Shown: piece after piece, positions 1 through 22,196 of the stretch
Position numbering within the stretch: position 1 is the first letter of the stretch
Layout of the letters: each line of letters begins with the position of its first letter
IMG/VR virus record: IMGVR_UViG_2703718769_000014
DNA from: a virus
Taxonomy: Duplodnaviria > Heunggongvirae > Uroviricota > Caudoviricetes
Strand: one strand, 5' to 3'
Length of the DNA stretch: 22,196 nt
Position numbers and translations under genes: made by a program
The notes under the pieces: model-generated
Told to the model about the DNA's origin: nothing
Seen by the model: the letters and a program-made list of their open reading frames with translations, nothing else
Database searches by the model: none

Positions 1-1284
1 TTACTTCTTCGCCTCTGCAACCACTTTACTACCCACGCCGCGGTTATTGTATTCCCACATGCGGTTGTAGTTAGTGTCATTCAGATTGCGCTGTATTTCG
101 TCGTTATCATCTACGCTGCCGGTATTACCCGCAAACGGACGATTAGAGATCACCGCATCGGCCCACGGTTTAGCCGTGTTAAAACCTTCGTTGATGGCGC
201 TATCACGGATCACCACCTGACCGTTGGTATTGGCATCAACATCCAGCGAGCGGCCCAGTTGCGCCACACCATCACCGAAAGCATTGAAACGGCTGTTTAC
301 GGCGAGGAAACCGTAGTAAATGTTGGACAGCGTAGCCGGTGCAAACACATACGCTTCTTGCTGAGTACGTGAGTTCACCACGCGGAATTCGGTGTTATCG
401 AACACCACTGCGCCGCGACCAGAAACGATATCCACATCCCCTTCAATGTAGCTGTTGGTCACCAGCGTACGCGGCTGACGATTTGTTTCCAGACGGTTCT
501 GCACACCGCTGTTGGTGACAAAGAAGGTGTTCTGACGACCGAGAATGTTAACGTTGTTAATCTGTACCTGGTCACCATCAGTACGCAGTGCCACCGCCGG
601 ATGGTTACCTGCATCTACGCTATCGCCCAGCGTGTTTTCGATGGTCAGATTTTGCAGTTGCAGGCCATTGTTTTGTGACCAGAAGACCGCAGAGCAGAGA
701 ACACCGATACTGTCGCTGCGTTTGCTCTGGCAGCTATCGTACATATACCACGCTGGTTTACCTGGCATATATTTGCCGCGCGGGTTGACGTCGTGACGCC
801 AGTCGGCAGGGCTCATGCCACCATCAAGGGAAAGCCCAATCTTCACATCAATCGGTTTTTCACCTGTACCGTACAGAGTAATTCCACCCGGAGCGGCAGG
901 GACATATACCGTTCCCTGATACTCACCAGGCATCACGGCAATATACTGGCGCTTGTTGGTACGCTTGATAATTGCCGCATCTACCGCCGCCTGAATCGTG
1001 GTATGCGTTACACCTTGAGTGCCCGCCGGGCCGACAACAAAGTCAGGTTGCGCAGGCAGGGTAATCGGGGAAGGATTCCACGCTGCAGCACCTGGTGTCA
1101 GGGATGCAAAATAGTGTTGAGCATCGAAATTCTGCGCTTCTTTTGCCGACAGAATCGGGCGAGAAGAGGTACCAGGCGCGGTTTGATCAGAAGGACGTTG
1201 ATCGGGCGGGGTTGAGCTACAGGCGGTCAGCGTCACGCCAAAAGCCAATGCCAGCGCCAGACGGGAAACTGAAAATGTGTTCAC
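1..1284 (-). CDS. ybhC: YbhC-like outer-membrane lipoprotein (pectinesterase-family fold), chromosomal gene flanking the lambda attachment site
   Basis: Complete 427-aa ORF, ATG at 1284 and stop at 1-3. N-terminal signal peptide with lipobox LTAC. Sequence recognised as E. coli YbhC, the gene adjacent to att-lambda. Confidence 0.88.
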   Translation of the reverse strand: MNTFSVSRLALALAFGVTLTACSSTPPDQRPSDQTAPGTSSRPILSAKEAQNFDAQHYFASLTPGAAAWNPSPITLPAQPDFVVGPAGTQGVTHTTIQAAVDAAIIKRTNKRQYIAVMPGEYQGTVYVPAAPGGITLYGTGEKPIDVKIGLSLDGGMSPADWRHDVNPRGKYMPGKPAWYMYDSCQSKRSDSIGVLCSAVFWSQNNGLQLQNLTIENTLGDSVDAGNHPAVALRTDGDQVQINNVNILGRQNTFFVTNSGVQNRLETNRQPRTLVTNSYIEGDVDIVSGRGAVVFDNTEFRVVNSRTQQEAYVFAPATLSNIYYGFLAVNSRFNAFGDGVAQLGRSLDVDANTNGQVVIRDSAINEGFNTAKPWADAVISNRPFAGNTGSVDDNDEIQRNLNDTNYNRMWEYNNRGVGSKVVAEAKK

Positions 1285-1308
1285 AGGTTGCTCCGGGCTA
1301 TGAAATAG

Positions 1309-1412
1309 AAAAATGAATCCGTTGAAGCCTGCTTTTTTATACTAAGTTGGCATTATAAAAAAGCATTGCTTATCAATTTGTTGCAACGAACAGGTCACTA
1401 TCAGTCAAAATA
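1309..1412. other. attL of a lambda-type prophage: bacterial B arm, 15-bp common core GCTTTTTTATACTAA (1323-1337), phage P' arm with arm-type Int and IHF binding region
   Basis: Exact lambda core followed by GTTGGCATTATAAAAAAGCATTGCTTATCAATTTGTTGCAACGAACAGGTCACTATCAGTCAAAATAAAATCATTATTTG, recalled as the lambda P' arm; bacterial-type sequence GAAGCCTGC on the ybhC side. Confidence 0.9.
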
Positions 1413-1418
1413 AAATCA

Positions 1419-2489
1419 TTATTTGATTTCAATTTTGTCCCACTCCCTGCCTCTGTCATCACGATACTGTGATGCCATGGTGTCCGACTTATGCCCGAGA
1501 AGATGTTGAGCAAATTTATCGCTTATCTGCTTCTCATAGAGTCTTGCAGACAAACTGCGCAACTCGTGAAAGGTTGGCGGATCCCCTTCGAAGGAGAGAC
1601 CTGATGCTTTTCGTGCGCGCATAAAATACCTTGATACTGTGCCGGATGAAAGCGGTTCACGACGAGTAGATGCAATTATGGTTTCTCCGCCAAGAATCTT
1701 TTTGCATTTATCAAGTGTTTCCTTCATTGATATCCCGAGAGCATCAACATGCAATGTTGTTGGGATGGCAATTTTTACGCCTGTTTTGCTTTGCTCGACA
1801 TAAAGATATCCATCTACGATATCAGACCACTTCATTTCGCATAAATCACCAACTCGCTGCCCGGTAACAACAGCCAGTTCCATTGCAAGTCTAAGCCAAC
1901 ATGGTGATGATTCTGCTGCTTGATAAATTTTCAGGTATTCGTCAGCCGTAAGTCTTGATCTCCTTACCTCTGATTTTGCAGCGCGAGTGGCTGCGACCGG
2001 GTTTGTTGTTATATGGCCTTCAGCCATAGCCTCTCGGAATGCATCGCTCAGTGTTGATCTGATTAACTTGGCTGATGCCGCCTTTCCCTCGTCTATGTAT
2101 CCATTGAGCATTGCCGCAATTTCTTTTGTGGTGATGTCTTCAAGTGGAGCATCAGGCAGACCCCTCCTTATTGCTTTAATTTTGCTCATGTAATTTATGA
2201 GTGTCTTCTGCTTGATTCCTCTGCTGGCCAGGATTTTTTCGTAGCGATCAAGCCATGAATGTAACGTAACGGAATTATCACTGTTGATTCTCGCTGTCAG
2301 AGGCTTGTGTTTGTGTCCTGAAAATAACTCAATGTTGGCCTGTATAGCTTCAGTGATTGCGATTCGCCTGTCTCGGCCTAATCCAAACTCTTTACCCGTC
2401 CTTGGGTCCCTGTAGCAGTAATATCCATTGTTTCTTATATAAAGGTTAGGGGGTAAATCCCGGCGCTCATGACTTCGCCTTCTTCCCAT
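1419..2489 (-). CDS. int: Lambda-type tyrosine integrase Int
   Basis: 356-aa ORF essentially matching recalled lambda Int (MGRRRSHERRDLPPNLYIRNNGYYCYRDPRTGKEF... ending ...DDRGREWDKIEIK); placed immediately inside attL, 3' end overlapping xis. Confidence 0.97.
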   Translation of the reverse strand: MGRRRSHERRDLPPNLYIRNNGYYCYRDPRTGKEFGLGRDRRIAITEAIQANIELFSGHKHKPLTARINSDNSVTLHSWLDRYEKILASRGIKQKTLINYMSKIKAIRRGLPDAPLEDITTKEIAAMLNGYIDEGKAASAKLIRSTLSDAFREAMAEGHITTNPVAATRAAKSEVRRSRLTADEYLKIYQAAESSPCWLRLAMELAVVTGQRVGDLCEMKWSDIVDGYLYVEQSKTGVKIAIPTTLHVDALGISMKETLDKCKKILGGETIIASTRREPLSSGTVSRYFMRARKASGLSFEGDPPTFHELRSLSARLYEKQISDKFAQHLLGHKSDTMASQYRDDRGREWDKIEIK

Positions 2490-2685
2490 TTCTGATCCTC
2501 TTCAAAAGGCTACCTGTTACTGGTCGATTTAAGTCAACCTTTACCGCTGATTCGTGGAACAGATATTCTCTTCCATCCTTAACCGGAGGAGGGAATATCC
2601 TGCATTCGCGCACCCATCGACGAACTGTTTCAAGGCTTCTTGGGCGTCGCTGGCGAGCGTTCCACTCCTGAAGTGTCAAGTACAT
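2467..2685 (-). CDS. xis: Lambda-type excisionase Xis
   Basis: 72-aa ORF (MYLTLQEWNARQRRPRSLETVRRWVRECRIFPPPVKDGREYLFHESAVKVDLNRP...) matching lambda Xis; overlaps the int start as in lambda. Confidence 0.95.
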   Translation of the reverse strand: MYLTLQEWNARQRRPRSLETVRRWVRECRIFPPPVKDGREYLFHESAVKVDLNRPVTGSLLKRIRNGKKAKS

Positions 2686-2710
2686 CGCAAAGTCTCCGCA
2701 ATTACACGCA

Positions 2711-2734
2711 AGAAAAAACCGCCATCAGGCGGCT
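2711..2734 (-). terminator. Rho-independent terminator for leftward transcription between the 55-aa ORF and xis
   Basis: On the minus strand: GC stem CCGCC/GGCGG with 4-nt loop followed by a T6 run (AAGCCGCCTGATGGCGGTTTTTTCTT). The stop codon of the upstream small ORF lies in the loop. Confidence 0.6.
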
Positions 2735-2892
2735 TGGTGTTCTTTCAGTTCTTCAATTCGAATATTGGTTATGTCTGCATGTGCTATCTGCGCCCATATC
2801 ATCCAGTGGTCATAGCAGTCATTGATGTTCTCTGCTTCGATAACTCTGTTGAATGGTTCTCCATTCCATTCACCTGTGACTCGGAAGTGCAT
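2725..2892 (-). CDS. Small hypothetical protein, 55 aa, exo-xis region (below the ORF-track length cutoff)
   Basis: ATG at 2892, translation MHFRVTGEWNGEPFNRVIEAENINDCYDHWMIWAQIAHADITNIRIEELKEHQAA, stop inside the terminator hairpin. Same strand and position as the small ORF next to xis in lambda. Confidence 0.5.
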   Translation of the reverse strand: MHFRVTGEWNGEPFNRVIEAENINDCYDHWMIWAQIAHADITNIRIEELKEHQAA

Positions 2893-2974
2893 TTATCATC
2901 TCCATAAAACAAAACTCGCCGTAGCGAGTTCAGATATAATTTCCACCAAAGGCAGTAGTTGCTGATGCTAAGAA

Positions 2975-3403
2975 TTATTCAATATCTATTCCTGTAATAT
3001 CTTTTATCTTTTTCCTTGCAAAGCCTTTTGCTAGTGATTTTGAAACACTTATTAGTGTACTAATTCCCTCATCCTTAAAGTTTGTTTTTATAGTTTGCCA
3101 GACCTCCTTTTGACGCAAGTCAGCAATAAAATCATGCCCTCTTGCTGTCAACCTCAGTGGTACTTCGATCCAACTATATCCAACACCTTCCCCTAACTCG
3201 TTGGACATTATATGACCGAACCCAGGTTTTCCATCAACCCTGACTATTAATTCGTAGTCGCATAATAATCGCATATGGAAAATAAAATTTTGGTCATATC
3301 TATTAAAGCCATTATCCTCTAGTTCACTAAGCATCGTGTCAGGGCCATGAGTTTTTTCGAATGCGATAAGTAGATCTTTTAGATATTGCTGGTCTAATTT
3401 CAT
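2975..3403 (-). CDS. Hypothetical cytoplasmic protein, 142 aa, exo-xis cargo, no family recognised
   Basis: Clean ORF with GGAGG Shine-Dalgarno 6-10 nt upstream of the ATG at 3403; AT-rich compared with the lambda-like flanks; no signal peptide. Confidence 0.6.
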   Translation of the reverse strand: MKLDQQYLKDLLIAFEKTHGPDTMLSELEDNGFNRYDQNFIFHMRLLCDYELIVRVDGKPGFGHIMSNELGEGVGYSWIEVPLRLTARGHDFIADLRQKEVWQTIKTNFKDEGISTLISVSKSLAKGFARKKIKDITGIDIE

Positions 3404-3650
3404 TGCCGCCTCCGTGACATGTCACAGAGATTTATATCATTAATTTTGTTTCGTGCCAGCCTTTGGTCACCCAGCATTGTGAGTCACCATTACACGGGCA
3501 TGAATTAACAGGAACTCTCTCGCCGCACTTACCGCAACGTTTTCTGCTGATCGATTTTATACGTCAGCGCACACGTGCATCATCCTGGCGGCTCAGTAAC
3601 GCGATGTACTCACCAAACTCGTAAGGCGCATGCCTGAAGCGGCGCGTGGC

Positions 3651-3770
3651 TCAGTTACGATCCAGCATTTCAATTTCCTGAGCATCAAGTACAAGCTCCA
3701 GCTTACGCATACCGGATGATGCTTGCTTGGCTCTCTGATCGACTTTGCGCTCTGCTGATGATTTAGCCAT
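3651..3770 (-). CDS. Possible small basic protein, 39 aa (MAKSSAERKVDQRAKQASSGMRKLELVLDAQEIEMLDRN); speculative
   Basis: ATG at 3770 with a weak AGGA upstream; charged, helical-looking composition; sits between the two cargo genes on the same strand. Confidence 0.25.
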   Translation of the reverse strand: MAKSSAERKVDQRAKQASSGMRKLELVLDAQEIEMLDRN

Positions 3771-3965
3771 TCTGCTTTTCCTGCATTAGGAGAAAGACAA
3801 TCATGGCGGCGCGGATACTTCCGGTATCTTTTTACTCGATATTACCCTTCAATGGCACATACAAGAAGAGAGCCATCAACAGGAGTGAGTGAGGAATCGA
3901 CAACCAGCAACGCTTAATTATCTATAGTGTCGTATTTGCTTCATAAAATATGGCGAATAACACAA

Positions 3966-3998
3966 AGCCCGCAGCAGCTCATTGTGCGGGCTTTTCTT
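3966..3998. terminator. Terminator-like hairpin: 8-bp stem AGCCCGCA/TGCGGGCT, 11-nt loop, then TTTTCTT
   Basis: Inverted repeat seen directly, lying 66 nt beyond the 3' end of the 204-aa gene. U-rich on the plus strand and partly T-rich on the minus strand, so possibly bidirectional. Confidence 0.5.
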
Positions 3999-4063
3999 AT
4001 ACATACTTCCTAGAGATAATTCTATGGAGGCATTAAATTAATACTGTCATTGGTAATATCATA

Positions 4064-4678
4064 TTATCTAAAAGTCTTTCCACTTTTAACGTCTAGGTAT
4101 ATTCTGTTCGACAACGTCATTCCTCCGCAATATGTGAAATAGATGTTTTTCCCCTTATTGCTTGATGCCATCCACCCTCCGATTTCCTTAAAGTCGCTTT
4201 CCGTGCAGACCCCTTCGTTTATTAACTTCCTAGCTGCCGAAGAAAACTCTTTTTTGTATATACGGTAGTCATCAGATCCTTTGATTAAAGTATCATCTCC
4301 GCTCGCATTTTCAGCAGGATCTGATGGCCTTTCACTGCTAAGATCACTAAGTTTAACCCATTCTGAAAACTTGCCATTGACGATTCCGTTTTTTCTTGTG
4401 CAGGATTTATTACCTTCTTTAATATATTCGCTTTCCCCTCCCACACATGAGGCTGAATATGGCTCAGTTATACGAACCCATTCACCTTTTTTTTCTAGAA
4501 AATCTACGCCTTCCCTGAAAAATAGTTTCCCAGCCACTCCACATTTACTTGAAGGGCAGGTATGTCTTTCCGTTCGATCAACAACAACCCAAAGTCTTGA
4601 TTCATTTTTTGCCATTGCCGATGGTATTTGAGATGAGACAATTAACGTAAGCCCTAAAATTAGTATTGATTTTTTCAT
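4064..4678 (-). CDS. Secreted or periplasmic cysteine-rich hypothetical protein, 204 aa, exo-xis cargo
   Basis: N-terminal signal peptide MKKSILILGLTLIVSSQIPSAMA (predicted cleavage after AMA), seven Cys in the mature part, AT-rich codon usage, no recognisable lambda homolog. Confidence 0.6.
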   Translation of the reverse strand: MKKSILILGLTLIVSSQIPSAMAKNESRLWVVVDRTERHTCPSSKCGVAGKLFFREGVDFLEKKGEWVRITEPYSASCVGGESEYIKEGNKSCTRKNGIVNGKFSEWVKLSDLSSERPSDPAENASGDDTLIKGSDDYRIYKKEFSSAARKLINEGVCTESDFKEIGGWMASSNKGKNIYFTYCGGMTLSNRIYLDVKSGKTFR

Positions 4679-4976
4679 TGTAATTTCCTTTTACTTTTTA
4701 CAAAGCGTTTAATCATGGCTGATTATCTTTAAGCGTAGTAACAGCCTTGTGCGAAACATGTTACCAAATCGCCATTTCAGTGTATCCGCAGTTAGGCTGC
4801 CACTTCAAGGATTCCTAATTACATGGTACGTAAGCGTAAAATCCCGTTGGTTGTCGGGTAATAACTCTGATCAAATCTCCCTTGTCTTTTGCTCTTACGT
4901 ATGCAGCTCTTGTGTATTCAACCCAGGCCTCCAGTTCAGCAATACGCTTACTTCCATCCGAGATAACACCTTCTAC

Positions 4977-5228
4977 TCACGCTGCTCGTTGAGTTTTGAT
5001 TTTTGCTGTCTCCAGCTCAACACGCAGTTTCCTCACCGTTAGCGCAATATCCTCGTTCTCCTGGTCGCGGCGTTTGATGTACTGCTGGTTTCTTTCCCGT
5101 TCATCCAGCAGTGTCAGCACAATCGATGGTGTTACCAGCTCATGGAAAAGGTCCGCGTCAAATCCCCAGTTGTCATGCATTGCCTGCTCTGCCGCTTCAC
5201 GCAGTGCCTGAGAGTGAATTACGCTCAC
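4977..5228 (-). CDS. Exo-xis region protein, 83 aa; the reading frame continues for 53 further codons past an in-frame TGA down to 4818
   Basis: ORF translationally coupled to the upstream TraR-like gene (ATGA overlap at 5225-5228). The frame stays open from 4976 down to a TAG at 4815-4817, see findings. Confidence 0.5.
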   Translation of the reverse strand: MSVIHSQALREAAEQAMHDNWGFDADLFHELVTPSIVLTLLDERERNQQYIKRRDQENEDIALTVRKLRVELETAKIKTQRAA

Positions 5229-5446
5229 TTCGAACCTCTCTGTTTACTGATAAGTTCCAGATCCTCCTGGCAACTTGCACAAGTCCGACAACCCTGAACG
5301 GCCAGGCGTCTTCGTTCATCTATCGGATCGCCACACTCACAACAATGAGTGGCAGATATAGCCTGGTGGTTCAGGCGGCGCATTTTTATTGCTGTGTTGC
5401 GCTGTAATTCTTCAATTTCTGATGCTGAATCAATGATGTCTGCCAT
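5225..5446 (-). CDS. TraR/DksA-family C4 zinc-finger protein, 73 aa (lambda orf73-like)
   Basis: Translation has CxxC-x17-CxxC (C35/C38 and C56/C59) in a 73-aa protein, the size and motif of the phage/plasmid TraR family; position matches orf73 of the lambda exo-xis region. Confidence 0.8.
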   Translation of the reverse strand: MADIIDSASEIEELQRNTAIKMRRLNHQAISATHCCECGDPIDERRRLAVQGCRTCASCQEDLELISKQRGSK

Positions 5447-5544
5447 CTTTCATTAATCCCTGAATTGTTGGTTAATACGCTTGAGGGTGAATGCGAATAA
5501 TAAAAAAGGAGCCTGTAGCTCCCTGATGATTTTGCTTTTCATGT

Positions 5545-5826
5545 TCACCGTTCCTTAAAAACGCCGTTTAACATGCCGATTGCTAGACTTAAATGAGTCG
5601 GTGTGAATCCCATCAGCGTTACCGTTTCGCGGTGCTTCTTCAGTACGCTACGGCAAATGTCATCGACGTTTTTATCCGGAAACTGCTGTCTGGCTTTTTT
5701 GATTTCAGAATTAGCCTGACGGGCAATGCTGCGAAGGGCGTTTTCCTGCTGAGGTGTCACTGAACAAGCCCCATGTCGGCAAGCATAAGCACACAGAATA
5801 TGAAGCCCGCTGCCAGAAAAATGCAT
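5545..5826 (-). CDS. Exo-xis region hypothetical protein (93 aa as listed; more likely 71 aa from the GTG at 5760)
   Basis: C-terminal 70 residues look like a real helical protein (TPQQENALRSIARQANSEIKKARQQF...); the N-terminal 22 codons overlap a hydrophobic 27-codon ORF in another frame, so the start is ambiguous. Confidence 0.5.
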   Translation of the reverse strand: MHFSGSGLHILCAYACRHGACSVTPQQENALRSIARQANSEIKKARQQFPDKNVDDICRSVLKKHRETVTLMGFTPTHLSLAIGMLNGVFKER

Positions 5827-5840
5827 TCAGTGGTTGTCAT
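5757..5840 (-). CDS. Possible 27-aa hydrophobic peptide (MTTTECIFLAAGFIFCVLMLADMGLVQ)
   Basis: ATG at 5840 overlaps the stop of the upstream 63-aa ORF (ATGA); its TGA overlaps an in-frame GTG of the downstream ORF (GTGA). Looks like a single transmembrane helix. Confidence 0.3.
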   Translation of the reverse strand: MTTTECIFLAAGFIFCVLMLADMGLVQ

Positions 5841-6028
5841 ACCTGGTCTCTCTCATCTGCTTCTGCTTTCGCCACCATCATTTCCAGTTTTTGTGAAAGG
5901 GATGTGGCTAACGTATGAAATTCTTCGTCTGTTTCTACTGGTATTGGCACAAACCTGATTCCAATTTGAGCAAGGCTATGTGCCATCTCGATACTCGTTC
6001 TTAACTCAACAGGAGATGCTTTGTGCAT
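5837..6028 (-). CDS. Exo-xis region small protein, 63 aa (orf63-like by size and position)
   Basis: 63-aa ORF overlapping the upstream 60-aa ORF by 28 nt, as I recall for lambda orf60a/orf63. Confidence 0.6.
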   Translation of the reverse strand: MHKASPVELRTSIEMAHSLAQIGIRFVPIPVETDEEFHTLATSLSQKLEMMVAKAEADERDQV

Positions 6029-6183
6029 ACAGCCCCTCGTTTATTATTTATCTCCTCAGCCAGCCGCTGTGCTTTCAGTGGATTTCGGATAACAGAAAGG
6101 CCGGGAAATACCCAGCCTCGCTTTGTAACGGAGTAGACGAAAGTGATTGCGCCTACCCGGATATTATCGTGAGGATGCGTCAT
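6001..6183 (-). CDS. Exo-xis region small protein, 60 aa (orf60a-like by size and position)
   Basis: ATG at 6183 gives a 60-aa product whose start overlaps the exo stop by 4 nt (ATGA); the ORF track lists the same frame from an upstream ATG (6189). Confidence 0.5.
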
Positions 6184-6821
6184 CGCCATTGCTCCCCAAA
6201 TACAAAACCAATTTCAGCCAGTGCCTCGTCCATTTTTTCGATGAACACCGGCACCATCTCGTCAAAACTCGCCATGTACTTTTCATCCCGCTCAACCACG
6301 ACATAATGCAGTCCTTCACGCTTCATACGCGGGTCATAGTTGGCAAAGTACCAGGCATCTTTTCGTGTCACCCACATGCTGTACTGCACCTGGGCCATGT
6401 AAGCCGACTTTATGGCCTCGAAACCACCGAGCCGGAACTTCATGAAATCCCGGGAGGTAAACGGGCATTTCAGCTCAAGGCCATTGCCGTCACTGCATAA
6501 ACCATCGGGAGAGCAGGCGGTGCGCATACTTTCGTCGCGATAGATGATCGGGGATTCAGTAACATTCACGCCGGAAGTGAATTCAAACAGGGTTCTGGCG
6601 TCGTTCTCGTACTGTTTTCCCCATGCCAGCGCCTTAGCATTAACTTCCGGAGCCACACCGGTGCAAACCTCAGCCAGCAGGGTGTGGAAGTAGGACATTT
6701 TCATGTCAGGCCACTTCTTTCCTGAGCGGGGCTTGGCTATCACGTTGTGAACTTCTGAAGCGGTGATGACGCCGAGCCGTAATTTGTGCCATGCATCATC
6801 CCCCTGTTCGACAGCTCTCAC
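6180..6821 (-). pseudogene. exo: Lambda exonuclease (Exo/RedX) lacking about 13 N-terminal codons; 5' end is a deletion junction
   Basis: Translation matches lambda Exo from [27 protein letters not shown] to the C-terminus GFVFGEQWR. There is no ATG; the frame opens at a GTG and an upstream stop. bet is absent and a ren fragment follows. Confidence 0.85.
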
Positions 6822-6841
6822 GTCGATCCCGGTAACGCAGA

Positions 6842-6973
6842 TCGGATGATTACCGGTTCGCTACCAGGGAAGAACGGGAAGGAAAGGTGAGCACGAATCT
6901 GATTTTCAAGGAGTGTCGCCAGAGTGCCGCGATGAAGCGGATGTTGGCATTTTATCGCGGCAATTTTCAATAG
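6842..6973 (+). pseudogene. ren: ren 3' fragment (C-terminal about 43 codons)
   Basis: Plus-strand frame reads ...[41 protein letters not shown], matching the recalled lambda Ren C-terminus ([30 protein letters not shown]...); no start codon or N-terminal part. Confidence 0.75.
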
Positions 6974-7010
6974 ACTATGTACATAAAAATATCATTTTTT
7001 TAATACATGT

Positions 7011-7217
7011 CTAATTATTGGACGAAATTGGTTTTTGCTTTGGTTTAGTTAGCCTAGCAATCAAGCCAGAGGCAATAATGATGATCCAAGCAATTTGATG
7101 CAATGCTACTCCAATATAAGAACCTTTATAGATAATAAAGGCATAGATCGCTAGAAACGAAATAAATATCCATAACGAAAGTTGATAAATTTTGGCGCGC
7201 ATATTTAATCCAATCAA
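7011..7217 (-). CDS. Small integral membrane protein (two predicted transmembrane helices), 62-68 aa
   Basis: Two hydrophobic helices (LSLWIFISFLAIYAFIIY and IAWIIIIASGLIA) and a basic C-terminal tail; AT-rich; divergent from the lipoprotein operon. Confidence 0.4.
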   Translation of the reverse strand: MIGLNMRAKIYQLSLWIFISFLAIYAFIIYKGSYIGVALHQIAWIIIIASGLIARLTKPKQKPISSNN

Positions 7218-7458
7218 TCAGAAAGACGAGTAATCATAGAGGTACTATCACCCGGGTAACTATTGCTATTATGAACGGATAGGATAGAGGCTTCAATAAC
7301 ATATGCATCAAGTATGATGGAATATGTAGGTGAAAATGACTTGTGTCAAATTTGTGGAAATGAGTACCATGTTTCTCTGAAATTGATGTCGTTAATGGCT
7401 AGTGATAGTGAACTTTTTTACTTTATAATTCCTTTGGTTATAACAATAAGGTAAATTT

Positions 7459-8019
7459 ATGAAGAAGATAATATTATTAGCCATGATTATTGGTTCTTTA
7501 ACAGGTTGCGCTAGTGTGCCACCATTGAATTTTTCAACACCTAACGTGGGAGTTAGCCAGAAAAAAATAGATGCTGAAATTAAGTCATTAACGGTATCAC
7601 TTGCTCGTCCAGATGAGCAGAAAGGGGATATCACTGCTGGTATGGAGGCTATAACTCCAATTTGGCGTGAATCTTTGCAGGAAGCACTCGACCGAATGAC
7701 TATTTTTCGTGATAGTTCACCAAATACGGTTAGCTTAAATGTTAAAGTGTTGGCTCTTGACGTTCCTGCTTTTGGTGTTTCAATGACAACTAAAGCAATT
7801 GCAAGGTATGAAATAATCAACCGTGCGAATGGTGATATTATATATACGCAGGATATTGAGTCTACCGGTACTGTTCCAGCCAGTTACGCATTCTACGGTA
7901 TTGTTCGAGCACGCGAATCTGTTAATCGCGCGGTGCAAAACAACATAACGCAGTTCTTGCAAGCATTAGAAAGTGTTGATCTTTCTCGTCCAATGTTTCC
8001 TGTTAGGGTAGCTAAATGA
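7459..8019 (+). CDS. Outer-membrane lipoprotein, 186 aa, unknown function
   Basis: Signal peptide with lipobox LTGC (Cys17, +2 residue Ala); Shine-Dalgarno-like AAGG upstream; stop overlaps the start of the next gene (ATGA at 8016-8019). Confidence 0.75.
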   Translation: MKKIILLAMIIGSLTGCASVPPLNFSTPNVGVSQKKIDAEIKSLTVSLARPDEQKGDITAGMEAITPIWRESLQEALDRMTIFRDSSPNTVSLNVKVLALDVPAFGVSMTTKAIARYEIINRANGDIIYTQDIESTGTVPASYAFYGIVRARESVNRAVQNNITQFLQALESVDLSRPMFPVRVAK

Positions 8020-8468
8020 AGCGATTATTCGTAATTGCTCCACTCTTAGTGTTGGTTGGATGCGCACAAAATATATCGCCAAATAGTTATTCTGTTGGCT
8101 CTGTGGGCATGGTTAATCGAACTATCGCTGGTACAGTTATTAGTGCTAGGGGGGTTGATATCAGTGGGACTTCCGCGTTAGGCGGGACTGCTGGGGCTGC
8201 CGTGGGGGCAACCGCTGGTTCTGCGCTTGGTGGGGGAGTTCGTTCTAATATCGTTGGTGCCGTTGGTGGTGCAGTCATTGGTGGTATTGCCGGGGCAGCA
8301 ATCGAATCTTCAGCAACAAAACAAACAGGCATGGAATATGTTGTCGAAACTGAGAATGGGAATTTAATGACCATTGTTCAAGGCAAAGATCCGTTATTTA
8401 CTCAAGGAAGTAAGGTCCTTGTTTTATACGGAAACCCTTCTCGCATAATAACAGACCCGCGTCACTAA
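8016..8468 (+). CDS. SlyB-like glycine-zipper outer-membrane lipoprotein, 150 aa
   Basis: Lipobox LVGC; long GxxxG zipper (GGTAGAAVGATAGSALGGG...GAVGGAVIGGIAGAAIE); C-terminal segment MEYVVETENGNLMTIVQGKD...VLVLYGNPSRI resembles the recalled SlyB C-terminus (ELEIRKDDGNTIMVVQKQG...VVLASNGSQV). Confidence 0.75.
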   Translation: MKRLFVIAPLLVLVGCAQNISPNSYSVGSVGMVNRTIAGTVISARGVDISGTSALGGTAGAAVGATAGSALGGGVRSNIVGAVGGAVIGGIAGAAIESSATKQTGMEYVVETENGNLMTIVQGKDPLFTQGSKVLVLYGNPSRIITDPRH

Positions 8469-8560
8469 CATACCTTTTGATTTTGTAAAATCAATTCGTA
8501 ATAATAAAGTCATCGGAGCTTGAACAACTCCGGTGACTTCTGCGCTAAACGGGGACGTTT

Positions 8561-8662
8561 ATGCGCACATACAATCCAAACTCTCTTCTCCCTTCACAGA
8601 TGCAGAAATGCACCTGCGATTTTTTGCATCCAGCGTCTGACCTCTGCGGAGGTGAAGCGTGA
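8561..8662 (+). CDS. Small ORF, 33 aa, ylcH-like by position and size
   Basis: ATG at 8561; stop overlaps the GTG start of the ybcN-like gene (GTGA); translation [33 protein letters not shown]. Confidence 0.4.
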
Positions 8663-9114
8663 ACCTACCACAAGATGGCATCAAACTGCATCGCGGTAAC
8701 TTCACCGCTATCGGCCAGCAGATCCAGCCTTATCTGGAGGACGGAAAATGCTTTCGCATGGTGCTTAAACCGTGGCGTGAGAAACGCAGTCTTTCCCAGA
8801 ATGCACTCAGCCACATGTGGTACAGCGAAATCAGTGAATACCTCATCAGCAGGGGGAAATCGTTCGCTACCGCAGCATGGGTAAAAGATGCTCTCAAACA
8901 CACATACCTCGGTTATGAAACCAAGGACCTGGTTGATGTCGTAACCGGCGAAATCACTACTATCCAGTCGTTACGCCATACCTCCGATCTTGATACCGGA
9001 GAGATGTATATCTTCCTGTGTAAGGTTGAAGCCTGGGCGGTGAATATTGGCTGCCACCTGACTATTCCGCAGAGCTGCGAGTTCCAGCAGCTCCGCGACA
9101 AACAGGAGGCGTAA
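8659..9114 (+). CDS. ybcN: NinB/YbcN-family protein, 151 aa
   Basis: GTG-start ORF of 151 aa; [19 protein letters not shown] motif resembles the NinB family; same position upstream of ninE/ybcO/rusA as ybcN in K-12 DLP12. Confidence 0.8.
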
Positions 9115-9284
9115 TGGCTACACCGCTTATTCGTGTCATGAACGGACACATCTACAGAGTACCAAATCGTCGTAAGCGTAAACCGGAGCTGAAGCCTTCC
9201 GAAATACCAACACTGCTCGGATATACCGCCAGCCTGGTTGATAAAAAATGGTTGCGACTGGCAGCAAGGAGGAGTCATGGCTGA
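9114..9284 (+). CDS. ninE: NinE-family small protein, 56 aa (below the ORF-track cutoff)
   Basis: ATG overlaps the ybcN stop (TAATG); translation [56 protein letters not shown]; stop overlaps the ybcO start. Confidence 0.7.
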   Translation: MATPLIRVMNGHIYRVPNRRKRKPELKPSEIPTLLGYTASLVDKKWLRLAARRSHG

Positions 9285-9567
9285 TTTGAGAAAAGCAGCG
9301 CGTGGTCGGGAATGCCAGGTAAGAATCCCTGGCGTATGTAATGGCAACCCTGAAACGTCTGTACTGGCACATATCCGGCTGACTGGATTGTGCGGCACCG
9401 GTACGAAACCGCCAGACCTGATTGCCACCATTGCATGTTCTGCCTGCCACGACGAAATCGACCGCCGCACACATTTTGTCGATGCTGCATATGCAAAAGA
9501 ATGCGCGCTGGAAGGTATGGCGAGAACACAGGTTATCTGGCTGAAAGAGGGGGTTATTAAGGCGTGA
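9277..9567 (+). CDS. ybcO: YbcO-family (DUF1364) Cys-rich putative nuclease, 96 aa
   Basis: Start [23 protein letters not shown]... at 9277 (the ORF track extends it upstream); Cys/His-rich; coupled to rusA. Confidence 0.82.
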
Positions 9568-9926
9568 ATACCTACAGCATCACATTACCCTGGCCTCCGA
9601 GCAATAATCGCTATTACCGCCATAATCGCGGGCGCACACACATCAGCGCAGAAGGGCAGGCATACCGCGATAACGTCACCCGAATCATTAAAAACGCAAT
9701 GCTGGATATCGGCCTGGCTATGCCAGTGAAAATCCGTATTGAGTGCCACATGCCGGATCGCCGTCGCCGTGACCTGGATAATCTGCAAAAAGCCGCTTTT
9801 GACGCACTCACCAAAGCAGGTTTCTGGCTGGATGATGCTCAGGTCGTTGATTACCGCGTTGTGAAGATGCCTGTTACCAAAGGTGGGAGGCTGGAACTGA
9901 CCATCACCGAAATGGGGAATGAATGA
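9564..9926 (+). CDS. rusA: RusA Holliday-junction resolvase
   Basis: 120-aa [29 protein letters not shown]...[31 protein letters not shown] matching recalled DLP12 RusA. Confidence 0.93.
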
Positions 9927-10063
9927 TGTTTGAGTTTAATATGGCAGAACTTCTTCGCCACCGCTGGATGCGCCTGCGCTTATATCGTTTCCCCAGTTCT
10001 GTTTTGACCGATTACCGAATACTGAGGAATTACGCCAAAACCCTGACAGGAGCAGGAGTATGA
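9923..10063 (+). CDS. ylcG: Small ORF, 46 aa, ylcG-like
   Basis: ATG overlapping the rusA stop (ATGA); translation [46 protein letters not shown]. Confidence 0.55.
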
Positions 10064-10148
10064 AGTCAGAGATAACAATCAACTAATACTGTTTTATTGA
10101 TTTTTGCTTGTAATTGGCGTTCTGGTCTGATTTTTGTGGAGTAAGTTG

Positions 10149-10532
10149 ATGCGTGATATTCAGATGGTTCTTGAGCGTTGGGGAGCGTGGGCGGCTAATA
10201 ATCATGAAGATGTGACCTGGTCGTCCATTGCCGCCGGTTTTAAGGGATTAATTACTTCAAAAGTAAAATCTCGCCCGCAATGTTGTGACGATGACGCGAT
10301 GATCATTTGCGGGTGCATGGCCCGTCTGAAAAAGAACAACAGCGATTTGCACGATTTATTAGTAGATTATTATGTAGTCGGTATGACATTCATGTCACTG
10401 GCAGGTAAGCATTGCTGCTCTGATGGTTATATCGGGAAAAGGTTACAGAAGGCTGAGGGTATAATTGAAGGGATGTTAATGGCATTAGATATCCGGTTAG
10501 AGATGGATATCGTTGTTAATAACTCTAATTAA
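10149..10532 (+). CDS. quuD: Late-gene antiterminator Q (QuuD-type)
   Basis: 127-aa product from the ATG at 10149 (the track starts at an upstream TTG); Cys-rich zinc-finger region [16 protein letters not shown]; sits at the end of the nin block. Confidence 0.85.
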
Positions 10533-10565
10533 TATGCCAATTGTTTACTAAAAATTATTAAAAAT

Positions 10566-10583
10566 GGGGCGTTGAGACGCCCC
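10566..10583 (-). terminator. Hairpin GGGGCG-TTGAGA-CGCCCC with a T-run on the minus strand; likely terminator for the convergent porin transcript
   Basis: Inverted repeat seen directly; on the minus strand it is followed by ATTTTTAATAATTTTT. Confidence 0.5.
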
Positions 10584-10671
10584 CAAAAATAAAGGGTAAT
10601 ATATAACAGAAGGTTTATATAGTTAGAAGCAAGGTTGTGCTCCTAAAGGAAGTGGCTTGAGGGAGCCACTT

Positions 10672-10710
10672 ATATGTTGGGGAGGCAAAGCCTCCCGCAA
10701 CATATCTTTT
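10672..10710 (+). terminator. Long stem-loop (about 15-bp stem, AAA loop) followed by CTTTT, between the convergent Q and porin genes
   Basis: ATATGTTGGGGAGGC-AAA-GCCTCCCGCAACATAT then CTTTT; a second hairpin AGTGGCT-TGAGGG-AGCCACT lies just upstream (10651-10670). Confidence 0.5.
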
Positions 10711-10720
10711 AGTAATCAAA

Positions 10721-11803
10721 TTAGAACTGGTAAACCATACCTACAGCAACGATATCATCGGTAGCAACGCCAGATGCTTTCGTGAAATCGCTCTTATCAA
10801 TCAGGTTGATTTTGTAATCAACAAAAGTGGACATATTTTTGTTGAAGTAATAGGTTGCACCTACATCAATATATTCAACCAGGTCCTGATCACCCCACGC
10901 ACCCAAGTCTTTTCCTTTAGATTGCAGGTAAGCAACGGACGGACGCAGACCGAAGTCGAACTGATATTGTGCAACTACTTCGAAGTTTTGTGCTTTGTTG
11001 GCAATATGGTTATTACCAAAAACAGTCATGTTCTGGGTTTCAGAATAGGTGGTAGCCAGATAGATGTTGTTCGCATCATATTTCAGACCAGCTGCCCATA
11101 CTTCAGCATTTTGACCAGATGCATTCAGGCTGTTGTTACCGTAGATAACCTGATTATTAGTGCGGTCAGATTTAGCATAGGTTGCACCTACACCGAATCC
11201 TTCATACTCATAAGTAGTGGAGAAACCGAAACCATCACCATTAGCTTCAGTTACGTCAGTGCGGTCATTTTTACCCTGATACTGAGCAGCAAAGTTCAGA
11301 CCATCAACCAGACCAAAGAAGTCATTGTTACGATAAGTTGCAACACCTGTGGTGCGACCAGTCATGAATACATCTGTTTGGGTCCAGGTATCGCCACCGA
11401 ATTCTGGCAGAACGTCGGTCCATGCACCAATATCGTATGCTACACCGTAGTTACGGCCATAATCGATGGAGCCGTAGTCACCGAATTTCAGGCCAGCGAA
11501 GGCAAGACGGGTTTTATCTTTGGAGGAACCTTGAGATTCAGCGCGGTTGCCTTTGAATTCATATTCCCACTGACCGAAACCAGTCAGTTGATCGTTGATT
11601 TGGGTTTCACCTTTGAAGCCAAGACGGGCATAAGTAGTATCACCATCATCTGCATCATTAGAGGAGAAGTAGTGCTTAGCATTAACTTTCCCGTACAGAT
11701 CCAGCTTGTTACTGTCTTTATTATAAATTTCAGCTGCCTGAGCAGACATCGCCATCAGTACTGATGCAGCTACAGCAGAAATTGCCACTGTTAATTTTTT
11801 CAT
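10721..11803 (-). CDS. nmpC: NmpC/OmpD-type general porin (OmpC/OmpF superfamily), prophage-encoded
   Basis: Signal peptide [40 protein letters not shown]-terminus, PEFGGD loop motif, C-terminal VGMVYQF beta-signal. The track ORF begins 20 codons upstream of the true start. Confidence 0.9.
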
Positions 11804-12228
11804 CGTGAGCCCTTTTTTTGAACTATTATTAAAAAATGATGTCACTGCGCGATAAATATTCATCTAATCAATGTGATTATTTCAAGATGTAAGTTTTGGT
11901 TTCTCATTTGATTTGTGAAGTAGATCTCTATTTTTATCTGAACTTTTTCTATCGAATCCTATTCATGGCTCTTGGCTGAATAAAAATAAATCTATTAGCC
12001 AATTTATATTAATGGCTGTTATTTATAAGCGCTCTATAATTTGAAGATTCAATTTAAACCAGCTAAAAATAACGCTGGAAATTATTTGTTGGTTATTTGT
12101 TGAGATTTGCTTATGTATTTGTAGTGGTGTTTTCAATACTCGGTAGCATTCTCGCAAATATCATTTAGTGGTTTACGTACGTAAAAAATTGGTTATGCTG
12201 TTAAGAGTGGTTACTTCGTCACACAGCT

Positions 12229-12262
12229 TAAACCCGCCGTCGAGCGGGTTTTTCCATTTTTT
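12229..12262 (+). terminator. Rho-independent terminator (tR'-like) upstream of the lysis cassette
   Basis: AACCCGC-CGTCGA-GCGGGTT followed by TTTTCCATTTTTT, about 130 nt upstream of the holin start. Confidence 0.7.
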
Positions 12263-12390
12263 GAGTCTCGATATTAGCTGATAACCCAATACCTGAGTTA
12301 TTCACTGACTCCGAGTCTGTTACGTTTCTGCTTTTTTGCGATACGTTGTATTCCCTCAATTTACACCCGCTTTGTCTGCGAGGTGGGGTT

Positions 12391-12606
12391 ATGAAATCCA
12401 TGGATAAGTTAACAACGGGTGTCGCCTATGGCACCTCAGCAGGTAGTGCCGGTTACTGGTTTTTACAGCTGCTCGATAAAGTCACGCCCTCACAGTGGGC
12501 AGCAATAGGTGTGCTGGGTAGCCTGGTATTTGGCCTGCTGACGTACCTGACAAACCTTTATTTCAAGATTAAAGAAGATAAGCGCAAGGCTGCGAGAGGT
12601 GAATAA
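12391..12606 (+). CDS. essD: Phage-21-type class II holin (pinholin S21), dual-start motif MKSM
   Basis: 71-aa product [26 protein letters not shown]... with two transmembrane segments and a charged C-terminus; the track ORF is extended upstream. Confidence 0.9.
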
Positions 12607-13103
12607 TGCCTCCATCATTACGAAAAGCCGTTGCTGCTGCTATTGGTGGCGGAGCAATTGCTATAGCATCAGTGTTAATTACTGGCCCAAGTGGTAACGA
12701 TGGTCTGGAAGGTGTCAGCTACGTACCATACAAAGATATCGTTGGCGTATGGACTGTATGTCACGGACACACCGGAAAAGACATCATGCTCGGTAAAACG
12801 TATACCAAAGCAGAATGCAAAGCACTCTTGAATAAAGACCTTGCCACTGTCGCCAGACAAATTAACCCGTACATCAAAGTCGATATACCGGAAACAACGC
12901 GCGGCGCTCTTTACTCATTCGTTTACAACGTGGGTGCTGGCAATTTCAGAACATCGACGCTTCTTCGCAAAATAAACCAGGGCGATATCAAAGGCGCATG
13001 TGATCAGCTACGTCGCTGGACATATGCTGGCGGTAAGCAATGGAAAGGTCTCATGACTCGTCGTGAGATTGAGCGTGAAATCTGTTTGTGGGGTCAGCAA
13101 TGA
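12606..13103 (+). CDS. rrrD: SAR endolysin (signal-anchor-release lysozyme, R21 type)
   Basis: 165-aa ORF with N-terminal SAR domain [27 protein letters not shown] followed by a lysozyme-like domain; start overlaps the holin stop (TAATG). Confidence 0.92.
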
Positions 13104-13561
13104 ACAGAGTAACCGCGATTATCTCCGCTCTGGTTATCTGCATCATCGTCTACCTGTCATGGGCTGTTAATCATTACCGTGATAACGCCATTACCTACAA
13201 AGCCCAGCGCGACAAAAATGCCAGAGAACTGAAGCTGGCGAACGCGGCAATTACTGACATGCAGATGCGTCAGCGTGATGTTGCTGCGCTCGATGCAAAA
13301 TACACGAAGGAGTTAGCTGATGCGAAAGCTGAAAATGATGCTCTGCGTGATGATGTTGCCGCTGGTCGTCGTCGGTTGCACATCAAAGCAGTCTGTCAGT
13401 CAGTGCGTGAAGCCACCACCGCCTCCGGCGTGGATAATGCAGCCTCCCCCCGACTGGCAGACACCGCTGAACGGGATTATTTCACCCTCAGAGAGAGGCT
13501 GATCACTATGCAAAAACAACTGGAAGGAACCCAGAAGTATATTAATGAGCAGTGCAGATAG
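13100..13561 (+). CDS. Rz: Rz inner-membrane spanin
   Basis: Start [29 protein letters not shown] overlapping the endolysin stop; N-terminal transmembrane segment and coiled-coil periplasmic domain; matches recalled lambda Rz. Confidence 0.88.
13320..13502 (+). CDS. Rz1: Rz1 outer-membrane lipoprotein spanin, embedded in the +1 frame of Rz
   Basis: Lipobox VVVGC and proline-rich mature part ([21 protein letters not shown]) entirely inside Rz. Confidence 0.8.
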
Positions 13562-13592
13562 AGTTGCCCATATCGATGGGCAACTCATGCAA

Positions 13593-13886
13593 TTATTGTG
13601 AGCAATACACACGCGCTTCCAGCGGAGTATAAATGCCTAAAGTAATAAAACCGAGCAATCCATTTACGAATGTTTGCTGGGTTTCTGTTTTAACAACATT
13701 TTCTGCGCCGCCACAAATTTTGGCTGCATCGACAGTTTTCTTCTGCCCAATTCCAGAAACGAAGAAATGATGGGTGATGGTTTCCTTTGGTGCTACTGCT
13801 GCCGGTTTGTTTTGAACAGTAAACGTCTGTTGAGCACATCCTGTAATAAGCAGGGCCAGCGCAGTAGCGAGTAGCATTTTTTTCAT
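13593..13886 (-). CDS. bor: Bor lipoprotein (serum-resistance lipoprotein of lambda)
   Basis: 97-aa ORF MKKMLLATALALLITGCAQQTFTVQNKPAAVAPKETITHHFFVSGIGQKKTVD... matching recalled lambda Bor; lipobox ITGC. Confidence 0.92.
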   Translation of the reverse strand: MKKMLLATALALLITGCAQQTFTVQNKPAAVAPKETITHHFFVSGIGQKKTVDAAKICGGAENVVKTETQQTFVNGLLGFITLGIYTPLEARVYCSQ

Positions 13887-14176
13887 GGTGTTATTCCCGA
13901 TGCTTTTTGAAGTTCGCAGAATCGTATGTGTAGAAAATTAAACAAACCCTAAACAATGAGTTGAAATTTCATATTGTTAATATTTATTAATGTATGTCAG
14001 GTGCGATGAATCGTCATTGTATTCCCGGATTAACTATGTCCACAGCCCTGACGGGGAACTTCTCTGCGGGAGTGTCCGGGAATAATTAAAAACGATGCAC
14101 ACAGGGTTTAGCGCGTACACGTATTGCATTATGCCAACGCCCCGGTGCTGACACGGAAGAAACCGGACGTTATGAT

Positions 14177-14710
14177 TTAGCGTGGAAAGATTTGTGTAGT
14201 GTTCTGAATGCTCTCAGTAAATAGTAATGAATTATCAAAGGTATAGTAATATCTTTTATGTTCATGGATATTTGTAACCCATCGGAAAACTCCTGCTTTA
14301 GCAAGATTTTCCCTGTATTGCTGAAATGTGATTTCTCTTGATTTCAACCTATCATAGGACGTTTCTATAAGATGCGTGTTTCTTGAGAATTTAACATTTA
14401 CAACCTTTTTAAGTCCTTTTATTAACACGGTGTTATCGTTTTCTAACACGATGTGAATATTATCTGTGGCTAGATAGTAAATATAATGTGAGACGTTGTG
14501 ACGTTTTAGTTCAGAATAAAACAATTCACAGTTTAAATCTTTTCGCACTTGATCGAATATTTCTTTAAAAATGGCAACCTGAGCCATTGGTAAAACCTTC
14601 CATGTGATACGAGGGCGCGTAGTTTGCATTATCGTTTTTATCGTTTCAATCTGGTCTGACCTCTTTGTGTTTTGTTGATGATTTATGTCAAATATTAGGA
14701 ATGTTTTCAC
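14177..14710 (-). CDS. Hypothetical protein of the lambda right arm downstream of bor, 177 aa
   Basis: ORF present at the corresponding position of the lambda right arm as I recall it; AT-rich; no family recognised. Confidence 0.55.
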
Positions 14711-14872
14711 TTAATAGTATTGGTTGCGTAACAAAGTGCGGTCCTGCTGGCATTCTGGAGGGAAATACAACCGACAGATGTATGTAAGGCCAACGTGCTC
14801 AAATCTTCATACAGAAAGATTTGAAGTAATATTTTAACCGCTAGATGAAGAGCAAGCGCATGGAGCGACAAA

Positions 14873-15079
14873 ATGAATAAAGAACAATCTGCTGATGATC
14901 CCTCCGTGGATCTGATTCGTGTAAAAAATATGCTTAATAGCACCATTTCTATGAGTTACCCTGATGTTGTAATTGCATGTATAGAACATAAGGTGTCTCT
15001 GGAAGCATTCAGAGCAATTGAGGCAGCGTTGGTGAAGCACGATAATAATATGAAGGATTATTCCCTGGTGGTTGACTGA
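14873..15079 (+). CDS. Small hypothetical protein, 68 aa (YbcW-like by size and position)
   Basis: 68-aa ORF with Shine-Dalgarno GGAG upstream; present at the same place in the lambda right arm and DLP12. Confidence 0.5.
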
Positions 15080-15243
15080 TCACCATAACTGCTAATCATT
15101 CAAACTATTTAGCCTGTGACAGAGCCAACACGCAGTCTGTCACTGTCAGGAAAGTGGTAAAACTGCAACTCAATTACTGCAATGCCCTCGTAATTAAGTG
15201 AATTTACAATATCGTCCTGTTCGGAGGGAAGAACGCGGGATGT

Positions 15244-15438
15244 TCATTCTTCATCACTTTTAATTGATGTATATGCTCTCTTTTCTGACGTTAGTCTCCG
15301 ACGGCAGGCTTCAATGACCCAGGCTGAGAAATTCCCGGACCCTTTTTGCTCAAGAGCGATGTTAATTTGTTCAATCATTTGGTTAGGAAAGCGGATGTTG
15401 CGGGTTGTTGTTCTGCGGGTTCTGTTCTTCGTTGACAT
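15244..15438 (-). CDS. Small basic DNA-binding-like protein, 64 aa (YlcI-like)
   Basis: N-terminal Arg/Thr-rich segment MSTKNRTRRTTTRNIRFPNQMIEQINIAL suggests a ribbon-helix-helix fold; size matches the DLP12 small ORF upstream of cos. Confidence 0.55.
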   Translation of the reverse strand: MSTKNRTRRTTTRNIRFPNQMIEQINIALEQKGSGNFSAWVIEACRRRLTSEKRAYTSIKSDEE

Positions 15439-15599
15439 GAGGTTGCCCCGTATTCAGTGTCGCTGATTTGTATTGTCTGAAGTTGTTTTTACGTTAAGTT
15501 GATGCAGATCAATTAATACGATACCTGCGTCATAATTGATTATTTGACGTGGTTTGATGGCGTAGATGCACGTTGTGACATGTAGATGATAATTATTAT

Positions 15600-15830
15600 C
15601 ATTTTGCGGGTCCTTTCCGGCGATCCGACAGGTTACGGGGCGGCGACCTCGCGGGTTTTCGCTATTTATGAAAATTTTCCGGTTTAAGGCGTTTCCGTTC
15701 TTCTTCGTCATAACTTAATGTTTTTATTTAAAATACCCTCTGAAAAGAAAGGAAGCGACAGGTGCTGAAAGCGAGCTTTTTGGCCTCTGTCGTTTCCTTT
15801 CTCTGTTTTTGTCCGTGGAATGAACAATGG
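15600..15830. other. cos site: cosQ, cosN (12-nt cohesive end GGGCGGCGACCT at 15638-15649), cosB
   Basis: Sequence ...CGGGTCCTTTCCGGCGATCCGACAGGTTACGGGGCGGCGACCTCGCGGGTTTTCGCTATTTATGAAAATTTTCCGG... matches the recalled lambda genome ends and runs directly into nu1. Confidence 0.9.
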
Positions 15831-16372
15831 AAGTCAACAAAAAGCAGCTGGCTGACATTTTCGGTGCGAGTATCCGTACCATTCAGAACTGGCAGGAACA
15901 GGGAATGCCCGTTCTGCGAGGCGGTGGCAAGGGTAATGAGGTGCTTTATGACTCTGCCGCCGTCATAAAATGGTATGCCGAAAGGGATGCTGAAATTGAG
16001 AACGAAAAGCTGCGCCGGGAGGTTGAAGAACTGCGGCAGGCCAGCGAGGCAGATCTCCAGCCAGGGACTATTGAGTACGAACGCCATCGACTTACGCGTG
16101 CGCAGGCCGACGCACAGGAACTGAAGAATGCCAGAGACTCCGCTGAAGTGGTGGAAACCGCATTCTGTACTTTCGTGTTGTCGCGGATCGCAGGTGAAAT
16201 TGCCAGTATTCTCGACGGGATCCCCCTGTCGGTGCAGCGGCGTTTTCCGGAACTGGAAAACCGACATGTTGATTTCCTGAAACGGGATATCATCAAAGCC
16301 ATGAACAAAGCAGCCGCGCTGGATGAACTGATACCGGGGTTGCTGAGTGAATATATCGAACAGTCAGGTTAA
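15827..16372 (+). CDS. nu1: Terminase small subunit Nu1
   Basis: 181-aa ORF MEVNKKQLADIFGASIRTIQNWQEQGMPVLRGGGKGNEVLYDSAAVIKWYAERD... matching recalled lambda Nu1. Confidence 0.95.
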   Translation: MEVNKKQLADIFGASIRTIQNWQEQGMPVLRGGGKGNEVLYDSAAVIKWYAERDAEIENEKLRREVEELRQASEADLQPGTIEYERHRLTRAQADAQELKNARDSAEVVETAFCTFVLSRIAGEIASILDGIPLSVQRRFPELENRHVDFLKRDIIKAMNKAAALDELIPGLLSEYIEQSG

Positions 16373-17408
16373 CAGGCTGCGGCATTTTGTCCGCGCCGGG
16401 CTTCGCTCACTGTTCAGGCCGGAGCCACAGACCGCCGTTGAATGGGCGGATGCTAATTACTATCTCCCGAAAGAATCCGCATACCAGGAAGGGCGCTGGG
16501 AAACACTGCCCTTTCAGCGGGCCATCATGAATGCGATGGGCAGCGACTACATCCGCGAGGTGAATGTGGTGAAGTCTGCCCGTGTTGGTTATTCCAAAAT
16601 GCTGTTGGGTGTTTATGCCTACTTCATAGAGCATAAGCAGCGCAACACACTTATCTGGTTGCCGACGGATGGTGATGCCGAGAACTTTATGAAAACCCAC
16701 GTTGAGCCGACCATCCGCGATATTCCGTTGCTGCTGGCGCTGGCTCCGTGGTATGGCAAAAAGCACCGGGATAACACGCTCACCATGAAGCGTTTTTCCA
16801 ATGGTCGTGGCTTCTGGTGCCTGGGCGGTAAAGCGGCAAAAAACTACCGTGAAAAGTCGGTGGATGTGGCGGGTTATGATGAACTTGCTGCCTTTGATGA
16901 GGATATTGAACAGGAAGGCTCTCCGACGTTCCTTGGCGACAAACGTATTGAAGGCTCGGTCTGGCCAAAGTCCATCCGTGGCTCCACCCCCAAAGTGAGA
17001 GGCACCTGCCAGATTGAGCGTGCAGCCAGTGAATCCCCGCATTTTATGCGTTTTCATGTTGCCTGTCCGCACTGCGGGGAGGAGCAGTACCTTAAATTTG
17101 GCGATAAAGAGACGTCGTTTGGCCTCAAATGGACGCCGGATGATCCCTCCAGCGTGTTTTATCTCTGCGAACATAATGCCTGCGTCATCCGCCAGCAGGA
17201 ACTGGACTTCACTGATGCCCGTTATATCTGCGAAAAGACCGGGATCTGGACCCGTGATGGCATTCTCTGGTTTTCGTCATCCGGTGAAGAGATTGAGCCG
17301 CCGGACAGCGTGACCTTTCACATCTGGACGGCGTACAGCCCGTTCACCACCTGGGTGCAGATTGTCAAAGACTGGATGAAAACGAAAGGGGATACCTTCT
17401 GCCCGTAA
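16347..17408 (+). pseudogene. A: Terminase large subunit A, truncated after about 350 of 641 codons
   Basis: Translation follows recalled lambda gpA from MNISNSQVNRLRHFVRAGLRSLFRPEPQTAVEWADANYYLPKESAY to ...[11 protein letters not shown], then diverges (FCP*) at the junction with the tail-fibre fragment. Confidence 0.9.
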
Positions 17409-17409
17409 G

Positions 17410-18594
17410 GTGAATGGTAAGGCGCTTTCAGCGGATATAACACTGACGCCGAAAGATATTGGTACGCTTAACTCAACAACAATGTCATTCAGCGGTGGTG
17501 CTGGTTGGTTCAAATTAGCAACGGTAACCATGCCACAGGCGAGTTCTGTTGTTTCAATTACGTTGATTGGTGGCGCGGGATTTAACGTGGGGTCACCTCA
17601 ACAGGCAGGTATATCTGAACTTGTTTTGCGTGCAGGTAATGGTAATCCGAAGGGGATTACTGGTGCTTTATGGCAGCGCACATCGACAGGGTTTACAAAT
17701 TTTGCCTGGGTCAATACATCTGGTGATACTTACGATATTTACGTTGCAATCGGAAATTATGCGACTGGTGTAAATATTCAATGGGATTATACCAGTAATG
17801 CCAGCGTGACGATTCATACGTCACCAGCATATTCTGCTAATAAGCCGGAAGGGTTAACGGACGGTACAGTTTATTCACTCTATACGCCATCAGAGCAGTT
17901 TTATCCGCCTGGCGCACCAATCCCGTGGCCATCAGATACCGTTCCGTCTGGCTATGCCCTGATGCAGGGGCAGACTTTTGACAAATCTGCATACCCGAAA
18001 CTTGCAGCCGCTTATCCGTCAGCCGTGATCCCTGATATGCGTGGCTGGACGATTAAGGGCAAACCCGCCAGTGGTCGTGCCGTATTGTCTCAGGAACAGG
18101 ACGGCATTAAATCGCACACCCACAGCGCCAGCGCATCCAGTACGGATTTGGGGACGAAAAACACATCGTCGTTTGATTACGGAACCAAATCCACGAATAA
18201 CACCGGGGCGCATACCCATAGTATTAGCGGGACTGCAAATAGTGCCGGTGCGCACCAACACAAGAGTTCCGGTGCATTTGGTGGCACGAACACGAGCATT
18301 TTCCCTAATGGTTATACCGCGATTTCAAATCTAAGCGCGGGGATTATGAGCACAACAAGCGGTAGTGGCCAGACTCGTAATGCAGGGAAGACATCATCAG
18401 ATGGTGCTCATACCCACTCGCTGTCCGGCACTGCTGCAAGCGCAGGCGCACATGCACATACTGTCGGTATTGGTGCTCATACGCACTCCGTTGCGATTGG
18501 CTCACACGGACACACCATCACCGTTAACGCTGCTGGTAACGCGGAAAACACCGTCAAAAACATCGCATTTAACTATATTGTGAGGCTTGCATAA
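17410..18594 (+). pseudogene. stf: Side tail fibre (Stf) C-terminal fragment with His-x-His repeat region; no proper start
   Basis: Frame opens right after the truncated A gene; contains repeated GAHTHS / GAHAHT / GSHGHT motifs typical of the distal part of lambda/T4-type long tail fibres; followed by tfa with an ATAATG overlap. Confidence 0.8.
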
Positions 18595-19175
18595 TGGCAT
18601 TCAGAATGAGTGAACAACCACGGACCATAAAAATTTATAATCTGCTGGCCGGAACTAATGAATTTATTGGTGAAGGTGATGCATATATTCCGCCTCATAC
18701 AGGTCTGCCAGCAAACAGTACCGATATTGCACCGCCAGATATTCCGGCTGGCTTCGTGGCTGTTTTCAACAGTGATGAGTCATCGTGGCATCTTGTTGAA
18801 GACCATCGGGGTAAAACAGTTTATGACGTGGCATCAGGGGACGCGTTATTTATTTCTGAACTCGGCTCATTACCGGAAAATGTTACCTGGTTATCCCCGG
18901 AAGGGGAGTTTCAGAAGTGGAACGGCACAGCCTGGGTGAAGGATACGGAAGCAGAAAAACTGTTCCGGATCCGGGAGGTGGAAGAAACAAAAAACAGCCT
19001 GATGCAGGTAGCCAGTGAGCATATAGCGCCGCTTCAGGATGCTGTGGATCTGGAAATCGCAACGGAGGAAGAAACCTTGTTGCTGGAAGCCTGGAAAAAG
19101 TATCGGGTATTGCTGAACCGTGTTGATACGTCAACTGCACAGGATATTGAATGGCCAGTAGCACCTATAGGGTAA
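18594..19175 (+). CDS. tfa: Tail fibre assembly protein Tfa
   Basis: 193-aa [65 protein letters not shown]... matching recalled lambda Tfa. Confidence 0.9.
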
Positions 19176-19267
19176 ATTCGTAATGATTACCTAAATACGT
19201 TATTCTTTTGTTCAAAAAGTGATTTTGCTATAGATAGGGAGTATGTTCTTGGATTAAGAATAAAAAT

Positions 19268-19290
19268 CGCCATGAAAGAGCTTCATGGCG
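19268..19290 (-). terminator. Perfect 9-bp stem hairpin CGCCATGAA-AGAGC-TTCATGGCG with a T-run on the minus strand
   Basis: Inverted repeat seen directly; the minus-strand RNA would end in a U-tract (ATTTTTATT), implying a leftward transcript from the AT-rich tract. Confidence 0.4.
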
Positions 19291-20033
19291 AGTACATAAA
19301 CGTACAAAATGTGATGAAAGTAGAGTGGCGTAAGCCACTATATTAAGATGTGACAATAGCGAAGAAAAGTAAATAACATTTTATGGACGTTTAATTGTTA
19401 ATTATAAAAACTAGAGTGCCCGATATTGTTTACCTTGCTTTAAAATAATGTACTCAAACCAAATTTTTGAGCTAAAAGCTCAAATAATATAAATGCAATA
19501 ATAATGTTTAATAAGACAATTAGCTTGCTTTGTATTTTCATTTCGGAATACTGTTAAGTAACTTTGATGACCCTAACAATAGATCGGAATTTTCTTAGAG
19601 TCAATGGTCACTGTTTTTGCTTGCAAAGCAAATGTTTTGGTGGTTATAAGTTGTCTTAATATAGTCACGCATGCAACTTGTTCCATGCGGAGATTAAAGA
19701 TTGGAATATAACGCTAAGATGGAATTAAATTACATTTGCAATAATCAATTTATTATTACTCAATAATTACCGATATTATTATTGTAAATTAATCATTAGA
19801 GTGCAAAAAGAAATGTAACGGCAAAATAAGAGGACGATAGCTGAGAAAAAAGCGTGCTTTCCCAATCTGGGGCAAATCACGTCTGAATGACACCTGAAAA
19901 CAGGTGGTAGCCTCAAGAAGGCTTGGAATATTCTTCTTTAATGTTATGTAATTCATTGATTTTTCGTGTACGATTTAAAGACATTTATTCCAAGAAAAAT
20001 TTTTAACTCTTTGATTTTTCGACTCTGTATCAT

Positions 20034-20095
20034 CGGTCTCGAAAACCGGAGTAGGGGCAACTCTACCGGGGGTTCAAATCCCCCTCTCTCCGCCA
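20034..20095 (+). tRNA. 3'-terminal 62-nt fragment of tRNA-Ser(CGA) (serU-like): anticodon loop, variable arm, T-arm, acceptor 3' strand; the 5' 28 nt are missing
   Basis: CGGTCTCGAAAACCGGAGTAGGGGCAACTCTACCGGGGGTTCAAATCCCCCTCTCTCCGCCA matches the recalled 3' part of E. coli serU; upstream sequence does not encode the D-arm or 5' acceptor strand. Confidence 0.7.
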
Positions 20096-20679
20096 CTTTA
20101 TCAATGACTTATCTCCCGACTTCCCGCCTTGCTTTTCCTAAACAGAACAATCGTAGAATATTCTTGAAGGGTTAGATCGTCACTGTTTTCTGTTCGATAC
20201 TGTGACATTCAGCACTTGATTCGCTATGGATCTGACAGGAAGGTTTTGAGCGAAAATTTGCAGTTATTCAGTCGTTTTCTTATCGGTCACCATTATTCTT
20301 TTAGACATTGATCCTACAAAGCTGCCGCAAAGTTGGTGGTGGGAACTGAAGTTGCGTAGAGAAGGGGTCAATACCCGGAGGCAAACATGGGCTGGCAAAA
20401 GTGTAGCGGTATTAGGCGCAGCTATTTAGCCTAGTTATGTTTTATGAAAACTTGATATCATATAAGTGTCTTACTTATTGGCTGTAAATAAGTTTTTCCT
20501 AAGGAATTGTTTCTTGAGTATCATTTGTAACTGTAACGGAATTTATAATCCTTTGCTTTATTGTTACGGTATTTTTTATCACACCCTATTTTTTATGTGG
20601 TTTTTTATACTGAAGTTTGGCAAAGTGAACTTTATATGCATATACTTCATCCTGGTTTCAGTTAAGTTGGGTGGATGAT

Positions 20680-21423
20680 ATGGCAACTACATGTTCAGTT
20701 ATATTGATTTTGGAGTCCTTTGATGTTTATTTCGGAAAAGAGAGTGTGTTTCTGGAGAGAGGTTCATCTGTACTTGTCGACTCTAGCTCTAGAGATTTTT
20801 TCCTGACATATCCTGAAAGAGTGATAGTGGCGGATTTTGGCGCTGAGTTTATTAGTCGCTATTTGAAAGCTAATAACTTAAGGGATATTTCTGATTGTAG
20901 GGAATATCCATCTTATTTAAAAATAAACTTTGCTGACTTCAGTTTAATTAAAGGATTAATTAGTTGGGCTAATCACTGTGCTGAATACATAGAAATTTTT
21001 GATGAGTCTATTGCTTTTACATGTCTCTCTGCATTTTCTTCTGAAAAACAATTTGGAGTATTTCTGTTTGAATGTTTGAAAAGCACAGGGGCTAAAGTTA
21101 AAACGATTATTCATACGGATTTATCTGCACCATGGCGTCTTAAGGATATATCATCAAGATTATATCTCAGCGAAAGTTTACTAAAGAGGAAATTGAAAGA
21201 AGAGGGGGTATCATTCAGTAAGATCATACTTGATGAGAGGATGCAAATGGCTGAATATTTACTCAGCACTCGTTGTTATCCTATTAGTAAAGTAGCTAAG
21301 GTCTGTGGTTATGCCAGTGTCTCATACTTTACTTATGTATTTAGACGTTATTTTGGTGTTTCTCCAAGTCAATACTCTCAGAGCAGTTCAGAAAGTAAAA
21401 TTCTTACTCACCAGGGAATCTGA
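20680..21423 (+). CDS. AraC/XylS-family transcriptional regulator (AppY/Rns-like), AT-rich
   Basis: C-terminal dual helix-turn-helix signature (WRLKDISSRLYLSESLLKRKLKEEGVSFSKIILDERMQMA...VAKVCGYASVSYFTYVFRRYFGVSPSQY); ATG at 20680 preferred over the GTG at 20671; low GC. Confidence 0.85.
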   Translation: MATTCSVILILESFDVYFGKESVFLERGSSVLVDSSSRDFFLTYPERVIVADFGAEFISRYLKANNLRDISDCREYPSYLKINFADFSLIKGLISWANHCAEYIEIFDESIAFTCLSAFSSEKQFGVFLFECLKSTGAKVKTIIHTDLSAPWRLKDISSRLYLSESLLKRKLKEEGVSFSKIILDERMQMAEYLLSTRCYPISKVAKVCGYASVSYFTYVFRRYFGVSPSQYSQSSSESKILTHQGI

Positions 21424-21464
21424 TCATTGTTCTTGCCCCCTTATTTCCAGACAGGGGGTGTATC

Positions 21465-21932
21465 TTAAGTTAACGTTACCCGCTGACGTCGATATTCTCG
21501 CGGAGAGCGATAACCCAACGCACTGTGCGGATGGTTTTCATTGTAATGTTCGATCGCCACTGCAAGATTATGCAATGCCGTTCTTACATTCGGTTTCGGC
21601 ATGAACGCGATGTAGTCTTCCTTCATCGTTTTCACGAACCTTTCTGCCATTCCATTACTCTGAGGACTGCTGATTGCCGTTGTGCAGGGCTCCAGATTCA
21701 ACTCTCTGGCGAACTGCCATGTTTCATGCGCTCTATACGCTGAACCGTTATCTGTCAGCCACTGGATGGACTGTTCCGGTACTTTATCGCCAAAGCGTTT
21801 TTCTATCGCTCCTAACATGACATCCTGCACTGTCGCTTTATCGTAACCTCCCGTGCTTGCGGCCCAGTCTATGGCTTCACGATCGCAACAGTCCAGGGCG
21901 AACGTAACACGCAGTTTTGAATCGCCACGGGT
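21465..21932 (-). pseudogene. IS2-group (IS3 family) transposase orfB, C-terminal fragment
   Basis: Frame reads ...[76 protein letters not shown]...[14 protein letters not shown], resembling the recalled IS2 InsD C-terminal half; no N-terminal part, and the frame is closed by a stop at 21933. Confidence 0.75.
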
Positions 21933-21980
21933 TTAACAGACACCTCAGAGTCATTTAAGATGGCTTAAAGAGAGGTGCCC

Positions 21981-22126
21981 ATGAGCGGTAAGCGTTATCC
22001 CGAAGAGTTTAAAACTGAAGCAGTCAAACAGGTTGTTGATCGCGGTTATTCTGTTGCCAGCGTTGCAACACGTCTCGATATCACCACCCACAGCCTTTAT
22101 GCCTGGATAAAGAAGTACGGTCCGGA
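21981..22126 (+). pseudogene. IS3-family transposase orfA, N-terminal fragment (helix-turn-helix region)
   Basis: MSGKRYPEEFKTEAVKQVVDRGYSVASVATRLDITTHSLYAWIKKYGPD is a typical IS3-family OrfA N-terminus; the frame then leaves transposase-like sequence at the junction with the integrase 3' end. Confidence 0.7.
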
Positions 22127-22129
22127 TTA

Positions 22130-22196
22130 CTCCACTTTTTCATCAAGCCAATCCGCCCACCACTGCATCATTTCTCTGCGCTTATCGAGATACTGA
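22130..22196 (-). CDS. C-terminal end of a P4-type tyrosine integrase; gene continues beyond the window
   Basis: Minus-strand translation ends ...QYLDKRREMMQWWADWLDEKVE* (stop at 22127-22129), resembling the conserved MMQWWADYLD C-terminal motif of P4-family integrases. Confidence 0.5.

Follow-up and report, generated by a model that had tools for sequence, protein, structure and literature searches.

We analysed a 22,196-nucleotide stretch of viral DNA, here called the window. It contains two intact open reading frames of 142 and 204 amino acids (ORF142 and ORF204) on the minus strand, co-oriented with int, xis and exo. The initial annotation read them as accessory cargo of the exo-xis hotspot in the lambda ea8.5 slot, and the flanking genes agree. 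On one side is a 55-aa Orf55 homologue (phrog_676, E 1.7e-39) with the residues W9, N43, R45 and E47 named for lambda Orf55 (PMC8614690); on the other, the 73-aa TraR/DksA ORF at 5225–5446 fits orf73 as described in the same paper (PMC8614690). The features of the region are as follows.

2725–2892, minus strand: lambda orf55 homologue, 55 aa; backbone gene on the xis-side flank
2893–2939, minus strand: conserved lambdoid intergenic stretch of the backbone; left edge of the cargo patch
2975–3403, minus strand: ORF142, 142 aa; DUF2513 protein with a predicted winged helix and a C-terminal helical extension
3432–3770, minus strand: gp20-like pseudogene, 112 codons, related to the phiV10/TL-2011b 'transcriptional regulator' (phrog_536); Cys-rich C-terminal half
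3771–3828, minus strand: 3′-end remnant of a NinX/DUF2591-family gene, which precedes gp20 in phiV10-like phages
3803–3913, minus strand: internal fragment of a umuD-like gene, codons 46–82 of 129, with one in-frame stop
3914–4856, minus strand: ORF204 cassette, 943 bp; presence/absence segment comprising ORF204 with its upstream region and terminator
about 3955–3995, minus strand: intrinsic-terminator-like hairpin with U-tract, about 70 nt 3′ of the ORF204 stop codon
4064–4678, minus strand: ORF204, 204 aa; predicted exported two-domain protein (signal peptide about 1–23, SH3b about 28–110, C-terminal domain about 118–204)
4818–5228, minus strand: ea22-like gene, dead; an in-frame TGA (4977–4979) separates its 83 first codons from 53 further ones

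Boundaries and gene remnants

The insert had been given the limits 2893–4700. Its edges lie instead at about 2940 and 4926, and backbone homology resumes at about 4927–4930. The first 44–48 nt of the query are common to many lambdoid prophages without the block; a terminator-like hairpin is found at 2912–2931 (−12.1 kcal/mol, z = −3.2). The description of the block as AT-rich suits ORF142 (36.1% GC) and ORF204 (39.2%) but not the middle part (3432–3913), which at 49% is backbone-like.

This middle part, previously called intergenic, is pseudogene debris: the gp20-like gene and the umuD-like fragment. The 39-aa ORF reported there (3651–3770) is present and corresponds to the first 39 codons of the gp20-like pseudogene, which has in-frame TGA triplets at codons 40 (3651–3653) and 68 (3564–3566) and is labelled 'internal stop' in RefSeq. 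All 112 codons align with TL-2011b gp20 at 84% protein identity (tblastn). At the DNA level, homology of 89–90% to phiV10-like phages reaches 3810–3828, under their NinX/DUF2591/ASCH genes. In epsilon15-like phages, gp20 of the phiV10/TL-2011b type lies upstream of the small terminase gene; the copy here differs in its two nonsense codons and in having moved to the lambdoid early-left region, off the terminase genes. Phage Chlobot and strain 0H25 have the gp20-like gene intact. A match of intact gp20 to the NCBIfam LexA regulated protein was sub-threshold (14 bits versus 62) and was rejected.

The umuD-like fragment is 89% identical to the PhiR41_1 UmuD-like protein (tblastn) and is labelled 'DNA repair protein, incomplete' in RefSeq; codons 1–82 are kept in a related prophage, L110. 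The third dead gene sits between ORF204 and orf73. Its ORF at 4977–5228 matches Pfam Ead_Ea22 (E 9.3e-20) and its parts match two separate ea22-like ORFs in L110; judged from these alignments, it is a deletion-fusion of two ea22-like genes.

ORF142, a DUF2513 protein

The two intact ORFs had been described as belonging to no recognisable family. This stands for the C-terminal domain of ORF204 but not for its N-terminal part, an SH3b domain, nor for ORF142, which belongs to DUF2513. The remote-homology and structure comparison suggested by the initial annotation pointed the same way, with a winged helix for ORF142 and an SH3b fold for ORF204.

ORF142 has a ribosome-binding site (GGAGG) 6 nt 5′ of its start. 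It matches Pfam DUF2513 (PF10711) with 42.9 bits (cut-off 29.6) over residues 2–115 and profile positions 1–100 of 100, and all of its close homologues carry PF10711. NCBIfam has no match for ORF142, and a PDB sequence search with the DUF2513 profile returned a single chance match (E = 2). In the literature, DUF2513 is mentioned only in an unrelated context and the RefSeq protein accessions are uncited.

The structural model of ORF142 is a three-helix bundle with a beta-hairpin wing, the winged-helix arrangement of MarR/PadR-like proteins. This fold suggests DNA binding by DUF2513, and ORF142 probably binds DNA as a winged-helix dimer. Where the phage is intact, as in Chlobot, the protein would be produced with the early-left (pL) transcript. 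Phages carrying DUF2513 in different genomic slots have an almost unchanged presumed recognition helix, FxFHMRLL, which argues for a common target, probably host-side, and against an operator specific to one phage. Comparisons of some E. coli lineages give ORF142 a pN/pS as high as 0.7–0.8, from small counts.

The non-conserved exo-xis proteins encoded between ea22 and xis are lambda Ea8.5, Orf55 and phi24B Gp05 (PMC8614690). Homology of both ORFs to ea-type genes, named beforehand as evidence against a special role, was not found: ORF142 is unlike Ea8.5 and Ea22, with no similarity to either, and neither ORF142 nor ORF204 matched Ead_Ea22 or any other ea-type family. A tblastn search of 50,697 phage records with ORF142 matched three records with no Stx phage among them, so ORF142 is not a detectable homologue of phi24B Gp05.

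The ORF204 cassette and its protein

Three prophage loci (L084, L109 and L110) match window positions 2709–3913 at 96–97% identity and keep DUF2513 but lack the cassette, resuming in ea22-like sequence past its site. The exact breakpoints are 3913/3914 and 4856/4857. The cassette has 38.5% GC versus about 49% in the flanking backbone. The terminator hairpin noted earlier is downstream of ORF204 and carries a U-tract; it folds at −18.8 kcal/mol (z = −3.0), and 3 of 200 shuffled sequences fold equally well. A sub-threshold Rfam Thr_leader match at 3957–4050 (21 bits versus 55, E 0.75) reflects this hairpin. Upstream of ORF204, no minus-strand sigma-70-like site with at least 9 of 12 matches was found; the best promoter candidate from direct reading is TTGAAG-18-TACACT (4808–4779), with 8 of 12 positions.

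Morons are autonomous extra genes of lambdoid phages, for example lambda bor and lom; the concept reportedly came from comparison of the HK97 and HK022 genomes. The ORF204 cassette has three of the four moron features tested: prophages that are otherwise almost the same differ in having or lacking it as one discrete segment, its base composition is distinct and it has its own terminator. Its product is also a predicted exported envelope protein. As differences, no convincing promoter of its own was found, and the cassette lies in the early-left exo-xis region, not the late region. Unlike Bor, ORF204 has no lipobox.

A ribosome-binding site (AAGGA) lies 5′ of ORF204. In line with the signal peptide proposed earlier, the N-terminus is signal-peptide-like, with MKK, a hydrophobic core and then AMA-K, and the protein is probably exported by Sec with cleavage after AMA. 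The first Cys is residue 41, away from the AMA-K end of the signal peptide, although some distant homologues do have lipoboxes. ORF142 carries no export signal, in line with the original division into one exported and one cytoplasmic product. We count six Cys in ORF204 (41, 46, 78, 93, 158 and 184) rather than the seven first given. Four are in the SH3b domain, while C158 and C184 are invariant and lie in the C-terminal domain; three disulfides are the natural reading of these six conserved residues.

ORF204 itself scores below the cut-off of the SH3_3 profile (PF08239; 16.1 bits versus 27, E 0.013), but 27 of its 42 longer relatives match at E ≤ 0.001 (best 1.6e-14) and its predicted fold has the SH3b beta-barrel topology. 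Bacterial SH3b wall-binding domains (Pfam SH3_3) include the targeting domains of lysostaphin, endolysins and NlpC/P60 proteins, and the fold suggests that this one too may bind peptidoglycan. It differs from them in a Cys-containing insertion (C78–C93) that is absent from the most distant relatives. ORF204 also differs from SH3b-hydrolase proteins in having no hydrolase domain, with an uncharacterised domain of about 85 aa in its place.

This C-terminal domain is predicted to have two helices and three strands. It has no match in Pfam, NCBIfam or PDB, nor does ORF204 as a whole match NCBIfam. De novo designed TIM barrels retrieved from PDB with the domain profile were a repeat-summing artefact, each stretch alone having E of about 15–30. 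The domain is found in more than 500 protein clusters (50% identity); in some proteins it stands by itself after a signal peptide or lipobox, and in the 27 relatives above it follows SH3_3. Its motifs are SDD[YF], GGW.KS, YFTYCGG and NRIYL, with one conserved Cys pair. Besides the two invariant Cys, conservation falls on Ser, Asp, Trp, Asn, Tyr, Phe and Gly residues but on no His or Glu, from which we infer that a binding surface is likelier than a catalytic site. ORF204 appears to be under purifying selection (pN/pS 0.10–0.19): its differences are 8–10 synonymous versus 3–7 non-synonymous, where neutrality predicts about 30–37. On the modelled domains, the SH3b part would tether ORF204 to peptidoglycan and the C-terminal part would be a binding or inhibitor module acting on an envelope target. 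ORF204 may thus be a stand-alone lysogenic-conversion or envelope-protection factor.

Distribution and origin of the block

The two genes co-occur in about 131 E. coli genomes, all with one block at 95–100% identity, so that this co-occurrence reflects shared descent of a single recombinant block. In E. coli ATCC 8739 their locus tags are ECOLC_RS15475 (DUF2513) and ECOLC_RS26170 (ORF204). Both are also intact in the isolated phage Chlobot. The initial annotation had paired an exported Cys-rich factor with a cytoplasmic partner and called for a neighbourhood survey in other prophages; in the loci examined outside the E. coli block the two never occur together. In 39 divergent viral-contig loci, no homologue of ORF204 lies at up to 4 kb from DUF2513, and DUF2513 is likewise missing from the surroundings of 11 loci with ORF204 homologues, which come from six contexts other than that block.

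DUF2513 is also found alone in nin regions, beside integrases and between lysis and terminase genes; an apparent stand-alone copy in strain FDAARGOS_1077 is really an IS1-mediated deletion of the same block. ORF204 homologues are found in Pseudomonas islands beside integrases, in an Aeromonas prophage, among IS elements, in a core-gene setting and in metagenomic contexts. They share no neighbour family: among 126 flanking proteins from 32 species, none recurs in more than three. A PHROG scan of the genes adjoining the Pseudomonas and Aeromonas homologues was uninformative. No PADLOC defence model matched any of five proteins scanned at E ≤ 1, and Pfam and NCBIfam place neither ORF in a family of toxins or immunity proteins.

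DUF2513 does have a recurrent neighbour. Of the 39 divergent viral loci, 16 carry a gp20-like gene upstream of it, and in 10 of these a small terminase gene lies downstream. In Cronobacter epsilon15-like prophages the order is gp20-like gene, DUF2513 and small terminase gene, with the first two directly adjacent, and the window shows the same order of gp20-like gene and DUF2513. We set aside a toxin-antitoxin reading of these two genes because each is found without the other: gp20 in TL-2011b and phiV10, DUF2513 in 23 of the 39 loci.

We consider it probable that recombination pieced together window positions 2940–4926 from two independent acquisitions, that this patchwork occupies the ea8.5/ea22 slot of a cryptic lambdoid prophage at att-lambda (ybhC to ybhB), and that ORF142 and ORF204 do not work as a pair. 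The first acquisition would be a segment that lay immediately upstream of the terminase genes in an epsilon15/phiV10-like phage. It would have brought the tail of the NinX-family gene, the gp20-like gene (dead here) and the intact DUF2513 gene, fused to a truncated umuD-like gene. The second would be the AT-rich 943-bp cassette with ORF204 and its own terminator, which would have taken the place of umuD-like codons 1–45 and of the 3′ end of an ea22-like gene. We infer this order from extant variants only. Counting against this reading, pL, N and cI are deleted in the window, so expression of the cargo here is only putative.

Three other explanations were weighed. One, which we regard as unlikely, is that ORF204 acts by itself at the envelope as a defence or exclusion factor, tethered to peptidoglycan by its SH3b domain. 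Its C-terminal domain would block lysozymes, T6SS effectors or the wall hydrolases that superinfecting phages carry, by analogy with T4 Spackle or periplasmic lysozyme inhibitors. The export signal, the fold of cell-wall-binding type, the moron-like cassette, the purifying selection and, by our reading, the conserved residues are consistent with this, as is carriage across genera by integrases, prophages and IS-rich regions. Yet no known inhibitor or defence protein is similar in sequence or fold, and many homologues are ordinary chromosomal genes of environmental bacteria with no mobile context.

Another explanation, improbable in our view, is that neither ORF has a function in E. coli and that both are passengers left over in a recombination scar in decay, not yet hit by stop codons. 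The prophage is cryptic, three neighbours (gp20-like, umuD-like and ea22-like) are dead, IS1 insertions and deletions have hit the block in several strains, and ORF142 has a pN/pS of 0.6–0.8 in some comparisons. At 2–3% divergence the lack of stops alone is not significant. However, the excess of synonymous changes in ORF204 departs from neutrality, conservation across genera is strong in both families (14 and 17 invariant columns), all four lineages compared have the two genes intact while adjacent genes decayed independently, and both are kept in Chlobot, a viable phage.

The weakest explanation, a two-gene superinfection-exclusion or toxin-immunity module of a periplasmic Cys-rich effector and a cytoplasmic partner, would fit two co-oriented genes 660 bp apart that are found together in E. 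coli and Chlobot with one exported product, but it is highly improbable and already largely refuted by the distribution. Two pseudogenes and a terminator separate these unlinked accessory genes, and near-identical prophages keep DUF2513 without the cassette.

Overall, the block is ordinary mosaic cargo in a known variable exo-xis slot of a lambda-like prophage, and its only modestly interesting part is the C-terminal domain of ORF204. We would give a small chance to its being an undescribed extracytoplasmic effector or inhibitor domain, spread by prophages and integrase-borne islands, usually SH3b-tethered, that protects or remodels the wall of its carrier. If so, it could, for example, block the three kinds of target proposed above, and ORF204 would provide, from a single gene, a defence or lysogenic-conversion function of a new kind at the envelope. 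Two leads follow: this uncurated, widespread periplasmic domain, alone or behind SH3b, on a moron-like cassette; and the recurrent gp20-like and DUF2513 arrangement upstream of terminase genes in epsilon15-like phages. Neither alters current understanding unless a phenotype is found. The result is mainly clarifying: what looked in the raw sequence like a cargo pair splits into two acquisitions, three dead genes and one 943-bp cassette, and this patchwork documents the turnover of the exo-xis slot.

Prophage setting and composition of the block

The window is an E. coli chromosomal segment; strain FDAARGOS_1248 is 100% identical over the queried interval 2893-4700 and is annotated with the same ORF order. 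A cryptic lambdoid prophage lies at att-lambda, between ybhC (1-1284) and ybhB. Its relevant features are:

1419-2489, minus strand: int
2467-2685, minus strand: xis
2725-2892, minus strand: 55-aa ORF with W9, N43, R45 and E47 of lambda Orf55
2975-3403, minus strand: ORF142
3432-3770: gp20-like pseudogene, 112 codons with TGA at codons 40 and 68 (translation and tblastn, 84% identity to TL-2011b gp20)
3803-3913: umuD-like fragment, encoding residues 46-82 of a UmuD-like protein (129 aa, P1/D6-type phages), one in-frame stop (translation and tblastn)
4064-4678, minus strand: ORF204
4818-5228, minus strand: ea22-like gene, 136-codon frame with a single in-frame TGA (4977-4979); Ead/Ea22-like ORF at 4977-5228
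5225-5446, minus strand: 73-aa TraR/DksA zinc-finger ORF, after the Ead/Ea22-like ORF in minus-strand order
minus strand, after the 73-aa ORF in minus-strand order: DUF1382, DUF1317, exo

According to PMC8614690, lambda has ea8.5 and orf55 between ea22 and xis; the residues named for its Orf55 are W9, N43, R45 and E47, and Orf73 is described as TraR-like. Given this layout and the Orf55 residues in the 55-aa ORF, the block occupies the lambda ea8.5 slot, where the initial annotation had placed it. At 6180-6973, exo directly abuts a partial ren gene on the opposite strand, and bet, gam, kil, cIII, N, cI, cro, O, P and the pL promoter are missing. The prophage is a cryptic remnant, and with these losses the early-left genes, including ORF142 and ORF204, have lost their native promoter here.

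The description of the block in that annotation was right in part. Both ORFs are present in AT-rich DNA (ORF142 36.1% GC, ORF204 39.2% GC), and the terminator hairpin is real (-18.8 kcal/mol, z = -3.0, followed by a U-tract, ~70 nt past the ORF204 stop codon). At 49% GC, the stretch between them (3432-3913) does not differ from the backbone; in composition the block is thus a sandwich and not uniformly AT-rich.

Elsewhere in the prophage, 7000-8500, from the ren fragment to ybcN, is very AT-rich (33-37% GC) and looks like another cargo insertion. Two lipoprotein genes overlap on its plus strand, 7459-8019 (186 aa, lipobox LTGC, without Pfam match) and 8016-8468 (150 aa, lipobox LVGC, weak sub-threshold glycine-zipper match), and a hydrophobic 68-aa ORF lies at 7011-7217 (minus strand).

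Neighbourhoods of the two ORFs

The proposal that ORF142 and ORF204 form a paired cytoplasmic and periplasmic module is not supported. ORF142 is a member of Pfam DUF2513 (42.9 bits, cut-off 29.6) and of phrog_585, with 113 homologous clusters across Enterobacterales. We defined divergent DUF2513 as <89% identity; none of the 39 such viral loci has an ORF204 homologue within 4 kb. A gp20-like gene ends ~30 bp upstream of DUF2513 in 16 of them, and a Cronobacter-type small terminase gene lies downstream in 10. The settings vary. In Cronobacter epsilon15-like prophages DUF2513 directly follows the gp20-like gene and precedes the small terminase gene; elsewhere it lies between lysis and terminase genes (Klebsiella phage ST846-OXA48phi9.2), in the nin region (Citrobacter and Serratia prophages) or near the integrase (other Serratia prophages). 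Among IMG/VR loci L015-L018 and L118-L148, the gp20-like gene before DUF2513, whose C-terminal half is Cys-rich, shows gp20 identities down to 47%; gp20-like plus DUF2513 may form a pre-terminase cassette conserved in epsilon15-like phages.

ORF204 homologues likewise keep other company. Some adjoin integrases in small Pseudomonas islands, and an Aeromonas prophage has its homologue after the Q antiterminator gene and ahead of the lysis genes, or the reverse, flanked by both; others are surrounded by IS elements, or have metW and pheST as neighbours in a core-gene setting. DUF2513 was found near none of these. The 126 flanking proteins from 32 species (Pseudomonadota, Acidobacteriota, Campylobacterota) share no common family, the most frequent being the phage integrase family, in 3. 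PADLOC matched neither ORF. In two Pseudomonas lineages (L005, L006, L020-L022), a 62-69% identical homologue comes first after a tyrosine integrase, followed by syntenic ORFs without family match (~208-236, 105-108, 130 and 336 aa), in what looks like a small integrative element.

Both genes co-occur in 131 of the 5,426 complete E. coli genomes and, across 50,697 phage records, in phage Chlobot only. These occurrences are a single block, at 95-100% identity, that has been inherited as a unit.

Gene debris and the ORF204 cassette

The region between the ORFs, previously read as intergenic with a possible 39-aa ORF, is gene debris. That ORF is the first 39 codons of the dead gp20-like gene and matches phrog_34005 and phrog_536, the latter being the family of TL-2011b gp20, a phiV10-type "transcriptional regulator". 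In RefSeq this region holds a pseudogene with an internal stop plus a "DNA repair protein" marked incomplete. Homology to phiV10-like phage DNA (89-90%) starts at 3439 and stops at 3810-3828, within the final part of the NinX/DUF2591-family gene, which lies before gp20 in such phages.

Among four block lineages, the gp20-like gene is intact in Chlobot and strain 0H25; strain SZQ1 has one stop plus G79R and C98Y in the Cys-rich C-terminal half, and the window has two stops. ORF142 and ORF204 are intact in all four. The ea22-like gene, labelled frameshifted by RefSeq, is a deletion-fusion: locus L110 has the two ea22-like genes as separate ORFs. Its stops in SZQ1 differ from the one in the window, so decay was independent. 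At 5541-6019 the Chlobot record (L002, PP925838) has two products, a 'transcriptional regulator' of 46 aa and a 'UmuD-like protein' of 105 aa. The latter reads out of frame across the gp20-like gene, an intact 112-codon ORF by translation, and the annotation appears wrong.

Four of the 41 IMG/VR loci with E. coli-type DUF2513 (L084, L109-L111, all with full upstream flank) are without ORF204. In BLAST, the window matches L084, L109 and L110 at 96-97% identity over 2709-3913, and the alignment breaks off exactly at 3913. It picks up again within ea22-like genes, at 4857-4925 and 4929-5001 in L109 and L110 and at ~5000 in L084. The break at 3913 and restart from 4857 delimit a discrete 943-bp cassette, 3914-4856 (38.5% GC). 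In its place, L109 and L110 carry a 1,080-bp segment with the 3' end of an ea22-like gene (221 aa) and codons 1-45 of the umuD-like gene.

IS1 copies recur at or inside the block in several strains (locus L001; matches H3, H41, H58, H73, H74): just upstream of ORF204 in ATCC 8739 (L001 7899-8596), inside ORF204 matches, and, in FDAARGOS_1077, in association with a deletion that removed all sequence beyond DUF2513. The label plasmid-borne is attached to eleven ORF204 matches. One 43,337-bp circular 'plasmid' (L009, NZ_CP174001) carries integrase, excisionase, exo, bet, gam and tail-fibre genes and so may be a circular phage genome. A 303-kb 'plasmid' (L010, NZ_CP081691) has genes annotated dps and trkG, which are K-12 chromosomal genes, and may therefore have arisen by misassembly or by capture of a large piece of chromosome.

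The patch records at least two events. In one, a segment with the NinX tail, gp20-like gene and DUF2513 was captured from an epsilon15/phiV10-like phage and joined to a truncated umuD-like gene. In the other, the ORF204 cassette replaced adjacent ea22 and umuD sequence.

Properties of the two proteins

Conservation in the ORF142 family is strongest at FxFHMRLL, taken to be in the presumed recognition helix, and PLRLTxxGHDF. Between block lineages its pN/pS is less clear-cut than that of ORF204, at 0.22-0.77 on counts of 3-11; the gene is conserved in the wider family, but selection on it may be relaxed within the block. ORF142 is probably a dimeric winged-helix DNA-binding accessory protein, and in intact phages would be co-expressed with the early-left operon.

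ORF204 begins with MKK, SILILGLTLIVSS and QIPSAMA|K, a predicted Sec signal of the standard type, which lacks a lipobox and would be cleaved at the AxA site. The export signal noted initially is present; the cysteine count is six, not seven. In several distant homologues a lipobox occupies the corresponding position, which makes an extracytoplasmic location a conserved trait of the family. ORF204 belongs to phrog_8310 and has 82 homologous clusters; no whole-protein family was found in Pfam or NCBIfam. The nearest homologues outside Escherichia are 204-aa Pseudomonas and Aeromonas proteins (60-69% identity). No sigma-70-like site with at least 9/12 matches was found upstream. Block lineages differ by 8-10 synonymous and 3-7 non-synonymous changes, and a pN/pS of 0.10-0.19 indicates purifying selection.

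The AF2 model (pLDDT 90.5, low confidence confined to the first ~20 residues) has two domains. Residues ~118-204 form a short helical turn, two main helices and three strands. A profile of this C-terminal domain, searched against 1.84 billion proteins, found 534 representative clusters (403 at E <= 1e-10), and the domain is C-terminal in nearly all of the matches listed. In proteins of ~100-135 aa it stands by itself after a signal peptide or lipobox. Of 42 longer members, 27 have SH3_3 in front of it, and some of the longer members carry N-terminal zinc-ribbon extensions. No counterpart was found in Pfam, NCBIfam or PDB; de novo TIM-barrel PDB matches were rejected as repeat artefacts. C158 and C184 are invariant; conservation otherwise falls on Ser, Asp, Trp, Asn, Tyr, Phe and Gly, and on no His or Glu. 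Given this pattern, the domain is more probably a binder than a catalyst. ORF204 would be exported by Sec to the periplasm, be tethered there to peptidoglycan, and act alone as a moron-type envelope factor.

The block is ordinary mosaic cargo in a known hotspot. Nothing else in it offers discovery potential; the sole element with some is the uncurated C-terminal domain of ORF204.

Follow-up and report, generated by a model that had tools for sequence, protein, structure and literature searches.

The window, by which we mean the whole stretch of 22,196 nucleotides that was analysed, matches the chromosome of E. coli FDAARGOS_1248 (NZ_CP069542.1) with 100% identity and 0 mismatches. In the RefSeq annotation ybhC is followed by the gene for a lambda-type integrase of 356 amino acids, xis, a number of early-left ORFs and exo; to the right of exo there are a ren pseudogene, a pair of hypothetical ORFs, the series ybcN-ninE-ybcO-rusA-ylcG-quuD and a porin gene, followed by essD-rrrD-rzpD, bor, ybcV, ybcW, ylcI and nohD. 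At the right end the terminase gene is truncated and runs into a tail-fibre fragment, after which come tfa, a gene of the AraC family and IS remnants, with ybhB/bioA beyond. The attL core of att-lambda, an exact match to GCTTTTTTATACTAA on the plus strand (1331-1345), lies between ybhC and int, i.e. a phage attachment site adjoins an integrase gene as in an integrated prophage. The genes int (356 aa) and xis (72 aa) are intact according to PGAP (1419-2685, minus strand; 97.9% identity to lambda 27724-29333). The sequence identifies the element as a cryptic lambdoid prophage inserted at att-lambda, and the original prediction, which had placed it there with a lambda-type int, agrees in this respect with the exact attL core and the 356-aa integrase.

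The element follows the gene order of lambda, and its left arm from int to exo as well as its remnant of ren are 92-98% identical to lambda DNA, whereas its Q gene and late region are of the DLP12 type and not of the lambda type. Between 8475 and 16654 the window has the nin-Q-porin-lysis-bor-nohD right arm of DLP12 in the same order and with 96-97% DNA identity, a similarity that covers ybcN-ninE-ybcO-rusA-ylcG-quuD, the porin gene, essD-rrrD-rzpD, bor, ybcV, ybcW, ylcI and nohD; the EssD proteins of the two elements are identical, as are the QuuD proteins (same accessions). On the plus strand of this arm one finds the gene for the Q-type antiterminator, quuD (10149-10532; protein WP_001204791.1, as in K-12 DLP12), the lysis cassette essD-rrrD-rzpD (12391-13561; intact coding sequences by PGAP, 96% identity to DLP12), an exact match to the cosN 12-mer GGGCGGCGACCT (15638-15649) and nohD/nu1, annotated as intact (15827-16372). 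The porin gene itself (10721-11803, minus strand; annotated ompC) is also intact and sits between quuD and essD, at the position that nmpC takes in DLP12; in K-12 an IS5 adjoins the porin gene.

Further to the right the element is badly damaged. The terminase gene A is truncated and joined to a tail-fibre fragment, and PGAP annotates no head or tail genes. The join is a second, separate scar between a terminase remnant A' of about 350 codons and the C-terminal part of a tail-fibre gene (17389-17395; PGAP pseudogenes 16347-17396 and 17392-18594), at which the two BLAST half-matches overlap by 7 nt. The A'|tfa' deletion of K-12 covers the position of this scar (window-equivalent 16655-18739). 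A degenerate att-lambda core, GGTTTTTTATACTGA, with 2 mismatches and followed by P'-like bases, occurs at 20599-20613 and may be the remnant of a tandem or earlier att-lambda element; a true attR was not located within the window. Just downstream of this core lies the AraC-family gene (20671-21423), of which the 250-aa product is 29% identical to AppY, with IS fragments next to it.

Between the two arms stand the remains of two genes that are both cut inside their reading frames and face each other. On the minus strand, exo' (6180-6834) encodes residues 10-226 of Exo plus the stop, and is devoid of the first nine codons, the start codon and the upstream signals. Its DNA homology to lambda (97% identity to 31096-32002) ends at window 6834, i.e. 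at lambda 32002, and in a tblastn comparison residues 10-226 of lambda Exo align to window 6833-6183 with 98% identity. The YqaJ domain is present (Pfam PF09588, E=4.8e-30, residues 18-161 of the 220-aa call). The native frame is lost, the first nine codons and the overlap between the bet stop and the exo start having been deleted; the first canonical in-frame start is the GTG at Val14, and PGAP begins its 220-aa coding sequence (6180-6842) at a non-canonical ATC. On the plus strand, ren' (6849-6973) comprises the last 40 codons of ren plus the stop, with no start codon or promoter. It is 99.3% identical to the intact ren of SCEC020001, a close intact relative, and 92% identical to lambda 40449-40548, with the homology beginning at window 6849; Ren residues 58-97 align to window 6851-6970 (tblastn) and PGAP lists a pseudogene at 6851-6973 ('protein ren, missing N-terminus'). 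A full-length ren of 96-97 codons downstream of P is not present, and P is gone.

The original prediction had recognized the truncated exo, the ren stub and the short gap between them, yet the figures need correction: nine Exo codons are missing and not 13, a count that had been taken from the first in-frame GTG at 6821; 40 codons of ren remain instead of about 43; and the gap amounts to 14 unique nucleotides (6835-6848) instead of about 20. These 14 nucleotides are the unique part of a 24-nt relic of the interior of bet (6830-6853, minus strand), which is identical to lambda bet 32450-32473 at 24 of 24 positions and within which the ATC start of the annotated exo lies. Because a piece of bet separates exo' from ren', the scar holds two junctions, and both its two-step nature and the bet relic had been overlooked before. 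The exo|bet junction has the microhomology CGGTA (6830-6834), as established by alignment with lambda and with an intermediate genome, MS 124-1, that is introduced below; the bet|ren junction has the microhomology ATTAC (6849-6853), as established by a three-way alignment of the window, lambda bet and the intact ren of SCEC020001.

Directly after ren' follows an AT-rich moron (6974-8468). It encodes a 186-aa ORF (7459-8019) that has no Pfam match and for which one RefSeq genome gives the label YajG-family lipoprotein, and a 150-aa ORF (8016-8468) whose glycine-zipper matches are weak and do not reach the Pfam cut-off. A 68-aa ORF on the minus strand (7011-7217) is not annotated. In SCEC020001, where ren is intact, the same moron comes directly after it, and the moron was therefore not produced by the scar.

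What is absent from the element is the complete central block, i.e. lambda 32003-32449 and 32474-40448. At a cutoff of E<=0.01, tblastn searches gave no match in the window for lambda Bet, Gam, Kil, CIII, Ea10, Ral, SieB and N, for lambda RexA/B, CI, Cro, CII, O and P, or for the S24 repressor, Cro, YdaT, O and P of SCEC020001, and a repressor gene is likewise missing from the PGAP annotation of the identical genome. The element is thus one without a repressor and without pL/pR that still has Q, a lysis cassette, cos and nu1. In its broad lines this is the picture that had been proposed from the sequence. A deletion junction was said to have removed the recombination, immunity and replication functions, and this fits with the truncations of exo and ren and with the empty searches; bet, gam, kil, cIII, N, rex, cI, cro, cII, O and P, which were said to be absent, were all without a tblastn match in the window; the lack of a repressor and of pL/pR is in line with both annotation and searches; and the predicted survival of Q, an intact lysis cassette, cos and nu1 corresponds to quuD, essD-rrrD-rzpD and nohD, annotated intact, and to the exact cos.

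The order in which the two junctions arose can be read from living relatives. A query across the junction was covered by only 13 of 5,426 complete E. coli genomes, six in one piece (the window type) and seven in two pieces over 753 bp. The latter seven (MS 124-1 and six others) carry only the first deletion, D1. In the case of MS 124-1 the same prophage, at att-lambda, has a full exo of 681 bp, a 447-bp fragment of bet with which the 24-nt relic is contiguous, and an identical ren stub of 123 bp. Its flanks are 99.97-99.99% identical to those of the window, and at the scar the sole difference is a clean gap of 452 bp that has CGGTA on both sides, so that one copy of the repeat is seen directly at each deleted end. 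More generally, the D1-only sisters (MS 124-1, NCTC9040, NCTC9104) have the same element, insertion site and bet|ren junction and are >99.97% identical to the window, and differ from it in that the start of exo is still there, together with 447 bp of bet, and that the 452-bp deletion D2 has not taken place. Given that these genomes combine a full exo with 447 bp of bet, D1 came first and D2 followed in the lineage of the window. The D1 junction was recovered as a single piece in 18 complete genomes and in truncated form in the six genomes of the window type.

We propose that two RecA-independent, microhomology-mediated (illegitimate) deletions in succession would have made the composite scar at 6830-6853 in a prophage at att-lambda. 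In D1 a point inside bet (lambda 32473) became linked to codon 57/58 of ren (lambda 40449) by way of the repeat ATTAC. Lost with it were the 5' portions of bet and ren and everything between them, namely gam, kil, cIII and N, the pL/immunity/pR region, cII, O together with ori, and P; its size, ~8 kb (7.98 kb), is expressed in lambda coordinates only and may have been different in the true progenitor. In D2 codon 9/10 of exo (lambda 32002) became linked to what was left of bet (lambda 32450) by way of the repeat CGGTA, with the loss of 452 bp, i.e. the exo start and all of the bet stub except for 24 nt. The two junctions, their order and the absence of the central genes are shown by the sequences themselves, and the way in which the ends were joined is inferred from them. 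For both deletions the short repeat is found once at the junction and at both parental ends. In a simple random-sequence model a microhomology of >=5 nt is expected at ~0.5% of random junctions, and both junctions have 5 nt. Such 5-nt microhomologies would be characteristic of illegitimate recombination that does not require RecA, whether through slippage or through a break followed by end-joining; replication slippage and break/end-joining leave sequences that look the same. Illegitimate recombination in E. coli has been described as resembling microhomology-mediated end joining (PMC11372144). Taken together, two successive microhomology deletions very probably explain the scar, and very probably left an element that cannot be induced and of which the scar is independent of that in K-12 DLP12.

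The same lineage has yielded other outcomes. D3 is found in four genomes (NCTC9041 and three others) and removed 1262 bp, including exo, from the other side of the site at which D2 ends; D4 is found in at least two genomes (JNQH497, 23CRST021) and removed ~1700 bp, likewise from the other side. Unlike the window, the D3 and D4 sisters have lost exo, which is consistent with exo being dispensable. A further prophage at att-lambda, that of strain 38, has lost the central block by a deletion from bet 32585 to P at about lambda 40054 with a 4-nt overlap (9172-9175 in the sequence of that locus). It keeps 561 bp of bet, 231 bp of P' and the whole of ren, and has a right arm of the SCEC020001 type and not of the DLP12 type; its deletion is an independent and unrelated loss of the central block.

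The exo breakpoint of D2 is not confined to the window. The sequence CCCGGTAC (lambda 31998-32003, window 6830-6834) ends at least six classes of junctions, from which deletions run to either side, and which are distributed over prophages at att-lambda, forms of DLP12 and a contig from IMG/VR. The classes are D2 itself (exo to bet 32450, microhomology CGGTA), D3 (microhomology TA), D4 (GGT), an older form of DLP12 (exo to O' at lambda 39350, TA), the DLP12 of the EC-07 type (exo to P' at lambda 39677, GGTAC) and the IMG/VR contig L013, in which exo is joined to what, by eye from the translation, is the C-terminus of a DNA methylase gene. In our locus numbering the breakpoint was located at L004 8131-8135, L007 8552-8553, L029 6590-6592 and L009 7232-7236, and in L011, L013, L014, L016, L017 and L022. 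The site was used by four of the seven deletions that were found without conditioning on it, and by all three secondary deletions of the att-lambda lineage (D2, D3 and D4), events being counted here without phylogenetic correction. An intact copy across the site is present in 3,215 genomes, as judged from a 600-nt BLAST query and the best place per genome only.

One might suppose that the exo breakpoint is a fragile site and not a random point of slippage, at which the sequence CCCGG-TAC would cause a specific break or stall time and again and so give rise to deletions, D2 being one of its products. The fact that the same 5-6 nt end six classes of junctions speaks for it, as does the use of the site by the unconditioned and the secondary deletions; moreover, two control 21-mers from elsewhere in exo gave no junction matches in IMG/VR. 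A third control 21-mer recovered 57 IMG/VR contigs, in 43 of which the site could be read, and it ran intact into bet in 43 out of 43, so that the site is not a mosaic boundary. Against this stand several observations. Single-strand folding of both strands, at the exo site as well as at the D1 junction, gave z-scores of -0.6 to +0.4, i.e. near 0, and a hairpin as the cause was therefore rejected. Beyond GGTA/TA the sharing of sequence between breakpoints is not significant: the candidate motif GGTANCGCAGATC, which occurs in bet and near the P partner, had 3 matches at <=2 mismatches where 1.14 were expected, and 22 of 200 shuffles did equally well. The tetranucleotide GTAC occurs also at the P partner and not at the other partners. 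A search by eye for restriction or type IIS sites around the breakpoint gave nothing convincing, and no known nuclease site was recognized. Furthermore, some of the classes may not be independent, as exo|P' may have been derived from exo|O' through a GGTA repeat, and both exo|O' and L013 came from a pattern search that was conditioned on the site. On balance we regard a sequence-specific break or stall as a serious possibility that has somewhat less than an even chance of being correct. The stronger form of the idea, in which the 5' end of exo is a genuine site-specific fragile point that seeds deletions in both directions and thereby drives a stepwise decay until the site itself is lost, can be put forward only tentatively.

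A related explanation, in which a resident DLP12 with an exo' that ends at GGTA would have templated the breaks as a boundary of homology, finds no support, as a second copy of exo is absent in the affected genomes: in the D1-only, D2, D3 and D4 genomes a single place matches the exo-5'/ren query (one place per record). A transient exo donor may have served as the template, and the D2 junction would match the exo|O' scar over the 8 nt CGGTAACG, which is suggestive only. Searches with the junction pattern yielded 0 matches in the genome contig collection and 11 in metagenome contigs, ten of which are unrelated sequences that share a 19-mer and one of which is an exo|O' junction; the patterns of the D3 and EC-07 types had 0 matches in IMG/VR. 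The exo 19-mer TCTCACRTCGATCCCGGTA also occurs exactly in a family of contigs from soil metagenomes (L018-L020, L023-L027), where it is flanked by sequence unlike exo (...tcactccaatctcac[a/g]tcgatcccggtaGTGGCTAAC...); probably the match is fortuitous or reflects a conserved element that has nothing to do with exo.

The close resemblance of the right arm to DLP12 brings us to the claim that the window has the same exo/ren scar as K-12 DLP12, by way of a shared ancestral deletion that would have been inherited before the move to att-lambda. The similarities are considerable. Like the window, DLP12 is a lambdoid prophage from which the whole block between exo and P/ren is gone and which has experienced nested deletions as well; the right arm at window 8475-16654 is shared; and the exo breakpoint coincides with that of the older DLP12 forms to the nucleotide. 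Nevertheless, when the region was aligned to lambda and to DLP12, the junction proved not to be identical to that of DLP12, which is the outcome that the original prediction itself had named as contradicting the claim. In K-12 the breakpoints are exo at lambda 31627 and P at lambda 39972, with a 2-nt overlap (2101-2102 in the sequence of the K-12 locus), against exo 32002, bet 32450-32473 and ren 40449 in the window. The K-12 scar thus consists of a 279-bp exo fragment that abuts a 312-bp P fragment, followed by a ren that is split by IS3 and then by emrE, and this exoD|peaD (exo|P') scar is not present in the window. DLP12 keeps P' and the whole of the IS3-split ren, whereas in the window exo is almost complete and ren is reduced to 40 codons. 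The exo segment 31628-32002 is found in the window and missing from K-12, the P/ren segment 39972-40448 is found in K-12 and missing from the window, and since each scar holds DNA that is missing from the other, neither can be derived from the other. The surroundings differ as well: after ren, DLP12 continues with emrE-ylcJ-ybcK-ybcL-ybcM and the window with the two small membrane/lipoprotein ORFs, and DLP12 is integrated at argU with intD (in both K-12 and EC-07 it adjoins tRNA-Arg, with intD), as opposed to att-lambda with a lambda-type int.

The older forms of DLP12 lead to the same conclusion. In EC-07 (7232-7236 of locus L009) exo runs to lambda 32003 and is joined to P 39677, with flanks that are 100% identical to K-12, and K-12 lacks a further 666 bp across this exo|P' junction. 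The exoD/peaD scar of K-12 is thus itself a late product of a nested series, i.e. exo|P' followed by the 666-bp deletion. In the exo|O' form exo 32002 is joined to O 39350, after which P and ren are present as a whole; it was found in contigs from IMG/VR and metagenomes (L011 and related ones) and, as two-piece matches, in ~23 complete genomes, and may be the first step of the DLP12 series. The complete genomes comprise 9 of the EC-07 type and 306 of the K-12 type. These older forms and the window have the same exo breakpoint nucleotides with different right-hand partners, namely the bet relic and ren codon 58 in the window versus O' (39350) or P' (39677) in these forms of DLP12 (and P' at 39972 in K-12), and therefore what they have in common is a breakpoint and not a deletion. 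In addition, the bet fragment of the window occurs in no form of DLP12, all of which hold P and 5' ren sequence that is missing here; the D1-only intermediate has an intact exo start, which implies that in this lineage the exo breakpoint is later than D1; and the A'/tail scar, which no more than 11 complete genomes share, a smaller number than that of the D1 carriers, is absent from DLP12. A common ancestral deletion is therefore contradicted at the level of the nucleotides and very improbable.

Equally hard to maintain is a single deletion from exo to ren, after which the 14-24 nt in between would be filler DNA, untemplated or templated, from end-joining. Short insertions at illegitimate junctions are generally known, and if one had nothing but the window to go by, the small size of the segment would permit such a reading. 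The segment, however, is identical to lambda bet at 24 out of 24 positions and has the orientation and position that are expected of a leftover, and seven genomes have the same bet|ren junction together with 447 bp of bet and a complete exo, which makes filler DNA most unlikely. That there was no deletion at all, the scar being either a natural boundary in a mosaic type of phage from which these genes had always been absent or an artefact of assembly, can practically be dismissed: lambdoid phages are indeed mosaic and lambda homology often ends abruptly (e.g. at lambda 33193 and 34055), but here the genes on both sides point towards each other and are cut off within the reading frame, intact phages run from exo into bet across the site, and the identical junction recurs in six independently assembled complete genomes and two IMG/VR contigs, which rules out an assembly artefact.

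The two successive deletions would have far-reaching consequences for the element. As cI, N, pL, pR, cII, O, P and ori are all gone, it would be non-inducible and non-replicating, and the gene content suggests that neither induction nor release of phage takes place. In lambda, Xis is expressed from pL and Int from the cII-dependent pI. Because pL, cII and N are absent, int and xis would be cut off from these signals and would lose their normal expression. The remnants exo' and ren' would be promoterless fragments, and the DLP12-like late region would survive as cargo under the control of the host; by analogy with lambda biology, these effects on expression appear plausible. A consensus scan detected promoter-like sites in the AT-rich region to the right of ren', and some transcription across the scar may occur from these predicted sites.

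Loss of the immunity and replication block is what one expects of cryptic lambdoid prophages, and in that sense the scar is the result of ordinary prophage decay, a new and well-resolved example of a well-known process, of which the recurrent exo breakpoint is the sole surprising part. The passages on decay in two earlier publications agree with this. DLP12 is described there as a prophage that has been stripped of the functions for lytic reactivation while keeping a transcribed lysis module (PMC7918800), and the 'grounding' or domestication of prophages is described as a process of deletion by which the functions for lytic reactivation are lost and selected modules are retained (PMC6379469, citing Bobay et al. 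2014). The window, with its reactivation functions gone and its lysis cassette kept, fits the model in these passages, which do not contain nucleotide-level scars, a nested series or a recurrent exo breakpoint (PMC6379469, PMC7918800).

What the present analysis adds is that the scar records the events in their order, D1 and then D2, with living intermediates and with D3 and D4 as sister outcomes, and that it provides nucleotide-level markers for the D1 prophage lineage, to which 24 of the 5,426 complete E. coli genomes belong. There have been at least three independent losses of the central block, one in the att-lambda lineage, one in DLP12 and one in strain 38. Exo/ren scars that look similar would naturally be taken for homologous, an assumption that these findings correct. 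If the 5' end of exo is indeed a fragile site, this would account for the fact that all three secondary deletions of the att-lambda lineage and the oldest scars of DLP12 end there, and for the fact that the K-12 type, in which the site has been lost, is the commonest form of DLP12 (306 genomes, versus 9 and ~23 for the EC-07 and exo|O' types). The decay of these prophages would then be partly channelled by sequence, and not random.

Follow-up and report, generated by a model that had tools for sequence, protein, structure and literature searches.

A SlyB-like lipoprotein and a previously unstudied partner lipoprotein are encoded by a mobile two-gene cassette in a DLP12-like Escherichia coli prophage

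The analyzed stretch of viral DNA (22,196 nt, hereafter ‘the window’) contains an AT-rich, moron-like insert of 1.5 kb between ren and ylcH/ninB (positions 6975–8475), which we delimited by GC content, by alignment to lambdoid phages and by comparison with the phage PhiR30_1 and the K-12 prophage DLP12. The insert is hosted by a DLP12-like defective E. coli prophage, lambda-like and located at attB-lambda. On the left side it is flanked by a C-terminal remnant of ren (6851–6973, plus strand; so annotated by RefSeq in the identical locus L001), with a deletion junction just upstream, and on the right side by the backbone genes for a ylcH-like ORF of 33 aa (8561–8662) and ninB/ybcN (8659–9114), both on the plus strand according to L001 and the comparison with K-12 DLP12. 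The same prophage additionally encodes bor and a porin gene. All three ORFs described for the insert in a first-pass annotation, namely two lipoprotein genes (p1 and p2) and a divergent hydrophobic ORF (p3), were recovered at their positions.

The GC content of the insert is 33–45%, compared to 50–53% in the flanks, so that its base composition is unlike that of its surroundings. With other lambdoid phages, alignable sequence resumes only at window position 8476 (query position 1577), while the intact phage PhiR30_1 contains the whole insert between ren and ninB. In K-12 DLP12 the interval from renD to ylcH-ybcN holds another cargo, emrE-ylcJ-ybcK-ybcL-ybcM, in line with the first-pass annotation, which had placed a different cargo there. 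The insert is therefore extra DNA separating backbone genes that lie side by side in related phages, and the three comparisons agree with the earlier proposal of an AT-rich, non-lambda cargo at a variable ren/ninB junction. We interpret the insert as a cassette of two genes that moves horizontally and that a PhiR30_1-like lambdoid phage acquired as cargo between ren and ninB.

The cargo had also been placed exactly at an exo-ren deletion junction. Aligning the window to PhiR30_1 we observed that the prophage is already heavily deleted and that the junction is real: at ~6838/6840 the matching PhiR30_1 coordinate changes abruptly from 3703 to 10532. The stop codon of ren ends at 6973, and the insert begins after it, ~135 bp beyond the junction. 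However, because the undeleted PhiR30_1 carries the insert as well, again from ren to ninB, its nearness to the junction is a coincidence, and we rejected the idea that the exo-ren deletion created it.

The divergent ORF p3 (7011–7217, minus strand; taken from the ORF list) encodes a hydrophobic product of 68 aa when read from a TTG or 63 aa when read from the first ATG. It matched no Pfam, NCBIfam, PHROG or PADLOC entry, its homologues are confined to E. coli copies (at least 86% identity), and it is missing from all non-E. coli loci among both the genome loci and the viral contigs. In L001, the RefSeq record examined in detail, p3 is unannotated. It is an orphan, a mechanical ORF found in E. 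coli only and unsupported as a gene, and we dropped the divergent small membrane protein that had been proposed as a part of the system.

The upstream gene of the pair, p1 (7459–8019, plus strand), encodes a predicted outer-membrane lipoprotein of 186 aa with a signal peptide and the lipobox LTG-C17. Outer-membrane localization is predicted for both p1 and p2 since each carries Ala at +2, following the E. coli Lol sorting rule. In p1 a conserved N-terminal tether (PPLNFSxPNVG) precedes an alpha/beta domain, and the AF2 model (pLDDT 82.6) predicts a lipoprotein fold of the LptE/PqiC/PelC/CsgG type, with the three-dimensional architecture common to the LptE, PqiC (DUF330) and PelC class. The unstructured tether has a mean column identity of 0.83, compared to 0.77 for the fold. 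Database searches told little about p1: no usable match came from Pfam, NCBIfam or PADLOC, a PDB sequence search returned noise only, and a BFVD viral fold search yielded a weak CsgG match followed by Rad52/ERF noise. Its PHROG family (phrog_12521) is listed as ‘function not known’. PGAP calls p1 a ‘YajG family lipoprotein’ in some records; none of 26 sequences (p1 and 25 relatives) matched PF03923 (YajG) at E<=1, the NCBIfam model PRK11627/NF008637 aligned to the signal peptide only (E 0.17, 11.4 bits with a cut-off of 242 bits), and hhalign gave a weak match to YajG that is partly driven by the signal peptide (75% probability, E 2.5e-5, 120 columns). The widely spread annotation of p1 as ‘UDP-N-acetylglucosamine acyltransferase’ is a misannotation and is corrected here.

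The second gene, p2 (8016–8468, plus strand; phrog_13877, ‘function not known’), encodes a predicted outer-membrane lipoprotein of 150 aa with a signal peptide and the lipobox LVG-C16, whose +2 residue is Ala and not Asp and whose Cys is unchanged in 30 homologues. The first-pass annotation had noted a SlyB-like C-terminus. The likeness to SlyB held, but its restriction to the C-terminus did not, as it spans the whole of p2: phmmer aligned residues 2–149 with residues 3–155 of SlyB (PDB 7ojf, E 1.3e-14), BLASTP gave 33% identity to K-12 SlyB over the full length, and hhalign reached 98.7% probability (E 3e-16). With PF05433 the match (residues 55–97, E 3e-4, 21.1 bits) is just below the cut-off of 24.2. 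The moderately confident AF2 model (pLDDT 66.9) predicts an N-terminal beta-hairpin, two helices (53–70 and 75–100) that form a glycine zipper at ~53–100, and a C-terminal beta domain. Using this model, Foldseek found SlyB13-BamA as the sole significant PDB match (E 2.3e-9, TM 0.60–0.64). In an alignment derived from the loci the Gly residues 56, 60, 64, 68, 72, 81, 85 and 89 are invariant. Full-length homology, a lipoprotein sorting signal and a glycine zipper with an adjoining beta domain identify p2 as a full-length SlyB paralogue, as judged by sequence and predicted structure. Profile and structure searches, which had been suggested for both lipoproteins, thereby placed p2 in the SlyB family, and p1, whose family (~930 clusters at 50% identity) has no Pfam model, in a class of predicted fold.

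For the transcription of the pair we noted a candidate sigma-70 promoter (GTGATA-16-TATAAT, 7402–7429, plus strand; 10/12 in a consensus scan) ~30 nt upstream of p1. Promoter-like sites in this region are no more numerous than in shuffled sequences, and for this reason the site is a candidate only. No PhoP-box-like site was found upstream of p1 (7218–7458) when allowing up to 3 mismatches, so that canonical slyB regulation does not apply. A strong stem-loop with a 12-bp stem (8507–8539, plus strand) is located 39 nt past the p2 stop codon in the phage backbone, outside the insert; the RNA fold of 8466–8565 has a free energy of -31.2 kcal/mol (z = -5.3). It may serve as a terminator for the pair, with a weak U-tract.

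The two lipoprotein genes overlap by ATGA, the start codon of p2 lying over the stop codon of p1, and the 4-nt/ATGA overlap is found again in Klebsiella, Xanthomonas and Stenotrophomonas. Together with the lipoboxes this bears out the earlier description of a translationally coupled pair of outer-membrane lipoproteins. We found hundreds of homologues for each of the two proteins, so p1 and p2 are real genes, far beyond chance. In 50 of 55 genome loci, which cover alpha-, beta- and gamma-Proteobacteria, and in 32 of 41 viral contigs, the gene that immediately follows p1 encodes a p2 homologue; the co-occurrence that the first-pass annotation had proposed to look for is thus wider than guessed. 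Besides p2, no conserved neighbor was observed around p1 in the genome loci. Values of dN for p1 and p2 ranged from 0.11 to 0.29 with dS saturated, reflecting strong purifying selection across genera. Distances among the p1 sequences closely track those among the p2 sequences (matrix correlation r = 0.92, Mantel 0/2000), although co-inheritance alone would give the same correlation. Among the seven longest profile-search matches inspected there was no p1–p2 fusion, and their extra domains were unrelated. A literature search on the RefSeq accessions, the PHROG identifiers and PhiR30_1 returned nothing. Taken together, p1–p2 is a lipoprotein pair composed of a SlyB relative and a previously unstudied partner.

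In E. coli the pair is carried by 5% of the complete genomes, among them EAEC 042, and all 280 copies are at least 99% identical. Elsewhere we observed it in chromosomal settings without phage genes, near umuDC in Klebsiella, near pgaABCD in Xanthomonas and, in Stenotrophomonas, with a TonB receptor operon on one side and ispH-lspA on the other, and these settings argue for a function independent of phages. The flanks of the pair vary even between Stenotrophomonas species. The first-pass annotation had stated that its envelope-remodelling or exclusion proposal would fall if both proteins belonged to a well-characterised housekeeping family with a chromosomal context; the family is indeed common in ordinary chromosomal, non-prophage settings, but it is no characterised housekeeping family. 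On PLSDB plasmids p1 does not occur, as just three remote partial matches (26–28% identity) were obtained. In temperate phages the pair, or p1 alone, is found next to the CI repressor (L100 and L109), in the nin region of Salmonella amid four toxin-antitoxin modules, between the tape measure gene and gpM in Pantoea and between terminase and portal in L102. Solo p1-like genes are part of tail operons, between the chaperone and tape measure genes (L111), between gpK and gpI (L112) and just 5' of the tape measure gene (L118), from which we infer that p1 can work without its SlyB-like partner. Temperate phages with hosts of the Enterobacterales and Xanthomonadales type have captured the cassette, or p1 alone, repeatedly and at many different insertion sites, and this recurrence suggests a benefit for the lysogen. 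A spanin-like role in lysis was rejected because the pair never lies within a lysis cassette and its sites vary.

SlyB inserts a two-helix glycine zipper into the outer membrane, and its oligomeric rings enclose lipid patches together with outer-membrane proteins; reportedly it was recognized only in 2024 as the builder of protective lipid nanodomains around outer-membrane proteins. Solved members of the LptE/PqiC/PelC/CsgG-type fold plug or cap outer-membrane assemblies, often in the form of rings. We tentatively favor, while regarding it as somewhat short of probable, that p1 and p2 form a heteromeric outer-membrane ring complex of the SlyB type, which benefits the lysogen by making its envelope more robust. 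Both proteins would join into one complex, in which p2 would build the ring or nanodomain and p1, tethered via PPLNFSxPNVG, would nucleate the ring, cap it or supply its target. Made in the lysogen, such a complex would help the envelope to withstand antimicrobial peptides, serum, bile or a loss of lipid asymmetry, and the benefit would be a lysogenic conversion of the Bor type. This would account for the retention of the cassette in free-living Proteobacteria as well as in temperate phages. Work on the SlyB family describes nanodomains formed by its rings, tolerance of outer-membrane stress and resistance to polymyxin (10.64898/2025.12.22.696046; 10.64898/2026.06.08.730324), SlyB has three phospholipid-binding residues and an LPS-binding interface (10.64898/2026.06.08.730324), and highly expressed SlyB genes are present on other mobile elements (10.1101/2025.09.30.679422). 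Against a robustness complex it can be held that the mirror-tree correlation of p1 and p2 is expected from co-inheritance, that the seven matches inspected included no p1–p2 fusion, that the regulation of canonical slyB by PhoP does not apply, that the p2 model is moderately confident, that the placement of solo p1 in tail operons fits an exclusion role at least equally well, and that the candidate promoter does not stand out from chance, expression in the lysogen being presumed. A SlyB paralogue with a dedicated partner of LptE-type fold would be a natural two-part ring machine and a handle on the question of how SlyB rings nucleate and can be aimed at targets. For the lysogen, the gain could be a tougher envelope that better tolerates serum, bile and polymyxin, or else a novel means of concealing phage receptors.

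The latter corresponds to superinfection exclusion by caging of a receptor, a reading that we consider possible but rather unlikely. Here p1 would dock on the periplasmic face of an outer-membrane protein that phages use as receptor, or thread into it, much as LptE plugs LptD or Llp binds to FhuA, and the p2 ring would enclose the complex, thereby blocking phage adsorption or DNA ejection. The occurrence of the pair or solo p1 at classical exclusion and conversion moron sites of many unrelated temperate phages fits such a role, but PADLOC gave 0 matches for all three proteins, the PHROGs do not relate the proteins to Cor, Llp or SieA, many chromosomal copies have no phage genes nearby, and no target outer-membrane protein is identifiable. 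Moreover, 55–85% identity across proteobacterial classes would be unusual for an arms race with receptor-binding proteins. An elaborated form, in which the p1 tether picks a beta-barrel from the periplasmic side, p2 polymerises around it, phages spread the cassette and solo p1 makes use of the host SlyB, appears doubtful to us. If this form were true, p1 would recognize one specific outer-membrane beta-barrel through its PPLNF tether, and the p2 polymer would seal this receptor off in a lipid nanodomain of its own. The cassette would then be spread by temperate phages from several bacterial orders to the protection of their lysogens, and the solo p1 genes in tail operons would be a stripped-down version.

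We regard it as improbable that the pair is an accessory of envelope transport or secretion, with p1 as a PqiC/PelC-like docking ring for a host lipid or polysaccharide pathway and p2 as a mere anchor: p1 matches no Pfam model of the PqiC/PelC families, no transporter gene is conserved nearby, p1 and p2 alone travel together and the flanks differ even within Stenotrophomonas. Very improbable, finally, is a neutral passenger without effect on phage or E. coli, the genes of which are intact merely because the prophage is young. Near identity in 280 of 280 E. coli copies left no time for decay within this species, and the window prophage has already lost much of its DNA, yet across genera purifying selection on the pair is strong, gene order and coupling are kept, and the cassette was captured independently at many phage sites.

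Compared to known systems, p2 is closest to canonical SlyB (PCP; PDB 7ojf/7ojg), with which it shares length, lipobox, N-terminal beta strands, glycine zipper and C-terminal beta domain. However, its subfamily is separate and tightly conserved, with 46–77% identity among members compared to 33% to the host SlyB. Members are nearly always encoded right after the partner lipoprotein gene, while canonical slyB is a single gene beside slyA; p2 is mobile, phage-borne and lacks a PhoP box, whereas canonical slyB is induced by PhoPQ. The LptE, PqiC (DUF330), PelC and CsgG-N class resembles p1 in predicted fold with a sequence identity of merely 6–15%, and p1 falls in none of the LptE, PqiC and PelC Pfam families (26 members searched). 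LptD, PqiB or PelB are not encoded near p1, whose sole conserved neighbor is p2; conversely, no member of the class is paired with a SlyB-like protein, and the PPLNF tether is peculiar to p1. YajG (E. coli b0434, PF03923) is also an outer-membrane lipoprotein of ~190 aa, but yajG neighbors ampG and has no SlyB-like gene beside it. TraT, which mediates surface exclusion and serum resistance of the F plasmid, forms a decameric ring (PDB 9fs5/9e2v). A single TraT polypeptide contains both an alpha/beta domain and a membrane hairpin, which in the present pair are divided between p1 and p2; the sequences are unrelated, and the likeness is no more than suggestive. Among known defence and exclusion families, p1–p2 match no PADLOC model and none of the Cor, Llp and Sie families. 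Morons for envelope proteins (lambda Bor and Lom, phi80/N15 Cor, T5 Llp, HK97 gp15) are, like the present insert, small AT-rich additions at the same kinds of sites. In contrast to these morons, with which it shares neither sequence similarity nor a PHROG family, p1–p2 has two subunits, and it is far commoner outside phages than Cor or Llp.

The genes p1 (7459–8019, + strand, 186 aa, lipobox LTG/C) and p2 (8016–8468, + strand, 150 aa, lipobox LVG/C) share an ATGA overlap, and both proteins start with typical lipoprotein signal peptides in which Ala follows the Cys. Under the Lol sorting rule of E. coli, Ala after the lipobox Cys specifies the outer membrane, and outer-membrane localization is therefore predicted for both. 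The first-pass annotation had proposed two coupled outer-membrane lipoproteins here, and this was borne out: p1 and p2 are two outer-membrane lipoproteins on a coupled message, a SlyB paralogue and a protein with the LptE/PqiC/PelC fold. It had also counted a small divergent membrane protein, p3 (7011–7217, − strand, 63–68 aa), as part of the system, which we could not uphold. We found no family match for p3 in Pfam, NCBIfam, PHROGs or PADLOC and no homologue beyond E. coli among 5.8 billion proteins, and p3 is absent from all non-E. coli loci that have p1 and p2. Judged by these sequence comparisons, p3 is treated as an unsupported ORF within the AT-rich spacer, outside the system.

The window is a defective DLP12-like lambdoid prophage at the lambda attachment site, with ybhC upstream. 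A RefSeq locus (L001) is near-identical (99.99% across window 1–16591), and its prophage is flanked by ybhC and ybhB/bioA. Aligned to PhiR30_1 (PV340558), an intact phage that forms plaques, the window passes directly from exo into the end of ren at ~6838/6840 and lacks bet through P. The insert with p1 and p2 begins beyond the ren stop (6973), spans ~1.5 kb with 33–45% GC versus 50–53% in the surroundings, and ends at ~8475; from there on, just 5′ of ylcH/ninB, the window again resembles many other lambdoid phages. The insert had been tied to the exo–ren deletion junction; however, PhiR30_1, which has no deletion, has the same AT-rich stretch, with a complete ren on one side and ninB on the other, and the insert is therefore phage cargo older than the deletion, its proximity to the junction being coincidental. 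The statement that DLP12 has other cargo at this position was correct: K-12 DLP12 carries emrE-ylcJ-ybcK-ybcL-ybcM, and the ren/ylcH-ninB junction is thus a variable cargo site. Further downstream, window 16592–20371 is missing from the otherwise identical L001. In this part a truncated large-terminase ORF reads into a tail-fibre C-terminal ORF (17410–18594), followed by a tail-fibre assembly gene (18594–19175) and very AT-rich DNA (28–33% GC, 19200–20000), with an Rfam match to IS009 at 18937–19135.

Among PDB sequences the sole real match of p2 was E. coli SlyB (7ojf, E 1.3e-14), with p2 and SlyB each aligned over their full length, and K-12 SlyB matched with 33% identity (BLASTP) and 98.7% probability (profile comparison). 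In the AlphaFold2 model of p2 (pLDDT 66.9) a beta-hairpin is followed by two long helices (53–70 and 75–100), on which the invariant glycines lie, and by a beta domain at the C-terminus; in a Foldseek search of the PDB the model matched SlyB13-BamA (E 2.3e-9, TM 0.60–0.64) and nothing else significantly. In the SlyB-family membership tests that were run p2 fell within the family, and p2 is a SlyB paralogue; the first-pass annotation had noted a SlyB-like C-terminus. It is not a recent copy of host slyB, since members of its own subfamily are 46–77% identical to p2 across alpha-, beta- and gamma-Proteobacteria while host SlyB is 33% identical.

The p1 family has no curated model, yet its members are conserved lipoproteins. 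For p1 and 25 relatives no Pfam family matched except the lipid-attachment motif, NCBIfam gave no real match for p1, and in PHROGs p1 belongs to phrog_12521, a family without assigned function. A profile search against 1.84 billion representatives recovered 930 clusters at E≤1e-3, of which 95 reached E≤1e-30. Across NCBI and UniRef, and also in the PhiR30_1 record, homologues widely bear the label ‘UDP-N-acetylglucosamine acyltransferase’. For a 186-aa lipoprotein this label is clearly mistaken; none of our searches supports it, and it appears to be a propagated annotation error. Newer RefSeq records use ‘YajG family lipoprotein’, but we did not file p1 under YajG because comparing its profile with that of the E. 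coli protein gave 75% probability and E 2.5e-5, a weak match that comes in part from the signal peptide. The AlphaFold2 model of p1 is good (pLDDT 82.6, beta-alpha-beta-beta-beta-alpha). The motif PPLNFSxPNVG (residues 21–31), modelled with low confidence, links the lipid anchor to the fold; the linker is conserved to the same degree as the domain (0.83 versus 0.77 mean identity), as would be expected of a partner-binding peptide.

A co-occurrence survey of GTDB (one genome per species) placed a p2 relative directly 3′ of the p1 relative, overlapping or a few tens of bases apart, in 50 of 55 loci. The hosts are Klebsiella oxytoca, Serratia and Edaphovirga, further Xanthomonas, Stenotrophomonas, Luteimonas and Solilutibacter (Lysobacter) pythonis, Bordetella, Comamonadaceae, Massilia and Paraburkholderia, and several alphaproteobacterial MAGs. 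No further gene family is common to more than 10 of the 55 loci, the remaining neighbour clusters being mostly ORF-calling artefacts of high-GC DNA. The pair lies in ordinary chromosome in K. oxytoca (between umuDC-SRAP and csp genes), Xanthomonas nasturtii (adjoining pgaABCD) and Stenotrophomonas (between a TonB-dependent receptor operon and ispH-lspA-ileS), where the 5′ and 3′ flanks vary independently of each other across 14 species-level genomes. It borders mobile DNA in Bordetella (toxin-antitoxin genes and a phage N-antiterminator remnant) and Edaphovirga (a TumE module and a P4-like island). PLSDB plasmids contained no copy. The distance matrices of p1 and p2 are correlated (r = 0.92, Mantel 0/2000), which shows joint inheritance and says nothing of contact. 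Against the Klebsiella, Pantoea, Salmonella and Edaphovirga copies dN is 0.11–0.29 with dS saturated, and the pair is thus under strong purifying selection. In complete E. coli genomes the pair occurs in 280 of 5,426, including EAEC strain 042; because every copy is chromosomal and at least 99% identical, this points to a single recent acquisition, probably spread with this prophage lineage. Two Photorhabdus loci have solo p1 (L043, ~6513–7049; L047, ~5962–6321), followed by CRISPR-array-like repeats that translate to ‘VHCRTGSLE’ every ~20 codons.

Temperate phages carry the pair at varied sites. Among 41 IMG/VR viral contigs with p1, 32 have the pair and nine a diverged solo p1 that retains the PPLNF motif; PhiR30_1 is the sole deposited phage genome with the pair. 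It lies between ren and ninB in this window, in the nin region among ParE, PemK, YoeB and HigB modules in Salmonella, and between tape measure and gpM in Pantoea. High-GC prophages have it adjoining the CI repressor (L100, L109), near an O-like replication gene (L104) or, in L102, with large terminase on one side and portal on the other. Solo p1 was found between tail chaperone and tape measure (L111), between gpK and gpI (L112), next to an antirepressor (L110), and directly 5′ of tape measure with another lipoprotein (L118). The latter (7646–8149, 167 aa, phrog_8179, no assigned function) is unrelated, lies between p1 and the tape-measure gene and may replace p2 as partner. In L100 (6005–6496, −) and L109 (6008–6496, −) a further predicted lipoprotein of 163–164 aa is encoded divergently just 5′ of the pair, with a DNA methyltransferase gene on its other side; the L100 copy, the one scanned, had no PHROG match. 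The early-right region around the pair in the Salmonella enterica prophages L069–L071 (L069, ~5.9–13.6 kb) is rich in toxin-antitoxin modules (YdaS/YdaT, PaaA2-ParE, MazE-PemK, Phd-YoeB, HigB-HTH) and resembles a densely packed accessory or defence hotspot. Taken together, the pair is conserved, co-inherited, mobile and phage-borne more than once.

A promoter-like site (GTGATA-16-TATAAT, 7402–7429) lies ~30 nt 5′ of p1, although such sites are no more numerous in the region than in shuffled sequence. No PhoP box was found 5′ of p1. The strong hairpin 3′ of p2 (8507–8539, z = −5.3 over a 100-nt stretch) is backbone common to phages without the insert. The pair has the same orientation as the early-right operon, so that transcription is expected in lytic growth too; it is presumably also expressed in the lysogen. 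The window's sole perfect PhoP box (TGTTTAGGGTTTGTTTA, 0 mismatches, 13939–13955, −) lies 53–69 nt 5′ of the start of bor (13593–13886, −), consistent with the PhoP control of borD in K-12. An intact ompC/nmpC-like porin gene (10721–11803, −) follows the Q antiterminator gene in the RefSeq annotation of L001; the nmpC equivalent in K-12 DLP12 is interrupted by IS5. This one prophage thus has four envelope genes: porin, bor, p1 and p2.

We propose that p1 and p2 would assemble as a single complex, in which p2 would build a SlyB-type membrane ring and p1, as its partner, would nucleate, cap or target that ring. SlyB rings surround lipid and outer-membrane proteins and, under stress, guard the outer membrane (10.64898/2025.12.22.696046; 10.64898/2026.06.08.730324). 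We tentatively favour envelope robustness, a Bor-type lysogenic conversion, as the output, because no other role has been demonstrated for the SlyB family and copies outside phages are numerous. Receptor caging with superinfection exclusion by the pair is a somewhat less probable reading, made attractive by the ‘plug’ fold of p1, which resembles LptE, and by the moron positions beside cI and within tail operons; the computed results agree with both readings. A transport-accessory role seems improbable, and a neutral passenger more improbable still. The observation of the first-pass annotation is thus confirmed and most of its interpretation stands, with exclusion as a hypothesis.

Our literature search found no paper mentioning p1 or p2. 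Canonical slyB has a PhoP box, whereas the p2 cassette is without one 5′ of p1. In sequence comparisons p1 did not fall within YajG, LptE, PqiC or PelC, and in its predicted structure it has the fold alone in common with LptE, PqiC and PelC. What is new is a SlyB paralogue that has an obligate lipoprotein partner and is spread by temperate phages; the kind of system is already known.

Follow-up and report, generated by a model that had tools for sequence, protein, structure and literature searches.

Where does a Q antiterminator act when a complete gene of opposite orientation separates it from the lysis genes? This question is raised by a locus in the 22,196-nt stretch of DNA analysed here (the window), in which an intact porin gene on the minus strand (10721-11803) lies between the Q-type gene quuD (10149-10532, plus strand) and the lysis genes essD, rrrD and rzpD. 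The first-pass annotation had offered two alternatives: either late transcripts start near Q and read antisense through the porin gene, or the late promoter PR' lies after it and Q acts at about 1.5 kb from its own gene. Our analysis argues for the latter. The segment of about 1.66 kb between quuD and PR' (~10507-12169) is very probably a self-contained, leftward-oriented porin cassette, with Q working in trans on a target at its far side.

The quuD product is a Q-type late-gene antiterminator of 127 amino acids belonging to the Q21/Q933W family. It covers the complete Phage_antitermQ profile (PF06530, positions 1-118/118, E 3.5e-53) and is 78-81% identical to the Q proteins of phages 933W and H-19B, whereas about 18 additional C-terminal residues of Q933W are missing from it. 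The match to the Q21 structures 6p18 and 6jnx is distant (E 7.6e-7). The same gene name is given to 10149-10532 in an annotated RefSeq genome to which the whole locus (quuD / porin / essD) is 100% identical. Antitermination by QuuD at a cognate PR' that contains a Q-binding element (QBE) is predicted, backed by the covariation of Q type and palindrome described below and by the viability of phage 434B with this cassette.

The porin gene encodes an nmpC/lc-type member of the OmpC family with 360 amino acids (MKKLTV...). Its product covers the Porin_1 profile from end to end (PF00267, positions 1-337/337, E 3.1e-153 in a Pfam search), and residues 24-360 align to solved chains of OmpK37, OmpC, PhoE and OmpF with E values from 1e-137 to 1e-108. 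The first 23 residues, followed by AEIY, are assigned as signal peptide (11735-11803, minus strand) since the record of Lc (90% identity) lists a signal peptide of this length. The L3 motif PEFGG is present (...LPEFGGDTW...), and the C-terminus reads ...VYQF with a final Phe. Homology thus points to a general bacterial porin of the OmpC/OmpF/PhoE type, which would form a 16-stranded trimeric channel in the outer membrane. An open reading frame of 380 amino acids starting from the ATG at 11863 was rejected as the coding sequence, as it is merely the longest frame; homologues, the PA-2 annotation and the RefSeq coding sequence all start at MKKLTV (11803).

The complete porin gene on the opposite strand between Q and the terminator/holin region, which the first-pass annotation had described as an nmpC-type lysogenic-conversion locus, corresponds to a known one. 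The encoded porin shows 90% identity to Lc of phage PA-2, and DNA identity to the K-12 prophage DLP12 amounts to 96-97% on either side of the K-12 IS5. The disruption of K-12 nmpC by IS5 was borne out by comparison with the K-12 sequence, in which the element splits the gene after codon 346 at a position equivalent to about 10762-10779 of the window. Here, IS5 is absent and the reading frame contains no frameshift either, so that the disruption named as a reason to discard the porin locus does not apply. DLP12 nmpC and the window porin are different alleles, about 90% identical over 347 amino acids. The 36 differences between Lc and the window porin, two small gaps included, cluster at residues ~181-190, 217-232 and 263-267, which are probably surface loops.

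Descriptions of the nmpC/lc-type porin cassette in lambdoid prophages resembling DLP12 and PA-2 go back to 1985-86. Published work already covers the porin position between Q and the lysis genes in DLP12 and PA-2, the ipeX 3' UTR and the interruption of the K-12 gene by IS5, and little about the cassette as such is new. DLP12 (qsr') in K-12 shares with the window the order ylcH-ybcN-ninE-ybcO-rusA-ylcG-quuD, nmpC on the opposite strand and essD-rrrD-rzpD-borD-...-nohD, as well as the same QuuD protein, late-promoter block and porin 3' UTR. The window prophage, however, resides at the lambda attachment site (ybhC/ybhB-bioA) instead of argU and differs from DLP12 in int-xis and in the right-end genes. 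PA-2 (lc; GenBank J02580) likewise carries an intact porin gene opposite the lysis genes, with the same 3' UTR and an upstream region that is 95.7% identical over 597 bp. In contrast to PA-2, which is a viable phage, the element in the window is cryptic. The locus is common, being found at a coverage of at least 80% in 2351 of 5426 complete E. coli genomes (~43%). An intact copy means that the strain may make an extra porin altering permeability and the display of phage and colicin receptors. Moreover, PGAP labels the window porin 'ompC', a name that can lead resistance studies astray when they look for porin loss.

The spacer between quuD and the porin gene bears directly on the site of Q action. 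It is highly structured, with a minimum free energy of −66.9 kcal/mol compared to −32.5 ± 3.5 kcal/mol for shuffled sequences (z = −9.8; 0 of 200 shuffles as good), and it is 97-98% identical to its counterparts in PA-2 and in K-12 DLP12 (the latter via phage 434B). On the porin strand it folds into five hairpins (10672-10705, 10650-10671, 10623-10646, 10600-10621 and 10566-10583). According to review summaries, the counterpart region in DLP12 and PA-2 holds the ipeX regulatory RNA. We regard 10553-10720 (minus strand) as the 3' UTR of the porin mRNA, an ipeX-type element and putative regulator between the porin stop codon and the terminator. Rfam returned no family at the gathering threshold, either over the ipeX region or over the PR' leader, and at E ≤ 1 the sole match was a chance Trp_leader over the terminator (0.4). 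Of the five, the last alone is clearly an intrinsic terminator, acting on the porin strand: terminator scan and folding agree on 10553-10583, where the stem GGGGCGTCTCAACGCCCC is followed by AUUUUUAAUAAUUUUU. The same stem should be a poor terminator for Q transcripts because the plus strand continues with CAAAAATAAA. A long bulged hairpin directly after the porin stop codon (10672-10705) is followed by CTTTTAG on the plus strand and could possibly act as a weak terminator of rightward transcripts coming from Q. Thus, the stacked hairpins noted in the first-pass annotation are real, but they are more than the proposed pair of convergent terminators; they belong to a porin 3' UTR with one clear terminator.

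If PR' followed Q directly, the arrangement known from lambda, 21 and 933W, transcripts modified by Q would run antisense through the porin gene before reaching the lysis genes. Such a layout is the canonical one, seen in 933W, Sakai and phage 21, and every Q cluster includes some viral contigs that show it. We nevertheless consider it extremely improbable for this locus. The Q-porin spacer is occupied by the conserved porin 3' UTR, and a promoter scan of its plus strand (10533-10720) revealed nothing promoter-like. Homology between the window and 933W breaks off at about 10506, the 3' end of Q, at the site of the -35 element in 933W, and starts again at about 12170. From there on, positions 12168-12262 align with the annotated pR'/qut/terminator block of 933W (pR' = TTTACG-16-TATCAT), which has no such match next to Q. 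The promoter homologue (12172-12262) therefore lies away from Q and points away from the porin, which speaks against late transcripts reading antisense through it and in favour of the alternative with PR' after the porin.

By homology to 933W and Sakai Sp5, PR' is placed at 12172-12199 (plus strand), with the -35 hexamer TTTACG at 12172-12177, a 16-bp spacer and the -10 hexamer TATGCT at 12194-12199. The distance to quuD of 1.64 kb is close to the 1.5 kb anticipated. Alignment also provides the predicted -10 element and start site (~12203-12207); in Sakai Sp5 the same sequence fits a start site from dRNA-seq, 258 nt upstream of the mapped 3' end of tR'. The start site and initial transcribed region fall into an invariant block (12202-12222, plus strand; TAAGAGTGGTTACTTCGTCAC), whose exact pattern recurs in at least 120 viral contigs with differing promoters upstream and differing cargo. 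This block, TAAGAGTGGTTAC, may hold a sigma-dependent pause element such as the one of phage 21 (TAAGCTG at +2 to +8), although a search for the -10-like hexamer of a pause element within it gave no convincing candidate.

The tR'-like terminator that had been noticed upstream of the holin gene was recovered by terminator scan and folding as a hairpin followed by a T run on the plus strand. It consists of AAACCCGC-CGTCGA-GCGGGTTT followed by TTCCATTTTTT (12230-12262; hairpin 12230-12251) and, counted from the PR' start site, spans about +24 to +55. A hairpin with a T run is retained at the tR' position in all PR' variants, even where the sequence has diverged. The annotated terminator of phage 21 extends from +3 to +50, while mapped PR' transcripts of the Sakai Stx phages end at +258, beyond the homologous first hairpin. 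Hence the first hairpin may terminate only partially. Between the hairpin at 12230-12262 and essD, the terminator scan reported no second clear terminator. The arrangement reads as a lambdoid late-promoter cassette, that is, a sigma-70 promoter followed by an intrinsic terminator within ~50-260 nt, upstream of the lysis genes. The first late gene, essD (12391-12606, plus strand), encodes an S21-type holin (PF04971) and is followed by rrrD (12606-13103) and rzpD, all three supported by Pfam (PF04971/PF00959/PF03245 across essD-rrrD-rzpD) and by the RefSeq annotation.

Taken together, these elements outline how the locus would work. The porin cassette comprises an AT-rich promoter region, the intact porin gene, the structured ipeX-type 3' UTR and an intrinsic terminator. 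PR' would fire rightward, away from the porin, and its transcripts would stop at the hairpin ~25-55 nt downstream. QuuD, acting in trans at a distance of 1.64 kb from quuD, would bind at PR', probably at the palindrome TTTACGTACGTAAA, and load onto RNA polymerase, which could then read into essD-rrrD-rzpD. Because PR' lies beyond the porin gene and points away from it, late transcription would never cross the porin. In prophages of this type, the late promoter should accordingly be annotated beside essD and not beside Q.

The Stx phages 933W, H-19B and Sakai Sp5 share with the window a homologous promoter, the initial transcribed block, the first hairpin and the TTTACG-NN-CGTAAA palindrome. 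Unlike in the window, their PR' overlaps the 3' end of Q and their cargo (tRNAs, stx) is located downstream of PR'/tR', so that it is expressed as late genes; cargo in the window lies upstream of PR' on the other strand and is thereby insulated from late transcription. Phage 21 resembles the window in a Q protein of the same Pfam family, an S21-type holin and a terminator in the first ~50 nt; its QBE between -35 and -10 and its pause element in the same ~50 nt would have counterparts here in the candidate palindrome and, possibly, in the invariant block. In contrast, PR'21 abuts Q, its promoter has no DNA homology to the one described here, and the Q proteins are only distantly similar.

Production of the porin itself would depend on the region upstream of its gene. 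In accordance with the description of an AT-rich upstream region of its own, 11804-12171 contains 29.6% G+C compared to 44.8% in the whole window. The porin promoter PnmpC is assigned to the first ~200 bp (11804-12002, minus strand) on the basis of experiments with the K-12 counterpart. There, 5' RACE detected transcripts originating at nmpC and PnmpC was active, and deletion of nmpC positions -199 to -1 or a terminator block abolished the effects of nmpC-driven transcription (PMC11677980). The K-12-derived sequence is 95.7% identical to the intergenic region 11804-12400. From K-12 and PA-2 we infer that the porin gene would be transcribed in the quiescent prophage from a sigma-70 promoter of its own, and that the 3' UTR of its mRNA would lower host OmpC and OmpF such that the phage porin replaces the host porins. 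On the other hand, the cassette might be a silent passenger, intact but unexpressed, for instance through silencing via the AT-rich upstream region, and would then cause no lysogenic conversion in this strain. The low G+C content would fit this explanation, the sigma-70 scan of the porin upstream region yielded weak candidates only, and the title of one paper calls the porin gene nmpC 'quiescent' in E. coli B. As this intact nmpC was so named, the porin may be silent under laboratory conditions. Silence in this strain is unlikely in our view, though it deserves some weight, given the activity of PnmpC in K-12 with its nearly identical upstream sequence and the conservation of an intact reading frame and 3' UTR across many genomes and viable phages.

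Expression of the lysis genes has to be seen in the context of a degenerate element. The host of the cassette is a cryptic DLP12-like prophage, in which repressor, N, replication and head genes are absent. Owing to these losses, the lysis genes would be driven only by residual Q expression and by other promoters, e.g. a sigmaE-like one. A motif scan identified such a sequence, GAACTA-16-TCACT, at 11820-11846 on the plus strand, directed toward the lysis genes. Primers of the DLP12 lysis operon designated '-121 to +650' in PMC7918800, citing Rueggeberg 2015, put the published +1 at ~11852-11865, and the motif presumably corresponds to that start site. One could therefore suppose that the lysis genes are mainly driven by a sigmaE promoter near the porin start and that the PR'/Q pair is a relic, all the more since a prophage without N and PR leaves Q without a known strong promoter. 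This is doubtful, even somewhat more so than a silent porin. Transcripts from the sigmaE-like site would still have to get through the hairpin at 12230-12251. Q is cited in a review as regulating this operon, and phage 434B grows with the Q/PR' pair of DLP12. Besides, sigmaE and Q/PR' promoters can coexist.

How QuuD might recognize PR' is suggested by the palindrome TTTACGTACGTAAA (TTTACG-TA-CGTAAA; 12172-12185, plus strand), which begins at the -35 hexamer and is centred between -35 and -10. Its candidacy as QBE derives from covariation with the Q type. In 104 viral contigs, the palindrome type pairs one-to-one with the Q-protein cluster at a fixed dyad centre, and this pairing holds whether Q and promoter are only 5 bp or as much as 2.9 kb apart. 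For each of six Q sub-clusters there is a distinct palindrome, e.g. GCGTACGC and GCGGTCCGC in other clusters, with the dyad at the same position. The motif TTTACGNNCGTAAA occurs exactly once in the window, but with up to two mismatches allowed, chance alone would give one match (63 of 100 shuffles), so that its count in the window is by itself no evidence, and the argument comes from the covariation across phages. The QBE of Q21 is a direct repeat (ATTGAGCA/AATGAGCA). Tentatively, and with slightly more to be said against than for it, the QuuD/Q933W clade with its short Q proteins may recognize an inverted-repeat QBE centred between -35 and -10 instead. Our literature search found no paper on an inverted-repeat QBE for 933W. 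If true, the inverted-repeat reading would amount to a specificity code for pairs of Q and late promoter, control of Shiga toxin included.

By its presence or absence between the same flanks in related phages, the porin gene qualifies as a moron. Relatives with the same Q clade and PR' (933W, Sakai and many contigs) have 17-74 bp between the two, which the window exceeds by 1.66 kb. A porin gene between Q and the lysis genes in opposite orientation is present in more than 40 viral contigs; it is always on the minus strand and starts ~398-400 bp upstream of the PR' block. As for further moron traits, a terminator of its own is clear, and a promoter of its own, weak in our scan, has been shown experimentally in the K-12 counterpart.

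The junction between Q and PR' has repeatedly gained cargo of 0.6-2.9 kb, mostly in reverse orientation and of lysogeny type. A reverse gene of 356 amino acids preceding PR' in SfIV, considered as another porin, had no Pfam match, and the literature search yielded nothing specific on a defence hotspot at Q/PR'. If it holds up, the junction would represent a cargo site insulated from late transcription. Together, Q-type palindromes and the recurrent slot could help to predict the Q responsible for a given late or stx promoter, and this side observation may be more useful than the porin finding itself. Elsewhere, cargo at the junction includes candidate defence genes with PADLOC matches to PDC-S20, PDC-M68A and PDC-S42.

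The porin gene that the first-pass annotation had placed between Q and the holin, on the opposite strand, is complete. The Q gene quuD (10149-10532) encodes a 127-aa protein with a full-length match to PF06530 (E 3.5e-53). The porin coding sequence lies at 10721-11803 on the minus strand (360 aa), matches PF00267 across 337/337 profile positions (E 3.1e-153), and can be aligned from residue 24 to the C-terminal Phe with solved chains of OmpC, OmpK36, PhoE and OmpF. A 380-aa ORF in the mechanical list was rejected as the porin CDS, being merely the longest frame. The locus is the intact counterpart of nmpC in the DLP12 prophage (qsr') of E. coli K-12, where IS5 lies within nmpC, and of lc of phage PA-2. 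Lc shares 90% protein identity with the window porin, and the differences cluster in three short stretches, probably surface loops. The porin locus as such is already known; papers on nmpC/lc carry dates of 1985-86 and the ipeX work one of 2006. RefSeq/PGAP names 10721-11803 (-) 'ompC: porin OmpC', although the actual type is NmpC/Lc, and such a label on a prophage porin could mislead studies that look for loss of, or variation in, the chromosomal ompC.

The stacked hairpins between Q and the porin had been judged consistent with convergent terminators. The hairpins stood up to analysis: on the porin strand the spacer folds into five of them (MFE -66.9 kcal/mol, z = -9.8). The convergent pair did not: only the last hairpin (10566-10583, followed by AUUUUUAAUAAUUUUU) clearly qualifies as an intrinsic terminator, one acting on the minus strand; read on the plus strand, its stem runs into CAAAAATAAA. 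A weak stop for Q transcripts might be provided by the long hairpin at 10672-10705, which has CTTTT next on the plus strand. The spacer is 97-98% identical to the DNA downstream of PA-2 lc and of DLP12 nmpC, the latter taken from phage 434B, a viable phage carrying that K-12 segment. According to reviews, ipeX is a 167-nt DLP12 RNA that represses OmpC and OmpF and is made, within the porin transcript, from the phage porin promoter. Since the spacer is nearly identical to these sequences and ~168 nt separate the porin stop codon (10721) from the end of the terminator U-run (~10553), the stacked hairpins represent the porin 3′ UTR. By analogy with its relatives, the porin cassette would be transcribed leftwards from its own promoter, the transcript stopping at 10566-10583 and carrying the ipeX element as its 3′ UTR.

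Whether the late promoter PR' adjoins Q, so that late transcripts would run antisense through the porin gene, or follows the porin had been left open. QuuD is 78-81% identical to Q of the Stx phages 933W and H-19B and only distantly similar to Q21 (E 7.6e-7 versus 6p18 and 6jnx). The annotation of 933W puts pR' (TTTACG-16-TATCAT), 'qut' and the first terminator across and beyond the 3′ end of Q. Alignment with 933W located this block at 12168-12262 (+) of the window, with a -35 element TTTACG (12172-12177), a -10 element TATGCT (12194-12199), the invariant block TAAGAGTGGTTAC, and a hairpin AAACCCGC...GCGGGTTT with a T run. Homology to 933W ends at ~10506, in the last Q codons, and restarts at ~12170; thus, Q and PR' of the window are separated by ~1.66 kb of DNA that 933W lacks, in place of ~60 bp coding for the C-terminal tail of Q933W. 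A plus-strand scan of the Q-porin spacer found no promoter-like site. Judged by sequence homology, PR' is therefore located after the porin, without antisense conflict. The assignment of the start can be compared with dRNA-seq and Term-seq of strain Sakai, which mapped the tR' 3′ end 258 nt downstream of the PR' start (PMC7547250); in the Sakai sequence, the position 258 nt before the second terminator's T run falls 2-7 nt past TATCAT, where a start is expected.

If PR' behaves as in its relatives, it would fire rightwards, away from the porin, so that late transcription would never meet the porin gene. The transcript would end early unless QuuD loads onto the polymerase, and Q would work in trans on a target 1.64 kb beyond the quuD stop codon, where ~1.5 kb had been anticipated for a promoter past the porin. 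Antisense transcription of the porin would be possible only via early transcripts running past Q; the early promoters and N are deleted from this prophage remnant. The suspected tR'-like terminator is real, with a hairpin and T run at 12230-12251 ahead of the holin start at 12391. This first hairpin and T run are conserved in 933W and Sakai (viral contig loci L008, 666-690, and L004, 927-949) and look like a strong terminator. Nevertheless, the Sakai PR' transcript ends at +258, at a second terminator past the homologous hairpin (PMC7547250). This would mean that the first hairpin leaks in vivo or that the short product went undetected. The terminator scan reported no second clear terminator before essD in the window. 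The 1986 GenBank record of PA-2 annotates a CRP site at the position of window 12206-12226 (+) (L003 1730-1750). Its sequence, AGTGGTTACTTCGTCACA, belongs to the invariant late-promoter block that also occurs in porin-free phages, so the assignment to CRP seems doubtful.

At least 120 loci were recovered when viral contigs were scanned for the invariant block, and every sufficiently long one had a PF06530 Q gene upstream on the same strand. When the Q proteins were clustered at 75% identity, the clusters paired one-to-one with a short palindrome located ~17-30 bp upstream of the TAAGAGTGGTTAC block (loci L004-L128; window 12172-12185). The QuuD/Q933W cluster has TTTACG-NN-CGTAAA; the others have GCGG-T-CCGC, GCGTACGC, TGTTATAACA, TGGAATTCCA and ATTCG-TTA-CGAAT, making six classes with the dyad 23.5-24 bp upstream of the block in each. 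This covariation, like the anatomy and homology of the cassette, is directly observed, and it is kept within clusters despite Q-to-promoter distances of 5 bp to 2.9 kb. In phage 434B, nmpC::IS5 (2.9 kb) separates Q from the late promoter, indicating that the pair works at a distance. The layout resembles that of phage 21, whose structurally solved Q-binding element also lies between -35 and -10 and whose terminator spans +3 to +50, but the sequences are unlike, and the Q21 element is a direct repeat whereas the palindromes are inverted repeats. The palindromes are candidate inverted-repeat Q-binding elements matched to Q type. Our literature search found no description of an inverted-repeat element for 933W-type Q.

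The Q|PR' junction repeatedly hosts AT-rich cargo, mostly in reverse orientation. In many lineages 0.6-2.6 kb of such DNA takes the place of the porin, lying between the stop codon of Q and the PR' block (L005, L012, L014, L016, L024, L027, L028, L046, L048, L055, L059, L094, L115 and L116). Three of ten cargo proteins tested matched PADLOC candidate defence families (PDC-S20/PifA-like, PDC-M68A HNH and PDC-S42); most had no match.

The region upstream of the porin is AT-rich, as had been noted, with 29.6% G+C at 11804-12171 versus 44.8% in the whole window. Across the whole nmpC-essD intergenic region (11804-12400), identity to K-12-derived sequence is 95.7%. In K-12, IS5 transposition dependent on nmpC-driven transcription of the transposase gene fell when the 199 bp preceding nmpC were deleted or blocked with a terminator, and 5′ RACE showed that the corresponding transcript originates from nmpC (PMC11677980). 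Expression in the strain carrying the window is not assured, since the title of one paper terms the intact nmpC of E. coli B 'quiescent'. A σE-like motif (GAACTA-16-TCACT, 11820-11846, +) adjoins the porin start codon and points to essD. The motif probably corresponds to the '+1' implied by published DLP12 reporter primers, which the primer entries of PMC7918800 ('-121 to +650', citing Rueggeberg 2015) would place at ~11852-11865. The lysis genes therefore probably have a second route of expression that does not need Q; its transcripts would have a ~540-nt leader spanning PR' and the hairpin.

Several complete E. coli chromosomes carry the region 9900-12700 with 100% identity, and 2351 of 5426 complete E. 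coli genomes have it at a coverage of at least 80%. The window's counterpart in NZ_CP069542 is a ~20-kb lambdoid prophage remnant between ybhC and ybhB/bioA. Its annotated genes run from a lambda-type integrase, excisionase, exonuclease, ren fragment, ybcN, ninE, ybcO, rusA, ylcG and quuD through the opposite-strand porin labelled 'ompC' to essD, rrrD, rzpD, bor, ybcV, ybcW, ylcI and nohD, and end with a truncated terminase-tail-protein remnant fusion and an AraC-type regulator. Repressor, N, cro, O, P and head genes are absent from this annotation, and the prophage is therefore cryptic. The element (int 1419-2489; right end ~21.4 kb) occupies the lambda attachment site. The nin-Q-porin-lysis-nohD block (8475-16654) is 96-97% identical to DLP12, the sole break being the IS5 inside K-12 nmpC. 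In contrast, DLP12 is integrated at argU and both its arms are unlike those of the window prophage, a pattern that suggests module exchange between cryptic prophages. Finally, a full-length match to Rfam IS009 (18937-19135, +; 218 bits versus a gathering score of 117) falls within the remnant of a tail-fibre-assembly gene (18594-19175).

Follow-up and report, generated by a model that had tools for sequence, protein, structure and literature searches.

A terminase–tail fibre junction in a lambda-family cryptic prophage probably marks an internal deletion that ends at a recurrent exchange point in stf

How did a truncated terminase gene come to abut the C-terminal part of a side-tail-fibre gene in a lambda-like prophage, and can what is left behind still be packaged or interfere with other phages? 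The DNA analysed here (the window) is 22,196 nucleotides long. Comparison with lambda (NC_001416) by blastn matched window positions 13100–15637 to lambda 45966–48502 at 99.3% identity and 15638–17395 to lambda 1–1759 at 97.7%. Homology to lambda gene A stops at 17395, which is lambda 1759 and A codon 350, and stf homology starts at 17389–17393, so that the two overlap in TAC. From 17389 on, the stf side follows the undeleted stf carried by a sister prophage in E. coli EC416, at 99.97% identity; the stf of E2865 also matches it, from about nucleotide 1760–1765 of 2961. In a base-by-base three-way alignment, the breakpoint (slash) reads GGGGATAC/GGGAAA in lambda A, GGTCGGGTAC/CTTCTGCCCG in intact stf and GGGGATAC/CTTCTGCCCGTAAGGTG in the window. 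The A frame continues across the junction as ...KTKGDTFCP to a TAA stop at 17406–17408, and 'stf lies in the +1 frame relative to A'. An initial annotation had described gpA homology ending at ...KTKGDT with an stf frame opening soon after, and had proposed precise alignment to lambda A and stf as the check; both the parental alignments and the three-way alignment bear out the junction, with the stf ORF opening at GTG 17410.

An identical 1001-bp junction segment was found in 12 complete E. coli genomes. Their sources are unrelated and they come from different laboratories, NCTC strains included; metagenome and IMG/VR contigs also carry the junction. The initial annotation had named an assembly artefact, that is, A and stf reads wrongly joined, as the finding that would overturn its reading. 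We found no point in support of such an error and, because the same sequence is present in 12 complete genomes, the junction is not an assembly artefact; the chance of one is practically negligible. The features of the locus are collected in Table 1.

Table 1. Features of the prophage locus, in window coordinates.
Feature	Position	Strand	Basis
attL core GCTTTTTTATACTAA, next to ybhC	1331–1345	+	Exact lambda att core; lambda homology from lambda 27724
int 1419–2489 (356 aa) and xis 2467–2685 (72 aa), lambda type, full length	1419–2685	−	ORFs; 97.9% nucleotide identity to lambda; PGAP integrase, excisionase
exo'::'ren, second internal deletion scar	6830–6838		bet to P removed, including immunity and replication regions
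DLP12-like late region: quuD, essD, rrrD, rzpD and a porin gene (minus strand)	10134–13562	+	PGAP on near-identical RM10410 locus; ORF list
cos region; cosN nick-site junction 15637/15638, cosB toward nu1	15560–15826	+	15637 = lambda 48502, 15638 = lambda 1
nu1 (nohD), terminase small subunit, intact	15827–16372	+	181 aa; 1 residue differs from lambda Nu1; Pfam Phage_Nu1 E=9e-101
A', truncated terminase large subunit: 350 lambda-like residues + FCP + stop	16347–17408	+	346/350 identical to lambda gpA; PGAP pseudogene, C-terminus missing
Crossover TAC, common to A and stf	17393–17395		Three-way alignment; TA 17393–17394 = recurrent exchange point, >20 other left partners
'stf, C-terminal ~400 codons of 987-aa side tail fibre	17396–18594	+	Out of frame with A'; ORF GTG 17410; Pfam Collar, Phage_fiber
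tfa, tail fibre assembly, intact	18594–19175	+	193 aa; Pfam Caudo_TAP E=8e-43; PGAP tail fiber assembly protein

The element occupies the lambda attachment site between ybhC and ybhB-bioA. It is flanked by an exact attL core and, judging from the sister locus, by an attR core that lies ~225 nt past the window end and has one mismatch, giving an attL–attR span of ~21 kb. Its gene order is that of lambda with essential genes missing: int, xis, exo', 'ren, a nin-region module, Q, lysis genes, cos, nu1, A', 'stf and tfa are present; cI, cro, N, O, P and W to lom are absent. The exo'::'ren deletion, flanked by window 4930–6834 (lambda 30094–32002) and 6849–6948 (lambda 40449–40548), took cI, cro, N, O, P and ori; compared with EC416, 444 bp more are missing, with a crossover within CGGTA. 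The element is thus a non-inducible, non-replicating, multiply deleted cryptic prophage of the DLP12/Qin kind. DLP12 (nohD-aaaD'-tfaD) and Qin (nohA-stfQ-tfaQ) of E. coli K-12 have the same layout. Both carry lysis genes, bor and cos; the nu1 homologue is intact, A is truncated or missing, and the fusion is to a remnant of a tail-fibre or tail-fibre-assembly gene. The late region of DLP12 is alike in gene content. Unlike them, the present element sits at attB-lambda with lambda-type int and xis, and its A' is longer (350 aa) and followed by 400 codons of another stf family. By itself, the A/stf junction is routine prophage decay as in DLP12 and Qin.

In a near-complete relative in E2865, 22,363 bp lie between the two breakpoints, of which ~2.7 kb is an IS66 insertion; the lost segment is therefore ~19.7 kb. 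The deletion noted initially stands, but its size, put at about 17 kb, does not. Every gene from W to lom is absent, in agreement with the statement that all morphogenetic genes between A and stf are gone, as are the first ~587 codons of stf. Sister alleles (at least 99.9% identical, same site) end elsewhere. EC416 and PEC1009 carry nu1' (lambda 700)::'lom with stf intact, NCTC9040 joins lambda 237 to a point just upstream of an intact stf, 23CRST021 carries nu1'::'stf, and E423 joins A' (lambda ~955) to sequence downstream of tfa. IAL7255 and AH65, two less closely related alleles at this site (~97% identical), keep some head genes. Because the sister alleles have different deletions, the morphogenetic region disappeared on several occasions among descendants of one ancestor that was defective to begin with. 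The PapRG-04-4 element, 97% identical, has the same stf endpoint as the window; since the window stf is 99.97% identical to that of the intact sister allele, the junction is recent and not inherited from that element.

We therefore read the junction, with a probability of roughly 85%, as the scar of a single ~19.7-kb internal deletion in a lambda-family prophage whose stf endpoint is a recurrent exchange site. In the ancestor, a bet'::'ren deletion would first have taken out the immunity and replication genes, at which stage the full head and tail operon would still have been present. DNA from A codon 350 to about stf codon 588 would then have been removed by non-homologous exchange at the shared TA(C), leaving a 353-aa A' that has only the ATPase domain, a C-terminal piece of stf out of frame with it and an intact tfa. 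With its GTG one base past the A' stop, the stf fragment would be translated at most by re-initiation. cos and nu1 survive because they are situated just left of the deletion.

The 12-nt cohesive-end sequence of cosN, GGGCGGCGACCT, is identical to that of lambda. Elsewhere in cos, the element shares with the viable phage Turner a 1-nt deletion in cosB and three substitutions that lie upstream of cosN. A further cosB change, A to G near lambda 118, is private to the element and is the sole difference from the Turner cos region, cosB (R3, I1, R2, R1) and cosQ included; we take it to fall in R2. The description of cos/cosB as perfect and of Nu1 as intact thus survives in substance for cosN and Nu1, but not strictly, given the changes upstream of cosN and in cosB and one Nu1 residue. 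A' retains the GpA_ATPase Pfam domain and has lost GpA_nuclease (residues 322–600 in lambda gpA), so it does not have both the ATPase and endonuclease domains of a functional large subunit. With the nuclease domain and W–lom missing, terminase and virions are indeed beyond the element's capacity, as first proposed. By sequence, cos and nu1 are essentially intact; any function of theirs in the element would be putative.

Such a locus might be a helper-dependent mobile element, a natural cosmid or cos-type satellite that relies on a superinfecting lambdoid phage for terminase and capsids, for cutting at its cos and for the packaging and transfer of its DNA. Packaging in trans had been raised initially, and the cos one base off that of a viable phage, the intact nu1, int and xis and the retention of cos in all sister alleles (at least six) point that way. 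Like cos-type satellites (PICIs) and cosmids, the element is small and integrated, with int, xis and cos and no capsid genes. However, lambda heads take ~37–51 kb between two cos sites, with a packaging minimum of ~37–38 kb, against an attL–attR span of only ~21 kb. The exo'::'ren deletion removed the replication genes and ori, so no concatemers would form, and no second cos lies downstream in the 20 kb examined. nu1 is truncated or lost in sister alleles: it is absent in NCTC9040, and only 360 bp are left in 23CRST021. In contrast to PICIs and cosmids, the element has no annotated replication or helper-exploitation genes (neither primase-replicase nor packaging-redirection gene), carries phage Q with holin, endolysin and spanin genes, and clearly derives from a full prophage by deletion. 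Efficient packaging in trans is unlikely for a ~21-kb element without repressor, N, O, P and origin, and we consider a mobile element quite improbable, even though particulate DNA release and transfer have been reported for some defective O157 prophages (PMC2669165). By analogy, the fate documented for such remnants is rescue by recombination with an infecting phage: the DLP12 cos-nu1-A' region recombines with infecting lambda or phi80, with junctions clustered at cos, and breaks at the prophage cos were suggested by the authors to contribute to the clustering (PMC3945230).

The remnant could alternatively act as an anti-phage decoy or poison, if the chromosomal cos titrated, or were cut by, incoming terminase, or if Nu1 and the nuclease-less A' formed dead terminase complexes that block the maturation of related phages. 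Nu1 is intact, cosB is nearly so in sequence, and A' keeps the complete ATPase domain together with the N-terminus, through which gpA binds Nu1. nu1 and A' also belong to the late operon under Q control, so that infection by a phage whose Q matches could turn them on. Prophage remnants can defend their host, as with a different cryptic-prophage Stf chimera that blocks T2 adsorption (PMC12529663). The relevant genes are nevertheless not conserved. A is wholly missing in the EC416, PEC1009, NCTC9040 and 23CRST021 alleles, some of which lack part or all of nu1, which argues against selection for A' or Nu1. Moreover, the partner sequence GGA-TA-C at the A breakpoint follows the rule seen at other junctions with stf, as described below, so no selection is needed to account for it. 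A decoy role is thus very improbable.

The stf endpoint itself is used again and again, a recurrence that the initial annotation missed. Its sequence is GGTCGGG-TA-CCTTCTG. The 22-mer immediately right of the junction occurs in 206 loci. Of these, 169 are intact; the other 37 are rearranged and form ~24 classes with different left partners abutting one point. The stf TA has been joined to no fewer than 22 distinct partners. They come from terminase, portal, protease, gpW, J and early genes, from a P2-type fibre gene and from stf itself, and the prophages concerned are lambda-like, Rac-like and P2-like. Searches anchored downstream and upstream ruled out a bias from the 22-mer, and no junction fell between the site and an anchor 113 nt downstream in any of 207 loci. 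In 1480 records from complete E. coli genomes, the best match was only partial for about 89; among the partial matches listed, the three that are near-identical to the query start at query positions 145–148, at most five bases from the site.

In the 20 classes whose intact partner was recovered, the crossover dinucleotide is TA in 16 and carries a single mismatch in four. The base 3' of TA comes from stf in every class, and the base 5' of it comes from the partner in all but one, whose reference homologue is only 97% identical. All 20 classes fit exchange at TA, one of them on the assumption of a SNP in that 97%-identical homologue. The likeness between partners and site is spread over separate positions, CGG-N-TA-N-C. 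Two contigs from the same metagenome, L123 and L230 (one with only 73 nt of stf), carry the exactly reciprocal junctions of an inversion, with no base lost or gained. As behaviour, the confined dinucleotide, clean flanks and lossless reciprocals are those of a conservative 2-bp-core exchange. With more than 20 independent rearrangements, the stf TA suggests an unrecognised site-specific recombination hotspot; we found nothing specific in the literature on a deletion hotspot in stf. The site is not carried by K-12 Qin, DLP12, e14 or lambda, so the hotspot is not studiable there.

Ordinary random microhomology-mediated deletion, with reuse of the endpoint by coincidence, shared ancestry or search bias, would be consistent with the 3-nt overlap at the A'/'stf junction and with overlaps of 2–7 nt at other deletions in these prophages. 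It is hard to reconcile with ~24 different partners at one point, with the lack of breakpoints over the neighbouring 113 nt in the search from another anchor, and with one reciprocal inversion. The non-contiguous CGG-N-TA-N-C likeness is not selectable by base pairing alone, and the recent origin of the junction, rather than descent from the PapRG-04-4 element, speaks against shared ancestry. We judge random microhomology to have very little chance of being correct. These prophages hold ten further deletion junctions that were compared: five also cross at TA, two or three show only a 2-nt overlap of GA or AA, and two overlap by 4–7 nt. Such a mixture leaves room for a general process that uses short homologies and strongly prefers the site.

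We infer from the junction sequences that the exchange would be conservative and 2-bp-staggered, of the serine-recombinase type. A tentative proposal, which we hold to be possible at somewhat less than even odds, is that CGGG-TA-CC at the start of the conserved stf C-terminal cassette is the preferred substrate of a putative conservative recombination activity. This activity would exchange the TA core with weakly similar CGG-N-TA-N-C partners, repeatedly deleting or inverting the DNA between partner and site and always sparing the receptor-binding stfC-tfa. CGGG-TA-CC also occurs in P2-like H genes. No recombinase gene linked to the site is present in the window or related loci, none is annotated near tfa, and a search of 217 loci that allowed six mismatches found the site nowhere a second time, in either orientation. 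Rightward deletions from the site were not seen, as against ~23 leftward classes, an asymmetry not predicted by a symmetric recombinase without selection for stfC-tfa. The conservative character comes from a single reciprocal pair, L123/L230.

Among known systems, the Din-family invertases (Cin, Gin, Pin, Hin) acting at quasi-sites in tail-fibre genes come close, with one fixed site, many weakly similar partners, a 2-bp-core crossover, deletions as well as inversion and, as with Cin quasi-sites, occasional core mismatches resolved either way. Invertases are also suspected drivers of stf exchange (PMC3945230). The bases flanking the core are GG..CC here but CC..GG in Din sites, and there is neither a paired site nor an invertase gene nearby. 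In a consensus scan for the 26-bp Din site, TTCTCNNAAACC-NN-GGTTTNNGAGAA, stf-tfa scored 12/20 at best and the junction at most 9/20, while the e14 pix sites used as positive control scored 18–19/20; a Din site at the breakpoint is thereby ruled out. An invertible segment with a paired site was likewise discarded, with no second copy in the 217 loci and no relevant repeats in window 17200–20700. Ter-arrested-fork deletion hotspots and gyrase-mediated illegitimate recombination also combine one fixed with one variable endpoint and short junction homologies. They differ in that no Ter-like sequence is visible by eye at the site and no stable hairpin forms there (z-scores −0.1 to −0.6). DNA folding of both strands gave z-scores of −0.1 to −1.1 overall, which disposes of hairpin or cruciform stalling. 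The 4-bp stagger of gyrase predicts single-parent junction tetranucleotides, whereas these are mixed in 8 of 20 classes with constant polarity, which disfavours a gyrase-type stagger and fits a 2-bp exchange.

Several other candidates were set aside. A transposon-like 'NTAC' target rule was rejected because TAC comes wholly or partly from the stf side in several classes. A mobile stfC-tfa cassette inserted into A would leave lambda sequence past 1759 after the cassette, and there is none. Restriction at GGTACC on both partners does not apply, GGTACC being present in only 2 of 20 partners, and no resident IS was seen at the site among ~200 loci. A secondary lambda Int site is disfavoured by arms unlike core-type sites in a by-eye comparison and by events in P2-like and Rac-like prophages, which presumably have different integrases. 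A prophage-in-prophage attB was considered as well, and the paper on it makes no mention of tail fibres.

Tail-fibre cassette exchange has been ascribed in the literature to invertase-like recombination, with no defined site in lambdoid stf. A site-specific activity at the stf TA would explain why many E. coli prophage remnants end in the stf C-terminus plus tfa, and would offer a testable mechanism for the exchange of tail-fibre cassettes. It would also allow hosts or competing elements to disarm prophages quickly and recurrently while the receptor-binding modules are kept; such modules can block phage adsorption, as reported in at least one study (PMC12529663). If CGGG-TA-CC is indeed the preferred substrate, it would provide a molecular route for such disarmament and equally for the grafting of tail-fibre host-range cassettes onto unrelated genes, which has long lacked an explanation.

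Base-level alignment to lambda A and to an intact stf confirmed the A-to-stf junction proposed in the initial annotation. Homology to lambda A ends at codon 350 of 641, and for the stf side the best parent is the 987-aa gene that EC416 carries in its copy of the prophage (99.97% identity across 2.9 kb). At the break, lambda A reads GGGGATAC followed by GGGAAA, intact stf reads GGTCGGGTAC followed by CTTCTG, and the window reads GGGGATAC followed by CTTCTGCCCGTAAGGTG. The truncated terminase large subunit A' ends in ...KTKGDTFCP and keeps the whole GpA_ATPase Pfam domain with GpA_nuclease gone; the stf remnant lies in the +1 frame, where a 394-aa ORF carries Collar and fibre-repeat domains and is followed by a complete tfa, the tail fibre assembly gene. 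Having lost GpA_nuclease and the morphogenetic operon, the element is unable to make terminase or virions, as had been claimed. The junction segment is identical across 12 complete genomes, ruling out an assembly artefact. The loss exceeds the first estimate of ~17 kb: in the near-complete relative carried by E2865 the breakpoints lie 22,363 bp apart, including a ~2.7-kb IS66 insertion, which leaves ~19.7 kb deleted. As an object the junction is ordinary, the K-12 scars nohD-aaaD'-tfaD (DLP12) and nohA-stfQ (Qin) being of the same kind. One base separates the A' stop TAA from the GTG that opens the Stf-fragment ORF. The 3' part of tfa gave a full-length match to the candidate small-RNA family IS009 (218 bits vs a gathering score of 117).

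Features of the prophage in window coordinates, with lambda counterparts
Feature	Window	Lambda	Basis
Exact lambda att core	1331-1345
att core and int-xis	1331-2940	27724-29333	blastn
Early-left segment missing from RM10410	3639-5807
ea22 to exo	4930-6834	30094-32002	blastn
exo'::'ren scar	6830-6838
ren fragment, 100 bp	6849-6948	40449-40548	blastn
Rz, bor, right genome end	13100-15637	45966-48502	blastn
Left genome end, directly after right end	15638-17395	1-1759	blastn
A-to-G in cosB	15752	~118
Start of intact-stf homology	17389-17393
TA of the stf site	17393-17394
End of lambda A homology	17395	1759
A' stop	17406-17408
A' stop, one base, GTG	17406-17412
Stf-fragment ORF, GTG start	17410-18594
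tfa	18594-19175
IS009 (RF02111), + strand	18937-19135		Rfam
att-core-like 15-mer	20599-20613

The complete E. coli genomes FDAARGOS_1248, 200112 and NCTC9087 hold a chromosomal segment 100% identical to the 22,196-bp window. It occupies the classical lambda attachment site, with ybhC on one side and ybhB-bioA on the other. The backbone was defined by blastn against lambda, and the intervening ybcN-rzpD region is annotated as DLP12-like. From the att core to attR, which has one mismatch and lies ~225 nt past the window end (seen in a sister locus), the prophage measures ~21 kb. A second att-core-like 15-mer (GGTTTTTTATACTGA, 13/15; ~0.04 such matches expected by chance) lies just upstream of an AraC-family regulator gene, and the segment with that gene and an IS remnant may be what is left of a second, tandemly integrated element. 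The otherwise 99.9%-identical RM10410 prophage lacks 2.2 kb of the early-left region, a further strain-specific deletion. The Chi site GCTGGTGG occurs on neither strand of the whole 22-kb window.

The same prophage (at least 99.9% identical) was found at the same site with other internal deletions: nu1' (lambda 700)::'lom with stf intact in EC416 and PEC1009, lambda 237 joined just upstream of an intact stf in NCTC9040, nu1' (lambda 551)::'stf in 23CRST021 and SCPM-O-B-12142, and A' (lambda ~955) joined downstream of tfa in E423. The more distant alleles IAL7255 and AH65 (~97% identical, same site) still hold head genes. At least five different head-tail deletions of this prophage are represented (related loci L007, L008, L009, L010, L011 and L013; more distant, L012 and L014). 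All alleles share cos, the lysis genes and bor to the left, and all except E423 also have stfC-tfa, the C-terminal part of stf together with tfa, to the right. Neither the window allele nor the EC416 allele is derivable from the other, so two or more separate events must have removed the morphogenetic operon since their common ancestor. The exo'::'ren junction is a second deletion scar that removed bet to P; compared with bet'::'ren of EC416, a nested deletion has taken another 444 bp from the window. Its crossover falls in CGGTA, a GGTA/TA context like that of the stf site. The bet'::'ren scar is common to the alleles, which places the loss of immunity and replication genes in their ancestor. 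The alleles thus represent parallel decay from a prophage that was already repressor-less.

Nu1 is intact as reported, with a single difference from the lambda protein among its 181 residues, and cosN is identical to lambda's. To call cos/cosB perfect is slightly too strong: relative to lambda, the element has three substitutions upstream of cosN and lacks 1 nt in cosB, differences that the viable phage Turner shows too, and an A-to-G change (GGAAACGAC to GGAAGCGAC), in neither lambda nor Turner, is private to the element and falls in what we take to be the R2 terminase-binding element. Even so, cos is probably cleavable. Packaging of the element in trans by a lambdoid helper, as suggested earlier, is unlikely. 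Lambda packaging requires ~37-51 kb between two cos sites; the prophage has only 21 kb, no second cos is visible in the 20 kb downstream, and with the origin, O and P missing, concatemers do not form. Some defective O157 prophages are packaged via inter-prophage help (PMC2669165), so that a low-level event is possible. For the equivalent region of DLP12, what is documented is that infecting lambda or phi80 rescues it through homologous recombination, with half of the crossovers adjoining cos and terminase-made breaks at the prophage cos suggested to contribute (PMC3945230). A decoy or dominant-negative role of cos or nu1-A' finds no support from conservation, as there are sister alleles without A and some without part or all of nu1.

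The stf endpoint (GGTCGGG-TA-CCTTCTG) recurs in E. coli PapRG-04-4, in a different defective prophage at another locus and only 97% identical (L004 5448-8019), which carries nohD and A'::J fragment::'stf. Its A' runs to lambda 1614 and is followed by an internal J fragment of 472 bp (lambda 15670-16141); the second of these two successive scars falls at the same stf TA, the stf remnant beginning at the identical base. We therefore scanned public collections with the 22-mer that adjoins the junction on its right and obtained 206 loci. Upstream stf was intact in 169, and in the other 37, comprising ~24 classes, the upstream sequence diverges from exactly the same point. Joined to stf there are lambda A, a gpA-type terminase unlike lambda's (cut only a few codons away from the corresponding position, and with the same ...TFCP end before its stop), a small terminase subunit, gpW, portal, an S49 protease, J (two sites), stf itself (three internal sites), a P2-type H gene at codon 3, the exo region, and the trkG side of a Rac-like prophage; deletions range from 229 bp to >17 kb. 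In the other out-of-frame fusions the upstream frame ends at the same TAA or at a TGA overlapping the GTG, so re-initiation could express the Stf fragment whatever the partner.

An anchor placed 113 nt further right (207 loci) revealed no junction between site and anchor. In a left-anchor control, 184 loci were intact, seven matches were chance 16-mers, one was a divergent homologue, and the only true stfN::other junction was L230. Of 1480 records from complete E. coli genomes, 1391 read through the site without a break and ~89 gave only a partial best match; of the partial matches listed, three are near-identical to the query and start at most 5 bases from the site, and a fourth, short and 89% identical, covers the far right end of the query. 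Anchored locus searches found no deletions running rightward from the site. Selection may preserve stfC-tfa, the prophage end may be too close, or the mechanism may be polar. A cryptic-prophage Stf chimera has recently been shown to block T2 adsorption (PMC12529663), which might explain why stfC-tfa is retained so persistently. No description of the hotspot was found in the literature searched.

The register of the exchange was analysed in 20 classes for which an intact partner copy was recovered. In 16, a partner TA aligns with the TA of GGG-TA-CC; the remaining four have one mismatch in the dinucleotide (TG, TG, CA, CA), which was then inherited from either parent. The base 3' of the dinucleotide comes from stf and the base 5' from the partner in all classes but one, for which the reference homologue is only 97% identical. 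Partners resemble the site at C -4 (10/20), G -3 (11/20), G -2 (13/20), T 0 and A +1 (18/20 each) and C +3 (13/20), with -1 and +2 variable, a non-contiguous pattern that base pairing alone would not select. Two IMG/VR contigs from the same metagenome (3300029469), L123 and L230, hold the two reciprocal junctions of a portal gene/stf inversion; in an intact homologue their flanks meet at adjacent bases, with a TA overlap and zero bases lost or gained. A gyrase-type 4-bp stagger predicts single-parent junction tetranucleotides, yet eight classes are mixed with constant polarity. A 2-bp exchange fits better. It is the signature of serine recombinases, a likeness inferred from behaviour rather than from an identified enzyme.

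A consensus scan for Din invertase sites scored at best 12/20 in stf and at most 9/20 at the junction, vs 18-19/20 for the e14 pix sites. No paired copy of the site was present in 217 loci, annotation of the window and related loci placed no recombinase gene nearby, DNA folding gave no significant hairpin at the site, and the hotspot sequence is absent from K-12 prophages and lambda. The site behaves like invertase quasi-site recombination, yet fails the defining tests of that family. We regard a dedicated recombination activity at the stf hotspot as a tentative reading, with a probability of about 0.35. Ten further deletion scars from these prophages were compared: five, including exo'::'ren and the EC416 and E423 junctions, also cross at TA in GGTA/TACC-like contexts, and in two or three of the others the parents overlap by 2 nt, GA or AA. 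The five TA crossings suggest that the same activity may act more widely in these prophages, with the stf site as its best substrate.

Follow-up and report, generated by a model that had tools for sequence, protein, structure and literature searches.

A serU fragment inside a lambda-type prophage

Our analysis indicated that the orphan 3' part of the tRNA-Ser(CGA) gene serU at 20034..20095 (plus strand) of the window, by which we mean the whole 22,196-nt stretch of DNA that was analysed, is very probably the core of a fossil, ectopic attR derived from a serU-integrating lambdoid phage, rather than a tRNA or the edge of an island. The surrounding structure (19839-20373) consists of a 195-bp phage arm, the 62-nt core, and 278 bp of host flank. 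Beyond the host flank follow, in this order, a truncated IS630, a PatE-type AraC gene, IS3-family debris, and a lambda-type attP arm. Today, the fossil attR most likely has no function and is carried as inert cargo.

The fragment (CGGTCTCGAAAACCGGAGTAGGGGCAACTCTACCGGGGGTTCAAATCCCCCTCTCTCCGCCA, plus strand) corresponds to positions 29-90 of the 90-nt serU gene and is identical to it at 62/62 nt in both a K-12-like genome and UTI89, where the intact gene sits between mtfA and yodB/zinT. At up to three mismatches, it was matched once in the window, with no match expected by chance (zero in 100 shuffles). Specifically, the identity begins at the second base on the 5' strand of the anticodon stem and ends with the encoded CCA, while the 28-nt 5' part of serU is gone and unrelated AT-rich DNA takes its place. 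The sequence-only reading of this DNA had reported a 62-nt identity to the 3' part of a serU-type tRNA-Ser with no 5' half, and this was borne out. It had bounded the fragment by the anticodon loop on the 5' side; the identity begins slightly further 5' than the loop, in the anticodon stem.

A functional tRNA-Ser is a complete cloverleaf with an acceptor 5' strand and D, anticodon, variable, and T arms, and the fragment does not provide one. ARAGORN called no tRNA anywhere in the window, nor at the corresponding block in the comparison loci L005, L007, L014, and L016. Likewise, no Rfam family matched over the fragment at the gathering score, and the sub-threshold matches there were tRNA-Ser look-alikes only (an antisense plastid trnS-region family and a tmRNA T-arm). 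At up to three mismatches, neither half of the fragment had another match in the window, and no relevant direct repeat was found in it.

The resident prophage

The window begins in ybhC (1-1284, minus strand) and its right end nearly reaches ybhB, which together mark the classical lambda attachment locus of E. coli. The prophage between these two genes is defective and lambdoid. Its left junction carries an exact match to the lambda att core (GCTTTTTTATACTAA, 1331..1345, plus strand), beside which lies a lambda-type integrase gene (1419-2489, minus strand; Pfam Arm-DNA-bind_1 and Phage_integrase), and this core and integrase are the lambda-type att/int system that the prophage actually uses. 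No exact lambda core was found at the right end of the window. In strains RM10410, 181.1, and 13P477T, the right lambda junction (a lambda-like P arm plus the core) lies ~230 bp past the point where the window ends, with an exact core in 181.1 and one mismatch in RM10410; a deletion of the lambda attR was thereby ruled out. The fragment had been described as far from the lambda att site, which holds for the left junction but not for the right one, situated only ~2.3 kb to the right of the fragment and past the window end.

Near-identical copies of this prophage were detected in RM10410, IAI1, and ~100 further complete genomes. Its late region (10993-16654) is 96.5% identical to K-12 DLP12, over a stretch that corresponds to essD, rrrD, rzpD, bor, ybcV, ybcW, ylcI, and nohD. 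An OmpC/NmpC-type porin gene in this late region (10721-11863, minus strand) is full-length in the window, whereas in K-12 the homologous nmpC consists of two fragments joined together and is a pseudogene. In the region 16347-18594 (plus strand), the terminase large-subunit gene has kept the gpA ATPase domain alone and ends at 17408, and a tail-fibre C-terminal ORF starts at 17410, directly against the shortened terminase gene. The head and tail morphogenesis region has been wholly deleted, which renders the prophage defective, whereas its close relatives mEp332 and the prophage of strain 181.1 are complete. Elsewhere, a 2.2-kb segment (3639-5810) is missing from the otherwise 99.9% identical RM10410 prophage; a 204-aa ORF inside it (4064-4678, minus strand) has no Pfam match. 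The sole Rfam match at the gathering score was IS009 (218 bits; 18937-19135, plus strand), which falls wholly within the tail-fibre assembly gene at 18594-19175 and is probably a sign that the tfa coding sequence is conserved, not that a distinct RNA gene is present.

The phage arm and comparison with serU prophages

A family of lambdoid phages integrates into serU by means of a tyrosine integrase that is encoded beside attL. Once integrated, such a prophage has the displaced host copy of the final 62 nt of the tRNA at its tail-fibre end, after which host DNA resumes. The left side of the fragment matches what is found at such a prophage end. The C-terminus of the tail fibre, the tail-fibre assembly gene (18594-19175; Pfam Caudo_TAP), and an AT-rich spacer (together 18398..19838, plus strand) are collinear with the right end of a prophage that occupies serU. 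In strain 2020S05-013-18, whose serU prophage adjoins yodB, the same order of tail-fibre gene, tfa, AT-rich spacer, and breakpoint is seen, and window positions 18398-20373 match L017 2548-4524 at 96.9% over 1977 bp. Closer to the core, the 195-bp P arm (19839..20033, plus strand) is 97-98% identical to the DNA that lies directly left of the displaced tRNA copy at the serU attR sites of S7 and PEC240, both of which adjoin zinT/yodB.

Within this P arm, the motif CTTGGAATAT occurs at 19922-19931 (plus strand) and 19985-19994 (minus strand), and we regard these two copies as candidate arm-type integrase sites; a further, more distant copy lies at 19700-19709 (plus strand). Three tandem copies of the same motif lie in the int-proximal arm of the S7 attL (L009 ~16795-16830), a layout that resembles the arm-type sites of lambda and suggests a comparable role. 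Across the whole window, four copies were found against 2.1 expected, a number that is not significant by itself.

The two ends of the S7 prophage allow the origin of the window copy to be specified. At the S7 attL, an intact tRNA-Ser(CGA) lies 27 bp from the tyrosine integrase gene, next to which is a small DUF4224 gene. In its 3' part, this tRNA has two compensating differences, both in the variable arm, and the DNA that comes after it is unrelated phage sequence. The window copy has the host bases at both variable-arm positions and, since the copy supplied by the phage at the S7 attL differs there, the window copy is the host-type, displaced one. The earlier interpretation of the fragment as a scar of a tRNA-targeting integrase, here of the tyrosine type, is supported, in that the displaced copy at the attR of serU prophages comprises the same 62 nt with an identical start. 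The S7 copies also bear on the position of strand exchange, which can be placed between the point where identity to the tRNA starts on the left and the first position at which the S7 attL and attR copies disagree. From this one lysogen, strand exchange would fall within 20034..20052 (plus strand), in the anticodon stem-loop (C)CGGT / CTCGAAA / ACCGG, which forms an inverted repeat about a 7-nt loop.

Independent records are consistent with the position of the core. In KU052038.1 ('phage SerU-LTIIb'), these same 62 nt, located at a serU attR that adjoins yodB, were labelled a pseudo tRNA-Ser by the depositor. Published prophage tables place the Sakai prophage Sp14 at serU/yodB (PMC8190617), and we observed Sp14, with tccP and espJ, adjoining yodB. 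Furthermore, the similarity of six sequenced temperate phages (of Klebsiella, Citrobacter, and E. coli) to the window is confined to positions around 20033-20111, which shows that independent att cores begin at the same base. The left edge of the core agrees to within 1 nt among the window, the true attR sites, and the six phage att cores.

With regard to its parts, the structure is therefore that of an attR: a serU 3' core with the usual start, a phage arm 5' of it, and serU-downstream host DNA 3' of it. Its location is not that of a working attR, which would lie at serU with a partner attL and a cognate integrase. It is found between ybhC and ybhB, without a partner copy and with only a lambda-type integrase, and we consequently consider it a fossil and ectopic attR, not a working boundary.

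A second type of left arm was also observed, namely the one that precedes the core in copies of the block in thrW prophages (see below). The true serU attR adjoining zinT in GPEC1356 carries this same arm, so that both arm types are genuine arms of serU phages. In the second arm (O157:H7, L007 8652-8660; GPEC1356, L016 ~7170-7183), similarity to serU extends ~9-12 nt further 5' with a few mismatches, which points to two groups of serU phages with att cores of different length.

The host flank and its end

The match to the native serU locus extends past the CCA for a further 278 bp, to 20373. This flank (20096..20373, plus strand) belongs to the E. coli chromosome, where its native place is directly downstream of serU (the B' side), and it is contiguous with the tRNA part both in the unoccupied serU loci of the K-12-like genome and UTI89 and at the true attR sites. 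Core and flank together (340 bp) are 97.4% identical to the K-12-like and UTI89 loci and up to ~99.4% identical to some native loci, and the flank is matched in 5,423 of the 5,426 complete E. coli genomes. At the S7 attL, the 278-bp flank is missing after the tRNA; the phage attP thus does not include it, and the 278 bp are host DNA. Because host DNA occupies the place of a P' arm to the right of the core, the structure must once have been integrated at serU and must have been captured afterwards together with chromosome.

Native serU flanks part from the window exactly at 20373/20374, where the last ~57 bp of an IS630-family element begin (20374..20430, plus strand). This piece comprises the 3' end of the transposase gene and the right terminus, and is 98% identical to the element terminus in UPEC_U013 and many other records. 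An insertion of IS630 at a TA was considered for this junction and refuted: the terminus that is retained is the far (right) one, and it is not followed by serU flank. For the same reason, 20373/20374 is to be read as an illegitimate deletion or fusion junction and not as a transposition junction.

The AraC gene and IS debris

Downstream of the IS630 end lies a PatE-type cargo gene (20680..21423, plus strand) for an AraC/XylS-family regulator of 247 aa (Pfam HTH_AraC and HTH_18). With 33-37% GC, it is AT-rich and foreign-looking. Its product is identical at 245/247 residues to that of the copy in the thrW prophage of O157:H7 and, judging by its location, the O157:H7 counterpart is PatE/z0321. 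PatE (z0321, in OI-8) has been described as an activator of acid resistance (PMC10877973). The AraC gene is also present in the sequenced lambda-like phages mEp332, ev099, and PhiR70_1; the gene for an acid-resistance regulator of O157:H7 therefore travels in the genomes of sequenced lambda-like phages. As the late genes are common to the window and DLP12 at 96.5% identity, we also compared the block with the tfaX-appY region of DLP12. This candidate was rejected, given that there is no DNA homology past tfa, that DLP12 of K-12 lacks the serU fragment, and that the AraC protein shares 29% identity with AppY of DLP12.

The remaining ORFs are IS debris. On the minus strand, 21465..21917 is a fragment of an IS3-family transposase with a DDE 'integrase core', labelled by PGAP as 'integrase core domain-containing protein, partial', in which Pfam rve_3 (8e-17) and rve match 21465-21830. 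The sequence-only reading had taken 21465-21830 (minus strand) for a P4-type integrase fragment some 2 kb from the tRNA fragment; the Pfam matches identify it instead as an IS3-family DDE transposase, not a tyrosine integrase. It is followed by an IS3-type orfA fragment (21975..22127, plus strand), the helix-turn-helix N-terminus of a transposase (Pfam HTH_Tnp_1, 1.3e-14), which PGAP labels 'transposase, partial'.

Occurrence in other genomes and phages

The junction of flank, IS630, and AraC was present in 537 of the 5,426 complete E. coli genomes. At attLambda, the junction block was found in the window, RM10410, IAI1, and 181.1. In 13P477T (L008 8288-8985), an IS1A replaces 19924-20473, by which the core, the host flank, and the IS630 end have been lost and the AraC gene has been kept; this replacement indicates that the fossil is dispensable. 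The block is not confined to attLambda, as the thrW prophages of O157:H7 (Sp1/CP-933H region), E1433, and VG888 also carry it at their right end. In these thrW copies, the stretch from the core to the IS3 debris is 99.3% identical to that of the window and starts exactly at the core (20033/20034), whereas the left arm differs.

Nor is the block peculiar to the window prophage, since it is also part of the genomes of sequenced lambda-like phages. Positions 19176-21464 are at least 99% identical in mEp332, ev099, and PhiR70_1. The order in ev099 is tail fibre, tfa, block, transposase fragments, integrase, and excisionase, and in both ev099 and mEp332 the block lies between tfa and attP-int-xis. 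Compared with the window, mEp332 is 99% identical in int and 98.4% identical over 4.3 kb at the right end. It is a plaque-forming phage with lambda immunity (PMC3442831). The block is thus ordinary cargo of the non-essential, attP-adjacent region of lambda-like phages. Our literature search found no description of an ectopic serU fragment.

Origin of the block and alternative explanations

We propose that the tail-fibre end of a serU lysogen and the adjacent chromosome would have been captured into a phage genome, and two routes could have led to this. By the first, a serU prophage would have excised imprecisely, in the manner that gives rise to lambda-bio, and would later have gained a lambda-type int-att module. 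By the second, a phage with the lambda att would have undergone double recombination with a resident serU prophage, in which the left crossover could have fallen in the homologous and widely shared tail-fibre genes and the right one would have been illegitimate or IS-assisted in the host flank. Hybrid att and contiguous host DNA are indeed joined in the phage genomes of mEp332, ev099, and PhiR70_1, as is expected of a transducing-type genome. The reciprocal loss on the int/xis side that marks the bio type is not seen; the int-xis module is complete and has lambda specificity, so that either the module was replaced later or the capture took another route. Double recombination would be the more economical of the two routes. 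The block would later have been trimmed and passed between prophages by homologous exchange. Its two left arms may stem from an exchange that took place later within the 340-bp homology, or one ancestral locus may have been captured twice. Judged from its sequence, what the lineage carries at present would be a 340-bp patch of homology to the chromosome and possibly a still competent attR that the resident integrase does not use.

Several other explanations of the fragment were considered. The sequence-only reading had proposed that a separate tRNA-integrating island with a P4-type integrase was fused to the lambdoid prophage, with the fragment as its bounding repeat, and this now appears very unlikely. 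Orphan 3' tRNA fragments are typical of the repeats that bound islands and prophages, the neighbouring AraC gene is AT-rich and foreign-looking with IS debris nearby, and a P4-like integrase does lie downstream of the block in O157:H7, but as part of the adjacent thrW element. The window itself holds only the IS3-family DDE transposase (rve_3/rve) in place of an integrase of that kind, and the matching repeat that was suggested as a check is absent, as there is no second copy of the core. The flanks are not those of an island either: the left one is a lambdoid arm and a tail-fibre end collinear with serU prophages, the right one is serU-adjacent chromosome, and the block is packaged within free phage genomes. 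We judge it extremely unlikely that the fragment is a second functional attP of serU type, which would let the phage choose between attLambda and serU. Such a site should have the int-proximal arm of the S7 attL on the right of the core, where host flank (B') is found, as in an attR, and it would call for a serU-type integrase, of which there is none in the window or near the block in mEp332 and ev099, the only integrase being lambda-type. This weighs more than the fact that the core is intact and the arm, with its candidate arm-type sites, is kept in full length, or that sequenced temperate phages use this core as an att site. That the fragment is a decayed, phage-borne tRNA gene is hardly conceivable. 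Lambdoid phages often have tRNA genes of their own, and the S7 prophage does carry tRNA-Arg and tRNA-Ile/Met genes, but downstream of Q, and the fragment lies next to att; it is 100% identical to the host serU, is contiguous with 278 bp of serU-adjacent chromosome, and has a sharp 5' edge that coincides with known att cores.

A further possibility is that the ectopic attR still recombines, either with the attL at serU through Int/Xis of a co-resident serU prophage or through RecA over the 340 bp. The arm, core, and B' side are all intact, two genuine serU-phage arms are joined to one and the same core-to-IS3 block exactly at the core edge, and O157:H7 combines Sp14 at serU with the ectopic block at thrW. 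If true, either kind of recombination could swap prophage modules or invert parts of the chromosome. Through Int/Xis, it would provide a site-specific route by which prophage ends could be swapped between loci, or by which megabase inversions could arise; it would also account for the two left arms fused at the core edge. From the record orientations, the serU and ectopic copies appear to be inverted relative to each other. We searched with a chimeric query (intact serU, flank, IS630 end, and AraC upstream region) that would retrieve either the source locus or a product of recombination or inversion. The predicted product (mtfA - intact serU - flank - IS630 end - AraC) was present in 0 of the 5,426 genomes, as was the source arrangement of an intact serU followed by the IS630-AraC block. 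The exchange of arms is explained equally well by ordinary homologous recombination among lambdoid prophages, and we therefore consider continued activity unlikely and retain the fossil attR as our explanation of the fragment.

Comparison with known systems

For annotation, these results imply that the 62 nt should not be taken as an island boundary or as evidence of a serU island, and that the 'integrase core' ORF is IS debris. The window provides a natural example of a phage that carries a hybrid att together with host DNA from a former site, while a different integrase and site are in use today. Sequenced lambda-like phages and ~10% of complete E. coli genomes thereby document capture of host DNA along with changed or mixed integration specificity.

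The closest counterparts are the attR copies of serU prophages (Sp14/CP-933U, 'phage SerU-LTIIb', S7, GPEC1356, and 2020S05-013-18), which have the same 62 nt, left edge, and flank, and the same phage arm (97-98%) as the window. Each of these copies delimits a prophage at serU that is equipped with its own integrase and a partner attL. The window copy, in contrast, is enclosed in a prophage at attLambda and is unpaired, and its host flank breaks off after 278 bp. Pseudo-tRNAs are also known at the attR of cryptic prophages in K-12, namely pauD (argU, DLP12), ptwF (thrW, CP4-6), and pawZ (argW, CPS-53). Like the fragment described here, they are orphan 3' tRNA fragments that arose by integrase-mediated duplication at a prophage end. 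They mark the prophage boundary at its native site, however, whereas the remnant in the window has moved with the phage to another locus.

The specialised transducing phages lambda-bio and lambda-gal arise by imprecise excision. With them, the window shares a hybrid (P-O-B') att and adjacent host DNA in a packaged genome, near att. Unlike these phages, the window type is natural and fixed in a lineage, and its host insert amounts to just 278 bp; the int-xis-attP region is complete, with lambda specificity as opposed to the serU origin of the fossil, and the capture may have been a double recombination. A further parallel is found in moron-type cargo such as PatE of O157:H7 (OI-8/CP-933H) and AppY of DLP12, where an AT-rich AraC-family gene is likewise placed between the tail-fibre genes and att. 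Although the AraC gene of the window is 99% identical to the O157:H7 copy, this likeness concerns the AraC gene and not the fragment, which records only how this end of the genome came to be assembled. Taken by itself, the ectopic fragment is a fresh example of a familiar feature, a displaced attR copy of a tRNA 3' end, and represents no new mechanism or type of element.
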